From assembly GCA_035540375.1 (NCBI GenBank), contig DATLGO010000048.1, positions 27,772-91,771 on the forward strand: 64,000 bases of DNA. The letters are read 5' to 3'. Source of the DNA: Thermoplasmatota archaeon. Lineage in GTDB: Archaea; Thermoplasmatota; SW-10-69-26; JACQPN01; JAJPHT01. Below the pieces are notes generated by a model. It saw only the letters and a list, made by a program, of their open reading frames with translations. It searched no databases and had not been told where the DNA came from. Position 1 is the first letter of the stretch. Every line of letters starts with the position of its first letter. The translations under genes were made by a program, and so were the position numbers. This document shows positions 1 to 64,000 of the stretch, one piece after another.

Positions 1-202
1 CGACGTAATCCGCGGGCTTCCACTTCCGCCAATGCGTCAGCTCGAGCTTCATCGCGTCCGGCGTCGTGCCGACGAACGCGATCTCCGCGTCCGTCTCCGG
101 AATTTCGCGCCGGGAGAGGAGCTTGAGGCCGAAGTGCTTCGTGTAGAACGCGATCGCGCGGTCGAGATCCCGCACGTTGAGGCAGCAGTGGTCGAGCCTC
201 AC
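1..202 (-). CDS. VOC/glyoxalase-family protein (methylmalonyl-CoA epimerase/glyoxalase I-like), 3'-truncated by window edge
   Basis: The reverse complement translates as VRLDHCCLNVRDLDRAIAFYTKHFGLKLLSRREIPETDAEIAFVGTT..., a typical VOC N-terminal beta-alpha-beta-beta-beta module. A GTG start overlaps the stop of the downstream usp gene (GTGA). Confidence 0.55.
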   Translation of the reverse strand, partial: MRLDHCCLNVRDLDRAIAFYTKHFGLKLLSRREIPETDAEIAFVGTTPDAMKLELTHWRKWKPADYV

Positions 203-645
203 GGCCGGACCACCGTGACGGTGACCGGCGCGTGGCGCACGACCTTGTCTGCGACGTTCCCGATCGGGAAGTTCGCGAGCTGCTCGTACGACTTGTGCCC
301 GAGGATGATCTCGTGCGCGCCGAGCTCGCGCGCCGCCACGAGGATCATCTCCGCGGACTCGCCCGCACGGACCTCGACCGAGACCTTGATCTTCTTCTCC
401 TTGAGCGGCGCCGCCGCGGCCTCGAGCCGCTTCCGGGCATTCTCCGCGAACGACCCCGCCCCGACGACCTTCGAGAGATCGACCCCGGGAAGGAGCATCT
501 TGCTCAGGAAGCTTTCCTGGAGCGAGGACGGGACGACGGTCACGAGGACCACCTCGTCGCCCGCCACGGCCGCGCGGCGGGCGGCGTAGGCGAGGGCGGC
601 TTCCGAGGGCCCCGAACCATCGAAGGCGACAAGCAGGCGAGACAT
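199..645 (-). CDS. universal stress protein (UspA family)
   Basis: MSRLLVAFDGSGPSEAALAYAARRA...VLVTVV...HEIILGHKS...VTVTVVRP is the Usp fold with its ATP-binding-type motifs. The start is taken at the internal Met of the 199..738 ORF. Confidence 0.7.
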   Translation of the reverse strand: MSRLLVAFDGSGPSEAALAYAARRAAVAGDEVVLVTVVPSSLQESFLSKMLLPGVDLSKVVGAGSFAENARKRLEAAAAPLKEKKIKVSVEVRAGESAEMILVAARELGAHEIILGHKSYEQLANFPIGNVADKVVRHAPVTVTVVRP

Positions 646-829
646 CAGCTTCGCGCACGCTTCGCGCGACCATAAAACGACGGGTCGCCCGCGTCGAGGA
701 AAGCGTCGCCCACCTGGGATGACGGCCGCGGGTCCCAAACGCCGGGTGTCGGGACCAGGCTTCGGGTCCCGGACCGGGACCGCGCCCGTTGCGCGCTCCG
801 GGTTCGGAATCCCGCTGAAAAGATCCGAA

Positions 830-1510
830 CTACATCACGCTCTTGATCTTCGACGCCACGAACCCGGCGCCCTTGCGCAGGCTCACCTCGAAGACCGGGA
901 CCTCCTCGGCTTCGAGGAGGGAGACGAGGCCGCGGGCTTTGGGCATCCAGAGATGACGTCGGCGGACGGTCCCCGCGTCGCGCCAGCGCAGGACGGCGAG
1001 CGCGTCGGCCGCGTCGGCGAGGCGCGCGTGCGCGGCGCCGTCGAGCGTGCCCGCCGCGTGCACGAGGATTGCGAGGAAGCCGACGTCGGCCGCCTGGTCG
1101 CCGAGGGCGCGCGCGAGGGCGTCGACGCCCTTCGGGTCGCCGAGCGTCGCCGTCGTCTCGGCGACGAGCACGTCCCCCCGCCCGAGCGTCCCGGCGAGGG
1201 CGAGGAGGGCGCCCGCGCGGTCCCGCTCGGCGAGCGTCAAGGGCTTCGCCTTGAACGCCTCCTTGCGGCCTGGAAAGAGCTCGTTGCGCTCGCGCACGAG
1301 CCTCGCCTCGCTCCGGGCCGCCGAGGCGTAGACGAGCTCGCGTCCCATGTTCTCGCTCGCGGCGGCGGCGAGAACGGTCCACGCGAGTTCGGGCGCGCCC
1401 GCGCCAGGCTCGCCGTCGAGCACGACGAGGGCGCCGACGGGGAAGCCCCCGTCGAGCGCCTGGTCGAGGACGACCGAGCCTGTGCCGAGCCGCGCGGCCG
1501 CATGGGCCAT
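830..1510 (-). CDS. RecA-superfamily (KaiC/RadB-like) ATPase-domain protein with a degenerate Walker A
   Basis: LDQALDGGFPVGALVVLDGEPGAGAPELAWTVLA resembles the KaiC/RadA P-loop region but lacks the G-K-T/S residues. The large opposite-strand Arg-rich ORFs here are treated as artefacts. Confidence 0.45.
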   Translation of the reverse strand: MAHAAARLGTGSVVLDQALDGGFPVGALVVLDGEPGAGAPELAWTVLAAAASENMGRELVYASAARSEARLVRERNELFPGRKEAFKAKPLTLAERDRAGALLALAGTLGRGDVLVAETTATLGDPKGVDALARALGDQAADVGFLAILVHAAGTLDGAAHARLADAADALAVLRWRDAGTVRRRHLWMPKARGLVSLLEAEEVPVFEVSLRKGAGFVASKIKSVM

Positions 1511-1567
1511 ACGACAACGCGGCCGCCCGCGCGGAAGAAGATTCGCGATCGCGGGTCGAACCCGCGA

Positions 1568-2284
1568 TCAGATGCAGCCCATGCGCTCCGCGCCGAGGAT
1601 CTCGCCGCGCGCGCTGTCGGACCACAACGGATCGACGAAGGGGTTCGCGTGGAAGCGCACGACGCCGGAAGGGTAGCGGGCCGCGACGCCCGCGACGTGC
1701 CGCGCGGCGTCGGTCGCGAAGAGACCCTGGTCCTCCGGCACGACGAGCAGTCGACCCATCGGGAGGAGATTCACGGTCTCGAGGTAGCTCGTCCATCCGC
1801 GCGCGCGGGCGGCGGCGAGCGCCGGCGAGTCGGCCCGGGGCATGGGCTCGCGGGGCGGGAACCAGGTCGGGGCTCCGTAGAGCCAGTGCAGCACCTGCAC
1901 CTCCGCGACCTTCGTCGCGCCGTAATCGACGCCGAGCGCGACCGGCGTGCGGTCGCCAGGGGGCGCGACCCGCGCGAGCGCCGCGGCGAGGTCGCCGCGG
2001 CCGACGGGCGGGCGGGGGGCGACTTCGAAGGCGAGGTCCCCCCGGTCGTCGCGCACCGTGAAGCGGGGCTCGGCAAGGGAGAAGGCCCGGTCGAACGCCA
2101 CCCGCTTGTAGGCGCGCGCGAACGCGGTCGCGAGACGGAGCGCCGCGAGACCCGAGGGCGCCCCGAGCACCTCCGGGACGTCGCGCGGGAGGTCGCGCGC
2201 GCGGGCGGTCGCGAGCTCCGCAAGGAGCCGCTGGGCCTCCGCCGCGCCGTTCGTCATGGGCCCCGCTTCGCGCTCGTCGGTCAT
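1568..2284 (-). CDS. hypothetical protein
   Basis: 238-aa ORF with an ATG start and GC3-rich codon use consistent with the genome. A hairpin (1541-1563) lies immediately downstream. No family recognised. Confidence 0.4.
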   Translation of the reverse strand: MTDEREAGPMTNGAAEAQRLLAELATARARDLPRDVPEVLGAPSGLAALRLATAFARAYKRVAFDRAFSLAEPRFTVRDDRGDLAFEVAPRPPVGRGDLAAALARVAPPGDRTPVALGVDYGATKVAEVQVLHWLYGAPTWFPPREPMPRADSPALAAARARGWTSYLETVNLLPMGRLLVVPEDQGLFATDAARHVAGVAARYPSGVVRFHANPFVDPLWSDSARGEILGAERMGCI

Positions 2285-2358
2285 GAACCTTGCCGAGGCG
2301 CCCCGGGGGACGGAACGCTCTTAAACCGTGTCGGGTTTGCCGCCGCGAGGTTGTTCCC

Positions 2359-3255
2359 TTGACGACGAAGGTCGGCTTCGTGGGCGCGGGCAAGATCGGC
2401 TCGAACGCCGTGTACTCGACGCTCCACCGCGTGGACGTGGACGAGATCGCGATCGTGGACATCGTGGAGAACCTCGCGGTCGGCGAGGCGATGGACCTCA
2501 ACACGGCGGCCGCGGGCCTCGGCAAGCGCACGCGCGTCGTGGGCGGCACGGACTACGCGCTCCTCAAGGGCGCGAAGGTCGTCGTCGTCTCCGCGGGCCT
2601 CGCGCGCAAGCCCGGCATGACGCGCGAAGACCTCCTCGCGAAGAACGCGGGCATCGTCAAGGACATCACGGCGAAGGTCCTCGCCGTCGCGCCCGAGGCG
2701 CAGATCAACTTCGTCACGAACCCCGTCGACCCCCTCGTGTACGCCGCGTGGAAGTCGAGCGGCAAGCCCCGCTCCCAGATCTACGGCATGGGCGCGCTCC
2801 ACGACTCGATGCGCCTCTGGGACGTCCTCCGCGACTCCGTGAAGGCGCCCGTGTGGAACGACGCGTGGATCCTCGGCAACCACGGCGAGCAGATGTTCCC
2901 CGCGGCGGGCCTCGCGCGCACGGGCGGCGCGAAGGTCGACTGGGCTCAGGCCAAGGAAGCGGTCCGGGGCCGCGCGGCGAGCATCATCGAGAAGAAGGGC
3001 GCGACCTACTACGCGCCCGGGATCGCCATCTCGCAGATGGTCCAGGCCGCACTCGGCCAGGGCCCGAAGCAGTTCATCCCCGTCGTGTGCGTCCTCGACG
3101 GAGAGTACGGCCAGCAGGACGTCGCCCTCGGCGTCCCCGCGATCCTCTCCGAGCGCGGCGTCGAGAAGGTCATCGACCTCCCCCTCAAGGGCGAGGATGC
3201 CGACTGGATGGCCTCCGCGGCGAAGGCCGTGAAGGACCAGATCGGGCAGATCTAG
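2359..3255 (+). CDS. mdh: malate/L-lactate dehydrogenase (LDH/MDH family)
   Basis: KVGFVGAGKIGS (NAD-binding GxGxxG), VVVSAGLARKPGMTREDLL and ILGNHGE catalytic-His region. The probable TTG start is at 2359; the track ORF from 2290 carries an unlikely Arg-rich leader. Confidence 0.85.
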   Translation: MTTKVGFVGAGKIGSNAVYSTLHRVDVDEIAIVDIVENLAVGEAMDLNTAAAGLGKRTRVVGGTDYALLKGAKVVVVSAGLARKPGMTREDLLAKNAGIVKDITAKVLAVAPEAQINFVTNPVDPLVYAAWKSSGKPRSQIYGMGALHDSMRLWDVLRDSVKAPVWNDAWILGNHGEQMFPAAGLARTGGAKVDWAQAKEAVRGRAASIIEKKGATYYAPGIAISQMVQAALGQGPKQFIPVVCVLDGEYGQQDVALGVPAILSERGVEKVIDLPLKGEDADWMASAAKAVKDQIGQI

Positions 3256-3290
3256 CACCATTGAGTTCGGGGCCTTCAGCGGGCACTCCG

Positions 3291-3318
3291 TCGCACAGCG
3301 CTGCGGCGCTGTGCGACT
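3291..3318 (+). terminator. perfect 12-bp stem hairpin (gtcgcacagcgc-tgcg-gcgctgtgcgac) just after the mdh stop
   Basis: The inverted repeat was read directly from the sequence. It is intergenic between convergent genes. Confidence 0.45.
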
Positions 3319-3433
3319 GCGTGCCAAGGGAGGGTGCTATCCGCCCCCTCCCTTGACCCTCCCGTGGACCAGGGGGCTCGCGCCCCCTGGACCCCCGACC
3401 CAAACCCGCGTTTTCCTGACGAACGAGGCCCGG

Positions 3434-3522
3434 GTTTTGCGGCCCCCCTTCCGCCATGCTCGGGTTCTACGGCCCCCTTCCGCCATGCTCGGGTTCTGTG
3501 GCCCCCTTCTACGCCTGCTCGA
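3434..3522. repeat. three contiguous ~29-nt tandem repeats (gggttctNNggccccc(c)ttccgccatgctc), the third degenerate
   Basis: Read directly from the sequence. It lies in the convergent intergenic region between mdh and the e2b2-family gene. Confidence 0.6.
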
Positions 3523-3624
3523 GGTGCGGCCCCCTCTGAAGGACGACGGCGTGTTACATTTGCGCATCGTCGAGGGTGAGCACCTTGCTCGTCCGACGAA
3601 TCGGCTCGACGGAGGGGTCCGGGC

Positions 3625-4533
3625 TCAGAGTTCCCAGGTCTTCCGCGCGAGGTCGCCGACGGTCGCGGGCGCGGCGGGGCCGAGCTCCGTGAGCGTCTCC
3701 GCGATCCAGGCCGCGGGGGTGACGTCGAAGACGGGGTTCAGGATGCGCACGCCCGGCGCGAGTTCGCCCTCCCGCGCGACCTCCGCGCTTTCGCGCTCCT
3801 CGATCGGGACGTCGCGCCCCGCGCGCGAGGCGAGGTCGACCTTGTACGTCTCCGCGCAGACGCGGAAGGGCTTCCCGTGCGCGCGGGCCGCGAGGGCGAC
3901 CGCGCTCGTGCCGACCTTGTTCACGACGTCGCCGTTCATCGCGACGGTGTCCGCGCCCACGAACACGCCGTCGAGCGTCGGCATGAGGTGCAAGACCGCG
4001 CTGTCGACGACGTACGTCGTCGCGATGCCCGCCTCGACAAGCTCCTTCGTCGTGAGGAGCCCCTGCCGCCACGGCCGCGTCTCGGTCGCGAAGACCTCGA
4101 ACGCGAGGCCCCGCCGCGCGCCTTCGCGGAAGACCGCGAGGGCGGCCTGGCTGTTGCAGTGCGTGAGGTAGCGACCGCCCTCGCGCAGCCGGTCGGCGCC
4201 GTGCGCGCCGATTGCGGCGACGGCCTTCTCGCTGCGGTCCGAGAATTCCTTCGCGGCCACGCGGAGCGCCTGCCGGGCCGCCTCCTCGCCGCGCGGGAGC
4301 GCGCCGCGCGCGCGACGGACCACGAACGCGACGGCATTCATGAGGGACACGGCCGAGGGGCGGGTCGCCATGAGCGTCGCGGCGGCGCGCTCGAGTTCGC
4401 GCGCGAAGTTCTCGCCGCGGAAATCGGATTCCCACACGGCGAGGGCTTCGGCGGCGTAGCGGCCGATCTTCCCCGCGCCGCGCACGCGCATGCTGCGGAT
4501 GTCTTCGGCCATGGAGGCGAGCGAACGGTCCAT
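3625..4533 (-). CDS. ribose-1,5-bisphosphate isomerase (eIF-2B alpha/beta/delta-like, e2b2 family)
   Basis: MDRSLASMAEDIRSMRVRGAGKIGRYAAEAL...THCNSQAALAVF...VGADTVAMNGDVVNKVGT is the eIF2B-like isomerase family. The start is set at the internal Met; the upstream Pro/Gly-rich extension of the track ORF is a translated simple repeat. Confidence 0.8.
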   Translation of the reverse strand: MDRSLASMAEDIRSMRVRGAGKIGRYAAEALAVWESDFRGENFARELERAAATLMATRPSAVSLMNAVAFVVRRARGALPRGEEAARQALRVAAKEFSDRSEKAVAAIGAHGADRLREGGRYLTHCNSQAALAVFREGARRGLAFEVFATETRPWRQGLLTTKELVEAGIATTYVVDSAVLHLMPTLDGVFVGADTVAMNGDVVNKVGTSAVALAARAHGKPFRVCAETYKVDLASRAGRDVPIEERESAEVAREGELAPGVRILNPVFDVTPAAWIAETLTELGPAAPATVGDLARKTWEL

Positions 4534-4589
4534 GATGCGGAATCCTTCGGCGTCCGCGCCGAATAACCTTGCGGCTTCGTCCGCGCGGA

Positions 4590-4800
4590 TCGGTCCCGGA
4601 CCCGGACCCGGGCCCGACGCCCGGCGCCCGGACCCGACGCCCGAGCCCGGTCCCGACGCCCGACACCCGACGCCCGGACCCGGTCCCGAATCCCGGACCC
4701 GGTCCCGAATCCCGGCGCCCGGCTCCCGGGCCCGGTTCCCGAATCCCGGGCCCGGCCCCCGGCGCCCGGCACCTGACGCCCGGTCCCGGGACCCGATCCC
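4590..4800. repeat. about 210 bp of low-complexity cccgg(a/c)/cccgacg hexamer-like repeats
   Basis: Runs of ggacccggacccgggcccgacgcccggcgcccggacccgacgcccgagcccggtcccgacgcc... lie directly upstream of the e2b2-family start. Confidence 0.6.
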
Positions 4801-5451
4801 GGCAAGCACTTTCAGCCCACCCCCTCCCTCGAAGCTATCGCGGCGGCGCGCCTCGTCGGGGTTGGAGATGCACCCCTTGGACCTCCTCCTCTGCGAAACC
4901 GGGTCCCGTTGCTCCGACTGTCACTGGTGGACCGCGCGCGGCTGCTCGCTCTTGGCGCGCCTCGACGCGGCCACCGAACAGCTCACCGCCGCCGCGCGCC
5001 CGACCCGCGCGGCGCCCATCCCTGTCATGCCGGCGGCCACGGCCGTCGCCTGACCCGCATCCCCGACACGAACCCGGAAGGCGCGCTCCGCCCCCGTCCG
5101 TACGATGGATGGGAGGGCATCCCTAAGGCTGTGCTTCCAACCGCGCCTTCCGGGGTTCGTCGTGTCGACGCGCGGCTCGTTCGTCACACCCCCTCGAGCA
5201 GAGGCGGCGAGCCGGATATGCGTCCGACGCCGTTCGAGACGATCTTCCATCTGGGGCTTTGCAAAGCACATGGGGACGTGGACGTCGATGGAAACGAAAG
5301 AGCCATCTCTGAAATCCCATGAAACAGCGTTTACGCTCCCGCGGGGAGAGGACGAACCAGAGATCGTATGGCCGATCATCAGTCCACAGGCGTCGTTTCC
5401 ATCACGTGTCGCCGAGGAGCGGTCGCTAGAACAACCAAGGATGCCAATCCA

Positions 5452-6864
5452 TCAACGACAGTAGGGATGATCTCGATAACTTGGGAAGTCAGGTTGGGAT
5501 CTTCGTTGATTCGTGGACCAAATATCCTTAGGAACATCCAAGAATACGAATGAGCCGTCCCGGAGGTCCAGGATGACGATTCTTGCGCGAAGCGACCGGT
5601 TGTCGAGGAAAAACAGGGCGTACTCGTAATGATCCATGTAGACCTTTGGCTGCCGGCCGAAGGTCGTAATATTGGTGATCTGGGCGTCCCGCAAGTTCAT
5701 CATGATGGCGACGCGCTCTCGCGCGGCATCCAATGGGAGAATGAGGGAGTTGTCGGTGTCGCGGGGAGGCGCGCGCACCATGGGAGTCTTCGAGATAACC
5801 TTGAGCGTTTCGCGTTCACCCACGAGCGGGAGTGGGTTGTTTAGGATATCCTTCTGAACCTTGAATTCAAGGGCGGCCGTGGAGGCGGTCGACTGCAGCA
5901 AGATCGTCATGGTATAGGTCTCTCTGTCGACGTTTCCAACGACGCGGGAGCATCCCGCGTAAGCAAAGCGAGCCGATTGAATCGCCGCAGAGGGGTGCGC
6001 CCGCAGGAATCGCTCGACATCGCCGTCATGTTCGCGAGCCCATTCCAGGGCCTCCGCGATCCCGATCGGGCCCGGTTCTCCTTCGGGCAATTCTCGACCT
6101 CGCATGCGCGCCAGTTCTACTGGCGGCACCGCCCGGTGTTCATGGGCCGTGGAAATGATTCCGCCCTGCCCCCGCGCGTATTGTTGAAGCGTAAATTTGT
6201 AGGGGCCGCTTCGGATCGCGGTCGGAAATGGAACGCCATCACACAGGGTTACCGCGCCCTCTCGAATCAACCACGGAGAGATGCCGCTCGACCAGGTGGA
6301 TCCACCGCCCGTGGCCGGCGCCGAAACTTCGATCAACCGACAGCCGTGAGAACTCCCTGCAGGGGCCGGGATAGAACGATACCGAGGATCGAGGGCATTC
6401 AGAGCGGGCCCTGCGTCGCCGCGGAGGCGCCCGAAGAGGGGACCTACGCCGAGGAAGCTCGGCGTTCCCCGCATGCCGTAGTTTATGACCGTCCGCCCCG
6501 CTTCACACGTTTCCATGCTCTCTTCGTCGTATCGGCAGCCATAATCAACGGCGATGAGATTGCCTTCGCCATCGAGATATTCCGTGTGGTGAGGCGGAAA
6601 TCCGTGACCCTCAATTTCACCGTCGAACCCCACGTCGAGGCGATGCGCTTCCGCCTCCCGCCCAAACCGATCGAGGAAAGGCGACCTCGGGCCTACGGCC
6701 AACTTCAAGCTACCTTCAACAGGCCCGGTCACATTGAAAACTGCCCAGGATCCTTCCTCGAGAGCAGGCAGCGTCCACGCATCGGTCGCGGTGAAACAAC
6801 CGATGAAGGAAGGCGCGAGGACAACGATGGCCCACGCCGACCGTTGCTTCAACAGGCCCCCCAC
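5452..6864 (-). CDS. secreted hypothetical protein (N-terminal signal peptide)
   Basis: 470-aa ORF with an N-terminal hydrophobic signal (MGGLLKQRSAWAIVVLAPSFIGCFTA). It lies in a GC-poor (~50%) island and overlaps the upstream gene by 16 nt. Confidence 0.5.
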   Translation of the reverse strand: MGGLLKQRSAWAIVVLAPSFIGCFTATDAWTLPALEEGSWAVFNVTGPVEGSLKLAVGPRSPFLDRFGREAEAHRLDVGFDGEIEGHGFPPHHTEYLDGEGNLIAVDYGCRYDEESMETCEAGRTVINYGMRGTPSFLGVGPLFGRLRGDAGPALNALDPRYRSIPAPAGSSHGCRLIEVSAPATGGGSTWSSGISPWLIREGAVTLCDGVPFPTAIRSGPYKFTLQQYARGQGGIISTAHEHRAVPPVELARMRGRELPEGEPGPIGIAEALEWAREHDGDVERFLRAHPSAAIQSARFAYAGCSRVVGNVDRETYTMTILLQSTASTAALEFKVQKDILNNPLPLVGERETLKVISKTPMVRAPPRDTDNSLILPLDAARERVAIMMNLRDAQITNITTFGRQPKVYMDHYEYALFFLDNRSLRARIVILDLRDGSFVFLDVPKDIWSTNQRRSQPDFPSYRDHPYCR

Positions 6865-7382
6865 TCGGCAGGTTGGGAAACGGACTCCAGATCACCCCAC
6901 GAGGAGGCCGTTGCCTCCGCCATGGCGCACACCCATTCGATGTCCGGGGCGCCAATATACCCAACGAGAAGGCCGGCGCCGCAGGGATCTGCGCTTGCCG
7001 GCATGTTCGAACATGTGTCGGTGCGCGTCACCTCGGAAACCACGCCTCCCGTCATCTTGAACGTGGCCGTCAACACGGCACTCTCAACCGGCCCGGTCAC
7101 GGAAGCTGCGGCCTCGATTCGCCGCGACCCCCAGATGTTGATCCAGGTCTCTACGCAGATGGATAGGCCGCAGGAGGGCGGATTCGAGAAGCACTCCGTC
7201 GTCGGAACGTTCTCGGCGTTGCACCCGTAGCACGAGGGTCCCGTCTCATCCGCCGCGCAGGGTCCGCATCCGACCATGGCTTCGTTCTCGTCCACGTAGC
7301 AACTGTCGACGCCGGTCTCCGCACCTGTGGAAGGGAGATTGACCGCAAGTAGAACGAAGGCGATGAGCATCGGGGCTTTCAT
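6849..7382 (-). CDS. small Cys-rich secreted protein
   Basis: Signal peptide MKAPMLIAFVLLAVNLPSTGA, then about 16 Cys in ~165 aa (CYVDENEAMVGCGPCAADETGPSCYGCNAENVPTTECFSNPPSCGLSIC). Confidence 0.45.
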   Translation of the reverse strand: MKAPMLIAFVLLAVNLPSTGAETGVDSCYVDENEAMVGCGPCAADETGPSCYGCNAENVPTTECFSNPPSCGLSICVETWINIWGSRRIEAAASVTGPVESAVLTATFKMTGGVVSEVTRTDTCSNMPASADPCGAGLLVGYIGAPDIEWVCAMAEATASSWGDLESVSQPAEWGAC

Positions 7383-7437
7383 CACATCCGACAAGACCCC
7401 CCCCGCATCAATGTTGCGCGGGCCCGATCATGTCAGG

Positions 7438-8556
7438 TCACAATCGGAATCTTTCGAAGAACCCCTTCCGCCGCTCGGTTCCGTCGAGCTCCGCGAGCGC
7501 CTCGAGGAGCTTGCGCTGTTCGCTCGAGAGCTTCGTGGGCGTGTACACCTTCGCGTGCACGAGGAGGTCGCCGCGCGCGGGGCGGCCGAGCGTCGGGAGG
7601 CCCCTGCCGCGGATCGTGAACACCTCGCCGGCCTGCGTGCCGGCGGGAATCGCGAGCGTCTCGCGGCCGCCGCCGAGGAGCGGCACGTCGAGCGTGTCGC
7701 CGAGGGCGGCCTGGCTGAACGTGAGCGGGACGACGACGTGCAGGTTCTCGCGCTCGCGCGTGAACGTCGCGTGCTCCCTCACGCGGATCGTCGCGTAGAG
7801 GTCGCCCGAGGGCGCGCCGCGCGGGCCCGCGTCGCCTTCGCCGCGCAATCGGAGGTTCATGCCCGACTCGACGCCGGGCGGGATGCGGACCGTGAGGCGG
7901 CGGCGTTCGCGCGCGAGGCCCGCGCCCTGGCACGTCGCGCAGGGGTCGCGCACGAGCACGCCGCGGCCGCGGCAGTCGGGGCACGCGCCGACCTGCGTCA
8001 TGACGCCGAACGGCGTGCGCGCCATGCGGCGGATCTCGCCCGTCGCGTCGCACGTCGGGCAGCGGACCGCGCCGCGGCCGCCCTTCCGGGCGCCGGACCC
8101 GTCGCAGGCGGCGCAGGATTCGAGGCGGGCGACCTCCACCGTCTTCTCGGCGCCCTCGAGGACGTCCTCGAGCGTGACCTCGAGCGGAACCTGGAGGTCC
8201 GCGCCGCCCGCGGGGCCGCGGCCCGCGAAGCCGCCGCGGCCGCCGAAGAAGGCGCGGAGGATCGAGTCGAGGTCGAAGCCGAACTCGCCGAAGTCGGCGC
8301 CGCGGAAGATGTCCTCCTCCGAGTAGCGCTGGTCGAAACCCGCGTGACCGTGGCGGTCGTACACCTGGCGCTTCTCGTCGTCCGAGAGCACGGCGTACGC
8401 TTCCGAGACCTCCTTGAAGCGCTCCTCGGCGCCGGCCTCTTTGTTGCGGTCCGGGTGGAGCTTCAGCGCGAGCTGGCGGTACGCCTTCTTGATCTCGTCC
8501 TTCGAGGCGCCCTTCGCGAGGCCGAGGATCTCATAGTAGTCGCGCTTCGACGGCAT
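7438..8556 (-). CDS. dnaJ: chaperone DnaJ
   Basis: J domain (DYYEILGLAKGASKDEIKKAYRQLALKLHPDRN), a G/F region, four CxxCxGxG zinc-finger repeats and a C-terminal domain. The start is at the internal Met of the track ORF. Confidence 0.95.
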   Translation of the reverse strand: MPSKRDYYEILGLAKGASKDEIKKAYRQLALKLHPDRNKEAGAEERFKEVSEAYAVLSDDEKRQVYDRHGHAGFDQRYSEEDIFRGADFGEFGFDLDSILRAFFGGRGGFAGRGPAGGADLQVPLEVTLEDVLEGAEKTVEVARLESCAACDGSGARKGGRGAVRCPTCDATGEIRRMARTPFGVMTQVGACPDCRGRGVLVRDPCATCQGAGLARERRRLTVRIPPGVESGMNLRLRGEGDAGPRGAPSGDLYATIRVREHATFTRERENLHVVVPLTFSQAALGDTLDVPLLGGGRETLAIPAGTQAGEVFTIRGRGLPTLGRPARGDLLVHAKVYTPTKLSSEQRKLLEALAELDGTERRKGFFERFRL

Positions 8557-8678
8557 CCGCAGGTCGGGATGATGGCGAGGACGGCTTGAACCTGACGGAC
8601 GCGCGACCGTTGTTCGAGGTCCCGCATTGGAAAAAAGAGGATCCGCGGCGCGCCTCCGCGGCGCGCCGTGGAGCTGAA

Positions 8679-9560
8679 TCAGGCGTGCCACGCCGTCATG
8701 GCGCCGCCAGCCCACACTTCGACGAGCGGCGTGCAGGAGAGCGGCTCGAACACGGTGACGTGCAGCGCGTTCACGAATTCGCGGGAGTAGGGATTCGCGC
8801 CCGGCGCCCCCTCGTGGATGACCTCGTGCAGGACGATGCGGGCCGCGGGGCACGTCGTGACGACGCTTGGAACGTCGATGACCTGATTCGGGGCCGTCGT
8901 GATCGGCACGTTGATTGAATTCACCGTCAGCGTCGCGACGTGCGAATTCTCCGTGTACCCGACGGACCAGGGCTCGAGCTTCGATTCAGCCCGCAGGACG
9001 CTTGCGCGGATGACGGTCGCGCCGAAACTGATCGTCAGGTCCTCGACTTCGCCGACGCCGCGGAAGGGAATAGGCGCGGCCGAACCGAATTGGGCCTCGC
9101 CGTAACCGTTGAGCGTCGAGGCGTCGATGGTCACCCCAAGGGGCGCAAGGTAGACTCCGAGGACGGTCTCGTCCTCGATCTGGGGCCCTTCGGGCGCGTG
9201 CGCGCGGGCGGGGGCGAAAATCGTCGAGAGCGGCAACCAGGGCGCTGCGACGGCGAGGCCGAAGCCGGCGGCTTCGAAGCCCCGGGCGTAGGTGAAGCAA
9301 TCGACGACATTCCTGTACAGGGGATAACCCTGTGCCTTTTCGTCCTCGCTCGGTCGGACGTGACAGCACGTGTCGCTCTGCAGCAGGCCGAGTTGCCCGA
9401 CGAAGCCTTCGGCACAGGGCGGGGCGCTGCACAGGTGCGCGTGGCCGAGGATGGGCCCGTTGATGTCGTTGCACCGGCCGTGTTCCGCCGCGGCGGGGAC
9501 CGCGACGGGCGCGACGAAAGCGATTGCGAGCAAGCTGATCCAGATGGGTTTTCCGTTCAT
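8679..9560 (-). CDS. secreted hypothetical protein inserted between dnaK and dnaJ
   Basis: Signal peptide MNGKPIWISLLAIAFVAPVAVPAAA. Cys-containing mature protein with no recognised family. Confidence 0.5.
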   Translation of the reverse strand: MNGKPIWISLLAIAFVAPVAVPAAAEHGRCNDINGPILGHAHLCSAPPCAEGFVGQLGLLQSDTCCHVRPSEDEKAQGYPLYRNVVDCFTYARGFEAAGFGLAVAAPWLPLSTIFAPARAHAPEGPQIEDETVLGVYLAPLGVTIDASTLNGYGEAQFGSAAPIPFRGVGEVEDLTISFGATVIRASVLRAESKLEPWSVGYTENSHVATLTVNSINVPITTAPNQVIDVPSVVTTCPAARIVLHEVIHEGAPGANPYSREFVNALHVTVFEPLSCTPLVEVWAGGAMTAWHA

Positions 9561-9673
9561 GGAAGCCTCCCGATGGATCCAACGGGAGCCATCTATGTAA
9601 GGTTGATTGCGCAGACCGGCTTACCCGCGAGCGCCGTCCCCCCGCTCGACGCGCCATCGGAGAACGCTCGTCG

Positions 9674-11617
9674 TTACTTCTTCTCCACGTCGTAGTCGAC
9701 GTCGATCGCGTCGGGGCCCTCGCCCTTCGCGGTGCGCGTCGTGGTCTCGGCGTGCGCGTCGGGCCCCGCGGCGCCCGGCGGGGGCGCGTTCGCGGCGGCC
9801 GCGGCCGCGGCGGCCTGCTGGTAAAGCGCCGCGCCGACCGCCTGGATCGCCTCGGCGAGCTCCTTGGAGCGGTCGCGGATCTCCGAAACGTTCCCGCCCG
9901 CAAGGGCCGCCTTGAGCGCGTCGAGCGCGCCCTGCACCTTGCCCTTCGCGGCGGCGTCGGCCTTGTCGCCGGCCTCGGCGAGCGTGCGCTCCGCGAGGTA
10001 CGCCATCGAGTCGGCTTCGTTCCTGACCTCGATCTCCTCGGCGCGCGCCTTGTCCTCGGCCGCGAAGCGCTCGGCGTCGGCGCGCATGCGCTCGACTTCC
10101 TTCTCGTCGAGGCGCGTCGAGCCCGTGATCGTGATCTGCTGCGCCTTGCCCGTGCCGAGCTCCTTCGCGCTCACGTTGAGGATGCCGTTCGCGTCGATGT
10201 CGAAGCTGACCTCGATCTGAGGGATGCCGCGCGGCGCGGGCGGGATGCCGTCGAGCCGGAAGCGGCCGAGGGACTTGTTGTCCTTCGCGAGCGGCCGCTC
10301 GCCCTGGAGGACGTGGATCTCGACCGTGGTCTGCATGTCGGCCGCGGTCGAGAAGACCTTGCTCCGCTTGGCGGGAATCGTGGTATTGCGCTCGATGAGC
10401 GCCGTCGTGACCCCGCCGAGCGTCTCGATCCCGAGGGTCAGGGGCGTGACGTCGAGGAGCAGGAGGTCCATGACCTCGCCCGTGAGGACCCCGGCCTGGA
10501 TGGCGGCGCCGAGGGCGACGGCCTCGTCGGGGTTCACCGACTTGTTCGGCTCCTTGCCCGTGACGCGCTTCACGAGCTCCTGGACCGCGGGAATGCGGGT
10601 GGATCCGCCGACGAGGATGACCTCGCTGAGGTCCGTGCCCTTGAGGCCCGCGTCGCGCAGCGCCTGCTCGGTGGGTCCGCGGCAGCGCTCGAGGAGATCG
10701 CGGACGAGGTCCTCGAACTTGGCGCGGGTGAGATCGACGTCGACGTGGCGGGGCTGCCCGTCCTTGCCGATCACGATGTAGGGAAGGTTGATGTTCGTCT
10801 TCTGGACCGTCGAGAGCTCCTTCTTCGCCTTCTCGGCGGCTTCGCGCAGGCGCTCGCGGGCGGAGCGGTCCTGGAGGAGGTCGATGCCGTTCTTCGCCTC
10901 AAAGTCCGCGGCGAGGTGGCGCACGATGCGGTCGTCGAAGTCGTCGCCGCCGAGGTGGTTGTCGCCCGCCGTCGCCTTGACCTCGAAGACGCCTTCGCCG
11001 AACTCGAGCACCGACACGTCGAACGTGCCGCCGCCGAGGTCGAAGACGAGCACCGTCTCGCCTTTCTTCTTGTCGAGCCCGTAGGCGAGCGCGCTCGCGG
11101 TGGGCTCGTTCACGATGCGGAGGACCTCGAGGCCCGCGATGCGGCCCGCGTCCTTCGTCGCCTGGCGCTGCGAGTCGTTGAAGTAGGCGGGGACCGTGAT
11201 GACGGCCTTCTCGACCGTCTGGCCGAGGTACGCCTCGGCGTCGCGCTTGAGCTTCTGGAGCACGAACGCGCTGATCTCCTCGGGGCTGAACGCGCGGCCC
11301 TTCGCGGGGATCTGGATCGCGACCTTGCCGGCGTCGCCGCGCGTCGCCTTGTAGGAGACGCGGGCGGCCTCGTCGCGGGTCTCGTCGAACGTGCGGCCCA
11401 TGAAGCGCTTGACGGACGCGACCGTGTTCTCCGGGTTCGCGACCGCCTGGCGCTTCGCGACCTCGCCGACGACGAGCTCGCCTTCCTTGGTGAACGCGAC
11501 GACGGACGGGGTCGTGCGGGCGCCTTCCGCGTTGGGGATGATCTCCGCGTGGCCGCCCTCGATGACGGCGACGGCCGAGTACGTGGTCCCGAGGTCGATG
11601 CCGATGACCTTGCTCAA
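9674..11617 (-). CDS. dnaK: chaperone DnaK (Hsp70)
   Basis: [18 protein letters not shown]..., [12 protein letters not shown] and the full-length 647-aa Hsp70 architecture. Confidence 0.97.
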
Positions 11618-11669
11618 GGTTCAGGGCCTCCTGGCGGTCGCCGCATAAGTCGGAGCTTCAATATAAACG

Positions 11670-12254
11670 TCACGGCTCGCCCGCGGGCTCGTCGGCCGTT
11701 TCGTCGGGCGCGGGCCGCGCCGCGGCGACCTTCACCTTCGCGGGACGCAGGACGCGGCCGCGCAGGCGGTATCCGCGCTCGAGCTCCTTGATGACCACGC
11801 CGGGGGCATAGGCGTCCGTCTCCTCGCGCATGACGGCCTCGTGCACGTTCGCGTCGAAGGGATGCCCTTCGGTGTCGATGCGCTCGATGCCCTCCTTCTC
11901 GAGGAGCGCGCGCATGTCGCGGAAGATGAGGCGCACGCCCTCGTAGAGCGCCTCCTCGGACCCGGACTGCTCGAGGGCCCGGTCCACGTTGTCGAGGATG
12001 GCGAGGAACGGGAGGAGCATCGCCTCGCGGCCCTTCTCGCGCGCTTCGTCGACGTCCTTCCGCGCGCGGCGGCGGAAGTTGTCGAAGTCGGCCTGGAGGC
12101 GGCGCAGCCGGTCCAGGTGCTCGGCGGCCTCGGCGCGGGCCTTCTCGACCTCGGCGCGCGCCGCCGCGAGGTCCGTTTCGAAGCGGGCGCGGGCCTCGTC
12201 CGGGCCCGCGGCCGGGGCGGCGGGGTCGCCCGCGGCTTCCGTCGTGTCCGTCAT
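11670..12254 (-). CDS. grpE: nucleotide exchange factor GrpE
   Basis: The coiled-coil region plus the LLPFLAILDNVDRAL and GHPFDANVHEAV motifs are typical of GrpE. It sits directly upstream of dnaK. Confidence 0.9.
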   Translation of the reverse strand: MTDTTEAAGDPAAPAAGPDEARARFETDLAAARAEVEKARAEAAEHLDRLRRLQADFDNFRRRARKDVDEAREKGREAMLLPFLAILDNVDRALEQSGSEEALYEGVRLIFRDMRALLEKEGIERIDTEGHPFDANVHEAVMREETDAYAPGVVIKELERGYRLRGRVLRPAKVKVAAARPAPDETADEPAGEP

Positions 12255-12313
12255 GACGCCCCGATGAAGGGCCGGCGCGACAAAAGCGTTTCGCGCCGCG
12301 GCGAAAGCTCATC

Positions 12314-13039
12314 GTGCCGCGACGCCTCCCCGCCCGCGTGCGCCTCGCGCTCCTCGCCGGCGTCCACGCGAACCTGCCCGCCTTCGAGGCCGTCCTCGCC
12401 GCCCTCCGGCGCGAGACGCTGGACGAGACCTTCGACCTCGGGAACCTCGTGGGGTTCGGGCCGCACCCCACCGAATGCGCCGGACTCTCCGGGAAACGCC
12501 GTCTCGAAGGGCTCCTCGGATCCTTCGAGGCCGCGGCCTTCGGCGAGGCCCGCGTGCCGCGCGACGCCTTCCCGCTCGCGGCCGACCGCGCGGCGTTCGA
12601 GGCCGTCGTCGAGCGCCTCCGCGCGACGCTTCCCGCCGCGGACCAGCGCCGACTCGGGGCGCGGCCGCCCACGCGCCGTCTCGTCGCGGACGGCCGCCGC
12701 GTCGTCCTCGCGCACGGTTCCTCGGCCTCGCCGTTCGAGCGCGTCCCGCTCGACTCGGACGACACGCTCCTTGCCCGCCATCTCGACGCGGCGCGCGCCG
12801 ACGTGCTCGTCCTCGGCCACGCGCCGCGCGTCGCGACGCGCCGCGTGGGCGAGCGTCTCGTCGTCTGGTGCGGGTCCGTCGGGCGGGCGCGCGATCCGCG
12901 GGGCCGACGCGTCGCGGAAGCGGCGTGGTGCATCCTCGACACGGCCGGGCCCTCGGTGGAACCCCGCGCGACGGCCTTCGACCTCGCTTCGGTCGAACGC
13001 GACACGCTTAAGAGCGCGACCCCGGATTCCTCGCTGTAG
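12314..13039 (+). CDS. metallophosphoesterase-family protein (YfcE/calcineurin-like, some motif substitutions)
   Basis: GVHANLPAFEAVL, LGNLVGFGPHP, VLAHGS and LVLGHAP follow the phosphoesterase motif order. The first metal-binding Asp appears substituted. Confidence 0.55.
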   Translation: MPRRLPARVRLALLAGVHANLPAFEAVLAALRRETLDETFDLGNLVGFGPHPTECAGLSGKRRLEGLLGSFEAAAFGEARVPRDAFPLAADRAAFEAVVERLRATLPAADQRRLGARPPTRRLVADGRRVVLAHGSSASPFERVPLDSDDTLLARHLDAARADVLVLGHAPRVATRRVGERLVVWCGSVGRARDPRGRRVAEAAWCILDTAGPSVEPRATAFDLASVERDTLKSATPDSSL

Positions 13040-13043
13040 CGCT

Positions 13044-14675
13044 GTGCCGTCCACCGCGAGCCACGATCCCGAAGTCTCCCTGGCCCGCCGGCCCCAGGAC
13101 CTCGCCGGACGGGAGTTCGACCTCGTCGTCATCGGCGGCGGCATCAACGGCACGGGCGTCGCGCGCGACGCGGCCCGCCGCGGCCTCAAGGTGGCGCTTC
13201 TCGAGAAGGAGGACTTCGGCTACGGAACGACCGGCCGCTCCACGCGCCTCATCCACGGCGGCCTCAGGTACCTCGCGATGCTCGACTTCGGGCTCGTGCG
13301 GGAGTCGCTGCGCGAACGCGAGATGCTCCTCAGGAACGCGCCGCACCTCGTCGAGCCGCTCGCGTTTCTCGTTCCGCTCTACAAGGGCATCTCGCCGGGC
13401 AAGACGAAGCTCAAGGCGGGCCTCACGCTCTACGACGCGCTCTCCTACGACAAGCGGATGCCCGCGCACCGTTTCCTCTCGAAGGACGAGACGCTCGCCG
13501 AAGAGCCTTCGCTCAACCCCGAGGGGCTCGACGGCGCGCTCCTCTACTACGACGCGCAGGTGCCGCTCGTCGAGCGGCTGTGCCTCGAGAACGCTCTCGA
13601 CGCGGCCGCGCACGGCGCGGTCGTCGTGAACCACCTTCTTGTGCTCGACTTCGTGCGCGAGGGCACGTCGATCGCGGGCGTGCGCGTGAAGGACCGCCTC
13701 TCGGGCCGCGAGGACGTCGTGCGCGCGAAGACCGTCGTGAATGCGACGGGGCCGTGGCTGAACGTCCTCGACGTGCACGTGGAGGACAAGCGCCTGCGCA
13801 TGACGAAGGGCATCCACATCGTCGTGCCGCCCGTCGTGAGGCACGCGGTCGTGCTCTTTGCCGAGGACGGGCGCCTCTTCTTCGCCATCCCTTGGCTCGG
13901 GCGCACGCTCGTCGGCACGACCGACACGGACTACGCCGGCGACCTCGACAAGGTCGCGGCGACCCGCGAGGAGGTCGACTACCTCGTCGAAAGCGCGCGC
14001 CGCATCATTCCGGGCGCCGACGTCTCGGGCGTCCAGTTCACGTGGGCGGGCGTCCGCAGCCTTCTCAACGTGGAAGGGGTGAAGGAGGGCGCGGTGACGC
14101 GCAAGCATTTCGTGATCGACCACGCGAAGGAGGGCGTCCACGGCCTCTTCTCGATCGTCGGCGGCAAGATCACGCCGTACCGCGGCGTCGCCGAGGAGGT
14201 CGTCGACAAGGTCGCGAAGGCGCTCAAGGTGCGCGCCGCGTGCGACACCGGGAAAGCGCCCCTGCCCGGCGCGCTCGACCCGGACGGCCAGGCCGCGTGG
14301 GTCGCCGAGGCCGCGGCGAAGCGACCCGGGTTCCCGGTCGCCTCCCTCGAGCACCTCGCGAGGGTCTACGGGCGGCGCGCGGGCGCCGTGCTCGCCCTCG
14401 CCGACCAGGACCCGACGCTCTCGTCGACCGTGTGCGCGCATTCGCCGACCCTCAAGGCGGAGGCCGTCTTCGCGGCCCGCCACGAGGCGGCCCATACGCT
14501 TGCGGACGTGATCCTGCGCCGCACGCTCCTCGGCCACGCGCCCTGCGAAGGACGCCACGTCGCGCCCGACGTCGCCGCGCTCATCGCCCCCGTCCTCGGC
14601 TGGGACGACGCGCGCCTGTCCGAGGAGGTCGCCGCCTTCGAGGCGGCGGTCGACCTGCGCCACCTGCACGAGTGA
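13044..14675 (+). CDS. glpA: FAD-dependent glycerol-3-phosphate dehydrogenase (GlpA/GlpD family)
   Basis: FDLVVIGGGINGTGVARDAARRGLKVALLEKEDFGYGTTGRSTRLIHGGLRYL is the N-terminal FAD fold, with full-length similarity across the protein. A GTG start follows the upstream gene's stop; the long 11841..14675 track ORF is a frame read-through artefact. Confidence 0.85.
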   Translation: MPSTASHDPEVSLARRPQDLAGREFDLVVIGGGINGTGVARDAARRGLKVALLEKEDFGYGTTGRSTRLIHGGLRYLAMLDFGLVRESLREREMLLRNAPHLVEPLAFLVPLYKGISPGKTKLKAGLTLYDALSYDKRMPAHRFLSKDETLAEEPSLNPEGLDGALLYYDAQVPLVERLCLENALDAAAHGAVVVNHLLVLDFVREGTSIAGVRVKDRLSGREDVVRAKTVVNATGPWLNVLDVHVEDKRLRMTKGIHIVVPPVVRHAVVLFAEDGRLFFAIPWLGRTLVGTTDTDYAGDLDKVAATREEVDYLVESARRIIPGADVSGVQFTWAGVRSLLNVEGVKEGAVTRKHFVIDHAKEGVHGLFSIVGGKITPYRGVAEEVVDKVAKALKVRAACDTGKAPLPGALDPDGQAAWVAEAAAKRPGFPVASLEHLARVYGRRAGAVLALADQDPTLSSTVCAHSPTLKAEAVFAARHEAAHTLADVILRRTLLGHAPCEGRHVAPDVAALIAPVLGWDDARLSEEVAAFEAAVDLRHLHE

Positions 14676-14692
14676 GCCGGGGAAGGAGTTAA

Positions 14693-16339
<1,647 letters not shown>

Positions 16340-16343
16340 CGCG

Positions 16344-16952
16344 ATGCTCGTCGCGCTTACCGGAACGCCCGGCGTCGGCAAGACCACGGTCTCGGACCTC
16401 GCGGGCCGCCTGAGGCCGGGCGCGCGCGTCGTGCACCTCGGCGACTGGCTCGCCGAAGCGGGCCTTCTTGCGGAGCGCGACCCCGCGCGCGGATCGTTCG
16501 AGGTGGACACGCGGCGCATGCGGCGCGCGTTCCGCCTCGCGCACGCGGACGTGCCGGCCGGAACGACGGTCCTCGTGGAAAGCCACCTCGCGCACCACCT
16601 CGACGTCGACGCTTGCCTCCTCCTGCGCGTCGATCCCGCGACGCTCCACCGGCGCCTCTCGGCGCGCGGCTGGAGCGAGGCGAAGGTGCGCGAGAACGTG
16701 GAGGCGGAGGCGCTCGACGTCCTTGCCGCCGAGGTGCGCGACCATTTCGGGGGCGACGCGTGCGACGGCCCGCTTGCGCCGGACGAGAAGCCCTGGGCGC
16801 TCGAGCTCGACGCGACGACGATGCCGCCCGAGGCCGTCGCGGCGGCCGTGTGGGAGGCCGTGGACGCGGGCGGGCGCGCAAGCGGCGAAGGCTTCAAATG
16901 GCGCGCGGTGGGTTCCGTCGCCTGGCCCCTCGACGCGCTTCCGTGGCTTTGA
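16344..16952 (+). CDS. putative adenylate kinase / NTPase Fap7 (AK6) homologue
   Basis: P-loop MLVALTGTPGVGKTTV at the N-terminus, 202 aa, immediately downstream of pyrG. Confidence 0.7.
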   Translation: MLVALTGTPGVGKTTVSDLAGRLRPGARVVHLGDWLAEAGLLAERDPARGSFEVDTRRMRRAFRLAHADVPAGTTVLVESHLAHHLDVDACLLLRVDPATLHRRLSARGWSEAKVRENVEAEALDVLAAEVRDHFGGDACDGPLAPDEKPWALELDATTMPPEAVAAAVWEAVDAGGRASGEGFKWRAVGSVAWPLDALPWL

Positions 16953-17034
16953 GGGCCGCCGTCCGCCGGAGAGAGTTTCCCTGGTCCTCGATCAGTACCG
17001 CAAGAACCTGGACTGGTTCATCTCGCCGATCGCG

Positions 17035-17616
17035 ATGGGATTCCACCGCGTCGGCATCACCCCGAACGCGCTTTCGGTCGTTTCGCTCGTTTTCGCGGCG
17101 CTTGCGGGCGGCGTCTTCTTCGTCGCGACGCGCGAACGGCCCGAGCTCATGCTCGTTGCTGGCGCGCTCGTCGCGGCGAACGCGCTCCTCGACGCCCTCG
17201 ACGGGAAGCTCGCGCGCCTCACGAAACAGGAGACGCGCCGCGGCGACTACCTCGACCACGTCATCGACCGCTACGCGGACGTCTTCATCCTCGGCGGCCT
17301 CGCGCTTTCGCCCGTGGGCAACGTGTACTGGGGCCTCGGCGCCGTGAGCGGCGTCCTCCTCACGAGCTACATGGGAACGCAGGCGCAGGCGCTCGGCCTC
17401 GGCCGCGACTACGGCGGCCTCCTCGGCCGCGCCGACCGGCTCGTCCTCCTCATGGCGATGCCGTTCGTCGCGTGGTACGTGTTCGTGTCCGACATCCACC
17501 TTCCGTGGGACGCGAGCCCGATGACGCTCCTGCTCGCCTGGTTCGCCCTCGTGGGGAACGTCACCGCGATCCAGCGCTTCGCGAAGGGTTGGAAGGAACT
17601 CGGCGCCGGGAAGTGA
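17035..17616 (+). CDS. CDP-alcohol phosphatidyltransferase (archaeal phospholipid synthase family)
   Basis: Signature DALDGKLARLTKQETRRGDYLDHVIDRYAD (D-x2-D-G-x2-A-R...G-x3-D-x3-D) with multiple TM helices. The ATG at 17035 is the first canonical start. Family-typical N-terminal residues (LDQYRKNLDWFISPIA) lie upstream in frame without an ATG/GTG/TTG. Confidence 0.65.
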   Translation: MGFHRVGITPNALSVVSLVFAALAGGVFFVATRERPELMLVAGALVAANALLDALDGKLARLTKQETRRGDYLDHVIDRYADVFILGGLALSPVGNVYWGLGAVSGVLLTSYMGTQAQALGLGRDYGGLLGRADRLVLLMAMPFVAWYVFVSDIHLPWDASPMTLLLAWFALVGNVTAIQRFAKGWKELGAGK

Positions 17617-18300
17617 TCACTCGGGAAAGAGTCCCGAGCCGTCCTCCCACGCCGCGAGGACCTCGGTCATCACGGTCCAGATGCTCAGGCTCTCGGGGTG
17701 GAGACTCACCGTCTCCGTCGCGAGCTTCCGCACGTCCGTCCGGAAATCGCCCTTCGGGAAGCCGCCGAGCACGAGCGTGAGGTCGCCCGCGCGCGCCTTC
17801 TCCGAGAAGTAGCGGTGCGGATTCACGCGCCTCGCCTCCTCGGAGAGCGCGACGACGGGCCCCTTCGCCTCCTCGCGGATGACGCGCTCGAGCGTCCACC
17901 CGCGTTCAAGCCGGAAGAGCGGCGGGTCCTGCGGGACGACGCCGAAGCGGTAGAGCTGCTCCATGAGCCCGATGAACCTCGGCTGGTTGCGCATGATGCG
18001 CGTTTCCGGCGAGACGCGGATGAGCTCGTCGTTCCGCGTGTGCACGAGCAGTCGCAGGCCGCCGGCCTTGTTGAGCACCGAGTCGAGGCCGAGGAGCAGG
18101 AAGAAGTGGACCATGTCCGGCCGGCCGCGCCGCATCCCGTCGGGGAACCCGCGCAGCGCGTCGTGATGGACGGACGCGTCCAGGATCGTGCGGCCCGCGC
18201 GCTCGCCGCGCCGGCCCGCCGCCTTCTGCATCGCGGGGTGGTGCTTGAGCCGCTCGGGCACGAGCTCGAGTTCGCTCTCCGCGAGGACGACCGTGAGCAC
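17617..18300 (-). CDS. nep1: ribosome biogenesis protein Nep1 (EMG1; SSU rRNA pseudouridine N1-methyltransferase, SPOUT)
   Basis: MLTVVLAESELELVP...PDMVHFFLLLGLDSVLNKAGGLRLLVHTRNDELIRVSPETRIMRNQPRFIGLMEQL matches Nep1 family features. Confidence 0.8.
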   Translation of the reverse strand: MLTVVLAESELELVPERLKHHPAMQKAAGRRGERAGRTILDASVHHDALRGFPDGMRRGRPDMVHFFLLLGLDSVLNKAGGLRLLVHTRNDELIRVSPETRIMRNQPRFIGLMEQLYRFGVVPQDPPLFRLERGWTLERVIREEAKGPVVALSEEARRVNPHRYFSEKARAGDLTLVLGGFPKGDFRTDVRKLATETVSLHPESLSIWTVMTEVLAAWEDGSGLFPE

Positions 18301-18376
18301 GCGCGGCCAATCCTCGCGCCCGCCATGAGGGTTTCGGACCGCGCCGGGTCGTTTCGCCGCGCTCGCCCCGCCCCTT

Positions 18377-18838
18377 ATGTGCCCCCTCGCCTGTCCGCCG
18401 GGCGTGAGCGCGTTCCGCCCCCGCTTCGAGTCGGGCCTCCTCGCGCCCGTCCTCGCCCATTTCGCGGCCGAAGGCTACACGCTCGCGACGGAGGTGCCCG
18501 TGAACGGCCGGCTCGCGGACGTCGTCGCGGCGCGCGCGGACGAGGTGGTGGCGGTCGAGCTCAAGCTCGACGACTGGCGCGGCGCCTTCCGGCAGGCGAC
18601 CGCCTACCAGGTGGGCGCCGACCGGGCCTTCGTCGCCCTTCCGCTGCTCGTCGCGGCGGGCGTCATGCACGCCCCCGTCTTCGACCAGGCGGGCGTCGGG
18701 CTTCTCGGCGTCAACCACCCGAAGGGCGACGTGCGCGTGCTCCTGCCCGCGCGACGCTCGGGCCGCCACCTGCCCTTCATGGCGGCGGCCCTGCGCGACG
18801 CGATCCTCGCGGGCGCGCCGCCGTCAGCGGACGCCTGA
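18377..18838 (+). CDS. hypothetical protein, possible PD-(D/E)xK nuclease-like fold
   Basis: RLADVVAARADEVVAVELKLDDW gives a D...E-x-K arrangement. The call is weak and the start is uncertain. Confidence 0.35.
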   Translation: MCPLACPPGVSAFRPRFESGLLAPVLAHFAAEGYTLATEVPVNGRLADVVAARADEVVAVELKLDDWRGAFRQATAYQVGADRAFVALPLLVAAGVMHAPVFDQAGVGLLGVNHPKGDVRVLLPARRSGRHLPFMAAALRDAILAGAPPSADA

Positions 18839-19252
18839 CGGCGATTCCGCGAGGCGGCGGAAGGCTTCGAGGTCGCGCTCGACGAGACGCTCGTCGACGC
18901 CGAGCGCGTCGACCACGGCCTGCTTCACGCCGGAGGGAAGCGCCCAGTCGATCTTGACGCTCACGCGCGTCTTCCCCGCGCCGACGGGCTCGAAGCGGAC
19001 CTCGCCGGACTGCCCGGAACCGCCGACGGCCTGCCATGCGACGCGTCGGTTCGGCTCGAGCGCGGTCGTCCGCGCGTCCCATTCGACCGTCTGGCCCGCC
19101 GCCTCGACGCGCCAGTGCGTCGCATCGGGTCCCGTGCGGCGCACCTCCTCGACGTTCTCCATGAAGCTCGGGAAGCGCTCGAAGTCGGTCCAGAGGTTGT
19201 AGACGCGATCGACGGGCGCCGCGACCTCGATGCTCTTGTCCACGGTCGGCAT
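18824..19252 (-). CDS. SRPBCC-superfamily protein (polyketide cyclase/dehydrase-like, START/Bet v1 fold)
   Basis: MPTVDKSIEVAAPVDRVYNLWTDFERFPSFMENVEEV...WRVEAAGQTVEWDARTTALEPNRRVAWQ is the typical SRPBCC pattern. Confidence 0.6.
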   Translation of the reverse strand: MPTVDKSIEVAAPVDRVYNLWTDFERFPSFMENVEEVRRTGPDATHWRVEAAGQTVEWDARTTALEPNRRVAWQAVGGSGQSGEVRFEPVGAGKTRVSVKIDWALPSGVKQAVVDALGVDERLVERDLEAFRRLAESPSGVR

Positions 19253-19285
19253 GATAGGCCCGGTCCACGCCCGGCGGGTTGAGGG

Positions 19286-19657
19286 TTGCGGCCGCCTCGT
19301 CGCTGGGCTTTTCTGGCCGTCCGCCTTCCCGCCTGCGTGAAGCGCGTCCTTGCCTACGTTCCCGACCTGCTCTTCCGATCGCGCGTGCGCGGCACGGCCT
19401 CGGCCGCGGGCGTCGAGGTCGTGTTCGCGTCGAACGGGCCGGACCTCGCCGCGAAGGCGGCCTCGGGCGGCTTCGACCTCGCGCTCGTGGACCTCCACGC
19501 GCCCGGCGCCCTCGCGCATCTGCCGCGCGGCGTGCGCGTCGTCGGCTTCCACAGCCACGTGGACGTCGCGACGCGACGCGCGGCCGAGGCTGCGGGCGCG
19601 GAAGCGTACACGAACTCCGCCTTCGTCGAGGCCCTGCCGAAGATCCTTCAGGCGTGA
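19286..19657 (+). CDS. stand-alone CheY-like receiver (REC) domain protein, atypical
   Basis: RVLAYVPDLL...GVEVVFASNGPDLAAKAASGGFDLALVDLHAPGALAHL...VRVVGFHSHVD...AGAEAYTNSAFVEALPKIL follows REC topology. The phospho-acceptor Asp context (LALVDL) is present, but the N-terminal acidic pair and the conserved Lys are degenerate. The likely start is GTG near 19340. Confidence 0.4.
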   Translation: MRPPRRWAFLAVRLPACVKRVLAYVPDLLFRSRVRGTASAAGVEVVFASNGPDLAAKAASGGFDLALVDLHAPGALAHLPRGVRVVGFHSHVDVATRRAAEAAGAEAYTNSAFVEALPKILQA

Positions 19658-19724
19658 GCGCGGAAACCCCGTTCGGGGGCCGTCAATCCTTTATGGGGCG
19701 GCGCGCTCAGGAGGAGCGGTCATC

Positions 19725-21167
19725 ATGCCCAAGGTCCGACTCCCCACGCCCCTTCGCCCGTACGCCGGCCACCAGGCCGTCGTCGAGGTCGAAGGCGCGA
19801 ACGTCGGCGAGGTCCTCCGCCGCCTCGTCGCGAAGCACGAAGGCCTGCGCGGGCACCTCTTCGACGAGCGTGGACGGCTGCGTCCGTTCGTGAACGTGTA
19901 CGTCAACCAGGAGGACGTGCGCACGCGCCAGAACGACGCGACCCCCGTCGCCGACGGGGACGTCGTCATGATCGTGCCCGCGGTCGCGGGCGGCGCAGTC
20001 CCCGCGAAGGGCGCGGGCGGCGTCGGGATCCTCGGCCGCGACGAGACGGCCTACTACGCGCGTCACCTCATCCTCCCCGAGGTCGGCCTCAAGGGACAGG
20101 AGAAGCTCAAGCGCGCGAAGGTGCTCCTCGTCGGCACGGGCGGCCTCGGCGCGCCGGCCGCGCTCTACCTCGCGGCCGCGGGCGTGGGCCGCATCGGCCT
20201 CGTCGACTTCGACCGCGTCGAGGCCTCGAACCTGCACCGGCAGGTGCTCTTCTCGGCCTCGGACGTCGGACGACCGAAGGCGGAGGCGGCGGCCGCGCGC
20301 CTGCGCTCGCTCAACCCCCACATCGAGGTGGACGTCCACGACACGACCTTCACGAGCGCGAACGCGCTCGACCTCCTCGCCGGCTACGACATCCTCGTGG
20401 ACGGCACGGACAATTTCCCGACGCGCTACCTCGCGAACGATGCCGCGGTCCTCTCGGGCAAGCCGAACGTCTACGCGAGCATCTTCCGCTTCGAAGGCCA
20501 GGCGTCCGTGTTCGCGACGCGAGACGGACCCTGCTACCGGTGCCTCTACCCCGCGCCGCCGCCGCCCGGCCTCGTGCCGAGCTGCGCCGAAGGCGGCGTC
20601 CTCGGTCTCCTCCCCGGCGTCATGGGCACGATCCAGGGCGTCGAGACCGTGAAGCAGATCCTCGGCATCGGCGAGTCGCTCGCGGGGCGCCTCCTGCTCT
20701 TCGACGCGCTCGGGATGGAATTCACGACGCTCTCGCTGCGCAAGAACCCCGACTGCCCCGCGTGCGGCGCGAAGCCCACGCTCACGGGCCTCATCGACTA
20801 CGAGGAATTCTGCGGCGTCCGCGCCCACGAGGACGCGATTCCCTCGGGCGTGCCCGCGATCGCGCCGCGCGACGTCCACGCGCGCCGCGAGGCGAAGGCC
20901 GACCTCACGCTCGTGGACGTCCGCGAGCCGCACGAATGGGAGATCGGGCGCATCGCGGGCGCGATGCACGTGCCGCTCGGCGAGGTCGTCGCCCGCGCTT
21001 CCGAGATCCCGCAGACGGGCGAGGTCGTGGTCTACTGCCGCTCGGGCGCGCGCAGCGCCCGCGCGACGGAGACGCTGCGGGGCCTCGGCTTCCGCAACGT
21101 CAAGAACCTCGAAGGCGGCATCCTCGCCTGGGCCCGCGACGTCGACCCCACCGTCGCGACGATCTGA
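19725..21167 (+). CDS. fused MoaD/ThiS-like Ubl (ending in GG) + MoeB/ThiF-type E1 adenylyltransferase + C-terminal rhodanese domain
   Basis: Residues 1-90 (MPKVRLPTPLRPYAGHQAVVEVEGANVGEVLRRL...VNVYVNQEDVRTRQNDATPVADGDVVMIVPAVAGG) are the MoaD/SAMP beta-grasp with a terminal Gly-Gly. They continue in frame into the E1 (KVLLVGTGGLGAPAALYLAAAGVGRIGLVDFDRVEASNLHRQ, CxxC...CxxC) and a rhodanese domain (VVVYCRSGARSA active-site Cys). A GGAGG RBS precedes the ATG. Confidence 0.85.
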   Translation: MPKVRLPTPLRPYAGHQAVVEVEGANVGEVLRRLVAKHEGLRGHLFDERGRLRPFVNVYVNQEDVRTRQNDATPVADGDVVMIVPAVAGGAVPAKGAGGVGILGRDETAYYARHLILPEVGLKGQEKLKRAKVLLVGTGGLGAPAALYLAAAGVGRIGLVDFDRVEASNLHRQVLFSASDVGRPKAEAAAARLRSLNPHIEVDVHDTTFTSANALDLLAGYDILVDGTDNFPTRYLANDAAVLSGKPNVYASIFRFEGQASVFATRDGPCYRCLYPAPPPPGLVPSCAEGGVLGLLPGVMGTIQGVETVKQILGIGESLAGRLLLFDALGMEFTTLSLRKNPDCPACGAKPTLTGLIDYEEFCGVRAHEDAIPSGVPAIAPRDVHARREAKADLTLVDVREPHEWEIGRIAGAMHVPLGEVVARASEIPQTGEVVVYCRSGARSARATETLRGLGFRNVKNLEGGILAWARDVDPTVATI

Positions 21168-21174
21168 GGCGCGC

Positions 21175-21534
21175 ATGGCCGATTGGGTGCGCATCCCGGA
21201 CGGCGCGCGGCTCGGGGAAGGCGACCGCCTCGTCGCCGAGGCCGCGGGACGCCGTCTCGCCCTCGCGCGGGCGGGCGGGAAGCTCCGCGCCTTCGACGAG
21301 CGGTGCCCCCACCGGGGCGGCCCTCTTTCGGAAGGGACGCTCGCGGGGCGCCTCCTCACGTGCCCCTGGCACGCGTGGACCTTCGATCTCGAGACGGGCG
21401 CGCACGTCGTCAACCCCGACGCCGGGGTCGGCCTCCACGCGGTGCGCGAGGACGGTCCCGACGCCCTCGTCGCGCTCGAGGCCTCGCCGCCCCCCCACGG
21501 GCCGTATTATCGCGGGACCCTGCCGGGCCCATGA
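21175..21534 (+). CDS. Rieske [2Fe-2S] domain protein (NirD-like small subunit type)
   Basis: CPHRGGPLSEGTL...CPWHAWTFDLETG carries the CxH...CxxH Rieske ligands. It starts 8 nt after the E1-fusion stop. Confidence 0.75.
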   Translation: MADWVRIPDGARLGEGDRLVAEAAGRRLALARAGGKLRAFDERCPHRGGPLSEGTLAGRLLTCPWHAWTFDLETGAHVVNPDAGVGLHAVREDGPDALVALEASPPPHGPYYRGTLPGP

Positions 21535-21618
21535 CGTTCGCTGGGACGGGTTCATGAAGGGAAATCCACCCGGGACGCATGCGTTCTTATAGCAGGCCTT
21601 GAAGAATCGCCTGCAAGG

Positions 21619-21939
21619 ATGCCCGCTCCCGACGTGCTCTTTCCCGTCATGGATCTCGTCCTGGCCGGCGCCTACGCGGCCTGGTTCACGTCGTTCGCCA
21701 CCAAGGCGCGCGCGGAGGACTCGCTCCGCAGAATGGTCTCGCGGCACGGCGAGGTCCGCCGCTCGGCGCTTGCGGCCGCGGCCGGCCTCGCGGCGCTCGT
21801 CGCGAGCTATCTCCTCGCGGCCCTCGGGGGCCTCGATCCCGCGTCGTGGCTCAAGCTCGCGGCGTATCCGTTCTTCGTCTACGGCGTCTTCTGCCTCGCC
21901 CGCGCGACGTTCGCCGACGCCCGGGGGGCTCCCGCGTGA
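21619..21939 (+). CDS. small membrane protein (hypothetical)
   Basis: 106 aa with two or three predicted TM helices and a TATA-like ttatagc about 30 nt upstream. Weak support. Confidence 0.3.
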   Translation: MPAPDVLFPVMDLVLAGAYAAWFTSFATKARAEDSLRRMVSRHGEVRRSALAAAAGLAALVASYLLAALGGLDPASWLKLAAYPFFVYGVFCLARATFADARGAPA

Positions 21940-22277
21940 CGGCCCAGGACGCCCTCCTCGCGCAGGCCTTCATCGCGGCCGCGCTCCTCGGCCTCGTCGT
22001 CCTCTTCGCCGCGCGCTTTGCGACGCCCGCGCGGACGCAGGCCGCCCTCGAGCGCCTCCTCCGGAAAAGACTCGTGTTCCAGATGGGCGCCTTCCTGCTC
22101 GTGGCGGGCATCGCCGTCTCCGCGATCGCGGATGCGACGCGCTGGCTCACCGCGCTTCCCGAGAACGACCTCACGGTGGCCGCGCCCACCGCGGCCGGCT
22201 ACCTGCTCGTGGTCCTCGGCGTCGGAGCCTTCGTCCACGCCGCCCGTCACGACGGGGACCGCCCGCGCCAAGGTTGA
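21936..22277 (+). CDS. small membrane protein (hypothetical)
   Basis: The GTG start overlaps the previous stop (GTGA). Hydrophobic helices AFIAAALLGLVVLFA and GAFLLVAGIAVSAI. Weak support. Confidence 0.3.
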   Translation: MTAQDALLAQAFIAAALLGLVVLFAARFATPARTQAALERLLRKRLVFQMGAFLLVAGIAVSAIADATRWLTALPENDLTVAAPTAAGYLLVVLGVGAFVHAARHDGDRPRQG

Positions 22278-22304
22278 AATACCCCCACGGGGGATCGGCC
22301 GCCC

Positions 22305-23666
<1,362 letters not shown>

Positions 23667-23859
23667 TTGCGCCTTCGCTCAACCGCGCGGGCCGCGGAAG
23701 ACGGAGCCGCGCTCGACCTCGCCCATGTCGAGAATCGCTGTGACGCGCGCCGTCGCCCGTCGCCATCCGACGATCCCGCGAGGGCCCTCAAGGGCCAGCG
23801 ACGCCGGGAGCCGGGCGAACCCGGAAGGAGCGCAGGCGCGCGATGGACCGGGGCCCTTG

Positions 23860-24129
23860 TCAGGCGACGGGGCCGGATTCCTCGCTCGCGAGGATGGCGG
23901 AGACCTCCTCGCGCGCGACCTCGCGGACCATCTCGACACCCTTCGCGAACCGGCTCGTGAGCACGAAGGCCTGCACGGCCCGGTGGTCCGGCGCGCGGAT
24001 CTTGACCAGGATCTCGAAATGGCCGTAATGGACGTGATGCCGCTCGAGCACGGTCGGATCGCGACCGAGCCGTTCGAGCACGGCGTCCACCTGGCCGGGC
24101 AAGGCGTCGACGAGCACGTAGGCTTCCAA
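23860..24129 (-). CDS. stand-alone Lrp/AsnC C-terminal (RAM) ligand-binding domain protein
   Basis: MEAYVLVDALPGQVDAVLERL...VHYGHFEILVKIRAPDHRAVQAFV is the RAM-domain pattern. 89 aa. Confidence 0.6.
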   Translation of the reverse strand: MEAYVLVDALPGQVDAVLERLGRDPTVLERHHVHYGHFEILVKIRAPDHRAVQAFVLTSRFAKGVEMVREVAREEVSAILASEESGPVA

Positions 24130-24356
24130 GTCCTCTCCCCCATCTTCACGAGGGACGGGAGGGTCCTAAGGCTTCCCGGGCCTGCAATGGGAATCTTCAA
24201 ATACGGGCGGGGGGTTCCAGCGGCCGATACCGCGCGGCTGCGAGGGCCTGCGGCCGGGAATTCTCCCGGGCGCTGCGTGTCCGAGCCTACCCCGCGCGGC
24301 TTCAGCCGGCGTGGCGCCTGAAGTCGGGAATCACGTCGAGATAGGAGGAATCCACC

Positions 24357-25628
24357 ATGGCCGAGAAGCCGCACATGAACATCGTGTTCATCGGGCACGT
24401 CGACGCCGGCAAGTCCACGACTGTCGGCCGCGTCCTGCTCGACACGGGCACCATCGAAGCGCACATCATCGAGAAGCTCCGCAAGGAAGCGGAGGAGAAG
24501 GGCAAGGGCGGGTTCGAATTCGCCTACGTCATGGACAACCTCAAGGAGGAGCGCGAGCGCGGCGTCACCATCGACATCGCGCACAAGAAGTTCGTGACGA
24601 ACAAGTACTACTTCACGATCATCGACGCCCCCGGCCACCGCGACTTCGTCAAGAACATGATCACGGGCGCGTCGCAGGCTGACGCGGCCGTGCTCGTCAT
24701 CTCCGCAGTCTCGGGCATCGAGGCCCAGACGAAGGAGCACATCTTCCTCGCGAGGACCCTCGGCGTCGAGCAGCTCATCGTGTACGTCAACAAGATGGAC
24801 GCGCTGCAGCCCGCCTTCGACCAGAAGAAGTTCGACGCGCTCAAGGAGCAGATCGAGACGCTCATCCGGACGGTCGGCTACAAGAAGGAGAACGTTCCGA
24901 TCATCCCCGGCTCCTCGTACAAGGGCATCAACATCACGAAGGCCCCGGCCGAGATGGGCTGGTTCAAGGGCCCGACGCTCCTCGACGCCATGAACGGCCT
25001 CAAGGAGCCCTCGAAGCCCACGAACCTCCCGCTCCGCCTCCCGGTGCAGGACGTCTACTCGATCACGGGTATCGGCACGGTGCCGGTCGGCCGCGTCGAG
25101 ACGGGCATCCTCAAGATCGGCGACACCATCATCTTCAACCCCTCGGGCGCGACGGGTGAGGTCAAGTCGATCGAGATGCACCACGAGCAGCACCAGCAGG
25201 CCGTCCCCGGCGACAACGTCGGCTTCAACGTCCGCGGCATCGACAAGAAGTCGATCCGCCGCGGCGACGTCGCCGGCAAGGCGGACAACCCCCCGAAGGT
25301 CGCGAAGGCCTTCGTCGCCCAGATCGCCGTCCTGCAGCACCCCTCGGTCATCGCCGCCGGCTACACGCCCGTGTTCCACATCCACACGGCCCAGCTCGCG
25401 TGCACGTTCGAGGAGCTCCAGAAGAAGATGGACCCGAAGACGGGCCAGGTCAAGGAGGAGAACCCCCAGTTCCTCAAGACCGGCGACATCGCGATCGTGA
25501 AGATCCGGCCCTCGCGCCCCCTCGCGATCGAGCGCTCCAAGGACATCCCCCACATGTCCCGCTTCGCGGTCCGCGACATGGGCACGACGGTCGCCGCCGG
25601 CCTGTGCCTGGACCTCGAAGAGCGCTGA
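24357..25628 (+). CDS. tuf: translation elongation factor aEF-1 alpha
   Basis: [27 protein letters not shown]...[20 protein letters not shown], archaeal-type. A GGAGG RBS lies 7 nt upstream. Confidence 0.97.
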
Positions 25629-25660
25629 GCGCAGCGAAGCGCGAAGCGAGGTCCAGGCGA

Positions 25661-25682
25661 GCACGAACCCGCAGGTTCGTGC
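25661..25682 (+). terminator. hairpin gcacgaac-ccgcag-gttcgtgc downstream of tuf, flanked by a 25-nt direct repeat of the tuf 3' end
   Basis: The inverted repeat was read from the sequence. The same core recurs at about 49605. Confidence 0.4.
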
Positions 25683-25816
25683 GGTGCCTCGACCTCGAAG
25701 AGCGCTGAACGCTCGATTCGCCGGCCTCGGCCGGGACCCGCGCCGCAGGGGATCTGCGGCAGTCCTTTCTTTTCACCCTCGATGGACGAGCCGCGGCCGC
25801 GTCGCGTCAGCGGAGC

Positions 25817-27109
25817 CTACAGGGTGTCCGCGAGCCAGGCGAAACACGCGGGCTCCGGCACGCCCCGGGCAATGGGTGGCGCAAGAAGCAGCGACGGGCA
25901 CCCCGTCGCCTCGCGCTCGAGCGTCACATCGTACACGCCTTCGGTCTCCCCGCGCCAGAGCGTGATCATGAAGTTCGCACCCGCTTCCCCGAGGAGGCGC
26001 CAGCGGACGGCGCAGGGATCGTCGCTCGAGTATCCGACCACGAGGGCGCCTTCGGATTCGACGTTCGCGGCGATCGGTCGGCAATCCCGCGTCCGGATCG
26101 TGAGGATCGCGTGCTCGCCCGCGTCCAGCGTCGCCACGTAGGCGTCCTCGTGGTCGACGTCGTCGATGCATCCCGTCGTCCCGCCGAAGCCGAGGGGGTG
26201 GACGCGGCCGTAGCGGGACGTGTCCCATGACGTGCCGCCATCGCCGATCCCGAGGCAGGCCCGGGGCGCGAGGGGATGGAGCGCGATCGCGAAGCGATAC
26301 GCCGTGCCGATCTCGTCGGTGGTCCGCGCCGTAACATGGTATGTGCCATGGACCCGGCCGAGGTCGATCTCGTGCGGGCCGCAACCGTAGACGAAGATTC
26401 CCGTGTAGGTCTCGAGGCCGGCGTGGAAGCGCACGCGGCAATCGTCGCTCTCGAACCGCACGACGAGGCGGTGATCCTTGGGAACATCGATCCGGTAATC
26501 GTCCTCGTCGTCGTAGCGGTCGAGGCAACCCGTGAACGCACCGGCCGCGAGCCACGGACCGGTATAGGAGGCCGCGTCCTGACCCGTACCCCCGTCGTCC
26601 TGGGGGGTCGGGCAGAATCGGGGCTCCGGCGAGTCCTTGGCAAGGGTCAACCGGTAGGCGCCGTTCCCTTCGATGCGCCACAGGTGGACCGTGTGCGTGC
26701 CGGTGCCCTTCGCGACGTAGGCCACCCGCAGGGCCCCGCATCCGTCGCCGCCATTCTGGTCTTCGGCCGCATATGCGTTCGATATCCACACGAGGAATCG
26801 GCCGCACCCGGTCCGGTCGACGGTGAGGTCGTAGCGGTGGCCCGCCACCGCCCCGAACGTGTAGAAATCGGACGCAGATCCCGCGAACGGTGGTGATTCC
26901 TCGTTGCCGATGCAGCCCTCGTAGGTGCCTTCCGCGATGGCCACAGGGCTCGACTCGGTCGCGTCGCGACCGCTCCCGGCGTCGTCGGAGGCGCTCTCGA
27001 ACGGCGCGCACCAGGGCGAGGCCGCGACGGGACCGGCGGTTCCCGCGGGGGCCGCAAAAAGGAACGCGACGGAGACCAGGAAGGCGAGGCTTCGGAAGAC
27101 GGCCGTCAC
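25817..27109 (-). CDS. secreted protein with 3-4 tandem PPC-like (pre-peptidase C-terminal-type) beta-sandwich repeats
   Basis: Signal peptide MTAVFRSLAFLVSVAFLFAAPAGTAG. Repeated modules containing D-x-Y-x-F/I...G-x-x-Y/H-x-L/V-V...C (for example DFYTFGAVAGHRYDLTVDRTGC and DDYRIDVPKDHRLVVRFESDDC). Confidence 0.55.
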   Translation of the reverse strand: MTAVFRSLAFLVSVAFLFAAPAGTAGPVAASPWCAPFESASDDAGSGRDATESSPVAIAEGTYEGCIGNEESPPFAGSASDFYTFGAVAGHRYDLTVDRTGCGRFLVWISNAYAAEDQNGGDGCGALRVAYVAKGTGTHTVHLWRIEGNGAYRLTLAKDSPEPRFCPTPQDDGGTGQDAASYTGPWLAAGAFTGCLDRYDDEDDYRIDVPKDHRLVVRFESDDCRVRFHAGLETYTGIFVYGCGPHEIDLGRVHGTYHVTARTTDEIGTAYRFAIALHPLAPRACLGIGDGGTSWDTSRYGRVHPLGFGGTTGCIDDVDHEDAYVATLDAGEHAILTIRTRDCRPIAANVESEGALVVGYSSDDPCAVRWRLLGEAGANFMITLWRGETEGVYDVTLEREATGCPSLLLAPPIARGVPEPACFAWLADTL

Positions 27110-27497
27110 GGGACCTCAGCCCGGGGCCGTCGACATGAACTTTGTCGTGTCCTCGCGCGCGTGACAGCCGTCGCGCCCGCCCTGCGGCCGCGCGCCCTTC
27201 GCGGGCGCGGCCACACCTGTTCGAGGAGCGTGGGGACCACGAACACGACCGTGTCGCGCGCGATCTTCCCGGCCTCGTTCGTCGTGAGGACGTCCGCGAC
27301 GCGCTCGTCGACGTCCTCCCCGTCGCCTCGATACGGCCCGCCTCGGTCTCGATGGGGCCCGTGGGCCGGCCCTTGAAACGGAAGAGCACAGGGGGTGGCC
27401 TCGGGAGCCGACGACGCGCTCCTCGGCCCACCGCACGTTCTCGCCTTCCCCGCACGCGCCTCGCGCGGGCGGCGAGGATGAGGGTCGTGGCCGGCCT

Positions 27498-29222
27498 TCA
27501 GAGGCTCCGGATCACGTCGCAGTCGAACACCGTGTCGACCACGATTCCGTCCGGACTGTTGTATTTCACGCCCACGATCTCGGTGCACGCGCGGACGCCG
27601 GATTCGAGGGTTCCGGTCGGGAACACGAGGTGGCGGGCCGACGTGTAGACCCCCACGGTGCCCTGCGACGGGCTCGCCGTGCTCGCGAGGTGGATCGTGA
27701 TGGGATCCGTCCCCGAATAGAGGATGCGACGGGGCTCGCCGACGCAGTTGTCCAGGGTGGGGTTCGCCTTGCACGCCGCGCCGAGAACCGCCGGCGGATC
27801 CACGAGGAGGACGCCGGGCGTGGGCCAGACGGTGAGCGGCGTGATCGTGAGGGTGAGGTTCGAGTTGTGGCCCCCTTGGGGCGTCGAGATGCCGATCGGG
27901 TTGAACTCGCCCGCGGAATCATCGTACTGATCGGGAAGCGGTCGGCTCCCGCCCTCGTAGGGGTCGGCGGCCGCGATGCCGATGAAGCCGTCGCCATTGT
28001 AGTCGCGCCAGATGCCCGTGCGCACCTCGAACGCGAGGATGCCGGGCGCGGACGCGCCGTCGGGGGTGCCGACGCGCTCCATGCTCGAAGCGCCGAGGCC
28101 GGTGCGGGGCAGGAGGTCGAGCCAGCCGCGGGCTTCGGCCGCGAACTCGGCGTGGCGGCCGGCGGCGCTGTTGCCGCTCCCGAGGTCCGTTTCGCGCTCG
28201 TAGCGGGGGAAGAGGGCTCCCATGGCGGGCCCGAGGGTCGCGCCGAGGGGCGTGTCGCCGAGCGGGACGGGTCCGGGCCGGCACCGATTGGGGCAAAGCC
28301 CGAGGCTCGGGCTGCTCACGGCGTTCGTGAACGGCGCCGCGACGGCCCCGTACAGGGCCGCGACGGGGCCGGGGGCCACCGCCGAGTACAGGTCCACGTC
28401 GACGAGCGTGGTGTCGCGCGGGATGAAGGGGAAGCGGGGATCCTCGCCGGGGAGGAGAATGATGTCGTTCGCGGTGACGACCGTGATCCGCTGGAGGAGC
28501 GACCCCTCCGTGAAGACCATCACGTCCTGGTTCGAGCCGGTGTCCCAGAAAGCGTTCTGTCCGATGAGCTTGTAGGTGAAGTCCGGCTGGGTCTCGCGCG
28601 GACGCGAGTAGGACGCCAGGTTGGGGTGGCTGCCGGGTTCCACGAAGCTCGCGAGGGCGGCGCCCACGACGCCGCTCGCGGTCGCGCTCTTGATGATGAC
28701 CCATTCGTTGCCGTCCCCGCCGGACCAGGGGGCCCCCACGGAGCGGGACGACGTCTGCGAGGATCGAATGACGTTGTCCTCGTTCGCGTCGTTCCACAAG
28801 CCGAACCAGGCGTGGAACTTCGCCGCGCCCGGCAGAATCGTGGGGGGAAGGCCCAGGCGGCGCGTGAGGCTGTCGCCGCGGTGCGCGTCCTTGTACGCCC
28901 CGTCCACCGACGTCGCCGTATTCGGGGGCCCGACGAGCGCGGGATCCGCGTAGCGCAGCGCCTCGAAGTAGCCGAAGCTCGCATGGTAGCTGTCCAGGAT
29001 GCGCACGCCGACCGGCGGGTGCGAAAGCTGGGTCGGGGTCAGAGGGCAGCTCTCGCTGCCACTCGTATGCACCGCCTTCACGCAGTTCGACTGTCCGAGG
29101 TCGGCTTCGAACGATGGAGGCTCGGCGAGCTCGACGGACACGTCCGTCGCAGCTTCGAGGCGGTAGGGGTCCTGCGCGAGGACCGACGGGACGACCAGGG
29201 ACAGGACGAGAAGCAGCGCCAT
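27498..29222 (-). CDS. secreted hypothetical protein (574 aa)
   Basis: Internal Met start with signal peptide MALLLVLSLVVPSVLAQ. The upstream part of the track ORF overlaps the divergent hydrolase gene and is rejected. Confidence 0.5.
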   Translation of the reverse strand: MALLLVLSLVVPSVLAQDPYRLEAATDVSVELAEPPSFEADLGQSNCVKAVHTSGSESCPLTPTQLSHPPVGVRILDSYHASFGYFEALRYADPALVGPPNTATSVDGAYKDAHRGDSLTRRLGLPPTILPGAAKFHAWFGLWNDANEDNVIRSSQTSSRSVGAPWSGGDGNEWVIIKSATASGVVGAALASFVEPGSHPNLASYSRPRETQPDFTYKLIGQNAFWDTGSNQDVMVFTEGSLLQRITVVTANDIILLPGEDPRFPFIPRDTTLVDVDLYSAVAPGPVAALYGAVAAPFTNAVSSPSLGLCPNRCRPGPVPLGDTPLGATLGPAMGALFPRYERETDLGSGNSAAGRHAEFAAEARGWLDLLPRTGLGASSMERVGTPDGASAPGILAFEVRTGIWRDYNGDGFIGIAAADPYEGGSRPLPDQYDDSAGEFNPIGISTPQGGHNSNLTLTITPLTVWPTPGVLLVDPPAVLGAACKANPTLDNCVGEPRRILYSGTDPITIHLASTASPSQGTVGVYTSARHLVFPTGTLESGVRACTEIVGVKYNSPDGIVVDTVFDCDVIRSL

Positions 29223-29346
29223 CGATGCGATACGCACAGGCAGGCCTCGGTCCCGAGGTCGGCCAACGGGAGATATAGATACCGGCCCCACGTCGGGGCG
29301 AGGTCGCCCACAATCTACTTCTACGCCCGAGCGGGATCGGCGCGGG

Positions 29347-31404
29347 ATGACCCGCGCCATCGTCCTCGCCCTTCTCCTCGCGCTTCCCGCCGCCCTCGCC
29401 GGGTGCTTCGCGCCCGCCGATGAGGACCTGCGCCCCGGAAGCGTCGACCTGCTCGAGGGACTCGTCGTCGAGGGCGCGAAGGCGACACGTCTCGAAAACG
29501 GCGACCTGAACCTCGTGTGGGAGGGCGTGATCGAGGGCAAGAGCGTCCCCGTCGTGTTCCCGGTCCCGGAGGGCGTCACGTACGTCGAGGCGACCGCGAC
29601 GGTTCCTGCCGGACGCTCGCTCGACCTGCGCGTCGTCGGCAACTCGACGGGGCGGCTCCTTTGCAACACCCACAAGACGGCGAGCTTCCTCGTCGACGCG
29701 AAGGGCCGCGTCTCGTGCTCGGGCCTCGGCGTCGCGTCGCCGGGCGAGGACTGGAAGGCGATGCTCGGCGCGTCGAATTCGCTCTCGGCGCCCGCACCGT
29801 TCGTGCTCTCGGTGAACCTCAGCACCGCGCCCCTCGACGGGTCCGCCGCGCTCATCCGCTGGGACCGGCTCTCGCGCCCGATCCACAAGGCGCTCGAGAC
29901 GGAGACGGTGAAGGTGCCCGCAAGCGTCGACGGGGCGAAGCTCCACGTCGAGGTCACGCGCCCCGCTATCGAGGAGAAGGTTCCGACCATCCTCGTGTCG
30001 AGCCCGTACAACTACAATGCGCGCGCGGCGGGCAACCGCCCGTCGGATTCGCTCATCCTCGCGATGGTGCCGCGCGGGTATGCCGTCGTCGTCGCGGACG
30101 TGCGCGGCTTCGGCAACTCGGAAGGGTGCGTCGAGGTATGGGGTCCGAAGGAGCAGAAGGACCAGTACGACCTCGTGGAGTGGGTCGCCGCGCAGCCGTG
30201 GAGCGACGGCAAGGTCGCGTTCTACGGGCAGAGCTACGTGGCGACGACCCCCGTCGAGGCGGCCGTCCAGCGCCCGCCCCACCTCACGACGATCGCGATC
30301 GTCGCGCCCGTCATGAACACGTGGGCCGACTGGCACTTCGGCGGCGTCCCGAACGGCGAAAACGTCGGGTCTCCGCGCAGCTACCAGCAGGGCGGCACGG
30401 AGACGACGCCCGAGGACGGGAACCCGCTCGCGACGGTCGCGCACACGGCGAACGGCTTCTGCGACGTCACGCTCGCGGCGCGCGCGAACGACCCGCGCGC
30501 GCTTTACGACGCGTTCTACAAGGAGCGCAACTTCACGGCGCGCGCGAAGGAGATCAACGTCCCCGTGTTCTACACGCAGGGCTTCTGGGACGAGAACGTG
30601 AAGGGCGAGATGATCGTCGGCTTCTTCGACGCGCTCGACGTCCCGAAGCGCGCCTTCTACGGCCCCTGGCACCACCAGCACGCGGTGCGCGCGGACATGG
30701 AGCTCACGCTGCGCGCCTGGTTCGACCACTGGCTCAAGGGCATCGAGACGGGCGTCATGGACGGACCCCTCGTCGAGGTCCGCACGCCGCAGGGCCTCGC
30801 GCGCGAGGCCGAATCGTGGCCGCCGGCCCACGCGACGCCGCGCGCGTTCCACCTCGCGTCCGGGAAGCTCCAGGACGCGTCCGGGGCGGGCGAATCCACG
30901 TATCTCGCCTTCCCCGCGAAGACGGTCCTCGCGAACCTCCTCCCGATGGCGCCGACGCCGACCGCGGTCCGCTTCGCGTCGGAGCCGCTCGCCGAGCCTC
31001 TCTACGTGTCGGGCAAGGGCGTGTTCCGCTTCAACGCGAAGCTCGCGGGCGCGGACAACTCCTACTTCGCGGCGTACCTCCGCGACGTCGCGCCCGACGG
31101 AACCTCGACGCTCCTCACGTTCGGGTGGCTGAACGCGGCCCATCGCTTCGGGCACGAGCGGTACGAGCCGGTGCCGCCGAACGCCCCCGTCGCGTACGCG
31201 CTTTCGCTCCTTCCCGCGGACCACGTCGTCCTCGCGGGCCACAAGCTCGTCCTCGAAGTCCGCTCGGCGGACCTCGCGGACTGGTCGCAGGCCGGCGGCG
31301 CGACGGAACCCGGTCTCGTGACGCTCGACCACGCGCGAAGCGCGCTCGAGCTGCCGACGCTCCCGCTCGAATCGCTCGCGCCCGCGCCGCGGTCGGCCGC
31401 GTGA
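29347..31404 (+). CDS. CocE/NonD-family alpha/beta hydrolase (X-Pro dipeptidyl-peptidase S15-like), lipoprotein-type signal
   Basis: MTRAIVLALLLALPAALAGC (lipobox-like). ...VADVRGFGNSEGCVEVWGPKEQKDQYDLVEWVAAQPWSDGKVAFYGQSYVATT matches the S15 family nucleophile region, with a C-terminal beta-sandwich. Confidence 0.8.
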   Translation: MTRAIVLALLLALPAALAGCFAPADEDLRPGSVDLLEGLVVEGAKATRLENGDLNLVWEGVIEGKSVPVVFPVPEGVTYVEATATVPAGRSLDLRVVGNSTGRLLCNTHKTASFLVDAKGRVSCSGLGVASPGEDWKAMLGASNSLSAPAPFVLSVNLSTAPLDGSAALIRWDRLSRPIHKALETETVKVPASVDGAKLHVEVTRPAIEEKVPTILVSSPYNYNARAAGNRPSDSLILAMVPRGYAVVVADVRGFGNSEGCVEVWGPKEQKDQYDLVEWVAAQPWSDGKVAFYGQSYVATTPVEAAVQRPPHLTTIAIVAPVMNTWADWHFGGVPNGENVGSPRSYQQGGTETTPEDGNPLATVAHTANGFCDVTLAARANDPRALYDAFYKERNFTARAKEINVPVFYTQGFWDENVKGEMIVGFFDALDVPKRAFYGPWHHQHAVRADMELTLRAWFDHWLKGIETGVMDGPLVEVRTPQGLAREAESWPPAHATPRAFHLASGKLQDASGAGESTYLAFPAKTVLANLLPMAPTPTAVRFASEPLAEPLYVSGKGVFRFNAKLAGADNSYFAAYLRDVAPDGTSTLLTFGWLNAAHRFGHERYEPVPPNAPVAYALSLLPADHVVLAGHKLVLEVRSADLADWSQAGGATEPGLVTLDHARSALELPTLPLESLAPAPRSAA

Positions 31405-31722
31405 TCACGCAAGCGGCGTCGGCGCGAATCCGGCCGCAAGGCGCGCGAGGAGGTCGCGCGCCGCGTCCCACTCCTCGCGTCCCTCGGACGTGGCCTCGAA
31501 GCCGCGCGCCGTTTCGATGGCGCGCGCGTCCCGCAGGAGCCGGTCGAGGCTGTCCTCGGCGACGTCGCGGTCGAGCGCGGGGTCGAACGCGGAAAGGCGC
31601 GCAAGGAGGTCCTCCCGGCGTCGCGGGGCCGCCGCGACCTCTGAAAGGATGAGCGACTCAGCGACCGTCCGTCGGGCGCGGTCCAGGTACTTTTCTCCCA
31701 AGGTGCCCAAGGTCCCTTTCAC
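31405..31722 (-). CDS. hypothetical protein
   Basis: 105-aa ORF with an ATG start and genome-typical codon use. No family recognised. Confidence 0.3.
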   Translation of the reverse strand: MKGTLGTLGEKYLDRARRTVAESLILSEVAAAPRRREDLLARLSAFDPALDRDVAEDSLDRLLRDARAIETARGFEATSEGREEWDAARDLLARLAAGFAPTPLA

Positions 31723-31866
31723 CCGACGTCGCAGGCGGGCGGGCGAGCAAGAACGTGGCGCCTTGGAGAAGGGCTGTACAACAATCCTTGACCGGATTCC
31801 CGCGCGAGCCCGGGCGGGCTCCTATCGAGGCGAATCTTCATCATCGAGGCCGCGCGTGGGCGCGGC

Positions 31867-32394
31867 ATGCGGTTCTCGTTCGAGGCGGCGGGGTTCGACC
31901 TCGCGCCGGGCGCCCTTTTCGGCGGCGAGATCCTCGCGGAGCCCGGCCCCGGCGGCCTGCGCGCGGAGCCCGCGGGAACCCCGGACCGCCTCCACCTCGT
32001 GGACGGCCGCATCCGCGCGACGGGCCGCGTGCTCTACGCGGCCCGGGAGACGTGGACGCGGAGCGACCTCGGCGCCGAGCCGCGGCGCCGCGTCGTCGCC
32101 TCGCTCTTCGCGGGAGGGCTCACGGTCCTCGTCATCGCGGATGCCGGCGACGAGCCCCGCGAGGGCGTCCCCGCGACGGTCGAGGGCCCGTTCCGCATGG
32201 TCCTCGCCCCGGGGGACGAGCGCGCTCCGCCCCGGCCGCGCGCGGACAGCCTCGTCACGTGCCCGCTGACCTTGCGCACGGCGCACGTCGCGCCGGGAAG
32301 GACGCCGGTCGTCGAGGCCGACGTCGTCCGCGTGTGGCCGGTGGAGGTCCTCATGCCGGGGGAAGGCGGGCGCGCCGAGCGCCTGCGCCTGTGA
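31867..32394 (+). CDS. hypothetical protein
   Basis: 175-aa ORF with very high GC3 in this frame. No family recognised. Confidence 0.35.
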   Translation: MRFSFEAAGFDLAPGALFGGEILAEPGPGGLRAEPAGTPDRLHLVDGRIRATGRVLYAARETWTRSDLGAEPRRRVVASLFAGGLTVLVIADAGDEPREGVPATVEGPFRMVLAPGDERAPPRPRADSLVTCPLTLRTAHVAPGRTPVVEADVVRVWPVEVLMPGEGGRAERLRL

Positions 32395-32512
32395 AGCAAA
32401 GGTATAAGACGGACCACGGATTCCAGCGGTTGCTCCCGAGGTTGTTCCGGGCCCGAAGAGCCGGGATCCGGAAGGAATTCGGGGCCTTCAGCAACCCCTC
32501 GAGGTCGAAACC

Positions 32513-32824
32513 ATGGCTCACACGGCCCGCATCTCCCTTGCCGGCACCGACCCCAAGAAGGTCGACAGCGTCTGCATCCAGATCAAGACCATCGCCGAGC
32601 GCACGGGCGTCCGCATGTCCGGCCCCGTCCCGCTCCCGACGAAGCGCCTCGTCGTCCCCGCCCGCAAGTCGCCCGACGGCGAGGGCTCGGAGACGTACGA
32701 CCACTGGCAGCTGCGCGTCCACAAGCGCCTCATCGACATCGACGCCGACGAGCGCGCCCTCCGCCAGCTCATGCGCATCCAGGTCCCGGACTCGGTCAAC
32801 ATCGAGATCGTCCTCCGCACGTGA
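32513..32824 (+). CDS. rpsJ: 30S ribosomal protein S10 (uS10)
   Basis: [76 protein letters not shown], archaeal uS10. Confidence 0.95.
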
Positions 32825-32906
32825 GGACCCGACCGGTCCACAGGGGCGGTCCGCCACAGGGGAACGCGCGATGCGTTCAAGAGGGTGGAGGAGAGACGAC
32901 AGCACC

Positions 32907-33122
32907 ATGTCGGACCTTCGCTCGTTCATCGGCAGCCGCTGCCCCCACTGCGCCCAGGACATCCTGCAGCCCGCTCCGGAGACCGCGCGGATGCCGATCA
33001 AGGACCGCCTCTCCTGCCTCGCGTGCGGCACCGTCTTCCGGCTCGCGGACCTCGAGGAGCGCGTCGCGCGCGGCGGATTCCTCGCGCGCCTCTTCGCGCG
33101 CCCCGACCGGCGCTCGGCCTGA
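32907..33122 (+). CDS. small zinc-ribbon protein (71 aa; CPHC...CLAC)
   Basis: MSDLRSFIGSRCPHCAQDIL...LSCLACGTVF has two CxxC pairs. A GGAGG RBS is upstream, with a hairpin downstream. Confidence 0.5.
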   Translation: MSDLRSFIGSRCPHCAQDILQPAPETARMPIKDRLSCLACGTVFRLADLEERVARGGFLARLFARPDRRSA

Positions 33123-33135
33123 GCCAAGATTTTAG

Positions 33136-33161
33136 GCGCGCCGCGGACCTTCGCGGCGCGT
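33136..33161 (+). terminator. hairpin gcgcgccgcg-gacctt-cgcggcgcg after the zinc-ribbon ORF
   Basis: The inverted repeat was read from the sequence. It abuts the GTG start of the next gene. Confidence 0.35.
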
Positions 33162-33726
33162 GCGCCTTCTCTCCATTCTCCTTCCCGAGGGCTTCGACGA
33201 GGCCGACGCCGCCCTCGCGTTCCACACCCTGCGCGCGGCGCGGGCCCTTGGCGCCTCCTTCGAGACGGAGCTGCTCGCCGCCGACCCCGTGGTGCTCGGC
33301 GCGCACGGGCTGCGCGTCCTTCCTTCCCGCCTCGGGTGGGACCTCGCGCGAAGCGAGGCCATCGTTATCCCGGCCGTCGACCCCGCGCGCCTTCCCGCGA
33401 CGCTCGAGGACGCGACCCTCCTGCGCGCCCTCGCCCGCTTCGACACGGGACGTCGCCGGGTCTGCGCGCTCGGGAACGGAGCGCAGCTCGTCGCGCGCGC
33501 GGGACACGTCCGCGACCGGCGCGTCGCGGGCGCGGGCCCCCCGGGCGAGGTCCTTCGCGCCTCCGGGGCGACCGTGGAGCCGGGCCCGGTCGTCGTCGAC
33601 GGCCACGTGATCACCACCCTTCCCGGCGCGCGCGCCCGCCGGGAGGGCCTCCTCGCGCTCGTCGCGGCCCTCGAGGGGGAAGCGTTCGCCGCGCGGCTTG
33701 CGGCCGAGGGCGCCGCAAGGGCTTAG
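33160..33726 (+). CDS. DJ-1/PfpI-family protein (class I glutamine amidotransferase-like)
   Basis: RRRVCALGNGAQLVARAG is the nucleophile-elbow Cys and VVDGHVITTLPGA follows. GTG start. Confidence 0.65.
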   Translation: MRLLSILLPEGFDEADAALAFHTLRAARALGASFETELLAADPVVLGAHGLRVLPSRLGWDLARSEAIVIPAVDPARLPATLEDATLLRALARFDTGRRRVCALGNGAQLVARAGHVRDRRVAGAGPPGEVLRASGATVEPGPVVVDGHVITTLPGARARREGLLALVAALEGEAFAARLAAEGAARA

Positions 33727-33750
33727 CCCTCGCCCGCCCGTCGCGGAGCC

Positions 33751-34224
33751 GTGCCCGTCGACGAGCAGGTCCGCAAGACGCTCAGGGTCCCCGCCGAACT
33801 CCCGCCCGTCGCGAAGCTCCTCGGGATGGACCTCGCGAGCGTCGGGGCCGGCATCGCGACCTTCACGCTCGTCGCGGACGAGCGCCACCACAACCCGATG
33901 GGTTCGGTCCACGGAGGGATCCTCGCGGACCTCGCGGACGCCGCGATGGGCTTCGCGGTCATCAGCACCCTCGCCAAGGACGAGACGTTCACGACCGTGG
34001 AGATGAAGGTCGACTTCATCCGCCCGGTCTTCTCCGGGAAGCTGAGATGCCTCGCGCGCGTCGTGAACCGCGGCCGGACGCTCGCGTTCGCGGAGGCGGA
34101 GATCGAGAACAAGGAGGGGAAGATCGTCGCGAAGGCGACGAGCACGAACATGGTCCTCAAGCGCGCGGGCGACGCCGACCCGTTCCACCACCGCCTCCGC
34201 CACCGCGAGGGCCACGACGGGTGA
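33751..34224 (+). CDS. PaaI/4HBT-family hotdog thioesterase
   Basis: NPMGSVHGGILADLADAAMGFAV...TVEMKVDFIRPV...LRCLARVVNRGRTLAFAEAEI is the canonical PaaI motif order. Confidence 0.75.
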   Translation: MPVDEQVRKTLRVPAELPPVAKLLGMDLASVGAGIATFTLVADERHHNPMGSVHGGILADLADAAMGFAVISTLAKDETFTTVEMKVDFIRPVFSGKLRCLARVVNRGRTLAFAEAEIENKEGKIVAKATSTNMVLKRAGDADPFHHRLRHREGHDG

Positions 34225-34284
34225 GCCGCGGAGCGATTCGCAACGGTTAGATAGGCTCACGCGCAGTCGAGCACGGGTATCGGG

Positions 34285-35025
34285 ATGCCTCTCGACTTGA
34301 TCAGCATCGGCGTCGGCGCGGCCGCGGGCGGGATCGCCACCGCGATCGCCCTGAATCTCGGAGTCCGCAAGGTGAGGAGCGCGCCCCTGCGCGTATCGCC
34401 CCTCTGGGGCGTCGACGACGTCCGCTCGCCGGGCGCCGCGCCCCCGCGCATCATGACCGAGTACATCGGCGAGGGCGTCGCCATCCCGGACGGCGCGCGC
34501 ATCCTCGTCCCGAAGACCTCGCTTGCCACGGTGCCTCCCGACGTGCTCGCGCGCGCCGAGGTCCGCACGCACGCGGAAGTGCACACGAACGTCGTCATCG
34601 GCGACGACCGCGTGCTCGTCGTCTCGGGGGCGCTCCGCCCGAAGACCTGGGCCGCCTCCACGCTCGACGAAGCCGCCGTCGCGCGCCTCAAGGCCGAATT
34701 CCAGCGCCTCTGGGAATCCGCCGAGCCCTACTTCGAACGCGTCACGGTCGCGGAGGCCGGGGAGTTCGCGGGCCGCATGGTCGAGATCACGGGCACCGCG
34801 GGCGACCTCGTCGACTACCAGTCCCGCAAGATGCTCAAGGTCACCGACCGCGAAGGTCGTTCCGTGAGCGTGGTCACGAAGGACGCGGGCGCTGCCGGCT
34901 TCCAGGGCGCGACCGTCCGCGTGACGGGCCGCGTGAAGGGCGACGGCGCCCACCCCTTCATCGAGGCCCGGTCGATCGAGCGCGTCGCGACCGAGGAGCG
35001 CCGCGCCGCGGTCCCGGTCCGATAG
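34285..35025 (+). CDS. membrane-anchored hypothetical protein
   Basis: N-terminal TM helix (LISIGVGAAAGGIATAIALNL) followed by a soluble domain. No family recognised. Confidence 0.4.
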   Translation: MPLDLISIGVGAAAGGIATAIALNLGVRKVRSAPLRVSPLWGVDDVRSPGAAPPRIMTEYIGEGVAIPDGARILVPKTSLATVPPDVLARAEVRTHAEVHTNVVIGDDRVLVVSGALRPKTWAASTLDEAAVARLKAEFQRLWESAEPYFERVTVAEAGEFAGRMVEITGTAGDLVDYQSRKMLKVTDREGRSVSVVTKDAGAAGFQGATVRVTGRVKGDGAHPFIEARSIERVATEERRAAVPVR

Positions 35026-35065
35026 GCCCGATCGTTTTTTCTCCCCCGCGGGGCCTTGCGGCCCC

Positions 35066-36370
35066 GTGGGTTCCCTTCTCGTCCGGAACGCCGTGATCCT
35101 CACCCAGGATGCCGCGCGCCGCGTCGTGCGCGGGGACGTCCTCGTCGAGGACGGCGTCATCGCCGCCGTCGGCGAGGTCCGCGCGACCCGCCCCGACCGC
35201 GTCGTGGACGCCGCGGGCGGCCTCGTCACGCCCGGCCTCGTGAATGCGCACACGCACGTCCCGATGACCCTCTTCCGAGGGCTCGGCGACGACCTCGTGC
35301 TCGAGCGGTGGCTCGAGGACCGCATCTGGCCGGCCGAGCGCAGGCTCGACGAGCGCGCGGTGCGCGCGGGAATGCGGCTCGGCCTCGCCGAGATGATCCG
35401 CACGGGCACCACGCTCTTCGCGGACATGTACTTCTTCCCCGAGGCCCTCGCGGAGGAGACGCGTCGCGCGGGCCTTTACGCGGTCGAGGCGCACACGTTC
35501 CTCGACTTCCCCACGCCCGACGCCAAGGTGGAGGAGATGGAGTCGAAGGCCCGCGCGTTCGTGAAGCGCTTCGCGGACGATGCTCTCGTGACGCCCGCGC
35601 TCGGGCCGCACTCGACCTACGCCTGCTCGGAGGCGACGCTTGCGAAGGTCTCCGGGCTCGCGGACGAGCTGGGCGGCGCGCGACCCCTGCGCGTCCTCAC
35701 GCACTGCGCGGAGACGAGGCGCGAAGTGCTCGACGTCGAGGCGAGGAACGGGCGACGTCCCGTCGGGGTCTTCGAGAGGGCGGGCCTCTTGCGCGACGGC
35801 GTCGTCCTCGCCCACTGCGGCTGGGTGACGAAGGAGGAGGCGCGCCGCATCGGGGCCGCCGGCGCGTCCGTCGCCCACTGCCCCGTCTCGAACATGAAGC
35901 TCGCGACGGGCGGCGTCATGCCGCTTCCGGAGCTCGACGCCGCGGGCGTCGCGGTCGGCCTCGGGACGGACGGCGCGGCCTCGAACAACACGCTCGACGT
36001 CCTCGAGAGCGCGAAGTTCGCGGCGCTCGCGCAGAAGAACCACCGGTGGGACCCGACCGTCGTGCCGGCTGAGCGCGCGCTCGACCTCGCGACCCGCGAC
36101 GGCGCGCGGGCGCTCGGCTTCGGGGACGTGACGGGCTCGATCGAGCCCGGCAAGCGCGCGGACCTCGTCCTCTGGTCGACGGACGCGCCGCGGATGGCGC
36201 CGATCCACGATCCCGTGAGCGCGCTCGTCTACGCCGGGCGCGGCGACGACGCGCGCCTCGTCGTCGCGGGCGGCCGCGTGCTCTACGAGGACGGTCGGTT
36301 CGCGACGCTCGACGTGCCGCGGGTCGTGCGCGAGGCGCGGTCGGAGGCCGAGCGCGTCACGCGGCCGTGA
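35066..36370 (+). CDS. mtaD: amidohydrolase, 5'-methylthioadenosine/S-adenosylhomocysteine deaminase (MtaD/guanine deaminase family)
   Basis: GLVNAHTHVPMTLFRGLGDDL..., HCAET, and HCPVSNMKLATG...GLGTDGAASNN follow metal-dependent amidohydrolase motif order. Confidence 0.85.
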   Translation: MGSLLVRNAVILTQDAARRVVRGDVLVEDGVIAAVGEVRATRPDRVVDAAGGLVTPGLVNAHTHVPMTLFRGLGDDLVLERWLEDRIWPAERRLDERAVRAGMRLGLAEMIRTGTTLFADMYFFPEALAEETRRAGLYAVEAHTFLDFPTPDAKVEEMESKARAFVKRFADDALVTPALGPHSTYACSEATLAKVSGLADELGGARPLRVLTHCAETRREVLDVEARNGRRPVGVFERAGLLRDGVVLAHCGWVTKEEARRIGAAGASVAHCPVSNMKLATGGVMPLPELDAAGVAVGLGTDGAASNNTLDVLESAKFAALAQKNHRWDPTVVPAERALDLATRDGARALGFGDVTGSIEPGKRADLVLWSTDAPRMAPIHDPVSALVYAGRGDDARLVVAGGRVLYEDGRFATLDVPRVVREARSEAERVTRP

Positions 36371-37040
36371 CCTTCTCGACGAGGCGCGTCTCCTCGATGC
36401 GCCAGACGCCGCGGTCGCGCCGCCATTCGGGCGTCGCGCGCGTGACCTCGACGCGGGAACGGAAGAGCGGTCCGTCGAGGACGATGGTCTCGTATTCGCC
36501 GCCTTCCCCGGCTGGGTTGATGCCCTTCGACCGCGCGAGCGCCTCGAGCGCGTCGCGCGACTCCTTCGTGAGACGGCGTCCGAGCCACTCGGGGCCGAGG
36601 CCGTCGGCGCTGGCCGCGACGAACCTCACGTCGAAGGCCCCCGCGATGAGCGTGTCGAGGATCTCGAGCGGCGGCTTGTGCCAGAGCGGCGTGAAGGTCT
36701 TGAGGCCGAGCCGCTCCCCGACGCGCTCGACCCGGACGCGCTGGTATTCGCTCGCGACGGCGCCCGCGACGAGGCCGTCCACGTCGAGGCCTTCGAGGCC
36801 GCGCGCGAGGTCGTCCACCTCGCGCTCGGCTTCGCCACCGCTCTCGATCGTCACGAGCGGGAGGCCGATCGCCTCGGCGAGGACGGGCGCGACGTGGAGG
36901 TTCGGGACGTGGAACATCCACGAGTCGTCGCGGGCGGGAACGACCGTGACGAGGTGGGTGACGTCCCAGCCCTGCGAGCGCGCGACCCATGCCGCGAGCG
37001 TCGAGTCCTTGCCGCCCGAGAACAGCGCGGCGACGCGCAC
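36357..37040 (-). CDS. PP-loop ATP pyrophosphatase, MJ0570/diphthine-ammonia ligase (Dph6)-like
   Basis: VRVAALFSGGKDSTLAAW carries the SGGxDS PP-loop. The GTG start overlaps the TAG stop of the upstream CN-hydrolase gene by 1 nt. Confidence 0.65.
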   Translation of the reverse strand: MRVAALFSGGKDSTLAAWVARSQGWDVTHLVTVVPARDDSWMFHVPNLHVAPVLAEAIGLPLVTIESGGEAEREVDDLARGLEGLDVDGLVAGAVASEYQRVRVERVGERLGLKTFTPLWHKPPLEILDTLIAGAFDVRFVAASADGLGPEWLGRRLTKESRDALEALARSKGINPAGEGGEYETIVLDGPLFRSRVEVTRATPEWRRDRGVWRIEETRLVEKVTAA

Positions 37041-37837
37041 TATCGGCCCGCCTCGAGCAGCGCGCGGAGGATCTCGGGCCGGGTGTCGCGCAGCGCCGGA
37101 CGCTTCGCGCGCGCCTCGCGGACCTCGGCGAGGTCGATCTCGAGGCGCAGGATACCGGGCTCGTCGTCGGGAAGCCTCGCCTTGAGGTCGCCTTTCGGAC
37201 CCCACGCCTGGGCGCCGCCCCAGAACGGGATGGTGTCCTGGAAGCCCGCGATGTTCGTGTAGAGGAGGAAGGCGGTCGTTTCAATCGCCCGGGCGGGCAT
37301 CACGGCCTCGAAGTAGCGCTTCGACGTGACGGGGGACGCGCTGATGCAGACGATGATGTCGGCGCCCGACATCGCGAGCGTCTTCGTCACCTCCGGGAAG
37401 AAGAGGTCGTAGCAGATCGCGAGGCCGACGCGGCCGTGCGGGGTTTCGAAGACGGGAAGCGTCGAGCCTTCGCGGAACCAATGCCCCTCCTCGAACACGC
37501 TGAACGTGGGGAGGTACACCTTGTCGTAGGCGCCCTCGAGCCCGGGACCGATGATGTAGGCCGCGTTGTGCACGACGCCCCGCGCGCGGCCTTCCCGAGG
37601 CCCTCCCACGACGACGGTCATGTCCTTCGCGCGCGCGGCGTCGCGGATCGCGCGGACGGCCTCGGCCGTCTCGGCCGCGGCGAGCGGGATGCCGTCGCGC
37701 AGGCCGTAGCCCGAGAGGTACATCTCGGGAAAGGCGACGAGGTCCGCGTCCTCGCGCCGCACGACGTCGAGGACGTGGGCGAGATTGTCCTTGACGCTGC
37801 CGAGCACGGGTCGGTGGGCGACGAGCGCGACGCGCAT
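37040..37837 (-). CDS. carbon-nitrogen hydrolase (nitrilase-superfamily) protein
   Basis: MRVALVAHRP...LVAFPEMYLSGY (Glu), ...KVYLPTF (Lys), ...GLAICYDLFFPE (catalytic Cys). The start is at the internal Met of the track ORF. Confidence 0.75.
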   Translation of the reverse strand: MRVALVAHRPVLGSVKDNLAHVLDVVRREDADLVAFPEMYLSGYGLRDGIPLAAAETAEAVRAIRDAARAKDMTVVVGGPREGRARGVVHNAAYIIGPGLEGAYDKVYLPTFSVFEEGHWFREGSTLPVFETPHGRVGLAICYDLFFPEVTKTLAMSGADIIVCISASPVTSKRYFEAVMPARAIETTAFLLYTNIAGFQDTIPFWGGAQAWGPKGDLKARLPDDEPGILRLEIDLAEVREARAKRPALRDTRPEILRALLEAGR

Positions 37838-37874
37838 GCGGGGGCATCGCGCGGCCCCCCCATTGAACCTTTTT

Positions 37875-38744
37875 ATGCGGAGGGGGCGTTCCTGCCGCGT
37901 GGACCTCGCCCCGAACGCGGACATCCCGGCCGCGCGCCGCATCCTCGTCCGCTTCCTTGGCGACGCCGTCGAGCGGGCCCGCGCGGAGGGCGTCGTGCTC
38001 GGGGTCTCGGGCGGCGTCGATTCGGCCGTCGTCCTCGGGCTTGCGGTCGAGGCCCTCGGCTGCGCGCGCGTCGCGGCCTTCGCGATGCCGCACGCGACCT
38101 CGGACCCGACGGACGAGGCGCACGCGCGGCTCGTCGCGGAGCGCTTCGGGGTCGGCCTCGCGCGCGCGGAGGTGACGCCCATCACCGACGCGGTGGAGGC
38201 CGCGCTCCCCGACACGCCCTTCGATGCGCGCTCGCGCGGAAACGCGAAGTCCCGCGCGCGCATGATCCTGCTCTACGCGCACGCGAACGCGACGAACCGT
38301 CTCGTGCTCGGCACGGGCAACAAGAGCGAGCTCCTGACCGGCTACTTCACGAAATACGGCGACGGCGCGGCGGACCTCTACCCGCTCGGCGACCTCCTCA
38401 AGACGGAGGTGTTCGCGCTCGCGCGCCTTCTCGGCGTCCCGGAACCCGTCGTCGCGAAGCCCCCGAGCGCGGGCCTCGCGCCGGGGCAGACGGACGAGAG
38501 CGACCTCGGCATCGCGTACGCGGACCTCGACCGCGTCCTCGTCGGCCTCGAGGCGGGCCACGACGCCGCGACGATCGCGCGCGTCGCGCGCCTATCGCCA
38601 GCCCTCGTCGAGCGCGTCGTTCGGAGGATGCGCGATTCCGAGCACAAGCGATCGAGCCTCGTCGTGCCGAAGCTGAGCTTCCGGACCCCGGGCCTCGACT
38701 GGAGACAGCCCCGCGAGGGCGCGGCGGCGGAGGGAACACGATGA
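37875..38744 (+). CDS. nadE: NH3-dependent NAD+ synthetase
   Basis: VVLGVSGGVDSAVVLGLAVEALG (PP-loop SGGxDS), ...NRLVLGTGNKSELLTGYFTKYGDG. The start is at an internal Met (track ORF 37785). Confidence 0.85.
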   Translation: MRRGRSCRVDLAPNADIPAARRILVRFLGDAVERARAEGVVLGVSGGVDSAVVLGLAVEALGCARVAAFAMPHATSDPTDEAHARLVAERFGVGLARAEVTPITDAVEAALPDTPFDARSRGNAKSRARMILLYAHANATNRLVLGTGNKSELLTGYFTKYGDGAADLYPLGDLLKTEVFALARLLGVPEPVVAKPPSAGLAPGQTDESDLGIAYADLDRVLVGLEAGHDAATIARVARLSPALVERVVRRMRDSEHKRSSLVVPKLSFRTPGLDWRQPREGAAAEGTR

Positions 38745-39250
38745 CGCGGATCCTCGGCGTGAGCGGCACGCTCCGGAAGGGCGGGAACACGACCATCCTC
38801 CTCGAGGAGGCCCTCAAGGCCGTCGCGGGCCGCGCGGAGACGGACCTCGTCGCGCTCGCGGACGCGGCGAACGGCGAGCAGCCGCCGAAGGCCGCGCTCG
38901 CGGATCTCGCGCGCCGGTTCGAGGCCGCCGACGCGGTCCTCATTGCGACCCCGAGCCACTTCGGCGCGCCGAGCGCCGCTCTCAAGGCGCTCCTCGACGA
39001 GACGTGGGAGGCCGCGAAGGCGCACCGTCTCGAGGGCAAGCTCGCGGCGGCGCTCGTCGTCGAGGCCGAAACGGGCGGGGAGCTCGCGGCGCAGGCCCTC
39101 GCGCACTGGGCGCACGTCCACCGCATGGATTTCCTCGGCTACGTCGTGGGCCGCGGGCTCAAGGAGCGCGAGGTGCTCTTCGACATCAAGGCCGTGCGCG
39201 GGGCGCGCGGGCTCGCAACTCGGGTCGCGGACCGCCTCGAGAGGCGCTAG
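38741..39250 (+). CDS. NADPH-dependent FMN reductase / flavodoxin-like fold oxidoreductase
   Basis: MTRILGVSGTLRKGGNTTILLEEALKAV...AVLIATPSHFGAPSAALKALLD. The start overlaps the nadE stop (ATGA). Confidence 0.7.
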   Translation: MTRILGVSGTLRKGGNTTILLEEALKAVAGRAETDLVALADAANGEQPPKAALADLARRFEAADAVLIATPSHFGAPSAALKALLDETWEAAKAHRLEGKLAAALVVEAETGGELAAQALAHWAHVHRMDFLGYVVGRGLKEREVLFDIKAVRGARGLATRVADRLERR

Positions 39251-40176
39251 CCTTTCGCGAGGTCCAGCTCGAACTCGCCCCCCGCGCACCGCACGGTGGA
39301 CTTTTCGCGCGCGAGCGCGTGGCCTGAAGGGCATCGGGCCTTGCGGACGAGCTTCTCGACCCACGCGTCCCTGAACGTGGCGTCGTCCGCGGCCGTGCCC
39401 GTGAACGTCTCGATCTTTGCGAGGATCTCCTTCGTCTCGGGCGTGGTCGCAAGCGCGGCAAGCGCGGCGTCGGTGGCAAGCGGCGTCGTCGGCGCCCGGA
39501 GCCGGTTCTGGAAAGCGAAGGCGGCCGCGAGCCCCACGAGGAAGCCCGAGAAGTGGCCCCACCACGCGATGCCGGTCTGGGCGAACATGTAGGCGACGTT
39601 GAAGCCGAGATAGATGAGGAGCACCCCGAAGCTCGGGAACCAGAACACCATGATCCCGAGAAGGATCGGGAGGTTCTTCCTCGGGAAGAGGACGGCGTAC
39701 GTCGTGAGCACGCCGAAGATCGCGCCCGAGGCGCCGACCGCAAGCGAGAACGGCGAAACGATCCGCGGGAGGATCTCGGCCATGCCGAGGTGGCCGAGCG
39801 CGGCCGCGAAGCCCGCCGCGAAGTAGACCACGAAGAACGTCCGCTCGCCCAGACGATCCTCGAGCGCGGCGCCCGCCGTGAGCAGGATGAAGAGGTTTCC
39901 GACGAGGTGGAACGGGTCCGCGTGCACGAACATGTAGGTGAGCGGAGCCCACCAGGTCGCGCCCGAGAGGAAGGCTTCGCTCCTCAATCCGAGCTGGAGC
40001 GTGACGAAGGGGTCCGCAAGCTGCAGCGCGAAGACGGCCATGCTGAGCACCCCGAGGCCATAGGCCTTGGGGAACGCCCGCAGGCGGACGATGACGACGG
40101 TGCCCACGAGGATCAGGGCGAGGCCGGCGATCGCGAGTCCCGTCGGGAGCAGGGCCACGCCCGCGTCATGGCGCAA
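39247..40176 (-). CDS. rhomboid-family intramembrane serine protease with C-terminal zinc-ribbon-like tail
   Basis: AVGASGAIFGVL (GxSG) and FHLVGNLF (His region), with six or more TM helices. C-terminal CPSGH...RCAGG. The probable TTG start is at 40176; the upstream part of the track ORF is Arg/Pro-rich junk. Confidence 0.65.
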   Translation of the reverse strand: MRHDAGVALLPTGLAIAGLALILVGTVVIVRLRAFPKAYGLGVLSMAVFALQLADPFVTLQLGLRSEAFLSGATWWAPLTYMFVHADPFHLVGNLFILLTAGAALEDRLGERTFFVVYFAAGFAAALGHLGMAEILPRIVSPFSLAVGASGAIFGVLTTYAVLFPRKNLPILLGIMVFWFPSFGVLLIYLGFNVAYMFAQTGIAWWGHFSGFLVGLAAAFAFQNRLRAPTTPLATDAALAALATTPETKEILAKIETFTGTAADDATFRDAWVEKLVRKARCPSGHALAREKSTVRCAGGEFELDLAKG

Positions 40177-40531
40177 GCGGCGGAAAAGCCCGTCGGAGCC
40201 CCGCCTCGCGCTCGGCCTCGCGCTTGAGGTCGACGAGGTGCCGCTCCACCCCGGTCGCGAGACGGGCGCGGCGAAGGCGCGCCGCGAGGTTCTCGGCCAG
40301 GTTCGCGGGCGCGAGCGCCACGCCGTGGACGACTTCGGTGCCTTGGGGCGTGGCCCGCAGCACGTACCAGGCCTCGCGTCGGGCGTCGAGCGGCCCGCGC
40401 GGGCCCCCGCCAGGCCCTTCGTACCGCGCGATGCCGGCGCGACGCGCGCCGCGGGCCTCGAGGACGCGGGCGACGGCGTCGGCGGGAGCATCGACGACGA
40501 CCGTGGAGGCCTCGCGGATGAAAACGGGCAT
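40166..40531 (-). CDS. hypothetical protein (121 aa)
   Basis: Internal Met (MPVFIREASTVVVDAP...) of the 40166..40909 ORF; the upstream part is Arg/Gly-rich and implausible. Confidence 0.35.
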   Translation of the reverse strand: MPVFIREASTVVVDAPADAVARVLEARGARRAGIARYEGPGGGPRGPLDARREAWYVLRATPQGTEVVHGVALAPANLAENLAARLRRARLATGVERHLVDLKREAEREAGLRRAFPPLAP

Positions 40532-40557
40532 GCGCGCGCGAGCCCGCGGCGCCCGCA

Positions 40558-41178
40558 TCAATCTTTTCCCTGGCGGGCCCGGAGGGCCGCGACCACGCCG
40601 TCGAAACGGGCGACGTCCAGCACGAGGACCGCGCGCCGGCGCTCGGCGTGCTTCAGGGAACGCTCGGCGATCGCGGACTCGCGGGCGGCCTCCACGGCGG
40701 CGAGGCCCTTGATGCGGCGGAGGGAGCGGTCCCACGCGCGGGCGAAGGCCTCGGGCGTCGAGGCCTCCGGGGGTCGCTTCACCATGCGTCGGACGAGGCG
40801 GCCGTACCTCAGGAGCGACCACGTTCCGACCTCGCTCGTGAAGGTGTCCTCGTACTCCTCCTCGGTGAGGTCGACGGCCTCGACGGGAACGCCCTTCTCC
40901 TTCGCCCACGCGAGGGCGGCCACGAGGTCGGGCGGCGGAAGCGCGACCTCGCCGAATCGTTCGAGCGCGACCGCGTAGGCGGCCTCCGCGTCGGCGAGGG
41001 AGTCCGGGTCGACCTCGCTCGATCCCCGCTCGAGCGCCGCGAGCGACTCGACGCTCAACGCGAGAAGGAGGACGTCGGGCGGCTCGCGTTCGAGGGCGGC
41101 GAGGAGAACTCTCGCCTCGTTCGCGAGCCCGTGGACGCAGCCGAGGACGACGAGGTTGCGGACGCGCTCGGTCTCCAC
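40558..41178 (-). CDS. TraB/GumN-family protein (putative)
   Basis: LVVLGCVHGLANEARVLLAALEREPPDVLLLALSVESL resembles the TraB N-terminal motif (GTAHVS...PDVVAVEL). Confidence 0.4.
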   Translation of the reverse strand: METERVRNLVVLGCVHGLANEARVLLAALEREPPDVLLLALSVESLAALERGSSEVDPDSLADAEAAYAVALERFGEVALPPPDLVAALAWAKEKGVPVEAVDLTEEEYEDTFTSEVGTWSLLRYGRLVRRMVKRPPEASTPEAFARAWDRSLRRIKGLAAVEAARESAIAERSLKHAERRRAVLVLDVARFDGVVAALRARQGKD

Positions 41179-41182
41179 GTCG

Positions 41183-41389
41183 TCACCGGAACTTCTCGAC
41201 CTGGTGGTTCTTCGTCTCGACGGAGACGATCGCGCGGTTCGCGAGCGCGACGACGGCCTCCATCCCGACCTCGGCGGCGACGGCCCCGGGGAACGTCACG
41301 AGGACCGTCAGCTTGCGGCCGTCCACCTTGAAGCTCTGCTCGATCGTGACGGGGCCTTCGAAGCGCTTCGTGGCCTCGGCGTCGGACAT
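41183..41389 (-). CDS. small hypothetical protein (68 aa)
   Basis: ATG start and intergenic spacing consistent with a gene. No family recognised. Confidence 0.3.
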   Translation of the reverse strand: MSDAEATKRFEGPVTIEQSFKVDGRKLTVLVTFPGAVAAEVGMEAVVALANRAIVSVETKNHQVEKFR

Positions 41390-41414
41390 GGGTCCCGGGA
41401 GCCCAAGGGGGGGC

Positions 41415-42188
41415 CTAAAGGCTTCGCCCGCCGCTCGCGGTGACGGCCCTGAGGAGGCTCACGGGGCTCGCCATGCCGACGAGGCGTCCCTCGCCATCGA
41501 CGACAGGCGCGTCGCCCCAGTCCTCGAGGGCCTCGAGGAGGACCCCGCCGGGGGCGCCCGCGCGGACGCCTTCCCACGCGTCCGTCGCGAAGTCGCGCAC
41601 GGGGCCCGAGAGGACGCCGGGGGGGTTGCCCGGCATCGCGCGACCGTCGGCGCGGTCCCGGTTCAACCCGGCCTCGAAGAGCGCGCGGCGTCGCAGGATC
41701 GACCGCACGCGGCCGCGGGCGTCGACCACGGGAAGCGCGTCGACGCTCACCTCGTGGAAGTGGTGGAGCGCCTCGCCCATCGACTGGTCCTCGGCGAGCG
41801 CGGGCACCTCGACGAGGGCGTCCGAGGCCGCGATGCCGTCGACCCCGAGCGCGCGCGCGACGTCGAGGGCGGACACGTAGCCCGCCGCGCGCCGCTGGTC
41901 GCCGACCGGCATGTGGTCGACCGCGTGGTCGGTGAGCGCGCGCGCGACTTCCTCGAGCGTCGCGTCCTCGGCGACGACGCCCGTGCCGATCGCGAGGCGT
42001 TCGAGACGCTCGCGGGCCGGGAGGGCGCTCTTCGTGAGCCTGCGAAGATTGAGGATGCCCCACGGGCGGCCGCGGTCCGCGACGAGGGGTCGGTCTCGGG
42101 CCTCCCCCTTGAGCCACCCCGCAACGCTCGACACGGGCTCGCGCTTGTCCACCAGGGCGAAGTCGGTGCGGATGAGGCCCTCGATCAT
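41415..42188 (-). CDS. CBS-domain protein (tandem CBS pairs)
   Basis: Repeated CBS-like units (DHMPVGDQRRAAGYVSALDVARAL and LPVVDARGRVRSILRRRALFEA). Confidence 0.55.
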   Translation of the reverse strand: MIEGLIRTDFALVDKREPVSSVAGWLKGEARDRPLVADRGRPWGILNLRRLTKSALPARERLERLAIGTGVVAEDATLEEVARALTDHAVDHMPVGDQRRAAGYVSALDVARALGVDGIAASDALVEVPALAEDQSMGEALHHFHEVSVDALPVVDARGRVRSILRRRALFEAGLNRDRADGRAMPGNPPGVLSGPVRDFATDAWEGVRAGAPGGVLLEALEDWGDAPVVDGEGRLVGMASPVSLLRAVTASGGRSL

Positions 42189-42337
42189 GCGTCCCCCTCT
42201 CCCCTGGAGACTCGTCAAGGGTTGTGGCCGCTTCCTGGGAAAGGTTCGGACTCGGAACGCTTATGGCCGACCCCCCGCGATACCGTCGACGTGCACGGCA
42301 CGCCGGAGTCCGTTCCCGGTCGACCGGGGGCGCGCTG

Positions 42338-43627
42338 ATGGAGCCCTCCTTCTGGGTCGGTTTCGCCCTCTCCGTCGGCCTCGGGGGGCTCATCGGGCTC
42401 GAGCGCGAGCATCACGCGGACGCGAGGAAGGAGGTCATCGCGGGCGTCCGTACGTTCCCGCTCGTGTCGCTTTCCGGCTACATGATGGCGGTCGTCGGCA
42501 TCACGGCGGGCGAACCCCTCGTCCTCGCCGCGGGCGTCCTGTTCATCACGCTCCTCGCGATCGCGTTCCTCATCGTGCGCCACCGGCTTGGCGTGACGGG
42601 CCTCACCTCGCCCGTCGCCCTCGTGGTCACGTTCCTCCTCGGCTTCCTCGTCGCGTACAATTTCATCCAGGAGGCGCTCGTCATCGGTGTCGCGACGACC
42701 TTCCTCCTCCTCACGAAGGAGCGCCTCCACGGCTTCGCCTTCGGCCTTGACGACGAGGAGATGCTCGGCGCGCTCCAGTTCATCGCGGTCGCGTTCATCG
42801 CGCTCCCCCTCGCCTCCAACCTTCCCCCGGAGGTCGACGCGCTCCCCTTCGTGGGACGCGGTCAGGTCGTCGACCCCTACCGCATCCTCATCATTGCCGT
42901 GCTCGTCTCCGCCGTCTCGTTCGCGGGGTTCATCGCGATGCGGGCGCTCGGGAACGCGCGTGGCACGGAGGTCATGGGCCTCCTCGGGGGCCTCGTGAAC
43001 TCCGAAGCGACGACCGCGAGCCTCGCGACGACGGTGCGCGACCACCCGGCCCTCGCGGGGGCGGCCGCCACGGCCGTGCTCCTCGCGATCGGCACGATGC
43101 TCGCGCGCATCCTCGTGATCGCGGGCCTCGCGGACCCCACCTTCGGCGTTCTCCTCGCGATGGCCCCCGCGATCATCGCGATGATGCTCGTCGCGGCCAT
43201 CTACGCCTACCTTCGGTGGCGCACGAGCGAGGACGCGGCGCCCGAGGGCCCGATCCGTCTCAAGAACCCGTTCGCCGTCGCGCCCGCGCTGCGCTTCGCG
43301 GCCCTCTTCGCGCTCCTGGCCGGACTTTCGGAGGCGATCGCCCTCCGCTTCGGGGAGGTCGGCGTCTACGTGACGGCCCTCTCCGGTTTCTTCACGGCGG
43401 GGGCGAACGTCGCGAGCCTCGCGACGCTCTACGCGACGGGCAAGATCAGCCTGCAGGTGGCCGCGACGACCGCGATCGCGACCTCCGTCTTCGGGGTCGT
43501 GAACAAGTTCGTCGTGCTCCGCACGATGAGCCTCGACCTCCTGAAGCGCGTCGGGACCGCGCTCGCCGCGACGACGGCCGCGGGCGTCGCCGCCCTTGCG
43601 GCGCTCGTCGTCCTCGGCGTGTTCTGA
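42338..43627 (+). CDS. MgtC/SapB-family membrane protein with DUF4010-like C-terminal domain
   Basis: MEPSFWVGFALSVGLGGLIGLEREHH is the MgtC N-terminal signature, followed by about 10 TM helices. Confidence 0.65.
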   Translation: MEPSFWVGFALSVGLGGLIGLEREHHADARKEVIAGVRTFPLVSLSGYMMAVVGITAGEPLVLAAGVLFITLLAIAFLIVRHRLGVTGLTSPVALVVTFLLGFLVAYNFIQEALVIGVATTFLLLTKERLHGFAFGLDDEEMLGALQFIAVAFIALPLASNLPPEVDALPFVGRGQVVDPYRILIIAVLVSAVSFAGFIAMRALGNARGTEVMGLLGGLVNSEATTASLATTVRDHPALAGAAATAVLLAIGTMLARILVIAGLADPTFGVLLAMAPAIIAMMLVAAIYAYLRWRTSEDAAPEGPIRLKNPFAVAPALRFAALFALLAGLSEAIALRFGEVGVYVTALSGFFTAGANVASLATLYATGKISLQVAATTAIATSVFGVVNKFVVLRTMSLDLLKRVGTALAATTAAGVAALAALVVLGVF

Positions 43628-43630
43628 GCC

Positions 43631-45157
43631 TCAGATCTCGCGGATGTCGTGGAGACGCTGGAGGAGCATGCCCTCGAGCCGCACGGGCGGCGTCTTCTTC
43701 GCGAGGGCGACGGCCTCGCGGAGCTTGTACTCGCTTTCCGCGTAGATGGTGAGAAGGGGCTCGCCCTGGTCAACCTTGTCGCCGCGCTTGTGGTGCACGA
43801 AAAGGCCCGCGCCCTTGTCGCGCGGAGACCCGGTCGCGCGCGCAAGCGCCACGATGGCCTTGTTGTTGATGCCCGCGACGTAGCCGTCGTCGGTCGCGTT
43901 GATCGTCTCCTGGAACTTGCCGACGGGAATGTCGCCCTTCGGGACCTTGCCGCCCTGCGCCTCCACGATCTCCGTGAACTTCGCGAGGGCGCGGCCCGAC
44001 CTCAGGACCTCCTCCGCCCGCGCGTGGCCGAGCCCCCGGCCCACGACGCCGCCCATCTCGAGCGCGATGCCCGCGATTGCGACGGATTTCTCAATGAGCG
44101 AGCGGGGCGCGTGATCGAGACCGCGCAGGGCCGCAAGGGCCTCGTTCGCCTCGAGCGCGCAGCCGATGGTCTTGCCGACGGGCTGGCCGCCGTACGTGAT
44201 CGCGCACTCGACCTCCATGTCGAGGCGGTCGCCGAGCTCCATGAACATGCGGCCGAGCTTCCGCGCGTCGTCGACGGTCGGGAGCTTCGTGCCCTCCCCG
44301 GTGGGAAGGTCCATCACGAGCTTGTTCGCGCCGACAGCCTTCTTCTTCGCCATGACGGAGGCGAGAAGCTGCGCCGGGGGATCGAGCGAAAGCGGATGCT
44401 CGACGCGGATGATGATGTCGTCCGCGGGCGCGAGGTTCACGCCGCCGCCCCAGCACATGACGCCGCCCGTCTTCTTCGTGATGCGGTAGATCTCCTCCGC
44501 GTTCAGGTTCACGGGACCGAAGACCTCCATGACGTCCGCGGTACCGGCGGCGCCCGTGACGGCGCGGCTCGACGTCTTCGGGATGAGCAGCCCCTCGGCC
44601 GCGATGATCGGGACGACGAGGAGCGTGATCTTGTTCCCGGGCACGCCGCCGATCGAGTGCTTGTCGAAGACGACCTCGCCGCCGAAATCGATCGTCTCGC
44701 CGTATTTCACCATGGACCGCGTGAGGTGCTCGATCTCCTCCATGTCCATGTCGTTGATCTCGAGGGCCGTGACCCATGCGGAGAGCTCGACGTCGGAGAG
44801 CGTGCCGTCGACCACGTCGACGATGATCTTGTCGATCTCCTCCTTCGAAAGCTTCGCCTTGTGCATCTTCTTCTTGATCGCGGCGATGGACTGCGGCTTC
44901 TCGGCCGGGTAGAGCCGAAGGACGGCGCCGTCCCCGACGTCGAAGCGCGTCTTGAGCTCGAGGAAGACTCCGACCTCGCCGGGTTGCACGACCGAATCCG
45001 TGGTGTCGACGAGCGCGGTCACGGTCTCGTCGTTCTGGACGCGCACGCGGTCCCCGGGGTGGACCCCGAGCGCCTCGGCGTCCTCCTTGTGCAGGAGAAC
45101 CTGATACTTGCCGAGGTCGATGTCGAAGATGCGCGTCTTGAGCTCTCGTCCCATCAT
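43631..45157 (-). CDS. deoA: AMP phosphorylase (archaeal thymidine-phosphorylase-family DeoA)
   Basis: Archaeal-type N-terminal extension (MMGRELKTRIFDIDLGKYQVLLHKEDAEALG...) plus pyrimidine-nucleoside phosphorylase core (HSIGGVPGNKITLLVVPI, TSSRAVTGAAGTAD). Confidence 0.9.
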   Translation of the reverse strand: MMGRELKTRIFDIDLGKYQVLLHKEDAEALGVHPGDRVRVQNDETVTALVDTTDSVVQPGEVGVFLELKTRFDVGDGAVLRLYPAEKPQSIAAIKKKMHKAKLSKEEIDKIIVDVVDGTLSDVELSAWVTALEINDMDMEEIEHLTRSMVKYGETIDFGGEVVFDKHSIGGVPGNKITLLVVPIIAAEGLLIPKTSSRAVTGAAGTADVMEVFGPVNLNAEEIYRITKKTGGVMCWGGGVNLAPADDIIIRVEHPLSLDPPAQLLASVMAKKKAVGANKLVMDLPTGEGTKLPTVDDARKLGRMFMELGDRLDMEVECAITYGGQPVGKTIGCALEANEALAALRGLDHAPRSLIEKSVAIAGIALEMGGVVGRGLGHARAEEVLRSGRALAKFTEIVEAQGGKVPKGDIPVGKFQETINATDDGYVAGINNKAIVALARATGSPRDKGAGLFVHHKRGDKVDQGEPLLTIYAESEYKLREAVALAKKTPPVRLEGMLLQRLHDIREI

Positions 45158-45760
45158 GTCAGGCGTTCCTCCGCGATTCGGCGTGCTGATCTGGATGCGT
45201 GATGCGGTTCATGGAGAAGTCTCCAAAGGGCGCGCGACGTCCGCGCGCGGTCACGGTTTTCTCGATTGCCATATTCCTGGGTCGTCGAAGGAGATAAACT
45301 TTCCACCAACGGGACTCCGTCGGGCCTCGCTCGCGCCGCTCGGCTCCGGCGGCGCAGGCGGTCCCCCGGGGACCTCCCCGCGCCACGCGGCGTCCTCGAT
45401 CGCCTGCCTCGCGGCGCCCGCGCCCGCGGGAGCGTTGCGCCCGCCGAGCCGGGCGGCGCCGCGCGCGGGGCATCCGTCGGGACCGCGGGGCCCGCGCTCG
45501 CCAGGACCGGTGCCGTCGGCGGCGCCGCGGCGCGCCGCTTGCTGACGGTCGGGGTCGCCGCGGTCATGCCGCCGCGGCGTGGCCGCGGGCGTCCATAAGC
45601 GTGGTGCCTGGGCGGCGCGCGGCAGGGCGGACGACCGCGCGCCCGGGGGCGGATCCACCGGGCCCGGGACCTCGCGCGCCCGGCGGCGCCGTGCGGGCGG
45701 GCCGCGCGAGGCGCAAGGCCCGCGGGGTCGCGGCCCGTCCTTGGGCCAAGGAGCGCAACC

Positions 45761-45768
45761 CTATATAC
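45761..45768 (+). promoter_or_regulatory. archaeal TATA-box candidate (ctatatac) about 36 nt upstream of the PAC2-family ATG
   Basis: It is the only AT-rich octamer in a 640-bp, >75% GC intergenic region. The spacing fits a leaderless or short-leader transcript. Confidence 0.4.
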
Positions 45769-45800
45769 TCTGGGCGGTCTAACCGCCGCCGAGGACGATC

Positions 45801-46553
45801 ATGGACAACGAGCGCGATCTGACGGTCCACGAGTTCCAGGAGGTCGACCTCCGCGGCGCGACGATCATCGACGGGTTCCCGAGCGTCGGCCTCGTGAGCA
45901 CGATCACCGCGAACTACCTCATCGACGTGCTCGAGCTCGAGCAGATCGGGATCATGGATTCGAAGTGGTTCCCGACGGTCTCCATCGTCCGCAATGGCGT
46001 TCCCCTGTACCCCGTGCGCATCTACGCGGGGAAGGGCGTGTGCGTCTTCATCTCCGAGTTCCAGCCGGCCCCCAAGCTCATCCGGCCCATCGCCGAGGCC
46101 ATCATGCAGTTCGCGCTCGCGAAGGGCGCGAAGACCGTCATCTCGCCCGAGGGGCTCGTCATCGATTCCGAAGGCGAGAAGGCGGAGGACGAAGTCGGGG
46201 TCTACGCGCTCGGGTCCACCGAGGAGACGCGGGCGATGCTGCAGAAGCACGGTCTCGAGCAGTTCGGCAACGGCATCATCACGGGCGTCTCGGGCGTCCT
46301 GCTGAACCTCGGGAAGAAGGAGGGCTTCAACGCCATCTCCATCCTCGCCGAAGCGAACCCGAACTACCCCGACGCGCGCGCCGCCGCGAAGGTGATCGAG
46401 GTCATCAACGGCCTCCTCGACCAGGTCGACATCGACGTGAAGCCGCTCTACAGCGAGGCGGAGAATATCGAGCGGACCCTCCGCATGATGCAGAAGCAGG
46501 CCGCCCCCGCCGCCGCGCCGGACCGCGACTCGGTCCCGCCGATGTACGGCTGA
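45801..46553 (+). CDS. proteasome assembly chaperone PAC2-family protein (archaeal)
   Basis: ATIIDGFPSVGLVSTITANYLIDVLELEQIGIMDSKWFP is the PAC2 N-terminal signature. Confidence 0.7.
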   Translation: MDNERDLTVHEFQEVDLRGATIIDGFPSVGLVSTITANYLIDVLELEQIGIMDSKWFPTVSIVRNGVPLYPVRIYAGKGVCVFISEFQPAPKLIRPIAEAIMQFALAKGAKTVISPEGLVIDSEGEKAEDEVGVYALGSTEETRAMLQKHGLEQFGNGIITGVSGVLLNLGKKEGFNAISILAEANPNYPDARAAAKVIEVINGLLDQVDIDVKPLYSEAENIERTLRMMQKQAAPAAAPDRDSVPPMYG

Positions 46554-46593
46554 CCCGGGAGACGCTTAAGCCGCAAGGCTGCGTTCCCGCCGC

Positions 46594-48447
46594 GTGGACT
46601 ACGCGCGCCTCTGCTCGTACTACGACCGGCTCTCCGCGACGCGCGCCCGCCTCGAGCTCACGGGCATCCTCGTCGAGCTCGTGAAGGAGGCCGACGCCGA
46701 GGACCTGCCGCGCATCGTGTACCTCACGCAGGGCAAGCTCTACCCCGATTTCGTCGGCGTCGAGCTCGGACTCGCGGAGAAGCTCGTGATCCGGGCGCTC
46801 GTCTTCGCGACCGGCCACACGGAGGAGGCCGTCGTCGCGGCCTACCACGCGGCGGGCGACCTCGGGGACGCCGCCGAGAAGCTCCTCGGGGGCGAAGTGA
46901 AGGCCGGCAGGAAGACCGCCGCCGCGAAGCGCCAGTCCACGCTCTTCGGATTCTCGGGCCCCGAGGAGGAGACGAGCCGCGAGCCGCTCACCGTCGCGCG
47001 CGCCTACGCGGCCTTCGAATCGATCGCGCAATCGACGGGGCCGGGGTCCCAGGAGCGCAAGCTCGCGACCCTCCAGGATCTCCTTCTCGGAACGGAGCCG
47101 CGCCAGGCGCGATACCTCGTGCGCACCGTCACCGGCAAGCTCCGGCTCGGCATCGCCGACATGACCCTCCTCGACGCCCTCGCGCAGGCCTACGCGACGA
47201 AGGAGGACAAGGCCGCGCTCGAGCGCGCCTACAACGTCTCGAGCGATCTCGGCCTCGTCGCGCGGCGCGTCCGCGAAGGCGGCCTCGACGCCCTCTCGAA
47301 GCTCCAGGTCAGGGTGGGGGTGCCGCTTCGCGCCATGCTCGCCGAGCGCCTTCCGACCGCCGAGGAGATCCTCGCGAAGCTCGGGGGAAAGGCCGCGGTC
47401 GAGTACAAGTACGATGGGCTCCGCGTGCAGGCGCACATCCCGGAATCGGGCCCGATCAGCTTCTTCTCGCGCCGCCTCGAGAACCTCACCGTGCAGTTTC
47501 CCGACGTCGCGCAGGCGCTCAGGGCCTCCATGAGGGGCCGCGAAGCCGTCGTCGAGGGCGAGGTCGTCGCGGTCGACAAGACGACCGGCGAGATGCTGCC
47601 GTTCCAGGAGACGAGCCAGCGCCGCGGGCGGAAGCGCGACCTCGACCAGGTCGTCGAGGACGTGCCGGTCGCGATCTATCTCTTCGACTGTCTCCTCGCG
47701 GACGGCGAGGACCTCACGGGCCGGACGCTTCCCGAGCGCCGCGCCGCGCTCACGCGGCTCTTCCCGGGCGACGAGTCCGTCCGCCTCAGCCACTACCGGG
47801 TCGTCGAAACGAGCGACGAGCTCGTGCGCATCTTCGACGAATCCGTCGCGGACGGCGCGGAAGGCATCATGTGCAAATCGATCGCCGAGGACTCGACCTA
47901 CCGCGCGGGCGCCCGCGGCTGGCAGTGGATCAAGTTCAAGCGCGACTACCGGGCCGAGCTTTCCGACAGCCTCGACCTCGTGGTCGTCGGGGCCTTCACG
48001 GGCCGGGGTCGCCGCAAGGGGTGGCACGGCGCGCTCCTCATGGCCGCCTACAATCGCGAGGAGGACGTCTTCGAGACGGTGTGCAAGCTCGGCACCGGCT
48101 TCGACGACGCGACGCTCGCCGCCCTCGTCGAGGAGCTCGCCCCCACGACCGTCGAAGCGCGGCATCCCCGCGTGCGCTCCCGCCTCGCGGCCGACACGTG
48201 GTTCGTCCCCACGCTCGTCGCGGAGGTGCGCGGCGCGGAGCTCACCCTCTCGCCCATCCACACCGCGCTCGCGGACGTCCTGAAGAGCGGGTCGGGGGTC
48301 GCCGTCCGCTTCCCGCGCTTCACGGGGACCTGGCGGCGCGACAAGGCCCCCGAGGACGCGACCTCCACGGCCGAGGTTCTCGCCATGTACCAGGGGCAGC
48401 GTCGGGGGGCCGCCGAGGACGCCCCCGGGGAAGGCACAGACATATAA
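46594..48447 (+). CDS. lig: ATP-dependent DNA ligase
   Basis: AVEYKYDGLRVQAHI contains motif I KxDG. The adenylation and OB domains are in conserved order, with an archaeal/eukaryotic-type N-terminal DNA-binding domain. Confidence 0.93.
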   Translation: MDYARLCSYYDRLSATRARLELTGILVELVKEADAEDLPRIVYLTQGKLYPDFVGVELGLAEKLVIRALVFATGHTEEAVVAAYHAAGDLGDAAEKLLGGEVKAGRKTAAAKRQSTLFGFSGPEEETSREPLTVARAYAAFESIAQSTGPGSQERKLATLQDLLLGTEPRQARYLVRTVTGKLRLGIADMTLLDALAQAYATKEDKAALERAYNVSSDLGLVARRVREGGLDALSKLQVRVGVPLRAMLAERLPTAEEILAKLGGKAAVEYKYDGLRVQAHIPESGPISFFSRRLENLTVQFPDVAQALRASMRGREAVVEGEVVAVDKTTGEMLPFQETSQRRGRKRDLDQVVEDVPVAIYLFDCLLADGEDLTGRTLPERRAALTRLFPGDESVRLSHYRVVETSDELVRIFDESVADGAEGIMCKSIAEDSTYRAGARGWQWIKFKRDYRAELSDSLDLVVVGAFTGRGRRKGWHGALLMAAYNREEDVFETVCKLGTGFDDATLAALVEELAPTTVEARHPRVRSRLAADTWFVPTLVAEVRGAELTLSPIHTALADVLKSGSGVAVRFPRFTGTWRRDKAPEDATSTAEVLAMYQGQRRGAAEDAPGEGTDI

Positions 48448-48641
48448 ACCCACCCGGCCACGGGAAGCCCGTTGCCGCCTGTCGCGGAGACGCGCCCCAG
48501 CTTCGGATCGGTCCATCCAATCGTGAGAAAAGCTCAGGAGGCCCGACGAATTTCCGGGAGCCACGGCCAGCCTAGCTCGGGTCAGTCAGGACCCCCTCTC
48601 CACAGTGCACCCTCTCCCGCCCCCGTGGAGGCAACGCCCGC

Positions 48642-49487
48642 GTGAATGACTTCCGCGCGGGACCCCTCAGCGTGGACAAGGCCTTCTACGCAGCGTTGAA
48701 GCTGCACGTCTACAATTCGATCAACGACTCGCTCCTGAACGCCCTCCTCGGGGGGCGCTCCATCACCATCACGGACGACGTGAAGCTCGAGATCGCCCGC
48801 TTCACGGCCCGCCGGATCAACCACATCTTCGTCTCCGAGAACGGGAACCGCCCGAACTCGTCCTGCGAGTTCTACGGCTTCACGAGCCACAAGGTCCGCG
48901 AGAAGCTCATGGACTTCGAGGAGCGCGGCATCATCGAGCTCACGGGCAAGGGCCTGCGGGACGCCTTCACGTACCGCTGGCGCGCGCCGATCAAGCACTG
49001 GGAGATCTGCTCGTACATGCGCTTCAGGCGCCTCACGGGCGACGACCTGACGCTGAATCTCGAGCTCACGCGGGTGTTCCAGAACGTGGGCCTCGAGACG
49101 TTCACCCTCCAGGATTTCATGGGCTTCTACCACGAGGCCCACGGCGAGGAATACGGCAACACGCGCTGGGGCAAGCGCAAGTTCGAGAGCCTCGTGAACT
49201 CCTACGCCTACCAGTCCTTCCTGAAAAGCCGCCTCGAGAAGCTCGTCTCCCGCAAGCTCGTCGTCGCGACCGAGAAGGACCAGTTCGCCCTCAATCCCGT
49301 CGCGCAGGACGCGGTGAACCATTTCGACCTCTTCGTGAACGAGGTCGCCTACCACCCGTCCCGCGAGATGTGCCGCGCGTGCCCCATGGACGCGCTCTGC
49401 CGCGCGGGCTCCACGCAGCTCGTCGTCATCACGCTGAACAAGAATCAGGACCCCCTTCCGACGCCGCCGACGCTGAAGATCGAGTAG
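48642..49487 (+). CDS. hypothetical protein (281 aa), possible winged-helix segment
   Basis: GTG start. The amino-acid composition (N, F, Y, K-rich) is atypical for this genome. SHKVREKLMDFEERGIIELTGKGLRDAFTYRW resembles a wHTH. C-terminal CRACPMDALC. Confidence 0.45.
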   Translation: MNDFRAGPLSVDKAFYAALKLHVYNSINDSLLNALLGGRSITITDDVKLEIARFTARRINHIFVSENGNRPNSSCEFYGFTSHKVREKLMDFEERGIIELTGKGLRDAFTYRWRAPIKHWEICSYMRFRRLTGDDLTLNLELTRVFQNVGLETFTLQDFMGFYHEAHGEEYGNTRWGKRKFESLVNSYAYQSFLKSRLEKLVSRKLVVATEKDQFALNPVAQDAVNHFDLFVNEVAYHPSREMCRACPMDALCRAGSTQLVVITLNKNQDPLPTPPTLKIE

Positions 49488-49491
49488 GCTG

Positions 49492-49514
49492 GCCGCCCTC
49501 CTTCTCAGGGCGGC
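49492..49514 (+). terminator. hairpin gccgccct-ccttctc-agggcggc immediately after the stop of the 48642..49487 gene
   Basis: The inverted repeat was read from the sequence. Confidence 0.4.
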
Positions 49515-49604
49515 GTCGGAAGCGACGGGGTCACCCCGAACCAGCCCGCATCAGGACCCCCTTCCGACGCCGGCGAAGGCGGCGCCAAAGCGCCGCCAAG
49601 CCGC

Positions 49605-49625
49605 CAACGAACCCGCAGTTCGTTG
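49605..49625. repeat. hairpin caacgaac-ccgca-gttcgttg, sharing its core with the tuf-downstream hairpin and flanked by 28-31-nt direct repeats
   Basis: Read from the sequence. The direct repeat ggcggcgcc(aa/gc)agcgccgccaagccgcc lies at about 49578 and 49634. Confidence 0.5.
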
Positions 49626-49712
49626 AGCGCGAAGGCGGCGCCGCAGCGCCGCCAAGCCGCCGCCGAGCCCACAGGCTCGGCGAGCGCCGACGCTGAGGAC
49701 GGATCGCCGAAC

Positions 49713-50387
49713 CTACGCCGCGCGCCGCGTCTTCAAGGCGAGGTACCCGAGCGACGCGAGCGTCGTGAGGCCGACGAGGACGGCGGCCCCGTGGAGGCTG
49801 CGGGCCTCGACGCTCGCCCCGAGGACGGGGTGGAGGAGGCCGAAGATCGTCGGTCCCATGAGGACCGCGACGAGCACGATCGCGGCCGCGATCGCAAGAA
49901 GCCTCAGCTGACCCGCCCGGACCGCGGAAGCCGCGGCATCGAGGCGCGCGATCGTGCCGGGGGGCGCGGCCGCGGCGACGTGGAGGAACTTCGCGGCGAG
50001 GGTCGCGTTCTCGACGAAGACGACGAACCCGAGCCCGCCGGCGAGCGCGATCACCCATTCGAGGAGGGACGGAAACGCGGTCGCGACGGGGAGCGCGACG
50101 AGGATCGCGAGAAGGCCTCCCGCGGCCGTCTGGAGGTAGGCGAGGCGTTCGCCGCGACCCTCCGGGTCGTTCTCGACGTTGAAGCGCGAGGCCCGCACGA
50201 GCCCGTGCCGCGCGATCGCGGTGGCCGCGAGGCCCGCGGCGAGGGTGAGCGCCGGAATCTCGACGACGCCGAGGAACGGACGGTCGCCGAGGAGGGCGAG
50301 GCCGCCCGTCGCGAGGGCCGTCGTCGCGAGGCCCGCGGTCGCCATCGCGATGCTCGATCGGGCGCCGCGGCCGATGTCGCGCGTCAA
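49713..50387 (-). CDS. polytopic membrane protein, last gene of the MoxR operon
   Basis: 224 aa with at least five hydrophobic helices. The start overlaps the DUF58 stop by 4 nt (ATGA). Confidence 0.5.
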   Translation of the reverse strand: MTRDIGRGARSSIAMATAGLATTALATGGLALLGDRPFLGVVEIPALTLAAGLAATAIARHGLVRASRFNVENDPEGRGERLAYLQTAAGGLLAILVALPVATAFPSLLEWVIALAGGLGFVVFVENATLAAKFLHVAAAAPPGTIARLDAAASAVRAGQLRLLAIAAAIVLVAVLMGPTIFGLLHPVLGASVEARSLHGAAVLVGLTTLASLGYLALKTRRAA

Positions 50388-51640
50388 AGCAGCGCCTCCC
50401 GGGCGAAGGTGACGGTGATCGGCTCGGCGGTGTCCCAGTCGACGACCACGGCGCCGTAGGACTTCATCTGGGCGATGGCCGTCTCGCGCTCGAGCATCGC
50501 GGTCTCGTACTCGGCCGTGCCGGGCGCGATGCCCGCCTTCTCGAGGAAGGCGCCCGCGCGCGGGGTGACCACGAGGACGCGCATCTCGTAGGCGCGCAGG
50601 GCGCGAACGGCCTCGCTCGCGGTGCCGTCGTCGAGGAGGTTCGAGATGAGGATGATGGGGCTTCGCGGCTTCAGCATCGGGAGGATCTGTCCCACGGCCT
50701 CGAGGGCCTTCATCGCGCCCTTGCCGTCGGCGTCCGCGAGGGCCTCCGAGAGCGGGATGATGGGCTTCTCGGTGCCGGTGAGGCGGACCTCGCGGATCGC
50801 GTCCTCGTAGAAGATGAGCCGCATCTTGTCCCGGCGCTTGAGGAGGAAGCCCGCGAGCGAGACCGCGGCGCGCGATCCGTACACGATGGCGTTGTCGCGC
50901 ACGGTGCCGAGGCGCGCGATCTCGCGGTTGTCGAAGAGGATCGTGACGCGGGCCTGCGTCTCGCGCTCCGTCTGGTTGACGATGAAGTTCTTGCTGCGCG
51001 CGCTCGCCTTCCAGTTGATCGATCGGTAAGGGTCGCCCGTCATGTATTCGCGCAACGCGAAGAACGACGAGCCGTAGCCGGGTTGGCCGACGATGTAGTC
51101 GCCCGCGACGACGAGCGGGAACTTGCTCTTCGTGAGCGCGTCCCGCAGGTCGAATTGGCGCGGGTAGATCGTGAGGAACGTCACGCGGTCCACGTCGTTG
51201 TCCTCGTGGAAGAGCCCGAACGCGTCCTGCACGCGGAGCCGCACCGGCCCGAGCGAGAACTTCCCCTTGATGGGCGCGCGGAGCACGTAGTCCATCTCAA
51301 GCGGCTCCGCCGAGAGCGCGGTGAGGACGTAGTTCGAGCCGCCCGCGATCTCGAGACCGGGCGGGAGGGTGTCGCGGATCTCCGCGAACACCCTTCCGCG
51401 AAGGCCCTTGGCCTCGACGCGGAGCCGCGTCTTGACCTCGGCGCCCTCGTGGCCGACCTGGCTCGAGGTCTCGCGCGTGGCGCGGATGTCGACGGACTTC
51501 ACCGTGAAGGCTGCGGCGGCGAGGAGGGCGAGGCCCGCGAGGCCCGCCGATCCGACGACCGGCGCGTCGAACACGAGGCCGACCGAGACGAGCAGTCCCG
51601 ATCCGGCCGCGGTGAGCGCGCCCTTCAGGGTGAGCTTCAT
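50384..51640 (-). CDS. DUF58-family protein (MoxR partner), two N-terminal TM helices
   Basis: GDYIVGQPGYGSSFFALREYMTGDPYRSINWKASARS is the hallmark DUF58 motif. Confidence 0.85.
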   Translation of the reverse strand: MKLTLKGALTAAGSGLLVSVGLVFDAPVVGSAGLAGLALLAAAAFTVKSVDIRATRETSSQVGHEGAEVKTRLRVEAKGLRGRVFAEIRDTLPPGLEIAGGSNYVLTALSAEPLEMDYVLRAPIKGKFSLGPVRLRVQDAFGLFHEDNDVDRVTFLTIYPRQFDLRDALTKSKFPLVVAGDYIVGQPGYGSSFFALREYMTGDPYRSINWKASARSKNFIVNQTERETQARVTILFDNREIARLGTVRDNAIVYGSRAAVSLAGFLLKRRDKMRLIFYEDAIREVRLTGTEKPIIPLSEALADADGKGAMKALEAVGQILPMLKPRSPIILISNLLDDGTASEAVRALRAYEMRVLVVTPRAGAFLEKAGIAPGTAEYETAMLERETAIAQMKSYGAVVVDWDTAEPITVTFAREALL

Positions 51641-51647
51641 CGACGTC

Positions 51648-52667
51648 TCACACGGTGGGAACCGGCGCCTCGCGGACGATCTCGTTCACGACGTCGTGGT
51701 TCTTGACGCCCCGGATCTTCGATTCGGGCCGCAGGATGATGCGGTGGGCGAGGATGTGGGGCGCGACGAACTTGACATCGTCGGGGACGACGAAGTCGCG
51801 GCCCGACATGGCGGCCTTGCTGCGGCAGGCCTTGAGGAGCGCCTGCGAGCCGCGCGGCGAGGAGCCGACGTAGATGTCGGGGTGGCCGCGCGTGCGGACG
51901 ACGAGGTCGGCGATGTAGTCGATCATCTCGTCCGAGATGTAGATCGTCTCGATCGTCTGCTGCATCGCGATGACCTGCTGGGGGTTCGTGACGGCGGACA
52001 CGTCGACGTCGTCCTTCGCCCGACGGATGCGGCGGCGCAGGATCTCGGCCTCGTCGGCCTTCGCGGGGTACCCGACGCTGAGCTTCATGAGGAAGCGGTC
52101 CATCTGGGCTTCGGGCAGCGGGTAGGTACCTTCCTGCTCGACCGGGTTCTGCGTCGCCATGACGAGGTACGGCTTGTCGAGCTTGAGCGTCGCGCCTTCG
52201 ACCGTGACCTGGCGCTCCTGCATGGCCTCGAGGAGAGCCGATTGGGTCTTGGGCGGGGCGCGGTTGATCTCGTCCGCGAGCAGGATGTTGGTGAAGACCG
52301 GGCCCGGGCGGAAGTTGAACTCGCTCGACTGCTGGTTGTAGACGTACGTGCCCGTGATGTCGCCGGGAAGCACGTCGGGCGTGAACTGGATGCGGCGGAA
52401 GTCGCAGCCGGCCGCGCGCGCGAACGTGTTCGCCATGAGCGTCTTCGCCATGCCGGGAAAGTCCTCGAAGAGGATGTTGCCCGACGAGAGGATGTTGATC
52501 GTGACGAGCTCCAGCACCTCGCGCTTGCCGACGATGACCTTCGCCACCTCGTCGATGAGGCGCTTCGTCGTGTCGGCGAGCCGGACGACGTTCGGGTTCG
52601 GGGGGCGCTGCGGGCGCGCCTGGGCGAACGTCTTCGCTGCCTGGGGTTTCGTGGCCATGATTATCAC
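51648..52667 (-). CDS. MoxR-family AAA+ ATPase
   Basis: ILFEDFPGMAKTLMANTFARA (Walker A variant, AAA_3), LLADEINRAPPKTQSALLEAMQERQVT (Walker B and sensor), 339 aa. Confidence 0.93.
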   Translation of the reverse strand: MIIMATKPQAAKTFAQARPQRPPNPNVVRLADTTKRLIDEVAKVIVGKREVLELVTINILSSGNILFEDFPGMAKTLMANTFARAAGCDFRRIQFTPDVLPGDITGTYVYNQQSSEFNFRPGPVFTNILLADEINRAPPKTQSALLEAMQERQVTVEGATLKLDKPYLVMATQNPVEQEGTYPLPEAQMDRFLMKLSVGYPAKADEAEILRRRIRRAKDDVDVSAVTNPQQVIAMQQTIETIYISDEMIDYIADLVVRTRGHPDIYVGSSPRGSQALLKACRSKAAMSGRDFVVPDDVKFVAPHILAHRIILRPESKIRGVKNHDVVNEIVREAPVPTV

Positions 52668-53890
52668 CTGCTGCCTTTGCCGTAGTTCCGGATCCTTGTC
52701 AGGAGATCCTTGAGGGTATCGTCATCGCTTGCGCCGTTTTCGCCGCGCACGACGCGACGCAACCGGTCGTCGGTCGCGAGGACCGCGAGCGTTTCGGGGG
52801 CGGGCGACTCCTCGCGCACGCCGTGGACGGCCCGCACGCGCTCGCGCGCGAGGCGCGTAATGCGCTCGATCGGGCTCGCCATGGGGGAGGTCCGGACGCG
52901 GGCGAGGCCGCTCCGGTGGTGCGTGAGCCGCTCCTCGGGTTTGACGAGGGCGAGGAGCACCGCGATCGCGAGGCCGAGGGAACCGAGGAAGATCCACTGC
53001 CAGAACGGGTCCTTCGTCGGCACGACGAGCGACGCGAGGCCCGCCGCGGCGAGCCGGGCCTGGGGCGCGGGCGCGTGACGCGATTCGTCGAAGAGGATGG
53101 TTCCGGCGTTCGACCCGCGGGCGAGCGCGTCGGGGAGGGCGAGGGCAAACTTGCGGTTGTCGCTCCCTGCGGCGTCGAGCATCTCGTTCGTGAAGAGGGC
53201 GGGGTCCGCGATGAACATGACGGTGCCGCGGCCGTGCGCGACGACGACCATCTGGGGGAAGGGACCCTTCGTGTCCGTGTCGTCCTTGCGGCGGTTCCCG
53301 TCGTTGTCGAGGTACGAGTCCGGCGAGCTCGTCGCGACGATCCGGGCCGAGGGGTTCGCGCCGGAAAGAAGGCTCGGGCTCACGGTGAGGGCCGTGGGCT
53401 CGTTGAGAAGGAGGTCGAAGGTCAGGTCCTCGCCCTTGCTCGTCGTGAGGAGCGCGCGGGCGCGGGCGAGCGAGACGTTCTTCTGGAAGTTGGAGTCGAG
53501 GAGCGGCACCTTGTCGAAGGTGACGCCGAACTTGACGGCGAGCGTGTTCGCGAAGCCGAAGTCGTCCGCGACCACGAGGACGCCGCCGCGCGTCACGAAG
53601 TCGTCGAACGCCTCGATCTCGGAGGCCGAGTACGGCCGGCTCACGCCGACCGCGAACACGATGTGGGCCGCGGGATCGGAGACGCCGCGCAGCACGAGCG
53701 GCGTCGAGGCGATGGTGTCCGTGTTGTACCCGAGGCCCCCCGCGAGGCTCGCGCGGTACGCGCCGAGATCCGCGCGGCCCGAGCTGTAGGATCCGAGCTC
53801 CGGGGGCGGGGAATAGAGGATCGCGACGACGGCGCCCCCGACAATGAGGGCGGCAAGGAGGACGGCCGCGAGGCCGAGCGCGCGCTTCAC
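52664..53890 (-). CDS. DUF4350-like protein (N-terminal and C-terminal TM helices flanking a large extracytoplasmic domain)
   Basis: The GTG start (VKRALGLAAVLLAALIVGG) overlaps the stop of the giant upstream gene (GTGA). C-terminal TM FWQWIFLGSLGLAIAVLLALV. The stop overlaps the MoxR start (GTGA). The 5' 2.4 kb of the track ORF 52664..56311 overlaps the giant gene out of frame and is rejected. Confidence 0.6.
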   Translation of the reverse strand: MKRALGLAAVLLAALIVGGAVVAILYSPPPELGSYSSGRADLGAYRASLAGGLGYNTDTIASTPLVLRGVSDPAAHIVFAVGVSRPYSASEIEAFDDFVTRGGVLVVADDFGFANTLAVKFGVTFDKVPLLDSNFQKNVSLARARALLTTSKGEDLTFDLLLNEPTALTVSPSLLSGANPSARIVATSSPDSYLDNDGNRRKDDTDTKGPFPQMVVVAHGRGTVMFIADPALFTNEMLDAAGSDNRKFALALPDALARGSNAGTILFDESRHAPAPQARLAAAGLASLVVPTKDPFWQWIFLGSLGLAIAVLLALVKPEERLTHHRSGLARVRTSPMASPIERITRLARERVRAVHGVREESPAPETLAVLATDDRLRRVVRGENGASDDDTLKDLLTRIRNYGKGSR

Positions 53891-56800
53891 GCGCCCGCCT
53901 CCTTCGCGCCGCCCTTCGTGCGCCGGATGCGCGCGAGGTCGGCGTTGAGCGCGGCGAGCGCGCTCAGGGCGCGGTCGCGCTCGGCGGGCCCGACGCCGTG
54001 GGCGGAGTACCGCGCCTCCTCGAAGAGCGAGACGAGCGCGTCGAGCGGCGCCGCGCGCACCGGGAGAGCCGCCTTGACGGCGGCGCCGAACTCCTGCGCC
54101 GTGACGTCCGGCGTCGTCGTGTACCCGAATTTCACGAGGTAGTCGCGCAGGCGCCGGTAGGCCATGAGAATGGTGGCCGAGTACTCGTCGCCCGCGACGA
54201 GCGCGGCCTGCGTGTCGAGGAGGATGCGCTCGGCCTCGGTGACGCGGCTCTTCCTGTACCAGGCGACGAGGAGGCTCACGATGGCCGCGACCGCGAGAGC
54301 GCCGATGAGCGCGAGGACCCACGAGTTGCCGGCGCCGCCGAAGGCGCCCGTGGAGATCTGGATGCGGGTCGCCTCGTTCGTGGGCAGCAGGTCGTCGGTC
54401 CCGCCGAAGCGCACGTCGAGGTCCGAGGCGCCCGCTCCGGTGACCTTCCCCGGGAAGGAGGCGTGGCCGGTCGCGTTCGTCTTCAGCGTGAACGGGTAGT
54501 ACGAGCCGCTGAAGTGGACGCGGAGCACGGCGTTCGGGACGCCGAGCCCCTCGTCGTCGAGGAGCTGGACGGTGCCCGTGAAGCTGTCGCCCACCGCGAG
54601 CTTGCGGGGGACCACGACCTCGAGCCGGGTCATGCTGATGACCTCGACGAGCGCGATCGCCGAGGCGGGCGTGTGGCTCTGGTCGCCCGCGTAACGGACC
54701 TCGATCGGGACCCGGGCGCGCTCGAAGTCGGCCGGGATGAGGGCCGCGACGTGGAAGCTCCCGTTCGGGGCCGTGCTCGCGCGCGCGAGGAAGGAGCCGT
54801 TGAAGATGAGCTCCACGGAGGCGCCGGGGACGCCGAGGCCGTTCTCCTGCTTGAGGCGGCCGTCGAACTCGAAGACCTGGCCGCGCACGGCGCGCGGGGG
54901 CGGGTGGATCTCGAGCACGGTGCGCGAGAGCAGGCGCAGCGACCCGGTCGCCCCCGAGGGCGCGTAGAGCGTGGAGCCCTCGTAGCGCGCCTCGATCGGG
55001 TAGACCTTCGCGGCGACCCCGGAGGTGTCGAAGCCGGCCTCGGCCTCGCCGCGGAAGTCGGTCGGAGTGACCGTCACGGGCGATCCGAGGAAGGTGACGC
55101 CGACGATCTCGCCGCCGATGGGCCGGCCGGCGTCGTCGTGGAGCGTGAAGTTGTACACGACCTCGCCGATCGCGGCGGTGAGGTGGGGCATGCGAATCGA
55201 GGTCGCGCTCAGGACGCGCACCGTCGAGACGAGCTCCGGCGCCCCGCGCAGGAGGCCGTCCGCGCTCCCGTCGTAGCGGGCGCGCGCGAGGACGGGGCCG
55301 AGGCTCGCGTTCGCGGGGAGCGTGAGGGGCGCGCGGAATCCTCCGGTCGCGTTCGTCACGAAGACGCCGAGATGGCGCTCGCCGAGCGTCACGTTCACGC
55401 TTTCGCCGCGGACGGGCCGCTCGTAGGCGTCGACGACGACCCCGACGAGCGCCTGCGGAACGCCGCGCACGAGGGCCTTCGTCTCGAGGCTCACGCGCGT
55501 CGCGGACGTCGCCGGAACGCGGATCGAGGTCGAGGCGGGCCCGTAGAAGTCGGATCCCGCGAATCCGAGCGCGAACGTCACGCTCCCGACCTTGGGATAG
55601 ACGTTCCTCGGGATGGTGAGCGAGAAGGTTCCCGTCGCGTTGTCCACGCGCGCCTGGGTCGCGTAACCCTCCGTCGAGATGCGGATGACGAGCGCGTCGC
55701 GCGAGGTGGGGTCGCGCGCGGGGCCGCCGCCCACGTCCCGGAGGGTCCCCTGGATGACCGCGTCCTTCGCGATGTCGAGCGCCGTGACGCGGATGAGGTC
55801 GGCCCCGAGGGGCTGGAGGATCTGCGCCTCGAGGACGGGCCGGGCCCGGATGGTGACGAAGCTGAGCTTCTGCGAGGAGGCCTGGTAGAGGTCGGATCCC
55901 TCGAAGACGAGGGAAACGGGCTGGTTGCCAGGACTCGAGTCCTCGGGGATGAGGATCTTGAAGGACGCGACACCCTGCGCGTTTGTAACCGCCGTGTGGA
56001 GCGCTCCGAGGAAATGGAGACCGACGGTCTCGTTGCCGACGACCGCCCCCCGGAAGTTCCTGAGGGTCGCCTCGGCGACGAGATCGCCTCCCGCAACCGC
56101 GATGAGACGATCGTTCAGCACGCGGCCGGAGATCTTCGTGGGGAACGCGATCGCGACGCGGGCCTTCCCCGTCGAGGCGCCGTAGAGCTCCGATGGCGTG
56201 GTCTCGAGCGGGAGGTCGAAGTAGCCCGGCTCCTGGGCGGCGCCGGTCGGGAAGCTGATGTTGAACCGCCCCTCCGCGTCCGTGGTCGCGCTCTTGCGGA
56301 CGCCGTTCCACGTCATGAGCACCGGCCTCCGCGGCGCGGGGTCACCCGACCCGTCGAGGAGGCGCGCGGTGCCCCCGATCTCGCCGTTCGGCGTCGTGCG
56401 GAGCGTGGGTCCGGCGTCGAACGTGGTCGGCGTGCGCAGGCGGAGCGTCTGTGTTGCCACCACGGGCGTCTCGAACGTGCCGCGGATGCCCCGGGCCCGG
56501 TAGACGGTGGAGCCCGCGCCGTCGACGACGTCGGCGGCGGTCCACTCCGCGTGGGCGCCGATGCCGTAGCTCCAGAGAAGGACGCGGTAGCTCGTGATCG
56601 CTGGATCGAGCGCGACGGAGGCCGTGTCGAGGGTCCAGCTCACCGTGGATCCCGGAGCGTGGACCTTGCCGAAGAGCACCACCGGGCCGCAGCTCGAGGG
56701 AATGGTGACGGATTGCGCGCGCACGAGCGAAAGCGTGAGCGAGAAGCGGCCGGCGGCGTCCGTGAACGCCACGCCCGCGACGCGGGACGGGTCGCTGCGG

Positions 56801-59800
56801 GCCCTCAGGTTGTCCTTCGAGGCGTCGTTCCAGGCGAGGTTCGCGAGGATGGGGACGCAGGCGCGGTTGACCCAGTTGCGCGTCGAGGCCGCCGGGGCGA
56901 GCGTCCCGTCGACCGCAAGCGAGCCCCCCTTGAGCAGGATGTCGTCCTGACCGGAGTGGTGCGTCACGACGAGGTCCTGGATCACGACGTCCGCAAGCGC
57001 TTCCCAGATCGGGCACGTGTCGCCGGGAAGTCGGGTCGAGGCCACGCTGAGGCGGCCTTCGCGCATCACCCAGGCGTTCCGGAAGGCGGGGTCCGCGGGG
57101 TCCGCCTCGCCCGTGTTCATCTGGTCGTAGAACGGGTGCGGATCCTCGCCGACGAAGTCGTTCAGCCCGTCCTTGTCGTAGTCGAAGTTGTTGCCGAGGA
57201 TCTTGCCCGTGATCGGGTCGATGAAGCCGTCCTTGAAGGGCGGTCCCGCCTTGCACGAGCGCGTCGCGATGTTCGTGTCCGTGCGGTTGCCCGCGGCGCC
57301 GAACCACCAGGTGCCGGTCCACGACGGCGGGCGGCCGATGTCGTACCGCTGGCCTTCGGACAGGTCGCCGAAGCGCGAGACCGTGCGGGTGTCCTGGAGC
57401 GGGTCGTACCCGTAGAGCTGCTCCCACCCGTCGGGGATCCCGTCGTCGTCCGAATCCTCGTCCGTGGGGGAGGTTCCGACGGCGCACGTTCCCCCGTCGG
57501 GGCATCGCTCGCCGTAGAAGATGTATCCGCCCGGAATGCGCGTGTGCACGATGCCCGCGGCGATGAGCGCTTCGACGTGCTCCGCAAGGTCCGGCTTCGA
57601 GAGCGTCGCTTCGCACGTCGCGGGGAGGGCGCCGCCCGCAAGCTGCGCCTGCCAGTTCGGGCCGTCGAGGAGGCCGTCGCCGTCGGTGTCGAAGGCGACG
57701 ACGCTCGTCGGGGGATTGAGCGCGAGCTCGTCGGCGGCGCTGAGGCCGTCGCAGTCCGCGTCGGAGGCGCCGAGGTCGTCGAGCGGGTTCAGCGGATTGG
57801 ATCCCGCGAGCTTCCCTTCCTCGGTGACCTCCTTGCCGTCGCCGAGGCCGCCGAAGTCGCTGTCGGGATTGAGGGGATCGGTCGGGCCCGGCATGCCGGG
57901 CTCGAAGGAGACCTTCCACTCGTTGACGTTCGAAAGCCCGTCGCCGTCGCAGTCCGATTTCCCGCCGAGGGGGTTGCGCGGCTCGAAGAGGCTCACGCAG
58001 GAGACGTAGGCGGGGCTCGCCGAGGCGAGCCGGCGCGTGCGCGCCTCCCACCAGTCCGGCATCCCGTCGCCGTCGGTGTCCGGCACGAGCGGGTCCGTGC
58101 GGTTCTCGTACATCTCGCGCCAGGTCCAGCGGAACGGGCCCTGGATGATGTAGACCGTGAATTCCTCGGCGCGGCCCTGGGCCTTCACGCGGTGGTACCC
58201 GTTCGTCGGGGCGAGGAGGGTCTCCGAGGGCGCAAGCGTCGCGGGCGTGCCCTCGGGGACGCCGAGGGTGCGCACGTACGTGGTCTCGAACCCGGTGGCG
58301 TTCACGTCGCCGGGCTTGAGCGGGTCCATGCAGCCGCACGGCGACGCGACGCCGGGGGCGTGCGAGCCGACGCGGGAGAAGTAGTATTCCCACCCGTCGG
58401 GAACGCCGTCGCCGTCCGAGTCCGCGCGGTGGGGATCGGTCTTGAGCGCGTACTCGTCGAGGTTCGTGAACGCGAACTGGAACGGGAACAGGGTGCCGAC
58501 GCGGTGGTCCACGCCGTCGCCGTCGAGGTCGCGCGTCGTGTCGGAGAGCCCGTCCTTGAGGCACGACCCGAGGCTGTCGACCCGCGTCGGATCGAGGTCC
58601 CACGCGAAGCACGCGTGGACGTACCAGGCGTGGCGGATCTCCCAGCCGTCGTCGAGCGAGTCCCCGTCCGTGTCGAAGAGGGCGGGATCGGAGGCGGGGA
58701 AGGGGTACGCGTCGAGCGCCCCCGGGGCCGCGAGGCGGCGCTCGGGCTTGAGCTCGGCCCCGTCGTTCACGCCGTCGCCGTCGGCATCCGCGTTCACGAC
58801 GTTCGGGGCGTCCTGCCAGCGGCCGCAGCCTTCGCCGAGGCGTCCCTGGGGCAGGAGCGCCTCGCGGGCCTGCTGGAGCGACCACGTCTCGCCCTTGCAG
58901 CGGCGGTGCTGGTCGATGATGCGGTTCAGCTCCTCGGGCGTCGCCTGCTGGGAGCGGGTCGTCCAGTACTCGACCTCGGCGCCGTCGAGGATCCCGTCGC
59001 GATCCGTGTCGGACTCGACGGGGCTGAGCGGCGGGGACACGGCGAAGGCGACCTCGTCGAGATCGTCGATGCCGTCGAGGTCCGTGTCGGGCGTGAGGGG
59101 ATCGAGCGCGCACGGGACGCCCGCCTTGGCGGCCGTGTCGTAGCAGAAGTCGACGCGGCGGCCCGCGATGACCGAGAAACCCTGACGCTTCTCGAAGTCG
59201 GTGAAACCCGAGTTGGCGCTGTCCGCGCGGGCGGGATTGCTCCACACGTGCGTCGTGCGACCGTCGACCGTGACCGACCAACCGAGGACGACCTCCTCGA
59301 AGTCGTTGAGGCCGTCGCCGTCCGTGTCGCGCCGCCGCGGATCGGCGCCCGAGAGCGCCTCCTCGAGGTTCGTGAGGCCGTCGCCGTCGGGGTCCGTGAG
59401 CGGCCCCACGACGAAGGCGGGAAGCGAGGCGCGCGAGAGCCACGCGGGGAGCGAGATGTGGGTGAGGAGCGCCGCGCGCACGCCGCCGCCGTCCGCCGCC
59501 GAGAGCGGGTCGAGCCCGTGCGCGACCTCCCACGCGTCCGACATGCCGTCGCCGTCGGAGTCCGCCCGCGTCGGGGAAAGCCCGCGCGCGAAGAGGGGCG
59601 CGAGCTCGTCGCCCGAGAGGTTCGCGTAATTGAAGCGGGCCGCGGTCCAGCGGAACTTCTCGAGCACCGTCATGCCGGTCCCGTCGAGGCTCCGGTAGGC
59701 GAGGCCCGGGTCGAGGGCGTCGAGCTTCCAGTGGAGGAGCCAGCCGTCCGCGATGCCCGCGCCGCTCGTCGAGTATCGCGTCGCGTTCGTGCGCGTCTCC

Positions 59801-60465
59801 GTCATCTCCTTGAGATCCTCGAGACCGTCGCCGTCGGAGTCGAGGCGCGAAGGATCGAGGCCGAGCGCGAAGTTCTCGAGGTTCGTGAGACCCTTGCCCG
59901 AGCAGTCCCGCGTCGCATCGGGAACGAGCGGGTCCGGGCACGCGGTCCCGTTGTCGGGGCCGCGCTTCGCGTAACGGGCCTCCCAGGCGTCCGGGAGCCC
60001 GTCGCGGTCCGTGTCCGCGTGGTTCGGGTCCGTTCCGTGCCGCTCCTCGTCGCGGTTCGAGAGGCCGTCGCGATCGCAGTCGCCGTCCGCGTCGGGAACC
60101 ACGGGGTCGGGACAGTACGTTCCGGAGACGAAGTCGTAGCTTCGCTTCAGCGCCTCCCACGCGTCGGGAAGGCCGTCGCCGTCCGTGTCCGCGGAGTCGC
60201 GCGCCGTGCCGTAGGAGAACGTCTCGTCGAGGTCGGAGAGCCCGTCGCCGTCCGTGTCGATGAAGGCGAGATTGCCGTCCGGCGTCGCGGTCGCGAACTC
60301 GATCTGTCCCGTGCCCGCGGTCTGCGTGAGGCTCGGAAGGACGGCGGCGCCGACGAGGAGGTTCGCGAGGAGGACGAGCGCGAGGACCGCGGGAGCCACC
60401 TTCGCCTTCTGCGCCCAGGCCCACCGCGCCATGCGGGTCGCGGCTTCGCTTCCCGGAAGCGTCAC
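53887..60465 (-). CDS. giant (2192 aa) surface protein with a TSP3-like repeat region, a beta-sandwich domain array, a TM helix and a DUF4129-like cytoplasmic tail
   Basis: N-terminal signal/anchor (VAPAVLALVLLANLLVGAAVL). About 19 D-x-D-x-D-G-x-x-D-x-x-E repeats (for example DTDGDGLSDLDE, DSDGDGMSDAWE, DTDGDGMPDWWE). Repeated roughly 100-aa beta-sandwich modules. TM helix NSWVLALIGALAVAAIVSLLVAWY. C-terminal tail with ...TPDVTAQEF...LFEEARYSAHG... resembling DUF4129. Confidence 0.8.
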   Translation of the reverse strand: MTLPGSEAATRMARWAWAQKAKVAPAVLALVLLANLLVGAAVLPSLTQTAGTGQIEFATATPDGNLAFIDTDGDGLSDLDETFSYGTARDSADTDGDGLPDAWEALKRSYDFVSGTYCPDPVVPDADGDCDRDGLSNRDEERHGTDPNHADTDRDGLPDAWEARYAKRGPDNGTACPDPLVPDATRDCSGKGLTNLENFALGLDPSRLDSDGDGLEDLKEMTETRTNATRYSTSGAGIADGWLLHWKLDALDPGLAYRSLDGTGMTVLEKFRWTAARFNYANLSGDELAPLFARGLSPTRADSDGDGMSDAWEVAHGLDPLSAADGGGVRAALLTHISLPAWLSRASLPAFVVGPLTDPDGDGLTNLEEALSGADPRRRDTDGDGLNDFEEVVLGWSVTVDGRTTHVWSNPARADSANSGFTDFEKRQGFSVIAGRRVDFCYDTAAKAGVPCALDPLTPDTDLDGIDDLDEVAFAVSPPLSPVESDTDRDGILDGAEVEYWTTRSQQATPEELNRIIDQHRRCKGETWSLQQAREALLPQGRLGEGCGRWQDAPNVVNADADGDGVNDGAELKPERRLAAPGALDAYPFPASDPALFDTDGDSLDDGWEIRHAWYVHACFAWDLDPTRVDSLGSCLKDGLSDTTRDLDGDGVDHRVGTLFPFQFAFTNLDEYALKTDPHRADSDGDGVPDGWEYYFSRVGSHAPGVASPCGCMDPLKPGDVNATGFETTYVRTLGVPEGTPATLAPSETLLAPTNGYHRVKAQGRAEEFTVYIIQGPFRWTWREMYENRTDPLVPDTDGDGMPDWWEARTRRLASASPAYVSCVSLFEPRNPLGGKSDCDGDGLSNVNEWKVSFEPGMPGPTDPLNPDSDFGGLGDGKEVTEEGKLAGSNPLNPLDDLGASDADCDGLSAADELALNPPTSVVAFDTDGDGLLDGPNWQAQLAGGALPATCEATLSKPDLAEHVEALIAAGIVHTRIPGGYIFYGERCPDGGTCAVGTSPTDEDSDDDGIPDGWEQLYGYDPLQDTRTVSRFGDLSEGQRYDIGRPPSWTGTWWFGAAGNRTDTNIATRSCKAGPPFKDGFIDPITGKILGNNFDYDKDGLNDFVGEDPHPFYDQMNTGEADPADPAFRNAWVMREGRLSVASTRLPGDTCPIWEALADVVIQDLVVTHHSGQDDILLKGGSLAVDGTLAPAASTRNWVNRACVPILANLAWNDASKDNLRARSDPSRVAGVAFTDAAGRFSLTLSLVRAQSVTIPSSCGPVVLFGKVHAPGSTVSWTLDTASVALDPAITSYRVLLWSYGIGAHAEWTAADVVDGAGSTVYRARGIRGTFETPVVATQTLRLRTPTTFDAGPTLRTTPNGEIGGTARLLDGSGDPAPRRPVLMTWNGVRKSATTDAEGRFNISFPTGAAQEPGYFDLPLETTPSELYGASTGKARVAIAFPTKISGRVLNDRLIAVAGGDLVAEATLRNFRGAVVGNETVGLHFLGALHTAVTNAQGVASFKILIPEDSSPGNQPVSLVFEGSDLYQASSQKLSFVTIRARPVLEAQILQPLGADLIRVTALDIAKDAVIQGTLRDVGGGPARDPTSRDALVIRISTEGYATQARVDNATGTFSLTIPRNVYPKVGSVTFALGFAGSDFYGPASTSIRVPATSATRVSLETKALVRGVPQALVGVVVDAYERPVRGESVNVTLGERHLGVFVTNATGGFRAPLTLPANASLGPVLARARYDGSADGLLRGAPELVSTVRVLSATSIRMPHLTAAIGEVVYNFTLHDDAGRPIGGEIVGVTFLGSPVTVTPTDFRGEAEAGFDTSGVAAKVYPIEARYEGSTLYAPSGATGSLRLLSRTVLEIHPPPRAVRGQVFEFDGRLKQENGLGVPGASVELIFNGSFLARASTAPNGSFHVAALIPADFERARVPIEVRYAGDQSHTPASAIALVEVISMTRLEVVVPRKLAVGDSFTGTVQLLDDEGLGVPNAVLRVHFSGSYYPFTLKTNATGHASFPGKVTGAGASDLDVRFGGTDDLLPTNEATRIQISTGAFGGAGNSWVLALIGALAVAAIVSLLVAWYRKSRVTEAERILLDTQAALVAGDEYSATILMAYRRLRDYLVKFGYTTTPDVTAQEFGAAVKAALPVRAAPLDALVSLFEEARYSAHGVGPAERDRALSALAALNADLARIRRTKGGAKEAGA

Positions 60466-63400
60466 GGGGCGACCCTCCGCCTAAGGAGCAGGGCCGCGCC
60501 GAGCGCCGCGACGACGATCGCGAAGGCCGGAACGGGCGTGAAGGCGCCGCTTGATCGGGCCGAAAGGTCGTATTTGAGGGCGTTGTTCGCGCGGTTCTCC
60601 TCGTGGAAGCGGTTCGAGGGATCGATCGCGATCTCGAACGTCGAGGCCCGGATGACGTTCCACGGGAGCTGGATCTTGCGGGCCTCGTTTGGGGCGAGGC
60701 TCTCGAGCGTCGCGTTCTTCACGACCTGCCCGTCCGCGACGAGCGCGACCTCGACGCGGCTCGCGGGCACGGTGCCGTTGTTGAGGACGGTGATCTCGAA
60801 GAGGACGGTCTCGCCGACCGCGAAGCGGTTGGCCTTCGCGTCGACCTTCACGACGCTGAGGTCGAGGCGCTCGATCACGAGGTCGATCGGCGTCACGCGC
60901 TCGCGCTCCTGGTTGATGACGCCGCGGACCTCGAGCCGCGCGCTGTCGCTTGTGGCGTTGCGCGGCGCGGTGACCTCGAAGGCCACGCGCGTGGATTGGC
61001 CGGGCTCGAGCCTGACGATGCGGTCATCGGGCCGCTCGAACCGCATCGTCCAACCCGGGGGCGGGACGGTCTCGAGGACGATCTCCTCGGGACCGTTGCC
61101 GGTGTTCGTGACCGCGAGCGCGACGCGCGTCTTTCCGCCGGGACGGACGAACCCGTCGGACTCCACGATGGCCTCGTAGTCGAAGAATCGCTTCACGCGG
61201 GCCGCGACGACCTTCTCGAACAGGTGGCGCGAGCCTTCCGCGTCCGAGAGGAGGAAGCCGACGCCGATCGCGAATTCGCCCGGATCCTCGTTGGGCTTCG
61301 CGGCGACGACGACCGAGACGGCGCGCGCCTCGCCCGGCAGCAGGTCGAAGGTGCCCGGCGGATTGACCTCTGCGAAGGACCAGCCGGGCGGGAGCGCGGA
61401 GGGCACGAGAGAGACCCGCATCGCGCCGTTCGCGCGGCTTGCGATCTCGAAATCGAAGCTCACCTTGGCGCCCGGGTCGAGACTGCGGGGGAGCGGGGTC
61501 GGAACGACGAGTGTGAAGTTGTTGACGACGATGGCGGTCACGCGCGTCGCGTTCTCCTTGAGGCCGCCGTCGGCTTCCTCGGTGAGCGCGGTCGCCTTCA
61601 CCTGGAAGGGAAGCACCTGACCGACGCGCGCGCTCGGTCCCGGCAGCACCGAGAGGTTCACGACCCGGCTGTCGCCCTGGCCGCGGAGCGTCACGCGCGA
61701 AGGCTCGATCGCGTACGTCCAGTCGGGGGCCGCGGGGGAGACGACGCCGAGGACGACCTCCGTGTCGCTTCCCAGGTTCGTGACCTTGATCGGGAGGTGC
61801 GTCGTCGTTCCGGGCGTGACGCGGAAGGTCGAGTTCTCGGCGTCGACCCGAAGGTCCGTGCGGATGTTGATGCTCACCGTGGCCGTGACCTGGTCCTGGG
61901 TCGAGGCGTCCGCGACCGAGGCGCCCTGGACGACGAACTCCCATTGGAGGGGGAGGTCGTTGCGCGGCGCGCGCACGCGGAGCTTGACCTCCGTTTCGCC
62001 CTTCTCGGGGAGCGCGACGCGACCCTTGAGACCCGAGGAATCCGCGATGCGGCGGCCCGCCGCGTCGACGATCTCGGCCGTGAACGGGAAGCCGCCGGGA
62101 CCGCCGGGGCTCACGGAGAGCGTGACGTTGTCCGCGCCCGTGCCCGTGTTCTTCACGAGGACCGTGAACTCGTGCGTGCCCGCGGACTGGAGGCTCGCGA
62201 ACGAGGTCTTGGCCTGCGCGACGCGGCCGACGAACGACATCTGGAAGTCGTAACGCGTCTGCACGCTCACCGTGACGCGCGCGGTATCCTGGATGCGCGG
62301 GTTGGCTCCGCTCGTGAGCGTGAGGTTGAAGGTGATCTGCTCGCCGGTCTTCACCGAGGGGTCGATGCGGATCGCCACGGTGACGTCGCGCGTTCCGCCC
62401 GTCGGGATCGAGCGCTCGATCGCGGTCGAGACCGTGACGCGCCATTTCTGGGTCGAGCCCTGGAAGTCCTGGTCGATCTCGAAGTCGTCCGTGATGCTCG
62501 TGTTGCCGAGGCCGCGGCCGAGGTTCACCGCGGTGAGCGTGAACTTGGCCGTGTCGCCCGGCTTGAACGTCCCCGAAAGCGTTCGCTCCTTCCACGCGAC
62601 GAGGTTTCCGTAGAAGTTGACGATGCCGACCTCGATCTTCACGGGCGCGAGCGTGCCCTGGTAGAACGTCCCGTAGAGCTGGCTCCCCGGCGTGTACACG
62701 TTCACGAGCACGGGCTTCGACGCTTCCACGCGGAAGAAGGCGTCCTTCGCGCCCGACCGGAAGATGGGCTGGTTGTTCTGGCGCCACACGTAGTCGTTCT
62801 GGTTGAGCGTCCGCGTGAGGCGCGTCGTGAACTGGGTCGTGCCGTTCGCGAGGAGGGTTTCCTCCTTGACGGTCACGACGGTGTTGTTGTGGACGGGAAA
62901 GATGTTCATCCATCCCGGGAGGCTGTTCGACCCGGTGGAGGGGATGCGGACCTCGAAGACGCGGCCGCCGTCGAGACCGCCCGCGGCCATGTATCCTCGT
63001 CGGCCCGAGGCGACCGAGATGGGTCCTCCTTCGACCGCGTAGAAGGTCCAGGGCTCGGCGCGGTCGTTGTGCGTGTTCTGGCTCTGGACGTTCGAGCGGA
63101 CGGCGTGCGGCTTGATCGTGAGGGTTCCGTCGCAGTACGGGATGCGGCCGAGCTGCGGGGGCGTCGTGAGCTGGTCGCAGGTCGGCGAGACCATGCGCGT
63201 TCCGATGAACTCGGTGGGCGCGTAGGCTGTCGTCACGAAGGACCGCGCGAAGGCGCCGTAGACCTGGGTTCCCGCCGGTGCGCCGTGCTTCGACGGCATC
63301 TGGTAGAGATAGTTGTCGTTGGCCCCGGTCGTGAACACCATGATGCGGCCTTCGGCTTCGATCCGCATCGGCGATCCGTCCGACCCGACGAGGGTCGCGC

Positions 63401-64000
63401 TCGGGATGTTCACGGGCGTTTCCTTCGGAACGCGGTTCGACCACCTCGGGCCGCTCTGCGATACTCGAGCGTCGAAGATGCGCACCTCCGTGGGGCCGTC
63501 GAGCGCGACGATGTACATGGGGGTCGGCGACGTGTCGCTCTGGGGCGCGGACGCGGGAAGGAAGTGGAAGCGGCGACCGACGATGCCCCCGTCGACGGCG
63601 GGGACGACCGTCGCGGTGGGATAGAACGTCCCGACCGTCTCGGGCGGGTTGGGCCGGTAGAGGTAGTCCTGCCTCAGCGAGACCGTGACGGGCTTCGACG
63701 CGACGACCTTGAAGTAGAAATCCTGGTCGCCGTTCACGACGGTGACGGTGAGGGGCGTCGCCTGGAAATGGTCGCCCTCGATCACGATCCCGCCGTCGCG
63801 CATCTTCGTCTTCTCGTTGCCGGGGATGCAGGGCGGATTGTTCCGCGCCTCGCCGCAAAGCGGGATCGGATCGGGCTCGAAGTTCTCGAGCCGGTAGCGA
63901 TAGAGCCTGACGGTCGTGTTCGGGAAGTGCGGCATGACGTCGAGCACGGCCGGCGCGCCGGCTTCCGCGCCGTTCGCGGGAGCCCACCCGTAGAAGGTGG
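60462..64000 (-). CDS. giant surface protein with a CARDB/DUF11-type domain array and PGF-CTERM-like C-terminal anchor, 5'-truncated by the window edge
   Basis: Repeated CARDB-like units (FTVLVKNTGTGADNVTLSV; VKVDAKANRFAVGETVLFEITVLNNGTVPASRVEVALVADGQV). C-terminus ...GAFTPVPAFAIVVAALGAALLLRRRVAP. The stop overlaps the next start (ATGA). The reading frame stays open upstream to the window edge (no in-frame stop 63948-64000). Confidence 0.75.
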   Translation of the reverse strand, partial: TFYGWAPANGAEAGAPAVLDVMPHFPNTTVRLYRYRLENFEPDPIPLCGEARNNPPCIPGNEKTKMRDGGIVIEGDHFQATPLTVTVVNGDQDFYFKVVASKPVTVSLRQDYLYRPNPPETVGTFYPTATVVPAVDGGIVGRRFHFLPASAPQSDTSPTPMYIVALDGPTEVRIFDARVSQSGPRWSNRVPKETPVNIPSATLVGSDGSPMRIEAEGRIMVFTTGANDNYLYQMPSKHGAPAGTQVYGAFARSFVTTAYAPTEFIGTRMVSPTCDQLTTPPQLGRIPYCDGTLTIKPHAVRSNVQSQNTHNDRAEPWTFYAVEGGPISVASGRRGYMAAGGLDGGRVFEVRIPSTGSNSLPGWMNIFPVHNNTVVTVKEETLLANGTTQFTTRLTRTLNQNDYVWRQNNQPIFRSGAKDAFFRVEASKPVLVNVYTPGSQLYGTFYQGTLAPVKIEVGIVNFYGNLVAWKERTLSGTFKPGDTAKFTLTAVNLGRGLGNTSITDDFEIDQDFQGSTQKWRVTVSTAIERSIPTGGTRDVTVAIRIDPSVKTGEQITFNLTLTSGANPRIQDTARVTVSVQTRYDFQMSFVGRVAQAKTSFASLQSAGTHEFTVLVKNTGTGADNVTLSVSPGGPGGFPFTAEIVDAAGRRIADSSGLKGRVALPEKGETEVKLRVRAPRNDLPLQWEFVVQGASVADASTQDQVTATVSINIRTDLRVDAENSTFRVTPGTTTHLPIKVTNLGSDTEVVLGVVSPAAPDWTYAIEPSRVTLRGQGDSRVVNLSVLPGPSARVGQVLPFQVKATALTEEADGGLKENATRVTAIVVNNFTLVVPTPLPRSLDPGAKVSFDFEIASRANGAMRVSLVPSALPPGWSFAEVNPPGTFDLLPGEARAVSVVVAAKPNEDPGEFAIGVGFLLSDAEGSRHLFEKVVAARVKRFFDYEAIVESDGFVRPGGKTRVALAVTNTGNGPEEIVLETVPPPGWTMRFERPDDRIVRLEPGQSTRVAFEVTAPRNATSDSARLEVRGVINQERERVTPIDLVIERLDLSVVKVDAKANRFAVGETVLFEITVLNNGTVPASRVEVALVADGQVVKNATLESLAPNEARKIQLPWNVIRASTFEIAIDPSNRFHEENRANNALKYDLSARSSGAFTPVPAFAIVVAALGAALLLRRRVAP

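Follow-up and report, generated by a model that had tools for sequence, protein, structure and literature searches.

Why should the 3′ end of a protein-coding gene occur again beyond its own stop codon, separated from the first copy by a hairpin and an inverted copy of itself, and why should a hairpin at this place resemble one downstream of an unrelated gene, tuf? A sequence-only reading of the window (the whole 64-kb stretch of DNA analysed here) had noticed both features at the ORF at 48642-49487 and had proposed a small mobile or recombinogenic repeat family of MITE/REP type, or a conserved structured 3′ RNA element, rather than chance. The evidence set out below makes it probable that a small palindromic DNA element with a restricted lineage distribution, here called H, inserted at this locus, where the target may have been copied by zig-zag template switching. 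The duplicated target is designated T and its inverted copy T′.

The product of the ORF, 281 aa long and without a Pfam match, is a hypothetical protein conserved in Thermoplasmatota; its conservation stops near ...LNKN, at about codon 266, the tail beyond being variable. The 225-nt gap between its stop codon (TAG, 49485-49487) and that of a convergent gene is filled by the repeat region (Table 1). The reported recurrence of the gene end (49444-49466) at 49550-49572 is exact: the 23-mer ATCAGGACCCCCTTCCGACGCCG is present exactly twice, with 0 occurrences expected from shuffles, and the direct repeat lengthens to 27 nt with one mismatch. Between these copies, the hairpin at 49492-49514 was confirmed to have a perfect stem, and the near-reverse-complement of the gene end was found to consist of GGCGGCGTCGGAAG (49509-49522), which complements 49455-49468 at 14/14 positions, then a 4-nt insert, then GGGGTC (49527-49532), complementary to GACCCC (49449-49454). 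Since T′ pairs with 49449-49468, the stop codon is placed in the loop. The segment CGAACCagcCCGCA, located between T′ and the second T, is probably a degenerate half copy of H, judging from its letters (about 6e-4 such matches expected per 27-nt segment) and from its agreement with the position of H at tuf.

Beyond the second T, a 56-nt unit is repeated in tandem across 49573-49684, with 46 nt aligning at 87%. The 28-31-nt direct repeats that had been described as flanking the hairpin at 49605-49625 do exist, but they are actually the first halves of this unit; the hairpin itself has the perfect stem ascribed to it. The second hairpins of the two units differ at three pairs, all fully compensated, and the locus holds five perfect stems of at least 8 bp in 200 nt. 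Its intact H variant lies inside this later tandem block, where the flanking repeat is just 5 nt. The second copy of T and the fragment CGCCGACGCTGAGGA together make up the second gene-end copy, which has therefore been split by the 112-nt tandem block, and CGCCG is found on either side of the block. The 2x56-nt block is known from the window assembly alone, as two independent contigs from the same organism (L001 and L002) match the window to 49572, continue as fold-back artefacts, and end about 100 nt past the ORF.

Table 1. Positions of genes, target copies and hairpins at the ORF 48642 locus, the tuf locus and the window's hairpin array.
Feature	Position	Strand	Description
Host gene	48642-49487	+	ORF with duplicated 3′ end, GC3 0.96
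T copy 1 (X1)	49444-49470	+	last codons of ORF 48642, ATCAGGACCCCCTTCCGACGCCGCCGA
Hairpin	49492-49514	+	perfect, GCCGCCCT-ccttctc-AGGGCGGC; directly 3′ of stop; 3′ arm overlaps T′
T′ (X′)	49509-49532	+	inverted copy of T, GGCGGCGTCGGAAG[cgac]GGGGTC; pairs with 49449-49468 in minimum-free-energy fold
Putative half copy of H	49537-49550	+	degenerate, CGAACCagcCCGCA; between T′ and T copy 2
T copy 2 (X2)	49550-49576	+	second direct copy of ORF end; 23/23 exact, 26/27 overall
Tandem unit 1	49573-49628	+	56 nt; hairpin, AAGCCGCC, H variant
Unit 1, first hairpin	49578-49597	+	GGCGGCGC-caaa-GCGCCGCC, perfect stem
Unit 1, H variant	49605-49625	+	CAACGAAC-ccgca-GTTCGTTG, perfect stem
Tandem unit 2	49629-49684	+	56 nt; first hairpin as in unit 1, second different
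Unit 2, first hairpin	49634-49653	+	stem as in unit 1, loop cgca
Unit 2, second hairpin	49661-49682	+	CGCCGAGCC-caca-GGCTCGGCG; three stem pairs altered on both sides relative to unit 1
Third fragment of ORF end	49685-49699	+	CGCCGACGCTGAGGA; 14/15 to 49465-49479
Convergent gene	49713-50387	-	membrane protein, GC3 0.93
tuf T copy 1	25604-25628	+	last 8 codons and stop codon of tuf (aEF-1alpha), GTGCCTGGACCTCGAAGAGCGCTGA
tuf insert	25629-25683	+	55 nt; turn, quasi-palindromic filler, T′, H
tuf T′	25647-25658	+	inverted copy of tuf end, CGAGGTCCAGGC
tuf H	25661-25682	+	GCACGAAC-ccgcag-GTTCGTGC, perfect stem
tuf T copy 2	25684-25708	+	24/25 identical
Hairpin array copy	3252-3446	-	dispersed composite array, about 200 nt; this copy without H

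The duplication of the 3′ end was borne out at both loci, with 24/25 identities at tuf and 26/27 at ORF 48642. The tuf insert opens with a turn, GCGCAGC, that forms a C-GCA-G triloop mini-hairpin, and downstream of the second T come two further hairpins and, some 80 nt past H (at about 25764-25773), a stretch rich in T. Five assemblies agree exactly on the tuf locus. The hairpin core that the two loci were said to share is shared in part: the exact 12-mer ACGAACCCGCAG occurs twice in the window, each time followed by TTCGT, but the 15-mer CGAACCCGCAGTTCG is unique there even at 2 mismatches, and the hairpin at tuf carries an additional G (…CCGCAGGTTCG…) relative to that at ORF 48642.

These two gene ends stand apart from the others in the window. 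When the last 33 nt of each gene were compared with the next 70 nt, perfect complementarity of at least 12 nt was detected at 2/37 gene ends, tuf (12 nt) and ORF 48642 (14 nt); in mismatched-pair controls about 3/1330 genuine pairs reached 12 nt, a count that excludes two artefactual matches over the full 33 nt. Local direct repeats of at least 13 nt in non-coding sequence were present in the 64 kb only at these loci and at a 29-nt tandem repeat at 3444. ARAGORN detected no tRNA or tmRNA in the window, and the duplicated segments are protein-coding termini.

H is a 22-nt GC-rich hairpin with a 9-bp stem and a 4-nt loop (core ACGAACC-CGCA-GGTTCGT; ACGAACCCGCAG(G)TTCGT across copies), of which the 64-kb window contains two copies. 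In an alignment, seven stem pairs are invariant and the two outer pairs covary (GC4/CG3; CG2/GC2/GU2/AU1). None of these nine core pairs is unpaired; the structure tested had 12 pairs, and the three at its outer end mostly fail to pair. The covariation score is 0.222 as compared with 0.063 in shuffles. The stretch 25656-25684 around the tuf H is identical at 29/29 nt to hairpin arrays on two other contigs, L147 and L154, whose flanking genes are unmatched, and H is also found in at least four other archaeal lineages. This identity and the further lineages argue that H is neither a chance occurrence nor an ordinary terminator. In this genome and in its relatives, ordinary terminators consist of a hairpin followed by a T-run, and 49488-49712 contains no T-run, the longest pyrimidine stretch being ccttctc. 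The core thus recurs on other contigs and in other archaeal genomes, beyond the two copies from which the sequence-only reading had started, and the refuting alternative it had named, unrelated GC-rich terminators, can be set aside.

A scan of 185,579 species genomes for 18-mer and 17-mer cores returned at least 120 loci. Among the matches listed, 3/20 of those to the perfect 18-mer were in Thermoplasmatota, two of them in one MAG; also among the matches listed, hits to the 17-18-nt core were mostly due to chance, in bacterial genes and terminators. In metagenomes, 5/33 matches came from the window's own study. A bacterial REP-like family from termite-gut-type samples (ccccgACGAACCCGCAGGTTCGTtgggg) has an identical 18-mer core, which could be favoured structurally rather than retained by common descent. 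H was unmatched among 2.9 million viral contigs, a viral contig scan with the 56-nt unit gave 0 hits, a search for diverged copies of H with different loops gave nothing above chance, and no fetched locus contained further copies of the 56-nt unit or of the hairpins GGCGGCGC, CGCCGAGCC and GCCGCCCT.

H is multi-copy and lies at unrelated loci in several genomes, and wherever the context could be resolved the components follow one polarised order: T joined to the intact gene, a short turn, T′, H, and T. There are five clear cases (tuf, ORF 48642, atpB, the start of dnaJ, and a HAD phosphatase gene) and one weak case (L060), so that the layout is seen at five or six loci, drawn from no fewer than four genomes. 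L060 was dropped as a clean gene-end example because its upstream ORF is a doubtful 58-codon ORF with a TTG start. At the five clear sites T measures 18, 18, 23, 25, and 27 or more nt (8-14 nt in L060), and the distance between T copies is about 37-80 nt in five independent loci. T′ is strong only at tuf, ORF 48642 and the HAD gene (12-20 nt); the copies at atpB and dnaJ, of 5-8 nt, are short or imperfect. The second T contains mismatches; at atpB, in L108 (GCGCCGAAGAAGCACTGA … H … GTGCCGAAGAAGCACTAA), these convert TGA to TAA. The layout at the start of dnaJ, in L153, is antisense to the gene, and this dnaK-dnaJ copy creates a 20-codon upstream ORF ending in TAATG at the dnaJ start; the dnaK-dnaJ spacer of the window lacks H and holds an extra gene with an ordinary hairpin and T-run terminator. 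In L128 the layout lies within the N-terminus of the HAD phosphatase with a 60-nt period, in frame (MRRAVFLD-HDEPAGSSNLGK-RRRAVFLDRDG); the HAD profile begins at residue 21-23, and an archaeal-type GlmM is encoded at the same locus. Extra peptide segments are present in this N-terminus, in an ArsR-like C-tail, and in the tail of ORF 48642.

Relatives provide a comparison. The tuf genes of relatives with 87% amino acid identity, and the atpB genes of relatives with 87-88% identity, have ordinary 3′ regions without H, without the duplication, and without T′; across these H-less relatives (87-90% identical) the flanking UTR is too diverged for alignment. For ORF 48642 no empty site was found, the closest relatives with usable contigs being 60-62% identical, with unalignable, repeat-free 3′ regions. 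The recurrent polarised layout, together with H-less relatives that lack both duplication and T′, argues that H is a small interspersed, insertion-prone palindromic element. The earlier suggestion of a small mobile or recombinogenic family is thereby upheld: the core recurs in the arrays of other contigs and at the termini of the atpB, dnaJ and HAD genes, and relatives without the hairpin are also without the duplication.

The same observations bear on coincidence, the proposition that unrelated GC-rich terminators in a 70% GC genome happen to adjoin local tandem duplications. Many bacterial genes and terminators do contain the 17-18-nt core by chance, and the genome has other tandem duplications (29 nt repeated three or more times at 3444; 94 nt repeated twice in L147). 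Coincidence is nevertheless hardly credible, and effectively already refuted, given the 29/29 identity of H and its flanks between unrelated loci, the enrichment of the perfect 18-mer in Thermoplasmatota among the matches listed, a shared polarised layout at five or six loci, repeats that 0 shuffles reproduced, and the joint absence of hairpin and duplication in relatives.

H also occurs inside composite hairpin arrays, where its flanking repeat is just about 4 nt (GGAG). Five copies of one such array were found in about 87 kb, the sequence covered being the 64-kb window and about 70 kb from related contigs. In the copies of L147 and L154, both from the window's study, H is carried as an optional module, while the window's copy has neither H nor the neighbouring hairpin that L154 has, and L147 has two more. 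L154 was rejected as an orthologue of window 3200-3600: the blastn match is confined to the repeat, and it is therefore a dispersed copy. H is thus present or absent between related arrays, and it is one of a larger group of GC-rich modules, each a perfect hairpin, which accumulate between genes in high-GC Thermoplasmatota.

Could the arrangement instead act in RNA? A cis-acting switch that senses translation would have T, T′ and the second T pair alternatively in the manner of an attenuator: T:T′ would hide the stop codon when no ribosome is present, T′ would pair with the second T when a ribosome covers the first, and the outcome would govern mRNA 3′-end stability or read-through into downstream sequence. 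In the predicted folds of both window loci a long T:T′ stem has the stop codon in its loop, and these folds are much more stable than those of shuffles (z = -6.1 for the 273-nt locus, z = -3.3 for tuf), complementarity between gene end and downstream sequence is exceptional for tuf and ORF 48642 only, and tuf, atpB and dnaK/dnaJ are genes that we take to be highly expressed. However, tuf and atpB of relatives with 87-90% identity lack the arrangement, which is therefore not conserved as a regulator of either gene. The layout is also found at 5′ ends, antisense (dnaJ), and within a coding region (HAD), and the second T is decaying as expected of a neutral copy. Rfam 15 gave no match in the 64-kb window at the gathering threshold, and nothing meaningful at E up to 10 in 49380-49760 and 3200-3640, where hits with E > 1 in the former were noise. 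We regard such a switch as unlikely, and the conserved structured 3′ RNA element of the sequence-only reading is not supported, given the absence of H downstream of tuf and atpB in these relatives, its antisense position at dnaK/dnaJ, its occurrence inside ORFs, and the lack of an Rfam match.

Known DNA integration pathways would account for part of the layout. Integrative elements typically enter gene 3′ ends and duplicate the gene end, and H has the geometry of a tyrosine recombinase core site, its arms of 8-9 bp being separated by a spacer of 4-6 bp; the T repeats, at 18-27 nt, fall within the range of att identity segments and could be attL and attR of an element that has been nearly all deleted. 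Such a scar is nonetheless quite unlikely here, as only about 37-80 nt separate the T copies at five loci and include an inverted target copy that integration cannot make, the window has no integrase, H is unmatched among the viral contigs, and H is also a module of arrays that lack long T repeats. Insertion by a Cas1-type integrase, either a casposase or off-target CRISPR spacer integration with a long target duplication, is very unlikely. Casposons duplicate 14-15 bp and CRISPR adaptation a whole repeat, gene 3′ ends are preferred, and the inserts at issue are short (about 37-80 nt), but enzymes of this type are rulers, whereas the duplication varies from 18 to 27 nt; H is the same each time, unlike random spacers, and the inverted target copy is left unaccounted for. 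No cas1 gene was found in the window, nor any CRISPR-like array beyond the two 56-nt units with their palindromic 'spacers'. These units do not constitute a CRISPR array, as there are just two 33-nt 'repeats' at 56-nt spacing, the 23-nt intervals are perfect hairpins, and the window has no cas genes. No transposase, integrase, Cas1 or RAYT was seen among its approximately 37 genes.

Several other classes were considered and rejected: C/D-box or H/ACA sRNAs (no boxes), BHB introns (no bulges), diversity-generating retroelements (repeat too short, A-specific differences lacking), and integron attC sites (no core sites).

Comparison with described repeats places H nearest to interspersed palindromic elements. 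Like the REP/BIME sequences of Proteobacteria (REPINs being mobilised by RAYT), which are GC-rich palindromes of 20-40 nt, mostly extragenic, often located just after stop codons and between convergent genes, H is a stem-loop of that size, with perfect stems in the window and covarying outer pairs. It occurs in mosaic arrays of different hairpins with conserved linkers and varies in presence among relatives while stem symmetry is kept. REP tags are GTAG or CGTC tetranucleotides, left unpaired at one end (PMC3733652). No GTAG tag was found beside any H copy; CGTC/GACG is present in some copies, always inside the stem (GGACGAAC…GTTCGTCC), and the window copies GCACGAAC and CAACGAAC lack it. REPs number tens to hundreds per genome, a scale to set beside the two H copies of the 64-kb window. 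H differs further in its archaeal host and in its 18-27 nt direct and inverted target copies, target duplication being unreported for REP insertion; no RAYT gene was seen among the approximately 37 window genes. MITEs are likewise small, non-coding, multi-copy and flanked by direct target repeats, but H is a single hairpin of only 22 nt with two abutting arms, its duplication length is variable, and an inverted target copy lies on one flank. We know of no parent insertion sequence for H and, to our knowledge, one direct plus one inverted extra target copy fits no known transposon type. The proposed MITE/REP-like character therefore stands as a description of lifestyle; a REP tag, MITE inverted ends and a fixed duplication length are all missing.

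Rickettsia palindromic elements (RPEs), which are bacterial, 100-150 bp long and free of target triplication, likewise enter protein-coding genes in frame, where the added peptide is tolerated. MIRUs are short intergenic repeats in operons whose ends overlap stop and start codons, as does the dnaK-dnaJ copy of H, though they are 46-101-bp tandem units that neither form hairpins nor include an inverted copy of the target. The RPE tag is CGTC (PMC3733652). For archaea, work on REPs has so far gone no further than counts made with a generic tool (PMC12306157). Literature searches yielded only general REP surveys (PMC12306157, PMC3733652), in which neither H nor its insertion signature was found described.

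Other parallels concern the layout itself. Templated insertions, quasi-palindrome template switches, snap-back in alternative end joining, and human DUP-TRP/INV-DUP rearrangements all produce direct/inverted/direct triple copies. They would resemble H sites in having joins at short inverted repeats or hairpins, microhomologies of 1-3 nt, and variable lengths, but they are sporadic and have no recurrent insert, whereas H sites receive the same 18-29-nt hairpin at every event.

Our best guess at the mechanism by which H sites arise is DNA synthesis of a snap-back or template-switch ("zig-zag") kind, centred on the hairpin. A nascent strand would run through T and H, double back at the H hairpin, and copy T in the opposite sense; a second turn at the small C-GNA-G hairpin would allow T to be copied again before synthesis continues. 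Such a process would be akin to snap-back or rolling-hairpin synthesis, or to a miniature duplication/inverted-triplication, rather than to a fixed staggered cut by a transposase. Selection would retain those events that spare the gene, either by duplicating a stop or start codon or by keeping the reading frame. The first such event at 49444-49700 may have duplicated the end of the ORF, with a later insertion and 56-nt tandem duplication splitting the second copy. Several points weigh against this explanation. Resolved insertions are few (five clear, one weak), and T′ is weak at two of them; the canonical position of H at ORF 48642 holds the degenerate half copy only; the repeat flanking H in the arrays is very short; the bacterial REP-like family has the identical 18-mer core; the 2x56-nt block comes from one assembly; and the same 18-22 nt would, for no evident reason, have to be copied in at every event.

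H most likely has no dedicated cellular function, and its by-products are strong stem-loops in mRNA 3′ ends, one of which encloses a stop codon. It also reshapes housekeeping genes (tuf, atpB, dnaJ, the HAD phosphatase) through peptide segments, upstream ORFs and stop-codon-enclosing stem-loops. In practical terms, fold-back repeats of this type break metagenome assemblies and can yield spurious gene-end calls. Interspersed palindromic repeats are well studied in bacteria and almost uncharacterised in archaea, and how tag-less repeats spread is an open question even in bacteria. Because the target is copied three times and relatives without H and without the duplication are available for comparison, H sites constrain the mechanism. 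A bolder reading, which we hold to be doubtful though worth stating, is that H represents an undescribed archaeal insertion route, in which a rolling-hairpin or snap-back mechanism, perhaps driven by a hairpin-specific enzyme, would copy a 22-nt palindrome into gene termini or reading frames and give a direct/inverted/direct triplication of an 18-27 nt target. In that case no smaller mobile element with an insertion signature of its own would be known, and H would be a generator of new protein termini and of stop-codon-enclosing stem-loops in housekeeping genes.

All features that the sequence-only reading had named downstream of the ORF at 48642-49487 were found at this locus. The 23-mer at 49444 in the ORF 3′ end recurs at 49550, a duplication never obtained in shuffled sequences, and this direct repeat lengthens to 27 nt with one mismatch. 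The inverted copy of the gene end forms a 14-nt perfect complement (49509-49522 with 49455-49468), and complementarity resumes for 6 nt more after a 4-nt insert. The interval 49492-49682 holds five perfect hairpins, each with a stem of 8 bp or more. The flanking direct repeats are present, and are actually two tandem 56-nt units, a block known from one assembly only. The first hairpin and the linker are the same in both units, the loop excepted; in the second hairpins, CAACGAAC/GTTCGTTG versus CGCCGAGCC/GGCTCGGCG, three base pairs are changed, with compensation on both sides. CGCCG flanks the 112-nt block on either side, and CGCCGACGCTGAGGA (49685-49699), which follows it, repeats 49465-49479; the second gene-end copy is therefore split by the block. 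The ORF encodes a conserved hypothetical protein of Thermoplasmatota (69 homologues), conserved up to …LNKN and variable in its C-terminal tail.

Two further repeats are associated with this ORF. TCAGGACCCCCT, the 12 nt that begin the duplicated end, is present in a third exact copy 45 nt before the ORF start (48586-48597), perhaps as a site for a regulator or as one more element fragment; in the 64 kb, GGACCCCC is limited to four occurrences, in the three ORF-associated copies and in a composite element at 3389. The arms of a perfect inverted repeat of 11 nt, CGGCCAGCCTA/TAGGCTGGCCG (48564-48574, 49485-49495), lie on either side of the ORF; the downstream arm overlaps the stop codon, and the length is within chance for a 1.4-kb GC-rich region.

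The sister locus is that of tuf, whose final 25 nt (25604-25628, TGA included) are repeated at 25684-25708 (24/25); the 55 nt separating the copies contain three parts (see table). Five assemblies of the same organism are concordant over this sequence. The 15-mer core named in the sequence-only reading is not exactly common to both loci, one more G being present in the tuf hairpin. In two relatives whose EF-1alpha is 87% identical, the C-terminal codons are the same (…EIEER*) and lead into an ordinary hairpin and T-run; neither relative has the duplicate, the inverted copy or H, the 22-nt palindromic hairpin with core ACGAACC-CGCA-GGTTCGT. The second tuf copy continues with TGAACG…, as does the relative L163, which makes this copy the probable ancestral gene end; 80 nt (the insert plus one T) would in that case be a lineage-specific gain. 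Perfect complementarity of at least 12 nt between gene end and downstream sequence occurs at 2 of 37 gene ends, those of tuf and ORF 48642, and non-coding local direct repeats of at least 13 nt are confined to these loci and a 29-nt tandem repeat at 3444. The two loci are thus statistical outliers.

The same layout recurs elsewhere. With T the target copy contiguous with the intact gene and T′ its inverted copy, resolvable copies of H (loop read as CCGCAG) follow the order T, turn, T′, 0-3 nt, H, 1-4 nt, T, in five to six resolved insertion events, T′ being weak at two. The probable half copy of H at ORF 48642 has a chance expectation of about 6e-4. At the A-ATPase subunit B site the turn is GGGCC-gca-GGCCC. 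At dnaJ, H is antisense to the operon, and a 20-codon ORF that ends in TAATG starts in the upstream copy. The HAD-IIIA product, from an archaeal locus (Arch_GlmM), reads MRRAVFLD-HDEPAGSSNLGK-RRRAVFLDRDG…, with the family profile starting from residue 21-23. The layout is also present in a sixth case (L060), where the upstream ORF is doubtful; one more copy of H, without a clear duplication, is located in an ArsR-like ORF, within its C-terminal tail.

Features of the two window loci, of related insertion sites and of related repeat families
Feature	Sequence	Position	Details
aEF-1alpha (tuf)	window	24357-25628	
tuf 3′ end	window		T 25 nt; T′ 12 nt plus diverged quasi-palindrome extension
GCGCAGC	window	immediately 3′ of tuf stop codon	C-GCA-G triloop mini-hairpin
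CGAGGTCCAGGC	window	in 55-nt tuf insert	complement of tuf end, 12/12
GCACGAAC-ccgcag-GTTCGTGC	window	in 55-nt tuf insert	hairpin
ORF 48642 3′ end	window		T 27+ nt; T′ 14+6 nt; at the H position only a half copy, CGAACCagcCCGCA, 49537-49550
Tandem 56-nt units	window	49573-49628, 49629-49684	
A-ATPase subunit B 3′ end	L108 / L157		T 18 nt; GCGCCGAAGAAGCACTGA … H … GTGCCGAAGAAGCACTAA, then hairpin + T-run
dnaJ start	L153		T 18 nt (13/18); ATGCCCACCAAGCGCGAT-…H…-GGCAGGTGAT-cta-ATGCCCACCCGCCGTGAC
HAD-IIIA phosphatase N-terminus	L128		T 23 nt (2 mismatches); 60-nt period, in frame
Composite element	window	3252-3446	minus strand
Composite element	L154	120-367, about 2460-2640	
Composite element	L147	712-840, 9654-9893	
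Bacterial repeat family	L125, L127, L135, L142, L144, L156; L084		metagenome contigs; Oscillospiraceae MAG (L084)

One explanation of T′ is that it was the arm of a pre-existing terminator that H entered. Relatives of atpB at 87-88% identity have neither H nor the duplication, which rules this out, as T′ appears together with H. Most likely, the direct, inverted and direct target copies arose as a nascent DNA strand switched template repeatedly, which would yield the triple copy, the hairpin turns and the abrupt edge on one side of H. In this scheme T would be copied first and H next; once the H hairpin had folded, the 3′ end would be extended on its own strand, giving T′; and after another fold-back, at a small C-GNA-G hairpin, synthesis would resume on the original template where T begins. 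The variable length of T, junction overlaps of 1-3 nt (GGC at tuf is common to T′ and the 29-nt H piece) and the frequent GCA and GAA triloop turns fit template switching better than a fixed-stagger transposase. Each event could draw H from an abundant donor, through an enzyme, or from a preferred stalling structure. At ORF 48642 a second event, bringing in the 112-nt block, would have split the distal T. Other intergenic tandem duplications are seen in this genome. Selection would explain why the events that persist duplicate a stop or start codon or keep the reading frame. Two metagenome contigs of the same organism (L001 at 3919-3951 and the end of L002) stop in artificial fold-backs at T/T′, indicating that the elements break short-read assemblies.

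In a scan of species genomes, one per species, with ACGAACCCGCAG(N)TTCGT, H was found beyond the two window copies. Most hits were single chance matches in bacterial genes and terminators; Thermoplasmatota accounted for 3 of 20 perfect 18-mer matches among the matches listed, two of them in one MAG. In metagenomes the 18-mer was found at 33 loci, 5 of them from the window's own study. Across seven copies of H the seven core pairs are invariant and the two outer pairs covary, none being unpaired; no diverged H with a different loop was found, and H and the 56-nt unit are absent from viral contigs. The 10-mer CGAACCCGCA, which is half of H, has a third exact occurrence at 14694-14703 (minus strand) just upstream of the CTP synthase start; by base composition about 0.3 are expected by chance, and it may be a remnant or coincidence.

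By blastn, a 29-nt stretch that includes the tuf hairpin (25656-25684) has 100% identity to a module of hairpin arrays on L147 and L154; the genes on either side of these arrays do not match the window. The arrays are copies of a composite element, about 200 nt long (range about 130-250 nt) and dispersed in five copies over about 87 kb, which starts ACGCGGGTYYGG…GGGGGTCCAGGGGGC, ends …GGAGTGnnCGCTGAARGCCCCGAAC and comprises 3-7 perfect hairpins with GGAGT linkers. In the window and L154 its end lies a few nt from the stop codon of a convergent gene (CTA on this strand). Not every copy has every hairpin: H and its neighbour are missing from the window copy and present in L154, and L147 has two more. 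In other modules, such as GTCGCACAGCGC, GTCGCATGGGCC and GTCGCACGGGCC with matching 3′ arms, sequences vary and stems stay perfect. Adjoining the window copy, the 29-nt unit CCCCCTTCCGCCATGCTCGGGTTCTACGG is repeated in tandem at least three times (3444-3530); it is single in the related L154 copy. A 94-nt tandem duplication (L147, 551-740) lies directly upstream of another composite copy.

The window has 70.6% GC, and its gene content is archaeal housekeeping: besides tuf, ATP-dependent DNA ligase, PAC2, MoxR, DUF58, DnaK, DnaJ, malate dehydrogenase, an eIF-2B-family protein, CTP synthase, Nep1 and ribosomal protein S10, with homologues labelled Thermoplasmatota. None of the approximately 37 genes is a transposase, integrase or cas gene. 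The dnaK-dnaJ gap is 1.1 kb (8560-9673, minus strand) and holds an extra gene (8679-9560) with a signal-peptide-like N-terminus, lower GC3, no Pfam match and a classic hairpin-plus-T-run terminator; in L153 the dnaK stop and dnaJ start are 81 nt apart, with H in the spacer. In the eIF-2B-family gene (3625-4809, minus strand), CCCGG-rich imperfect repeats at 4600-4790, which translate as Pro/Gly-rich sequence, lie in the N-terminal extension and resemble a stretch at the start of L154. Two very large neighbouring minus-strand ORFs, 53887-60465 (2192 aa) and 60462-63947 (>1160 aa), adjoin the MoxR-DUF58 pair; the first, the one scanned against Pfam, has bacterial TSP3 (calcium-binding) repeats, Ig-like domains and DUF4129, and the 37-nt "repeat family" there is a coding repeat.

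H fails the defining tests of named families. It carries no GTAG tag (CGTC occurs within some stems only), no terminal inverted repeats surround an internal segment, target duplications are not of fixed length (18-27 nt at the five tabulated sites), and no Rfam family matches. An archaeal oligo-T terminator was rejected, as the T-run of this genome's genuine terminators is absent at ORF 48642; a CRISPR array was likewise rejected. An apparently bacterial REP-like family from termite-gut-type samples has the identical 18-nt core inside a longer palindrome, ggggtccccgACGAACCCGCAGGTTCGTtggggtg (ccccg…tgggg), and window 49527-49549 (GGGGTCACCCCGAACCAGCCCGC) is like its left half; either common origin or convergence may account for this.

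The mobile or recombinogenic repeat family first suggested is supported by the 29-nt identity to the L147 and L154 arrays, the same layout at further loci, and relatives that lack both H and the duplication. H is a small interspersed palindromic element, now or recently copied into new sites, and one among several hairpin modules forming REP/BIME-like mosaics in these genomes. The element at ORF 48642 is of this palindromic interspersed-repeat kind, and its insertion signature is unusual and informative about mechanism. The other suggestion, a conserved 3′ RNA element, is not supported, given close relatives without the element, variable orientation and copies inside ORFs, which also make a dedicated regulatory role for H unlikely. 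Predicted folds are far more stable than shuffled controls (z = -6.1 at ORF 48642, z = -3.3 at tuf) and enclose the stop codon in a long T:T′ stem, which could stabilise 3′ ends or affect termination.

Follow-up and report, generated by a model that had tools for sequence, protein, structure and literature searches.

Here we show how, on the chromosome of an uncultured soil Thermoplasmatota archaeon, genes for giant surface proteins and a MoxR-DUF58 membrane module together make up a real, conserved and uncharacterised envelope system. On balance, we lean towards an operon that builds a membrane-spanning complex with an attached surface array, in which a cytoplasmic hub handles the giant surface proteins. 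Within the window, by which we mean the whole stretch of 64,000 nucleotides that was analysed (GCA_035540375.1, DATLGO010000048.1:27772-91771), six ORFs lie on the minus strand between 49713 and 64000 in the order g1-g2-g3-g4-g5-g6 (Table 1), which reproduces the coordinates of the initial annotation. The operon of six genes that it proposed is however too short, as the source contig carries one more giant gene, g0 (at least 3824 aa), which stops 21 nt short of g1 on its upstream side, giving the order g0 - g1 - g2 - DUF4350 - MoxR - DUF58 - 5-TM protein. Likewise, four ATGA or GTGA overlaps had been reported; three junctions do carry GTGA (60462-60465, 53887-53890 and 52664-52667), but the one at 50384-50387 is a TTGA, with g6 starting at TTG, and the start of MoxR is ambiguous, being either an ATG at 52658 (336 aa) or the overlapping GTG at 52667 (339 aa). 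The public gene call uses the former, leaving a 5-nt gap in place of the overlap. The 7-nt gap between g4 and g5 (51641-51647) is as annotated. Since the genes are tightly packed, the largest spacer in the cluster being 21 nt, and AT-rich or T-run signals were not found inside 49.7-64 kb, the single coupled transcript suggested earlier fits the sequence. At the 3' end, the intergenic spacer carries two 46-nt direct repeats with one hairpin within each (RNA fold z = -4.07), a motif found nowhere else in the window, and could possibly serve as a terminator. The locus is surrounded by housekeeping genes, and one relative with a g2 identity of 36% still has the DNA ligase and PAC2 genes next to the cluster.

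Table 1. Genes and features of the cluster, with positions counted from the first letter of the window.
Feature	Position	Strand	Description
g1	60462 to beyond 64000	-	Frame open at window end; 1417 aa, complete in source contig
g1, C-terminal 1178 codons	60462..64000	-	First 239 codons outside window
g2	53887-60465	-	2192 aa
g2 TSP3 region, residues ~70-1106	57148..60258	-	Acidic; 17 DxDxDG motifs
g2 Ig-like stalk, residues ~1230-2030	54376..56778	-	Pfam Big_1 / MG4 / CarboxypepD_reg-like
g2 membrane helix, residues ~2044-2066	54268..54336	-	From hydropathy; basic YRKSR follows
g2 DUF4129 domain, residues 2102-2170	53956..54162	-	PF13559, 39 bits (cut-off 24.8)
g3, DUF4350 protein	52664-53890	-	408 aa; PF14258, 61.8 bits (cut-off 30.4)
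g4, MoxR AAA+ ATPase	51648-52667	-	336 or 339 aa by start chosen; AAA_3, 217.4 bits (cut-off 27); AAA_lid_2, 78.1 bits (cut-off 22.7)
g5, DUF58 protein	50384-51640	-	418 aa; PF01882, 51.9 bits (cut-off 23.4)
g6, alanine-rich membrane protein	49713-50387	-	224 aa; five hydrophobic segments; TTG start
GC-rich structured spacer	49488..49712	.	3' end of operon, between convergent genes

The protein encoded by g2 (HVL48010.1, named 'DUF4129 domain-containing protein' by NCBI) consists of an N-terminal signal/anchor helix, an outer domain of ~2000 residues, one membrane helix and a DUF4129 tail. Its outer domain matches TSP3_bac with 66.4 bits and holds 17 loose versions of the repeated DxDxDGxxDxxE motif between residues 70 and 1103, predicting Ca binding, followed by a stalk whose repeats start around residues 1233, 1341, 1460, 1571, 1763 and 1964 according to self-BLAST. 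In an AlphaFold model of the tail (pLDDT 88) one continuous helix runs into a four-helix bundle, which is predicted to face the cytoplasm; a structural-neighbour search with this fold gave nothing informative. The F-E-x-A-R-Y motif of the domain is invariant in 29 homologues, and about 80 of the best 120 g2 homologues fall into the same length class and have a membrane helix that lies 130-158 residues before the C-terminus. Outer domains attached to such a tail vary, from a transglutaminase core to an Ig stalk only, TSP3 with Ig, or CARDB with TSP3 and Ig. Moreover, when 80 unrelated, prokaryote-wide MoxR loci were compared with a profile of the g2 tail, ~42 of them had a matching neighbour gene of 116-545 aa, and Pfam confirms DUF4129 in all ten of these products that were checked. 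In one Micrarchaeota locus (L052), a transglutaminase-DUF4129 protein of 478 aa, DUF4350, MoxR and DUF58 follow one another in the same order as here. By sequence, then, g2 corresponds to the small DUF4129 protein that ordinary MoxR-DUF58 loci encode. DUF4129 had been listed earlier as a family to search for, and is indeed present, but had not been recognised on g2, which was taken as a mere substrate. Because the C-terminus of g2 is made up of a membrane helix and DUF4129, the usual small partner of MoxR-DUF58, we instead regard it as belonging to the module itself, as a subunit whose outer domain is enormous, and not only as a client.

Judging from their sequence, both g0 and g1 encode secreted proteins of the Ig/CARDB type, anchored by a C-terminal hydrophobic segment. 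The recovered part of g0, whose N-terminus lies beyond the available sequence, is of the CARDB/NPCBM_assoc type. In g1 (CARDB 56.5 bits, NPCBM_assoc 61.1 bits), a signal peptide and an N-terminal region that is conserved but matches no Pfam family precede Ig-like/NPCBM_assoc/CARDB repeats and a hydrophobic anchor that is followed by RRR. Seven orthologues can be aligned with g1 from end to end, and the three-part shape of its tail, a motif, a TM segment and RRR, is conserved. Known sorting signals match it poorly: for PGF-CTERM/archaeosortase substrates (TIGR04126) the best PGF_CTERM score was 14.0 bits against a cut-off of 24.5, and for Loki-CTERM 18.0 against 19.9, both on orthologues, while the g1 tail in the window reaches 12.1 bits, also below cut-off, and only for GC_trans_RRR (MYXO-CTERM type, cut-off 15.85 bits) do two g1 tails score barely high enough. 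No Ca-binding signature was found in g1, and of the two Ca-binding giants described by the initial annotation only g2, with its TSP3 repeats, thus qualifies.

The remaining genes encode the membrane module. All Pfam families named for g1 to g5 exceed their curated cut-offs, which bears out the earlier assignments of CARDB, TSP3, DUF4350, MoxR AAA_3 and DUF58. A further suggestion, that of a Bat-type operon, does not hold. Bat-type operons of Bacteroides and Borrelia encode MoxR, DUF58, BatA/BatB vWA and TPR proteins. Neither VWA nor TPR Pfam families were found among the six products, which have DUF4350 and DUF4129 in their place, although a MoxR and DUF58 core combined with membrane proteins, as given for Bat-type operons in the abstract of PMC5700661, is shared. 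The g3 protein has the make-up of a DUF4350-type protein, with an N-terminal anchor (residues 9-25), the DUF4350 domain outside, a single C-terminal helix (~300-316) and a basic tail of ~92 residues that is predicted to be cytoplasmic; this family has been described as arCOG01314 and GldG-like (PMC5898192). The Walker A (GMAKT), Walker B (LLADEINR) and sensor-1 (ATQNP) motifs of g4 are intact, predicting an active ATPase, and the DUF58 gene begins 7 nt past it, an immediately downstream DUF58 gene being the hallmark of MoxR proper (Snider and Houry, as cited in PMC12067865). In g5, an N-terminal two-helix membrane hairpin precedes an Ig-like and a vWA-like body, and the DUF58 signature G-x-G-x-x-F-x-x-x-R-x-Y...W-K-A-S-A-R is conserved in the alignment. 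Its MIDAS is degenerate, reading D-N-R-E-I where the canonical motif is DxSxS, and D-x-R-x-hydrophobic in orthologues, with only the Asp invariant, so that g5 may not work in the way of a classical vWA adaptor. No Pfam family was found for g6, which is poorly conserved apart from one invariant Glu (E194), with orthologues in matching position in six other loci. Topology was read from hydropathy and the positive-inside rule only, the clues being the basic residues after the membrane helices of g2 and g3, the DUF58 hairpin and how charges are distributed along g5. The DUF58 body is placed in the cytoplasm because of a natural DUF4350-DUF58 fusion of 726 aa (locus L093), in which one helix follows the DUF4350 domain and two more precede DUF58.

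Is the adjacency of these genes fortuitous? Ten loci were compared with the window, a small and entirely metagenomic sample that is not random, since it was picked from matches on long contigs. The full gene order was found again in L088, L090 and L095, and rearranged versions in L089, L091, L092, L093, L094, L096 and L097. As the identity of g2 among these Thermoplasmatota relatives is 26-37%, the arrangement goes beyond chance, in agreement with the initial annotation. Furthermore, the 4-nt overlaps recur at corresponding junctions. Besides the fusion in L093, a protein of 3274 aa (P0056) naturally joins g1-like and g2-like parts, and both fusions support a physical linkage of the products. 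In all ten clusters with a readable downstream part, the DUF4129 giant, DUF4350 and DUF58 are neighbours. MoxR is the least constant member, missing from four of these ten (L089, L092, L093 and L097), and as such, any model that requires MoxR is incomplete.

The inner-membrane transglutaminase TgpA of Pseudomonas aeruginosa, which carries a C-terminal DUF4129 domain, belongs to the unit PA2875-PA2874-tgpA, where PA2875 is a MoxR protein and PA2874 a DUF58 protein. This unit is alike in being co-transcribed and in ending with an envelope protein whose outer domain sits on a DUF4129 tail. Its first gene, PA2875, is dispensable and tgpA is essential (PMC3507681), and the former parallels the facultative MoxR of the archaeal clusters. 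The differences are also clear: of the TgpA-like set of TgpA_N, Transglut_core and DUF4129, only DUF4129 scores above cut-off, since g2 contains no Transglut_core by Pfam and has a TSP3 and Ig outer domain that is ~10 times larger, while the polytopic TgpA_N would at best correspond to the separate g6 (18.3 bits in one orthologue, under the cut-off of 30). DUF4350 and two more giants are additional here.

So how could these parts work together? In the reading that we lean towards, three parts would face the cytoplasm and form a hub there: the four-helix bundle of DUF4129, the basic DUF4350 tail and the vWA-like DUF58 body. Where a cluster encodes MoxR, its hexamer would act on this hub, as an ATP-driven accessory rather than as part of the core. 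Outside the cell, the GldG-like DUF4350 domain may interact with the three giants. The hub would most likely organise, anchor or remodel the giant surface proteins, so that a coat or adhesive layer stabilised by Ca would be assembled, spaced or turned over.

The initial annotation instead saw the MoxR module as dedicated to the maturation of the giants, that is, MoxR and DUF58 as a cytoplasmic chaperone whose clients are kept export-competent or helped in insertion or maturation, either ahead of secretion or while it takes place. The shared, tightly packed operon and the intact MoxR motifs agree with this, and there are precedents: M. tuberculosis MoxR1 is reported to interact with RipA, which is encoded alongside, and to be needed for its export (as summarised in PMC12067865), and in the Bifidobacterium PFNA cluster (pkb2-fn3-aaa_atp-duf58-tgm), where the gene for a large secreted FN3 adhesion-type protein is directly accompanied by those for MoxR, DUF58 and a membrane protein of the transglutaminase-like kind, MoxR has been proposed to aid the surface protein (PMC8430577). 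In the ripA-ripB / moxR1-DUF58-vWA locus, secreted envelope proteins likewise adjoin a MoxR-DUF58 operon, but the clients are cell-wall hydrolases of small size, and the locus encodes a true vWA membrane protein while lacking DUF4350, DUF4129 and giants; the PFNA cluster is bacterial, includes a Ser/Thr kinase, lacks DUF4350 and encodes a surface protein that has no DUF4129 fused to it. MoxR is missing from four of the ten clusters, in which giants, DUF4350 and DUF58 are nevertheless kept, and this makes a dedicated MoxR chaperone too strong a claim. The Ca-binding and Ig domains would moreover fold outside the cell, beyond the reach of a cytoplasmic ATPase, and g2, bearing the module's own DUF4129 domain, looks like a partner rather than a passing client. 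We thus regard this explanation as unlikely.

Makarova, Galperin and Koonin (2015) predicted an archaeal secretion or membrane-remodelling complex around arCOG01314 (PMC5898192), and their description shares with our cluster the anchored DUF4350 protein, MoxR, an Ig and vWA protein of the DUF58 type, Ig-like surface or S-layer proteins and a 5-TM protein, all five classes, as matched by domain class, co-occurring in the window and its relatives. The configuration, which the initial annotation held to be uncharacterised, therefore has a general archaeal version on record, albeit as a prediction only. We consider the present system to be a further variant of that complex type, distinguished by surface proteins that are giants (at least 3824, 1417 and 2192 aa) and by the fusion of one of these to DUF4129, a domain absent from the 2015 description as far as its accessible text goes. 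In addition, MoxR is facultative here, and our topology analysis places the DUF58 body in the cytoplasm, where these authors regarded it as probably secreted. From the GldG similarity of DUF4350 and the neighbouring surface proteins, they favoured secretion (PMC5898192), in which DUF4350, DUF58, the 5-TM protein and MoxR would form an export machine with the giants as cargo; a weak ABC_transp_aux match in g3 and the retention of cargo-like giants upstream in relatives fit this. We nevertheless think it quite unlikely, as nothing that could form a channel or resembles a translocase was detected, g6 being a small, poorly conserved 5-TM protein, and MoxR-type ATPases are remodellers, not translocation motors, besides being facultative in these clusters. 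The N-termini of g1 and g2 are ordinary signals or anchors, for which export by the general Sec route is enough.

Chance adjacency, or a row of independent head-to-tail transcription units, was already disfavoured and is very unlikely: internal promoters are possible by sequence, and PA2875-PA2874-tgpA has them (PMC3507681), but the order held across relatives at 26-37% identity, the recurring overlaps, the two independent fusions and the lack of AT-rich or T-run signals inside the cluster all argue against it. A MoxR-vWA conflict or defence system with giants as sensors or effectors, for which the ternary systems that have been described (PMC7159879) and a g4 score of 30.3 bits for bpMoxR (cut-off 27) could be cited, is far-fetched, as that score lies far under the 217 bits for AAA_3, PADLOC defence models match no cluster protein, Pfam and alignment reveal no beta-propeller, effector domain or MIDAS-competent vWA, and the surroundings are housekeeping genes, DNA ligase and PAC2 included in the relative mentioned above.

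The hub that we favour can be extended, as a long shot, to an archaeal inside-out coupling device made of the DUF4129 tail, DUF58 and MoxR, by analogy with integrin tails and their cytoplasmic adaptors. Here, a Ca-binding surface protein with 2000 residues outside the cell would have its four-helix tail pulled or rearranged by the cytoplasmic AAA+ motor, acting through the vWA-like DUF58, and this would switch the conformation, clustering or adhesiveness of a coat of giant proteins. In that case, DUF4129 would serve MoxR-DUF58 modules across bacteria and archaea as a general docking handle, placing interchangeable outer domains such as transglutaminases, Ig stalks and TSP3 arrays under their control, which would explain TgpA-type operons too. 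At the least, a giant surface protein that doubles as part of the module provides a rare clue to the targets of these widespread yet unexplained proteins.

The six minus-strand open reading frames at 49713-64000 (g1 to g6) lie where the initial annotation had placed them, as a check of their coordinates showed, and the families it had proposed are all supported by Pfam, every one above the curated cut-offs. Four-nucleotide junctions of the ATGA or GTGA type had been described at four points; three of these are indeed GTGA, but the one between g5 and g6 is TTGA, and the 7-nt spacer between g4 and g5 was correctly given. The MoxR gene may start either at the overlapping GTG or at an ATG 9 nt downstream, the latter being taken by the public gene call. 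An operon of six genes turns out to be an underestimate, since the source contig carries a third giant gene (g0) ending 21 nt upstream of g1, which makes at least seven. Because the host is archaeal and a bacterial scan is therefore unsuited, promoter and terminator signals were sought as AT-rich 8-mers and T-runs. Within 49.7-64 kb there are no T-runs of five or more, and of the two AT-rich 8-mers neither lies in an intergenic spacer, so that the sequence gives no hint of internal archaeal promoters or terminators. The window holds no Rfam family and no tRNA.

Features of the cluster, its flanks and corresponding loci (plain positions refer to the window; L numbers are loci of relatives or of the source contig)
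Feature	Position	Content
g0, giant gene	L007:3-5729; L006:1-5729	CARDB, NPCBM_assoc and DUF11-type repeats
g1, giant gene	60462 to beyond 64000	CARDB, NPCBM_assoc (Pfam)
g1, N-terminal ~740 residues	60462-64000; L007:5751-8030	no Pfam family
g2, giant gene	53887-60465	bacterial TSP3 repeats, Ig-like domains (Pfam)
g2, N-terminus		signal or anchor helix
g2, outer part	residues 70-1103	17 predicted TSP3-type Ca-binding motifs
g2, stalk	residues ~1230-2030	repeated Ig-like domains
g2, membrane helix	residues ~2044-2066	single helix, then basic residues
g2, tail	residues 2102-2170	DUF4129 domain
g3	52664-53890	DUF4350 (Pfam)
g4	51648-52667	AAA_3, AAA_lid_2 (Pfam); MoxR
g5	50384-51640	DUF58 (Pfam)
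g6	49713-50387	no Pfam family; five hydrophobic segments
GTGA junctions	60462-60465; 53887-53890; 52664-52667
TTGA junction	50384-50387
7-nt spacer	51641-51647
Structured spacer 3' of g6	49488-49712	RNA fold z = -4.07
46-nt direct repeats	49573-49618; 49629-49674	GC hairpin in each
Convergent ORF	48642-49487 (plus strand)	281 aa, no family
DNA ligase and PAC2	45783-48447 (opposite strand); L088:21862-24537
Extra Ig/CARDB proteins of relatives	L090:21083-24796; L095:21093-24857; L096:19709-22390; L092:18374-21835; L093:9829-12861
DUF58 right after DUF4350 or fused to it	L089:16473-18964; L092:16081-18347; L093:7029-9209; L097:8894-11313	in L093 a single 726-aa protein
g2 fusion	L094:10001-19825	3274 aa (P0056)
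g6 orthologue	L095:20423-21106

In the source contig, the full g1 product comprises 1417 aa with a signal peptide, and that of g0 reaches 3824 aa in one assembly; g0 orthologues measure 4048-5265 aa, some with Laminin_G_3 and MAM-like domains. At their C-termini, both proteins show a short Pro/Gly motif ahead of a hydrophobic helix that is followed by a run of Arg, a shape kept in the orthologues. This fits an archaeosortase-type sorting signal in shape but scores under the cut-offs of PGF-CTERM and other archaeal models, and two g1 tails barely pass the 15.85-bit cut-off of the generic GC_trans_RRR model (MYXO-CTERM type); in view of the scores below cut-off, we refer to g0 and g1 simply as C-terminally anchored. 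The N-terminal part of g1 is conserved in seven orthologues and carries, directly after the signal peptide, a W-W-x-x-x-W-x-x-R-V-P motif, which may resemble the start of DUF2341-type lectin-like domains. Searches with the first 760 residues of g1 returned zero matches, g1 itself being missed as well, and those with g6 matched g6 alone, both reflecting a limit of the word index and being no sign of orphan status. PDB sequence searches with g2, the DUF58 protein and g1 gave no useful relatives.

MoxR proved unsuitable as a tracer of the cluster, as the nearest genes in a scan of GTDB genomes (58-62% identical, from Thermoplasmata and Poseidoniales) stand in a different context; the 80 MoxR loci obtained were kept as a background set. 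In L009-L015 from Poseidoniales (Marine Group II), with the closest MoxR genes of reference genomes, that other context is conserved in its turn, as a ~151-aa gene, a ~600-aa gene, MoxR and a ~318-aa gene, and DUF4350 and DUF4129 were not detected there. Single window proteins run with phmmer against the 80 loci recovered hardly any DUF4350 and no g6, and profiles built from orthologues were therefore required. With such profiles, applied to the same loci spanning bacteria and archaea, a DUF4129-type ORF was found adjoining MoxR-DUF58 in about 42 of the 80, with a length there of just 116-545 aa, and Pfam confirmed the domain in all ten of the adjacent ORFs examined. The Micrarchaeota locus L052 even has the order of the window, with a transglutaminase-DUF4129 protein (478 aa) followed by DUF4350, MoxR and DUF58. 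Since DUF4129 ORFs are this common beside MoxR-DUF58, g2 reads as the DUF4129 subunit of a widespread module, with a predicted outer domain that has become hugely enlarged. A profile of its tail (membrane helix plus DUF4129) matched 10,497 cluster representatives at E <= 0.001, the best 150 of which group by size at about 200-700, 1000-1500 and 1870-2960 aa. Among the best 120 g2 homologues, nearly all named ones stem from Thermoplasmatota MAGs, about 80 belong to the g2 size class and have a membrane helix placed 130-158 residues before the C-terminus (mostly 1870-2304 aa, with three of about 3,270-3,300 aa), and 54 keep the strict F-E/D-x-A-R/W-Y motif.

Comparison of ten neighbourhoods (L088-L097) showed that the adjacency of giants with DUF4350 and DUF58 recurs. 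The full order, g0 (4048-4189 aa), g1 (~1370 aa), g2, DUF4350, MoxR, DUF58 and a ~225-aa membrane protein, is present in L088, L090 and L095, with 4-nt overlaps at most junctions of the first two and wider spacers in the third. In L091 MoxR has shifted to behind the small membrane gene, and L096 keeps g2, a DUF4350-like gene, MoxR and DUF58, with g0 and g1 absent upstream. No MoxR gene lies within the stretch examined of L089, L092, L093 and L097, all of which retain the DUF4129 giant, DUF4350 and DUF58; in L097 the first of these is a 1363-aa protein with an Ig stalk only, and a 202-aa protein follows DUF58. Two natural fusions were found as well, that of DUF4350 with DUF58 in L093 and that of g1 with g2 in L094, where g1 is matched by the first ~1216 residues and g2 by residues 1284-3274, the contig stopping right after; two further proteins, P0047 and P0073, belong to the same size class. 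The constant core is thus a DUF4129-anchored surface protein with DUF4350 and DUF58, to which a small membrane protein is usually added (7/10 clusters), g0 and g1 frequently, and MoxR facultatively (6/10).

So how might these proteins be arranged? The DUF4350 protein has an N-terminal helix, a second helix at about residues 300-316, and then a tail of ~92 residues that is basic right after the helix. DUF58 starts with two adjacent helices, with positive charges at the N-terminus and after the hairpin, and MoxR has neither signal sequence nor membrane helix. The L093 fusion runs from the DUF4350 domain through one helix, an Arg-rich linker and two helices into DUF58, a helix count that puts DUF58 on the opposite side of the membrane from the DUF4350 domain. 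We infer that MoxR and the body of DUF58 would lie in the cytoplasm together with the DUF4129 bundle and the tail of the DUF4350 protein, and the DUF4350 domain and giants outside. This predicted topology differs from that of the 2015 paper, where the Ig-vWA protein was taken as probably secreted (PMC5898192). The MIDAS of g5 is degenerate (D-N-R-E-I, with the Asp alone conserved), making the metal-mediated grip of classical MoxR adaptors doubtful here.

Conserved order, fusions and the shared DUF4129 domain link the parts, which form a genuine cluster, conserved and coupled in function. With moderate confidence, we propose that it encodes one membrane-spanning assembly with a surface array and a cytoplasmic hub, for which we deduce the contacts, the topology and the part played by ATP. 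Outside, the three giants would form a Ca-stabilised array around the GldG-like DUF4350 domain; inside, DUF58 would form the hub with the tails of g2 (DUF4129) and of the DUF4350 protein, and a MoxR hexamer, where encoded, would remodel it with ATP, probably serving to assemble, anchor, space or turn over the array. The initial annotation had instead seen MoxR as a chaperone with the giants as clients. RipA-MoxR1 of M. tuberculosis (PMC12067865) and the Bifidobacterium PFNA cluster (PMC8430577) are precedents for this, but with a facultative MoxR and giants that fold extracellularly we consider it rather unlikely. Less likely again is the 2015 proposal of a dedicated secretion system (PMC5898192), for the cluster contains no recognisable channel or translocation motor.

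The window has a G+C content of ~70%, and exact-sequence look-ups found the genes both on contigs from metagenomes and in a MAG that GenBank names "Candidatus Thermoplasmatota archaeon", where the cluster proteins HVL48006.1 to HVL48010.1 are annotated as hypothetical, DUF58 domain-containing, MoxR family ATPase, DUF4350 domain-containing and DUF4129 domain-containing. The contig's samples are filed under ENA ERZ27256757 and ERZ27256751, with runs SRR8438988 and SRR8438992. The remainder encodes archaeal housekeeping proteins (EF-1 alpha, DnaK, CTP synthase, isocitrate and malate dehydrogenases, ATP-dependent DNA ligase, PAC2 and an AMP phosphorylase-like protein), marking the region as ordinary chromosome. 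The ligase and PAC2 genes adjoin the cluster, on the strand opposite to it, also downstream in L088, whose g2 is only 36% identical; a flank kept at this distance indicates an old and stable chromosomal feature, and no mobile island. Chance adjacency, in which the genes would be mere neighbours, is highly improbable, being excluded by the conservation of the cluster. A defence system has the least to recommend it, given zero PADLOC matches, no effector and the housekeeping surroundings.

Between g6 and the convergent ORF lies a strongly structured spacer with two direct repeats. It may be a bidirectional terminator; it contains no U-tract, and the repeat motif has no other copy in the window. 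Where the window has this spacer and ORF, several relatives carry an extra Ig/CARDB surface protein of 890-1250 aa after the small membrane gene.

The closest described system is the archaeal complex around arCOG01314 (DUF4350) predicted by Makarova, Galperin and Koonin (PMC5898192), all of whose part classes were found here. The configuration, which had been thought uncharacterised, is therefore predicted as a general association in that text, but its variant with a DUF4129-fused giant is new. Compared with this complex, several things are new: the surface proteins are giants, and one of them carries a fused DUF4129; two natural gene fusions occur; different outer domains can be exchanged while the DUF4129 tail stays constant; and MoxR is the apparently dispensable member. 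A Bat-type operon was ruled out, as Pfam found no vWA or TPR family in the six products. The P. aeruginosa genes PA2875-PA2874-tgpA form a bacterial analogue of the cluster, in which we take PA2875 and PA2874 to be MoxR and DUF58, with DUF4129 at the TgpA end. These three genes are co-transcribed, the first being dispensable and tgpA essential (PMC3507681). The g6 orthologue of L095 matches TgpA_N at 18.3 bits, below the Pfam cut-off of 30; this gives a lead, and only that, to g6 and g2 as the two halves of a TgpA-like protein that was split and had its outer domain exchanged. The cluster represents a variant of a predicted archaeal envelope system in an uncultured host.

To our knowledge, MoxR, DUF58, DUF4350 and DUF4129 rank with the most widespread proteins of prokaryotes for which neither mechanism nor targets are known, and the cluster sharpens the question of what these targets are. 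The picture is unusually explicit, in that the DUF4129 handle forms one chain with a huge, recognisable surface protein, one relative has DUF4350 and DUF58 in a single protein, and two more giants stand alongside. Since the conserved core seems able to do without MoxR, attention moves to DUF58 and DUF4350. The module would lie beneath a cell-surface protein array and act through cytoplasmic tails, which is a concrete and testable proposal, and in soil Thermoplasmatota, whose cell surface is, as far as we know, essentially unstudied, the cluster may provide the main apparatus of the envelope or of adhesion.

Follow-up and report, generated by a model that had tools for sequence, protein, structure and literature searches.

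A conserved array of bacterial TSP3-type repeats in a surface protein, predicted to be membrane-anchored, from an uncultured Thermoplasmatota archaeon

A giant protein of 2192 aa, encoded on the minus strand of a 64,000-nucleotide stretch of DNA (the window) from an uncultured Thermoplasmatota archaeon, carries a long array of repeats that are members of the known bacterial TSP3 type and an ordinary example of that family. The protein is probably (about 0.72) a Ca2+-stiffened TSP3_bac-type surface protein and a subunit of a conserved envelope operon. Its sequence is identical to that of HVL48010.1 (exact match in ENA and NCBI), which NCBI annotates as a "DUF4129 domain-containing protein" of Candidatus Thermoplasmatota archaeon. 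The archaeal host named in the preliminary description was borne out by this name and by the neighboring genes for aEF-1α, EMG1/NEP1, PAC2, and an ATP-dependent DNA ligase. The third-position GC of the minus-strand ORF (53887..60465) was 0.94, and the long plus-strand ORFs across the gene are artefacts of 70% GC.

A regular-expression search found 19 D-x-D-x-D-G motifs and one DTDGDS variant, and the full pattern D-x-D-x-D-G-x-x-D-x-x-[ED] was present in 12 of the 19. A self-built HMM scored 20 copies as strong and one, at aa 860-881, as weak. When the N-terminal 1155 aa were shuffled 20,000 times with their composition preserved, the motif appeared 0.24 times on average (maximum, 4) versus the 19 observed. 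This number greatly exceeds chance, and the array is no low-complexity sequence. The unit consensus was D1-x-D3-x-D5-G6-Φ7-x-D9-x-x-E12, often followed by G-x-D-P, and small non-repeat inserts separate the units. No tandem repeat was found at the DNA level in the array. The preliminary description had reported about 19 regularly spaced motifs at 57900..60260, spanning roughly 800 residues. The number was reproduced in the true frame and all of its example strings were present, whereas extent, length, and spacing required correction. The array occupies 57136..60258 (aa 70-1110), about 760 nt further at the lower end and about 1050 residues long, and includes, besides the 19 strict motifs and the single DxDxDS variant, four decayed copies and the weak one. 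Its spacing is irregular (22-114 aa), and pairs 22-26 aa apart occur at only a few places. Sixteen of the 20 strong copies fall inside the earlier interval, and two of the quoted strings, DSDDDGIPDGWE (57421-57456) and DYDKDGLNDF (57148-57183), lie outside it. The W-E said to follow many repeats was seen after the loop in seven copies (starting at aa 93, 151, 302, 598, 682, 796, and 1004). The gene and its repeat units are as follows ("all three" denotes regular expression, self-built HMM, and structural model).

53887..60465, minus: TSP3-repeat giant gene, 2192 aa, GTG start, from the ORF list
57136..60282, minus: region of Ca-loop units (TSP3_bac-type) at aa 62-1110, of which 20 are strong, 1 is weak, and 4 are decayed
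60223..60258, minus: repeat core aa 70-81, DTDGDGLSDLDE; all three, with loop and helix in the model
60154..60189, minus: repeat core aa 93-104, DTDGDGLPDAWE; all three
59842..60189, minus: 58-aa tandem duplication, aa 93-150 and aa 151-208; BLASTP
60046..60081, minus: repeat core aa 129-140, DCDRDGLSNRDE, after the Cys118-Cys130 loop; all three
59980..60015, minus: repeat core aa 151-162, DTDRDGLPDAWE; all three
59872..59907, minus: decayed unit aa 187-198, DCSGKGLTNLEN, after the Cys176-Cys188 loop; model helix from position 9
59806..59841, minus: repeat core aa 209-220, DSDGDGLEDLKE; all three
59737..59772, minus: decayed unit aa 232-243, STSGAGIADGWL; loop and helix in the model
59656..59691, minus: decayed unit aa 259-270, SLDGTGMTVLEK; model helix from aa 267
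59527..59562, minus: repeat core aa 302-313, DSDGDGMSDAWE; all three
59359..59394, minus: repeat core aa 358-369, DPDGDGLTNLEE; all three
59293..59328, minus: repeat core aa 380-391, DTDGDGLNDFEE; all three; D380, D382, D384, and E391 invariant
59188..59223, minus: decayed unit aa 415-426, DSANSGFTDFEK; family consensus there DSDGDGLxDxEE
59053..59088, minus: repeat core aa 460-471, DTDLDGIDDLDE; all three
58975..59010, minus: repeat core aa 486-497, DTDRDGILDGAE; all three
58753..58788, minus: repeat core aa 560-571, DADGDGVNDGAE; all three
58639..58674, minus: repeat core aa 598-609, DTDGDSLDDGWE, in which position 6 is S; all three
58495..58530, minus: repeat core aa 646-657, DLDGDGVDHRVG; without E at position 12, leading into a strand instead of a helix
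58387..58422, minus: repeat core aa 682-693, DSDGDGVPDGWE; all three
58045..58080, minus: repeat core aa 796-807, DTDGDGMPDWWE; all three
57919..57954, minus: repeat core aa 838-849, DCDGDGLSNVNE; all three
57829..57864, minus: weak copy aa 868-879, DSDFGGLGDGKE; self-built HMM 5.3 bits, loop and helix in the model
57727..57762, minus: repeat core aa 902-913, DADCDGLSAADE; all three; beyond the earlier interval
57655..57690, minus: repeat core aa 926-937, DTDGDGLLDGPN; without E12, followed by a β-hairpin; beyond the earlier interval
57421..57456, minus: repeat core aa 1004-1015, DSDDDGIPDGWE; all three; beyond the earlier interval
57148..57183, minus: repeat core aa 1095-1106, DYDKDGLNDFVG; without E12; beyond the earlier interval

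In order to assign the repeats to a family, profile scans were performed. The Pfam model TSP3_bac, "Bacterial TSP3 repeat" (PF18884), scored 66.4 bits against the whole protein (cutoff, 25), with 69.7 bits for aa 55-170, 58.9 bits for aa 285-400, and its best stretch at aa 302-323. Only seven stretches passed the per-domain threshold, and several segments scanned alone fell below the cutoff (7.5-20 bits). The earlier reading as TSP type 3/OmpA-associated Ca-binding repeats is thus supported, PF18884 passing its cutoff and the best sequence match among solved structures being 5WTL. The profile proposed at that time, the eukaryotic TSP_3 (PF02412), did not match (7-9 bits versus a cutoff of 25). 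The competing assignments raised beforehand fared no better: EF-hand models reached only 9-12 bits, under their cutoff, no dockerin match appeared at E ≤ 10 in the profile scan, and the shuffles spoke against low complexity. The Excalibur and Binary_toxB profiles also stayed under their cutoffs.

Every motif site was conserved across 36-66 orthologues (26-43% identity), and the invariant columns were nearly all motif D or E residues. The predicted ligand positions were 81% identical to the query versus 30% at other positions (35 orthologues, 26-39% identity). In the first unit, D70, D72, D74, D78, and E81 were invariant across 35 orthologues; D598, D600, L604, W608, and E609 were invariant in the orthologues, as were D868, D870, and D876 of the weak copy, and the repeat at aa 1095-1106 was kept in 35 of 36. 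S232, G237, D240, and G241 are family-conserved in the decayed unit at aa 232-243, and at the aa 259-270 site the family consensus is DPDxDGLTxLEE (consensus of A1-A3). The copies of the 58-aa duplication share 53% identity without gaps (E 8e-18), the second containing the decayed unit at aa 187-198. Both Cys loops, CPDPVVPDADGDC (aa 118-130) and CPDPLVPDATRDC (aa 176-188), fall within this duplication. The recurring Cys pairs noted previously do include these two loops, but they are lineage-variable and no defining feature: Cys118 and Cys130 co-vary and were paired in 15 of 35 orthologues, Cys905 and Cys951 co-vary and were paired in 10 of 35, and the 176/188 pair was found only in the query. 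Because the 118/130 and 905/951 pairs co-vary, an oxidising, extracellular setting of the repeat region is suggested.

The AlphaFold model of the repeat region, which is metal-free, had a pLDDT of 83.9. In 18 of 21 copies it showed a loop of 8 residues and then a helix that begins exactly at motif position 9, and the three copies without this helix were those lacking E12. The whole N-terminal fold had no counterpart in the PDB. Each unit would thus comprise an 8-residue loop and a short helix starting at position 9, and Ca2+ would be coordinated in an EF-hand-like manner by the side chains of positions 1, 3, 5, and 9, completed by the backbone carbonyl of position 7 and a bidentate Glu12 in the first helical turn. 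From sequence and this model, we infer that the repeats bind Ca2+; 20-21 units are predicted to be functional and about four decayed in the approximately 1050-residue region. Outside the cell, about 20 bound Ca2+ ions may order and rigidify this chain, about 60% of which is otherwise irregular, and a few lineage-specific disulfides may add to the stiffening. The repeat region is therefore most likely a Ca2+-stiffened extracellular module, its metal binding and location both being predicted.

The remainder of the protein contains the following features.

60325..60408, minus: hydrophobic segment near the N-terminus, aa ~20-47, with R/K residues before it; hydropathy scan
54355..56979, minus: eight β-sandwich (macroglobulin/Big/CarboxypepD_reg-like) modules, aa ~1163-2037; Pfam, model, and Foldseek
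54256..54324, minus: C-terminal transmembrane helix, aa ~2048-2070, then RKSR; hydropathy, and a long model helix spanning aa 2053-2091
53956..54162, minus: DUF4129 domain, aa 2102-2170; PF13559, 39 bits versus a cutoff of 24.8

The β-sandwich modules downstream of the repeats, already proposed in the preliminary description, were confirmed: Big_1, MG4, Big_3_5, and CarboxypepD_reg matched (Big_1, MG4, and CarboxypepD_reg passing their cutoffs), and the model showed eight modules (pLDDT 85.9). The DUF4129 domain is a helical bundle in the model and is predicted to be cytoplasmic. The protein thus appears to be a bitopic, membrane-anchored surface protein with N-terminal, membrane-distal repeats that are presumably extracellular. 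The stiffened region would sit atop a stalk of the eight macroglobulin/Ig-like modules, anchored by the single transmembrane helix with the DUF4129 domain at its end. In the model the N-terminus forms a helix (aa 7-41) and a disordered linker (42-63), and the hydrophobic segment is predicted to be a signal peptide or signal anchor. Possibly it stays uncleaved and serves as an anchor; the protein would then be tethered at both ends.

The gene lies in a cluster with the following neighbors.

60462..64000, minus: 1417-aa CARDB/NPCBM_assoc surface protein gene, upstream; 5' end past the window
52664..53890, minus: DUF4350 (arCOG01314-type) membrane protein, 408 aa, downstream
51648..52658, minus: MoxR-type AAA+ ATPase, 336 aa
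50384..51640, minus: DUF58 protein, 418 aa
49713..50387, minus: 224-aa protein, last conserved gene of the cluster; no family match found

The stop codon of the CARDB gene overlaps the start codon of the giant gene (GTGA), whose stop codon in turn overlaps the start codon of the DUF4350 gene (GTGA). With these overlaps and GGAGG motifs, the operon is translationally coupled. The order CARDB giant (>3800 aa), ~1400-aa CARDB protein, giant gene, DUF4350, MoxR AAA+, and DUF58 is conserved, the operon being kept in L001-L008, L011, L020, L026, and L030. The middle CARDB gene was fused to the TSP3-repeat gene in three protein clusters and in two assemblies (L086 and L087). For the DUF4350-MoxR-vWA neighborhood, Makarova et al. 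2015 (PMC5898192) predicted a role as a secretion or remodelling complex associated with the membrane. The giant protein may be coupled to MoxR/DUF58. The giant protein is most likely a Ca2+-dependent structural or, by analogy, adhesive element of the cell-envelope system of this operon.

The repeats are real and well conserved, but their family is known, and the operon, which is uncharacterised, holds more interest. "Thrombospondin" genes are reported to be widespread in Poseidoniales and were read as adhesion genes (Rinke et al. 2019, PMC6461757). Among known systems, α2-macroglobulin MG-domain arrays matched the β-sandwich modules in Foldseek (E 3e-23), and the OmpA-family TSP3-repeat protein 5WTL was the top solved-structure sequence match to the 21-copy profile (E 0.002). 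The full units, including the "WE", match the Ca-binding motif of the binary-toxin B components (C2-II: ANRDTDRDGIPDEWEI), not thrombospondin itself.

The repeats belong to a 2192-aa protein (hereafter the giant protein) encoded on the minus strand at window 53887..60465. Several long ORFs in different frames overlap over 54-61 kb because the window has a GC content of approximately 70%, and this minus-strand ORF was singled out by codon-position GC, its third-position GC being 0.94. An identical product, residue for residue, was found on contigs of two ENA metagenome assemblies, and the same protein is present in JGI data and at NCBI (HVL48010.1, 'MAG TPA: DUF4129 domain-containing protein [Candidatus Thermoplasmatota archaeon]'). 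Two spurious ORFs lie over the real gene, at window 53998-61179 (+; 2393 aa) and 56342-60424 (-; 1360 aa); both are rich in Arg, Gly and Pro, as is typical for 70% GC DNA, and could mislead a frame-naive reading. Elsewhere the window encodes aEF-1α, an EMG1/NEP1 methyltransferase, an IF-2B family protein, PAC2, an ATP-dependent DNA ligase and an AMP-phosphorylase-like enzyme, and its other genes are typical of an archaeal chromosome. On the basis of the database identity and this gene content, the protein was correctly described beforehand as archaeal and large, and its own operon holds a still larger gene.

Gene order of the operon (coordinates are window positions)
beyond the window, (-): CARDB giant, >3824 aa; first in order
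60462 to beyond 64000, (-): CARDB/NPCBM_assoc protein, 1417 aa; second
53887..60465, (-): giant TSP3/MG/DUF4129 gene; third
52664-53890, (-): DUF4350; fourth
51648-52658, (-): MoxR AAA+; fifth
50384-51640, (-): DUF58; sixth
49713-50387, (-): 224-aa protein with no Pfam/NCBIfam match and coding-like third-position GC; seventh, follows DUF58 in related loci

In the reading frame of the giant protein, 19 D-x-D-x-D-G motifs and one DTDGDS were counted, and 12 fit the full D-x-D-x-D-G-x-x-D-x-x-[ED] pattern. This count agrees with the preliminary description, which had given about 19 repeats, and all of its example strings are present in the frame. With an HMM built from the copies, 20 units were detected as strong and one, at aa 860-881, as weak. 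When the N-terminal 1155 residues were shuffled (n=20,000), a mean of 0.24 motifs and a maximum of 4 were obtained, compared with the 19 observed. The repeat array is real, but it runs from aa 70 to 1110 (window 57136-60258), starting approximately 760 nt below the position first assigned to it, and four strong copies fall outside the earlier interval. The spacing had been called regular; it ranges from 22 to 114 aa between units. Seven copies end in W-E, as had been noted. A CPDPxVPDAxxDC loop occurs twice, in both cases inside a 58-aa tandem duplication (aa 93-150 / 151-208, 53% identical), but Cys pairs are lacking in most units and vary between lineages. Tandem Repeats Finder gave trivial short GC-rich repeats alone and no DNA-level tandem repeat in the gene, which argues against a recent DNA-level expansion.

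In a whole-protein scan (E ≤ 1), Pfam TSP3_bac (PF18884, 'Bacterial TSP3 repeat') scored 66.4 bits over seven stretches against a gathering cutoff of 25. Ten segments of the protein were also scanned separately against Pfam at E ≤ 10. TSP3_bac passed the cutoff in two segments, aa 55-170 (69.7 bits) and aa 285-400 (58.9 bits), remained below it in five others (7.5-20.2 bits) and was unlisted in three. Its best stretch, aa 302-323, spans profile positions 1-22, and the alignment of the 21 copies has the 22-residue TSP3_bac unit, D-x-D-x-D-G-hydrophobic-x-D-x-x-E followed by a G-x-D-P linker. The eukaryotic TSP_3 profile (PF02412), which had been proposed as the check, was not matched: it reached 7.1-8.8 bits (E 1.7-5.8; cutoff 25) in three of the ten segments and was listed neither in the others nor in the whole-protein scan. 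Neither of the families named beforehand as possible better fits outscored TSP3_bac, since dockerin (PF00404) had no match in the ten segments or the whole protein at these thresholds and the EF-hand models (PF00036 / PF13405) gave 9.5-11.8 bits against cutoffs of 25-25.4. The Excalibur model gave up to 14 bits, below its cutoff, in the segment scan, and the best score of Binary_toxB (PF03495) was 20.6 bits against a cutoff of 25, over profile positions 2-25 of a 78-residue domain.

The profile built from the 21 copies was compared with all PDB sequences. The top match was 5WTL, an OmpA-family TSP3-repeat protein (E 0.002), and it was limited to profile positions 9-18, the loop core, excluding the part with the helix and E12. 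Lanmodulin 6MI5 was second (E 0.0038), and 8FNS, a related EF-hand protein, was also matched (E 0.0067). The Ca site of the C2-II toxin, 'ANRDTDRDGIPDEWEI', was matched over the entire unit including WE (E 0.013), and Vip1/Vip4 and Bap came after it. No thrombospondin, COMP or dockerin chain was among the matches (E ≤ 10). A PDB sequence search with the N-terminal 1155 aa gave nothing significant, the best matches being a fibrillin EGF domain (E 0.11) and Bap (E 0.16). On these results, the units can be called TSP type 3-like Ca-binding repeats, as in the preliminary description, provided that the bacterial repeat family is meant and not the eukaryotic one.

A homology search recovered full-length relatives in at least 70 clusters, with lengths of 1870-2300 aa and identities of 26-39% over 86-99% coverage. 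Their common Pfam composition is TSP3_bac plus Big/MG/CarboxypepD_reg plus DUF4129, and, where named, they are Thermoplasmatota or 'Euryarchaeota' MAGs. Each relative has 7-24 DxDxDG motifs, all within the first ~1000-1200 residues. In alignments of 36, 66 and 35 sequences, each motif of the query had an orthologous motif at the same columns, and the invariant columns were almost entirely motif residues (e.g. D70/D72/D74/D78/E81, D380/D382/D384/E391 and D598/D600/L604/W608/E609). The predicted ligand positions (1, 3, 5, 9 and 12) were 81% identical to the query, compared with 30% for the remaining 952 positions of the region. Loop position 7 was hydrophobic (L/I/V/M/F) in 94% of the orthologue cells; in EF-hand and dockerin loops, the conserved hydrophobic residue is at position 8. 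The family consensus also revealed four sites that have decayed in the query, at aa 187, 232, 259 and 415. The ligand positions are under strong purifying selection, which supports a Ca2+-stiffened head.

The repeat region holds 20 Cys residues, most of them lineage-specific, and most units have none. The pairs 118/130, 905/951, 441/452 and 619/635 recur in orthologues, each in a minority; Cys 118 and 130 are jointly present or absent in all 35 sequences, and 905/951 nearly so. Such co-varying pairs would fit optional disulfide staples of an extracellular protein and not a defining feature of the repeat. Disulfides are predicted for 118-130, 176-188 and 905-951.

The N-terminal 1155 residues were modelled without metal, using a 35-sequence alignment (mean pLDDT 83.9, pTM 0.57), and the model consists of 62% coil, 29% helix and 9% strand. 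A helix of 4-8 residues starts exactly at motif position 9, right after an 8-residue loop, in 18 of the 21 copies and at each of the four decayed sites. The three copies without the helix (aa 646, 926 and 1095) are the same three that have no Glu at position 12. Within the loop and the following residues, the loop is coil in all copies and the exiting helix alone is seen. In the model, the unit thus has the geometry of one half of an EF-hand, the loop and its exiting helix, and Glu12 falls in the first turn of that helix. No solved structure resembles the N-terminal model, and a comparison with solved type 3 repeat regions revealed no fold similarity of the repeat region. Together, the conserved predicted ligand positions and the loop-helix geometry of the model lend indirect support to the putative Ca2+ binding by the repeats.

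The C-terminal 1043 residues were modelled with a pLDDT of 85.9. Eight β-sandwich modules (aa ~1163-2037) are followed by a long transmembrane helix (aa ~2053-2091) and by four further helices that form DUF4129, a helical bundle in the model. The downstream β-sandwich modules anticipated in the preliminary description were thus confirmed both by these eight all-β modules and by Pfam models passing their cutoffs, namely MG4 (PF17789; 41.6 bits vs 24.7), Big_1 (PF02369; 44.7 vs 34.9) and CarboxypepD_reg (PF13620; 34.0 vs 32.3). DUF4129 (PF13559) scored 39 bits against 24.8 at aa 2102-2170, covering profile positions 1-68 of 69. A Foldseek search with the C-terminal part matched macroglobulin-domain arrays of bacterial α2-macroglobulins (E 3e-23), complement C5 and titin. 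Because the N-terminus is positively charged and followed by a hydrophobic segment (aa 20-47), and RKSR follows the C-terminal transmembrane helix, the repeat region and the stalk are predicted to lie outside the cell and DUF4129 in the cytoplasm.

The giant gene lies in a cluster of >30 kb (window 49713-64000; L001 1-20753; L003, L004 and L005, L numbers denoting loci in other assemblies), in which most gene junctions overlap by a few bases. GTGA start/stop overlaps occur at both ends of the gene (window 60462-60465 and 53887-53890), each with a GGAGG-like motif ~9-10 nt upstream, suggesting translational coupling and the use of Shine-Dalgarno sequences in the source archaeon. The same gene order was found around the orthologues in L003-L005 and in every locus of a genome-collection scan whose query match extends to the C-terminus or in which the cluster is present, namely L006-L008, L011, L020, L026 and L030. 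DUF4350, MoxR and DUF58 are adjacent in the window and in L001-L008, L011, L020, L026 and L030, with MoxR absent from L005, L007, L011, L020 and L030. Across loci, the CARDB giant has 3800-5300 aa, the CARDB/NPCBM_assoc protein ~1360-1420 aa and the last protein ~224-242 aa. The families represented in the neighbouring genes are CARDB, NPCBM_assoc, Ig_VWA7, FixG_C, Laminin_G_3, DUF4350, AAA_3 and DUF58; no cohesin domain was recorded in the window or the related loci.

Two of the loci, L007 and L008, come from one MAG (CAZXUC01, 'uncultured Halobacteriales archaeon') in which the family is represented by two full-length paralogues on separate contigs, the L007 copy followed by DUF4350 and DUF58 and the L008 copy by MoxR and DUF58. 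The archaeal-type operon was also found on a proteobacterial-labelled contig, L006 (JAJPHT010000008.1, 'Proteobacteria bacterium isolate Centralia_MAG_189'), whose tblastn values coincide with those found for L004 (ENA ERZ27279688); this contig is probably mislabelled or mis-binned. The C-terminus of the upstream CARDB protein (window 60462-60560, -) reads ...PVPAFAIVVAALGAALLLRRRVAP, which looks like a C-terminal sorting or anchor signal. An NCBIfam scan found no PGF-CTERM-type sorting signal in this protein, and a choice-of-anchor T match was sub-threshold. A 303-aa ORF at window 48576-49487 (+) has coding-like third-position GC and no Pfam match; it, like the DUF4350, DUF58 and 224-aa proteins, had no NCBIfam match. 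In L001 and L003, an unannotated gene separates the operon from the DNA ligase gene.

In protein clusters P0047, P0056 and P0073, a single ORF of 3274-3298 aa encodes both the middle CARDB protein and the TSP3/DUF4129 protein. This ORF lies directly downstream of the CARDB giant gene in two independent assemblies.

Fused CARDB-TSP3/DUF4129 ORF in two assemblies
10001-19825 of L086 (GCA_964464425.1): fused ORF, then an unannotated 126-aa ORF at the contig end
10001-19825 of L087 (Logan SRR32548279): fused ORF, then DUF4350-DUF58

Its N-terminal ~1270 aa are 24% identical to the CARDB protein of the window (E 2e-15) and the remainder matches the giant protein at 32% identity (E 6e-103). By a Rosetta-stone type argument, the fusion suggests that the CARDB protein and the TSP3/DUF4129 protein act together.

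The ligand set of a canonical unit would be EF-hand-like: residues 1, 3, 5 and 9 would contribute their side chains, residue 7 its backbone and Glu12 a bidentate contact. With approximately 20 Ca2+ ions bound extracellularly, a chain poor in regular secondary structure would become folded and stiff, and the result would be a large acidic head on the eight-module stalk. We infer Ca2+ binding and a structural or adhesive role in the CARDB/DUF4350/MoxR/DUF58 system; the stiffened head is supported by the purifying selection on the ligands, the loop-helix register of the model and the co-varying Cys pairs.

Other explanations were weighed against this structural role. A compositional or frame artefact, in which a non-coding ORF or a wrong frame of a 70% GC genome would yield Asp/Gly-rich low complexity, is suggested by the composition of the window and by its long overlapping ORFs in several frames here, but is scarcely credible given the third-position GC that marks the frame, the calling of the exact protein in ENA, NCBI and JGI data, the excess of motifs over the shuffles, the positional conservation in full-length orthologues and the confident models of both parts of the protein. 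Low complexity without a profile match, against which the preliminary description had cautioned, is likewise at odds with the shuffles and with the TSP3_bac score. Thrombospondin type 3 repeats have a C-P-x-x-x-N...D-x-C spacing, which the two CPDPxVPDAxxDC loops resemble. Membership in the true eukaryotic/OmpA type (PF02412), with Cys-stapled 13-/23-residue motifs around a binuclear Ca2+ core, would also explain the common D-x-D-x-D-G-Φ-x-D core and the best PDB match to 5WTL. However, this match omits the helix and E12, most units have no Cys pair and the pairs vary by lineage, no TSP_C lectin-like domain is present, and the PF02412 scores are far below the cutoff, so that this assignment is very improbable.

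We consider equally improbable that the units are metal-sequestering or sensing EF-hands, either as lanmodulin-like proteins that bind lanthanides or other cations or as a Ca2+ sensor signalling via the transmembrane helix to DUF4129 and MoxR. The matches to lanmodulin and 8FNS, the full EF-hand ligand set in the loop (positions 1, 3, 5, 7, 9 and 12), the joining of an extracellular region to a cytoplasmic domain and the location of the gene two genes upstream of an AAA+ ATPase gene would agree with such a function. On the other hand, the EF-hand Pfam models stay far below their cutoffs, the exiting helix alone accompanies the coil loop in the model, and Pro at loop position 2, present in all aligned lanmodulin loops, occurs in 1 of the 21 copies (aa 358, DPDGDG). 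Moreover, twenty positionally conserved sites over 1000 residues suit a structural role better than a switch. Somewhat less improbable, but still unlikely, are dockerin-like units, in which paired Ca loops and helices would dock on cohesin-like domains and assemble the CARDB giants into a cellulosome-like surface complex. Loop pairs lie 22-26 aa apart at 70/93, 129/151, 358/380, 460/486 and 902/926, the helix after each loop is as in dockerin F-hands, and the operon encodes giant surface proteins, one of which is fused to the giant protein in some genomes. Against these points stand the lack of any Pfam dockerin match in the ten segments (E ≤ 10) or the whole protein, the hydrophobic residue at loop position 7 instead of 8, and the lack of a recorded cohesin in the neighbouring genes. 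In favour of dockerin-like units, dockerins and bacterial TSP3 repeats co-occur in giant Omnitrophota proteins (West-Roberts et al., bioRxiv 10.1101/2023.11.21.568195). On the evidence given for each, eukaryote-type TSP_3 membership, dockerins, an EF-hand sensor and a compositional artefact were rejected, all being weaker than the reading as structural Ca repeats.

Taking the structural Ca repeats together with the operon, the giant protein may belong to an archaeal cell-envelope machine as the subunit that provides coupling across the membrane. Outside the cell, the CARDB giants would be held or organised by its Ca2+-stiffened head, and in the cytoplasm MoxR and DUF58 would act on its DUF4129 tail, so that a giant surface layer of Thermoplasmatota would be assembled or remodelled in an ATP-driven and Ca2+-dependent manner. 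We put the probability of this combined reading at roughly one in five. If it is true, it would make the system predicted by Makarova et al. 2015 concrete and testable (PMC5898192). The CARDB fusion gives a concrete hypothesis on binding partners.

The repeats themselves add little, TSP3-type repeats being a catalogued Pfam family that is widespread in bacteria. Among the listed matches of a genome-collection scan with the single peptide pattern D[TS]DxD[GA]LLDG, which does not amount to a census and missed the genome of the window itself, they were also found in Poseidoniales, Asgard and Nitrososphaerota MAGs. The giant protein is already deposited and its Pfam matches are precomputed. The positionally fixed Ca-site scaffold, which has no solved structural counterpart, its place in an archaeal operon and the CARDB fusion add to what is catalogued. 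With ~24 Ca-loop sites positionally fixed at ~30% identity, the protein is apparently a clean natural example of a large metal-held domain, for which a confident model exists and in which metal sites rather than regular secondary structure would hold the chain. The family is the DUF4129-bearing member of the conserved cluster of CARDB giants, DUF4350, MoxR and DUF58.

Two further ORFs of the window were noted. At 19341-21167 (+), ThiS, ThiF and rhodanese were all matched in the same frame of one stop-to-stop ORF, which may represent either a ubiquitin-like modifier/E1-like fusion protein or two neighbouring genes that share the frame. At 11667-14675 (+), FAD-oxidoreductase (DAO/DAO_C) matches of a 1002-aa stop-to-stop ORF are confined to residues 485-983, and its first ~480 residues, which overlap other candidate ORFs, are probably a non-coding extension. 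A tRNA scan found no tRNA genes in the window.

The unit of the giant protein is the same 22-residue unit as that of TSP3_bac (PF18884), known from proteins of the Myxococcus CglD/MtsD type and many giant bacterial adhesin-like proteins, and the homology search found hundreds of bacterial proteins with TSP3_bac arrays. CglD (NF033765, 99.2 bits) and MtsD (NF047639, 62.5 bits) gave partial NCBIfam matches in the repeat regions alone. Because these scores are far under the equivalog cutoffs of 400 and 800, respectively, the giant protein is not an orthologue of either. In contrast to the bacterial TSP3_bac proteins, its units are positionally fixed sites with unique inserts between them and not a uniform tandem array, and the archaeal family has its own architecture (MG-like stalk, transmembrane helix and DUF4129) and its own operon. 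The type 3 repeats of thrombospondin/COMP and OmpA 5WTL share with it the D-x-D-x-D-G-Φ-x-D core, the extracellular setting, occasional disulfide staples and a chain that is largely irregular and is presumably kept in place by many Ca2+ ions. Each type 3 repeat reportedly carries conserved disulfide-forming Cys residues, whereas the giant protein has no conserved Cys per repeat, has a helical Glu at position 12 instead of Asp-x-Cys, and lacks the C-terminal lectin-like (TSP_C) domain of thrombospondin. Similarity to the domain 1 Ca2+ site of binary-toxin B components (anthrax protective antigen, C2-II, CDTb, iota-Ib and Vip1/Vip4; PF03495) is at the motif level and sub-threshold; these toxins have one such site in a β-rich domain, whereas the giant protein has ~21 and no pore-forming domains. 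The B domain of the biofilm-associated protein Bap (PDB 7C7R), matched weakly at E 0.11-0.16, has a pair of loops in common and nothing more. In Poseidoniales, which belong to the Thermoplasmatota, 'thrombospondin' genes were reported to be widespread and were read as adhesion genes (Rinke et al. 2019, PMC6461757).

A search of the literature on DUF4129/DUF4350 and archaeal MoxR/DUF58 gave a 2015 comparative-genomics prediction as the sole relevant item. In its section on arCOG01314, DUF4350 (arCOG01314)-MoxR-vWA genes together with Ig-like surface proteins were predicted to form a novel secretion/membrane-remodelling complex (Makarova, Galperin, Koonin 2015; PMC5898192). That section describes Ig-like and S-layer-like partners and makes no mention of the TSP3-repeat/DUF4129 giant, the CARDB giants or the fusion. 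As in the neighbourhood described there, the giant gene lies directly upstream of DUF4350, MoxR and DUF58, beside large Ig-like surface proteins. A bacterial counterpart is the fn3-MoxR-DUF58-transglutaminase 'PFNA' cluster of bifidobacteria (PMC8430577).
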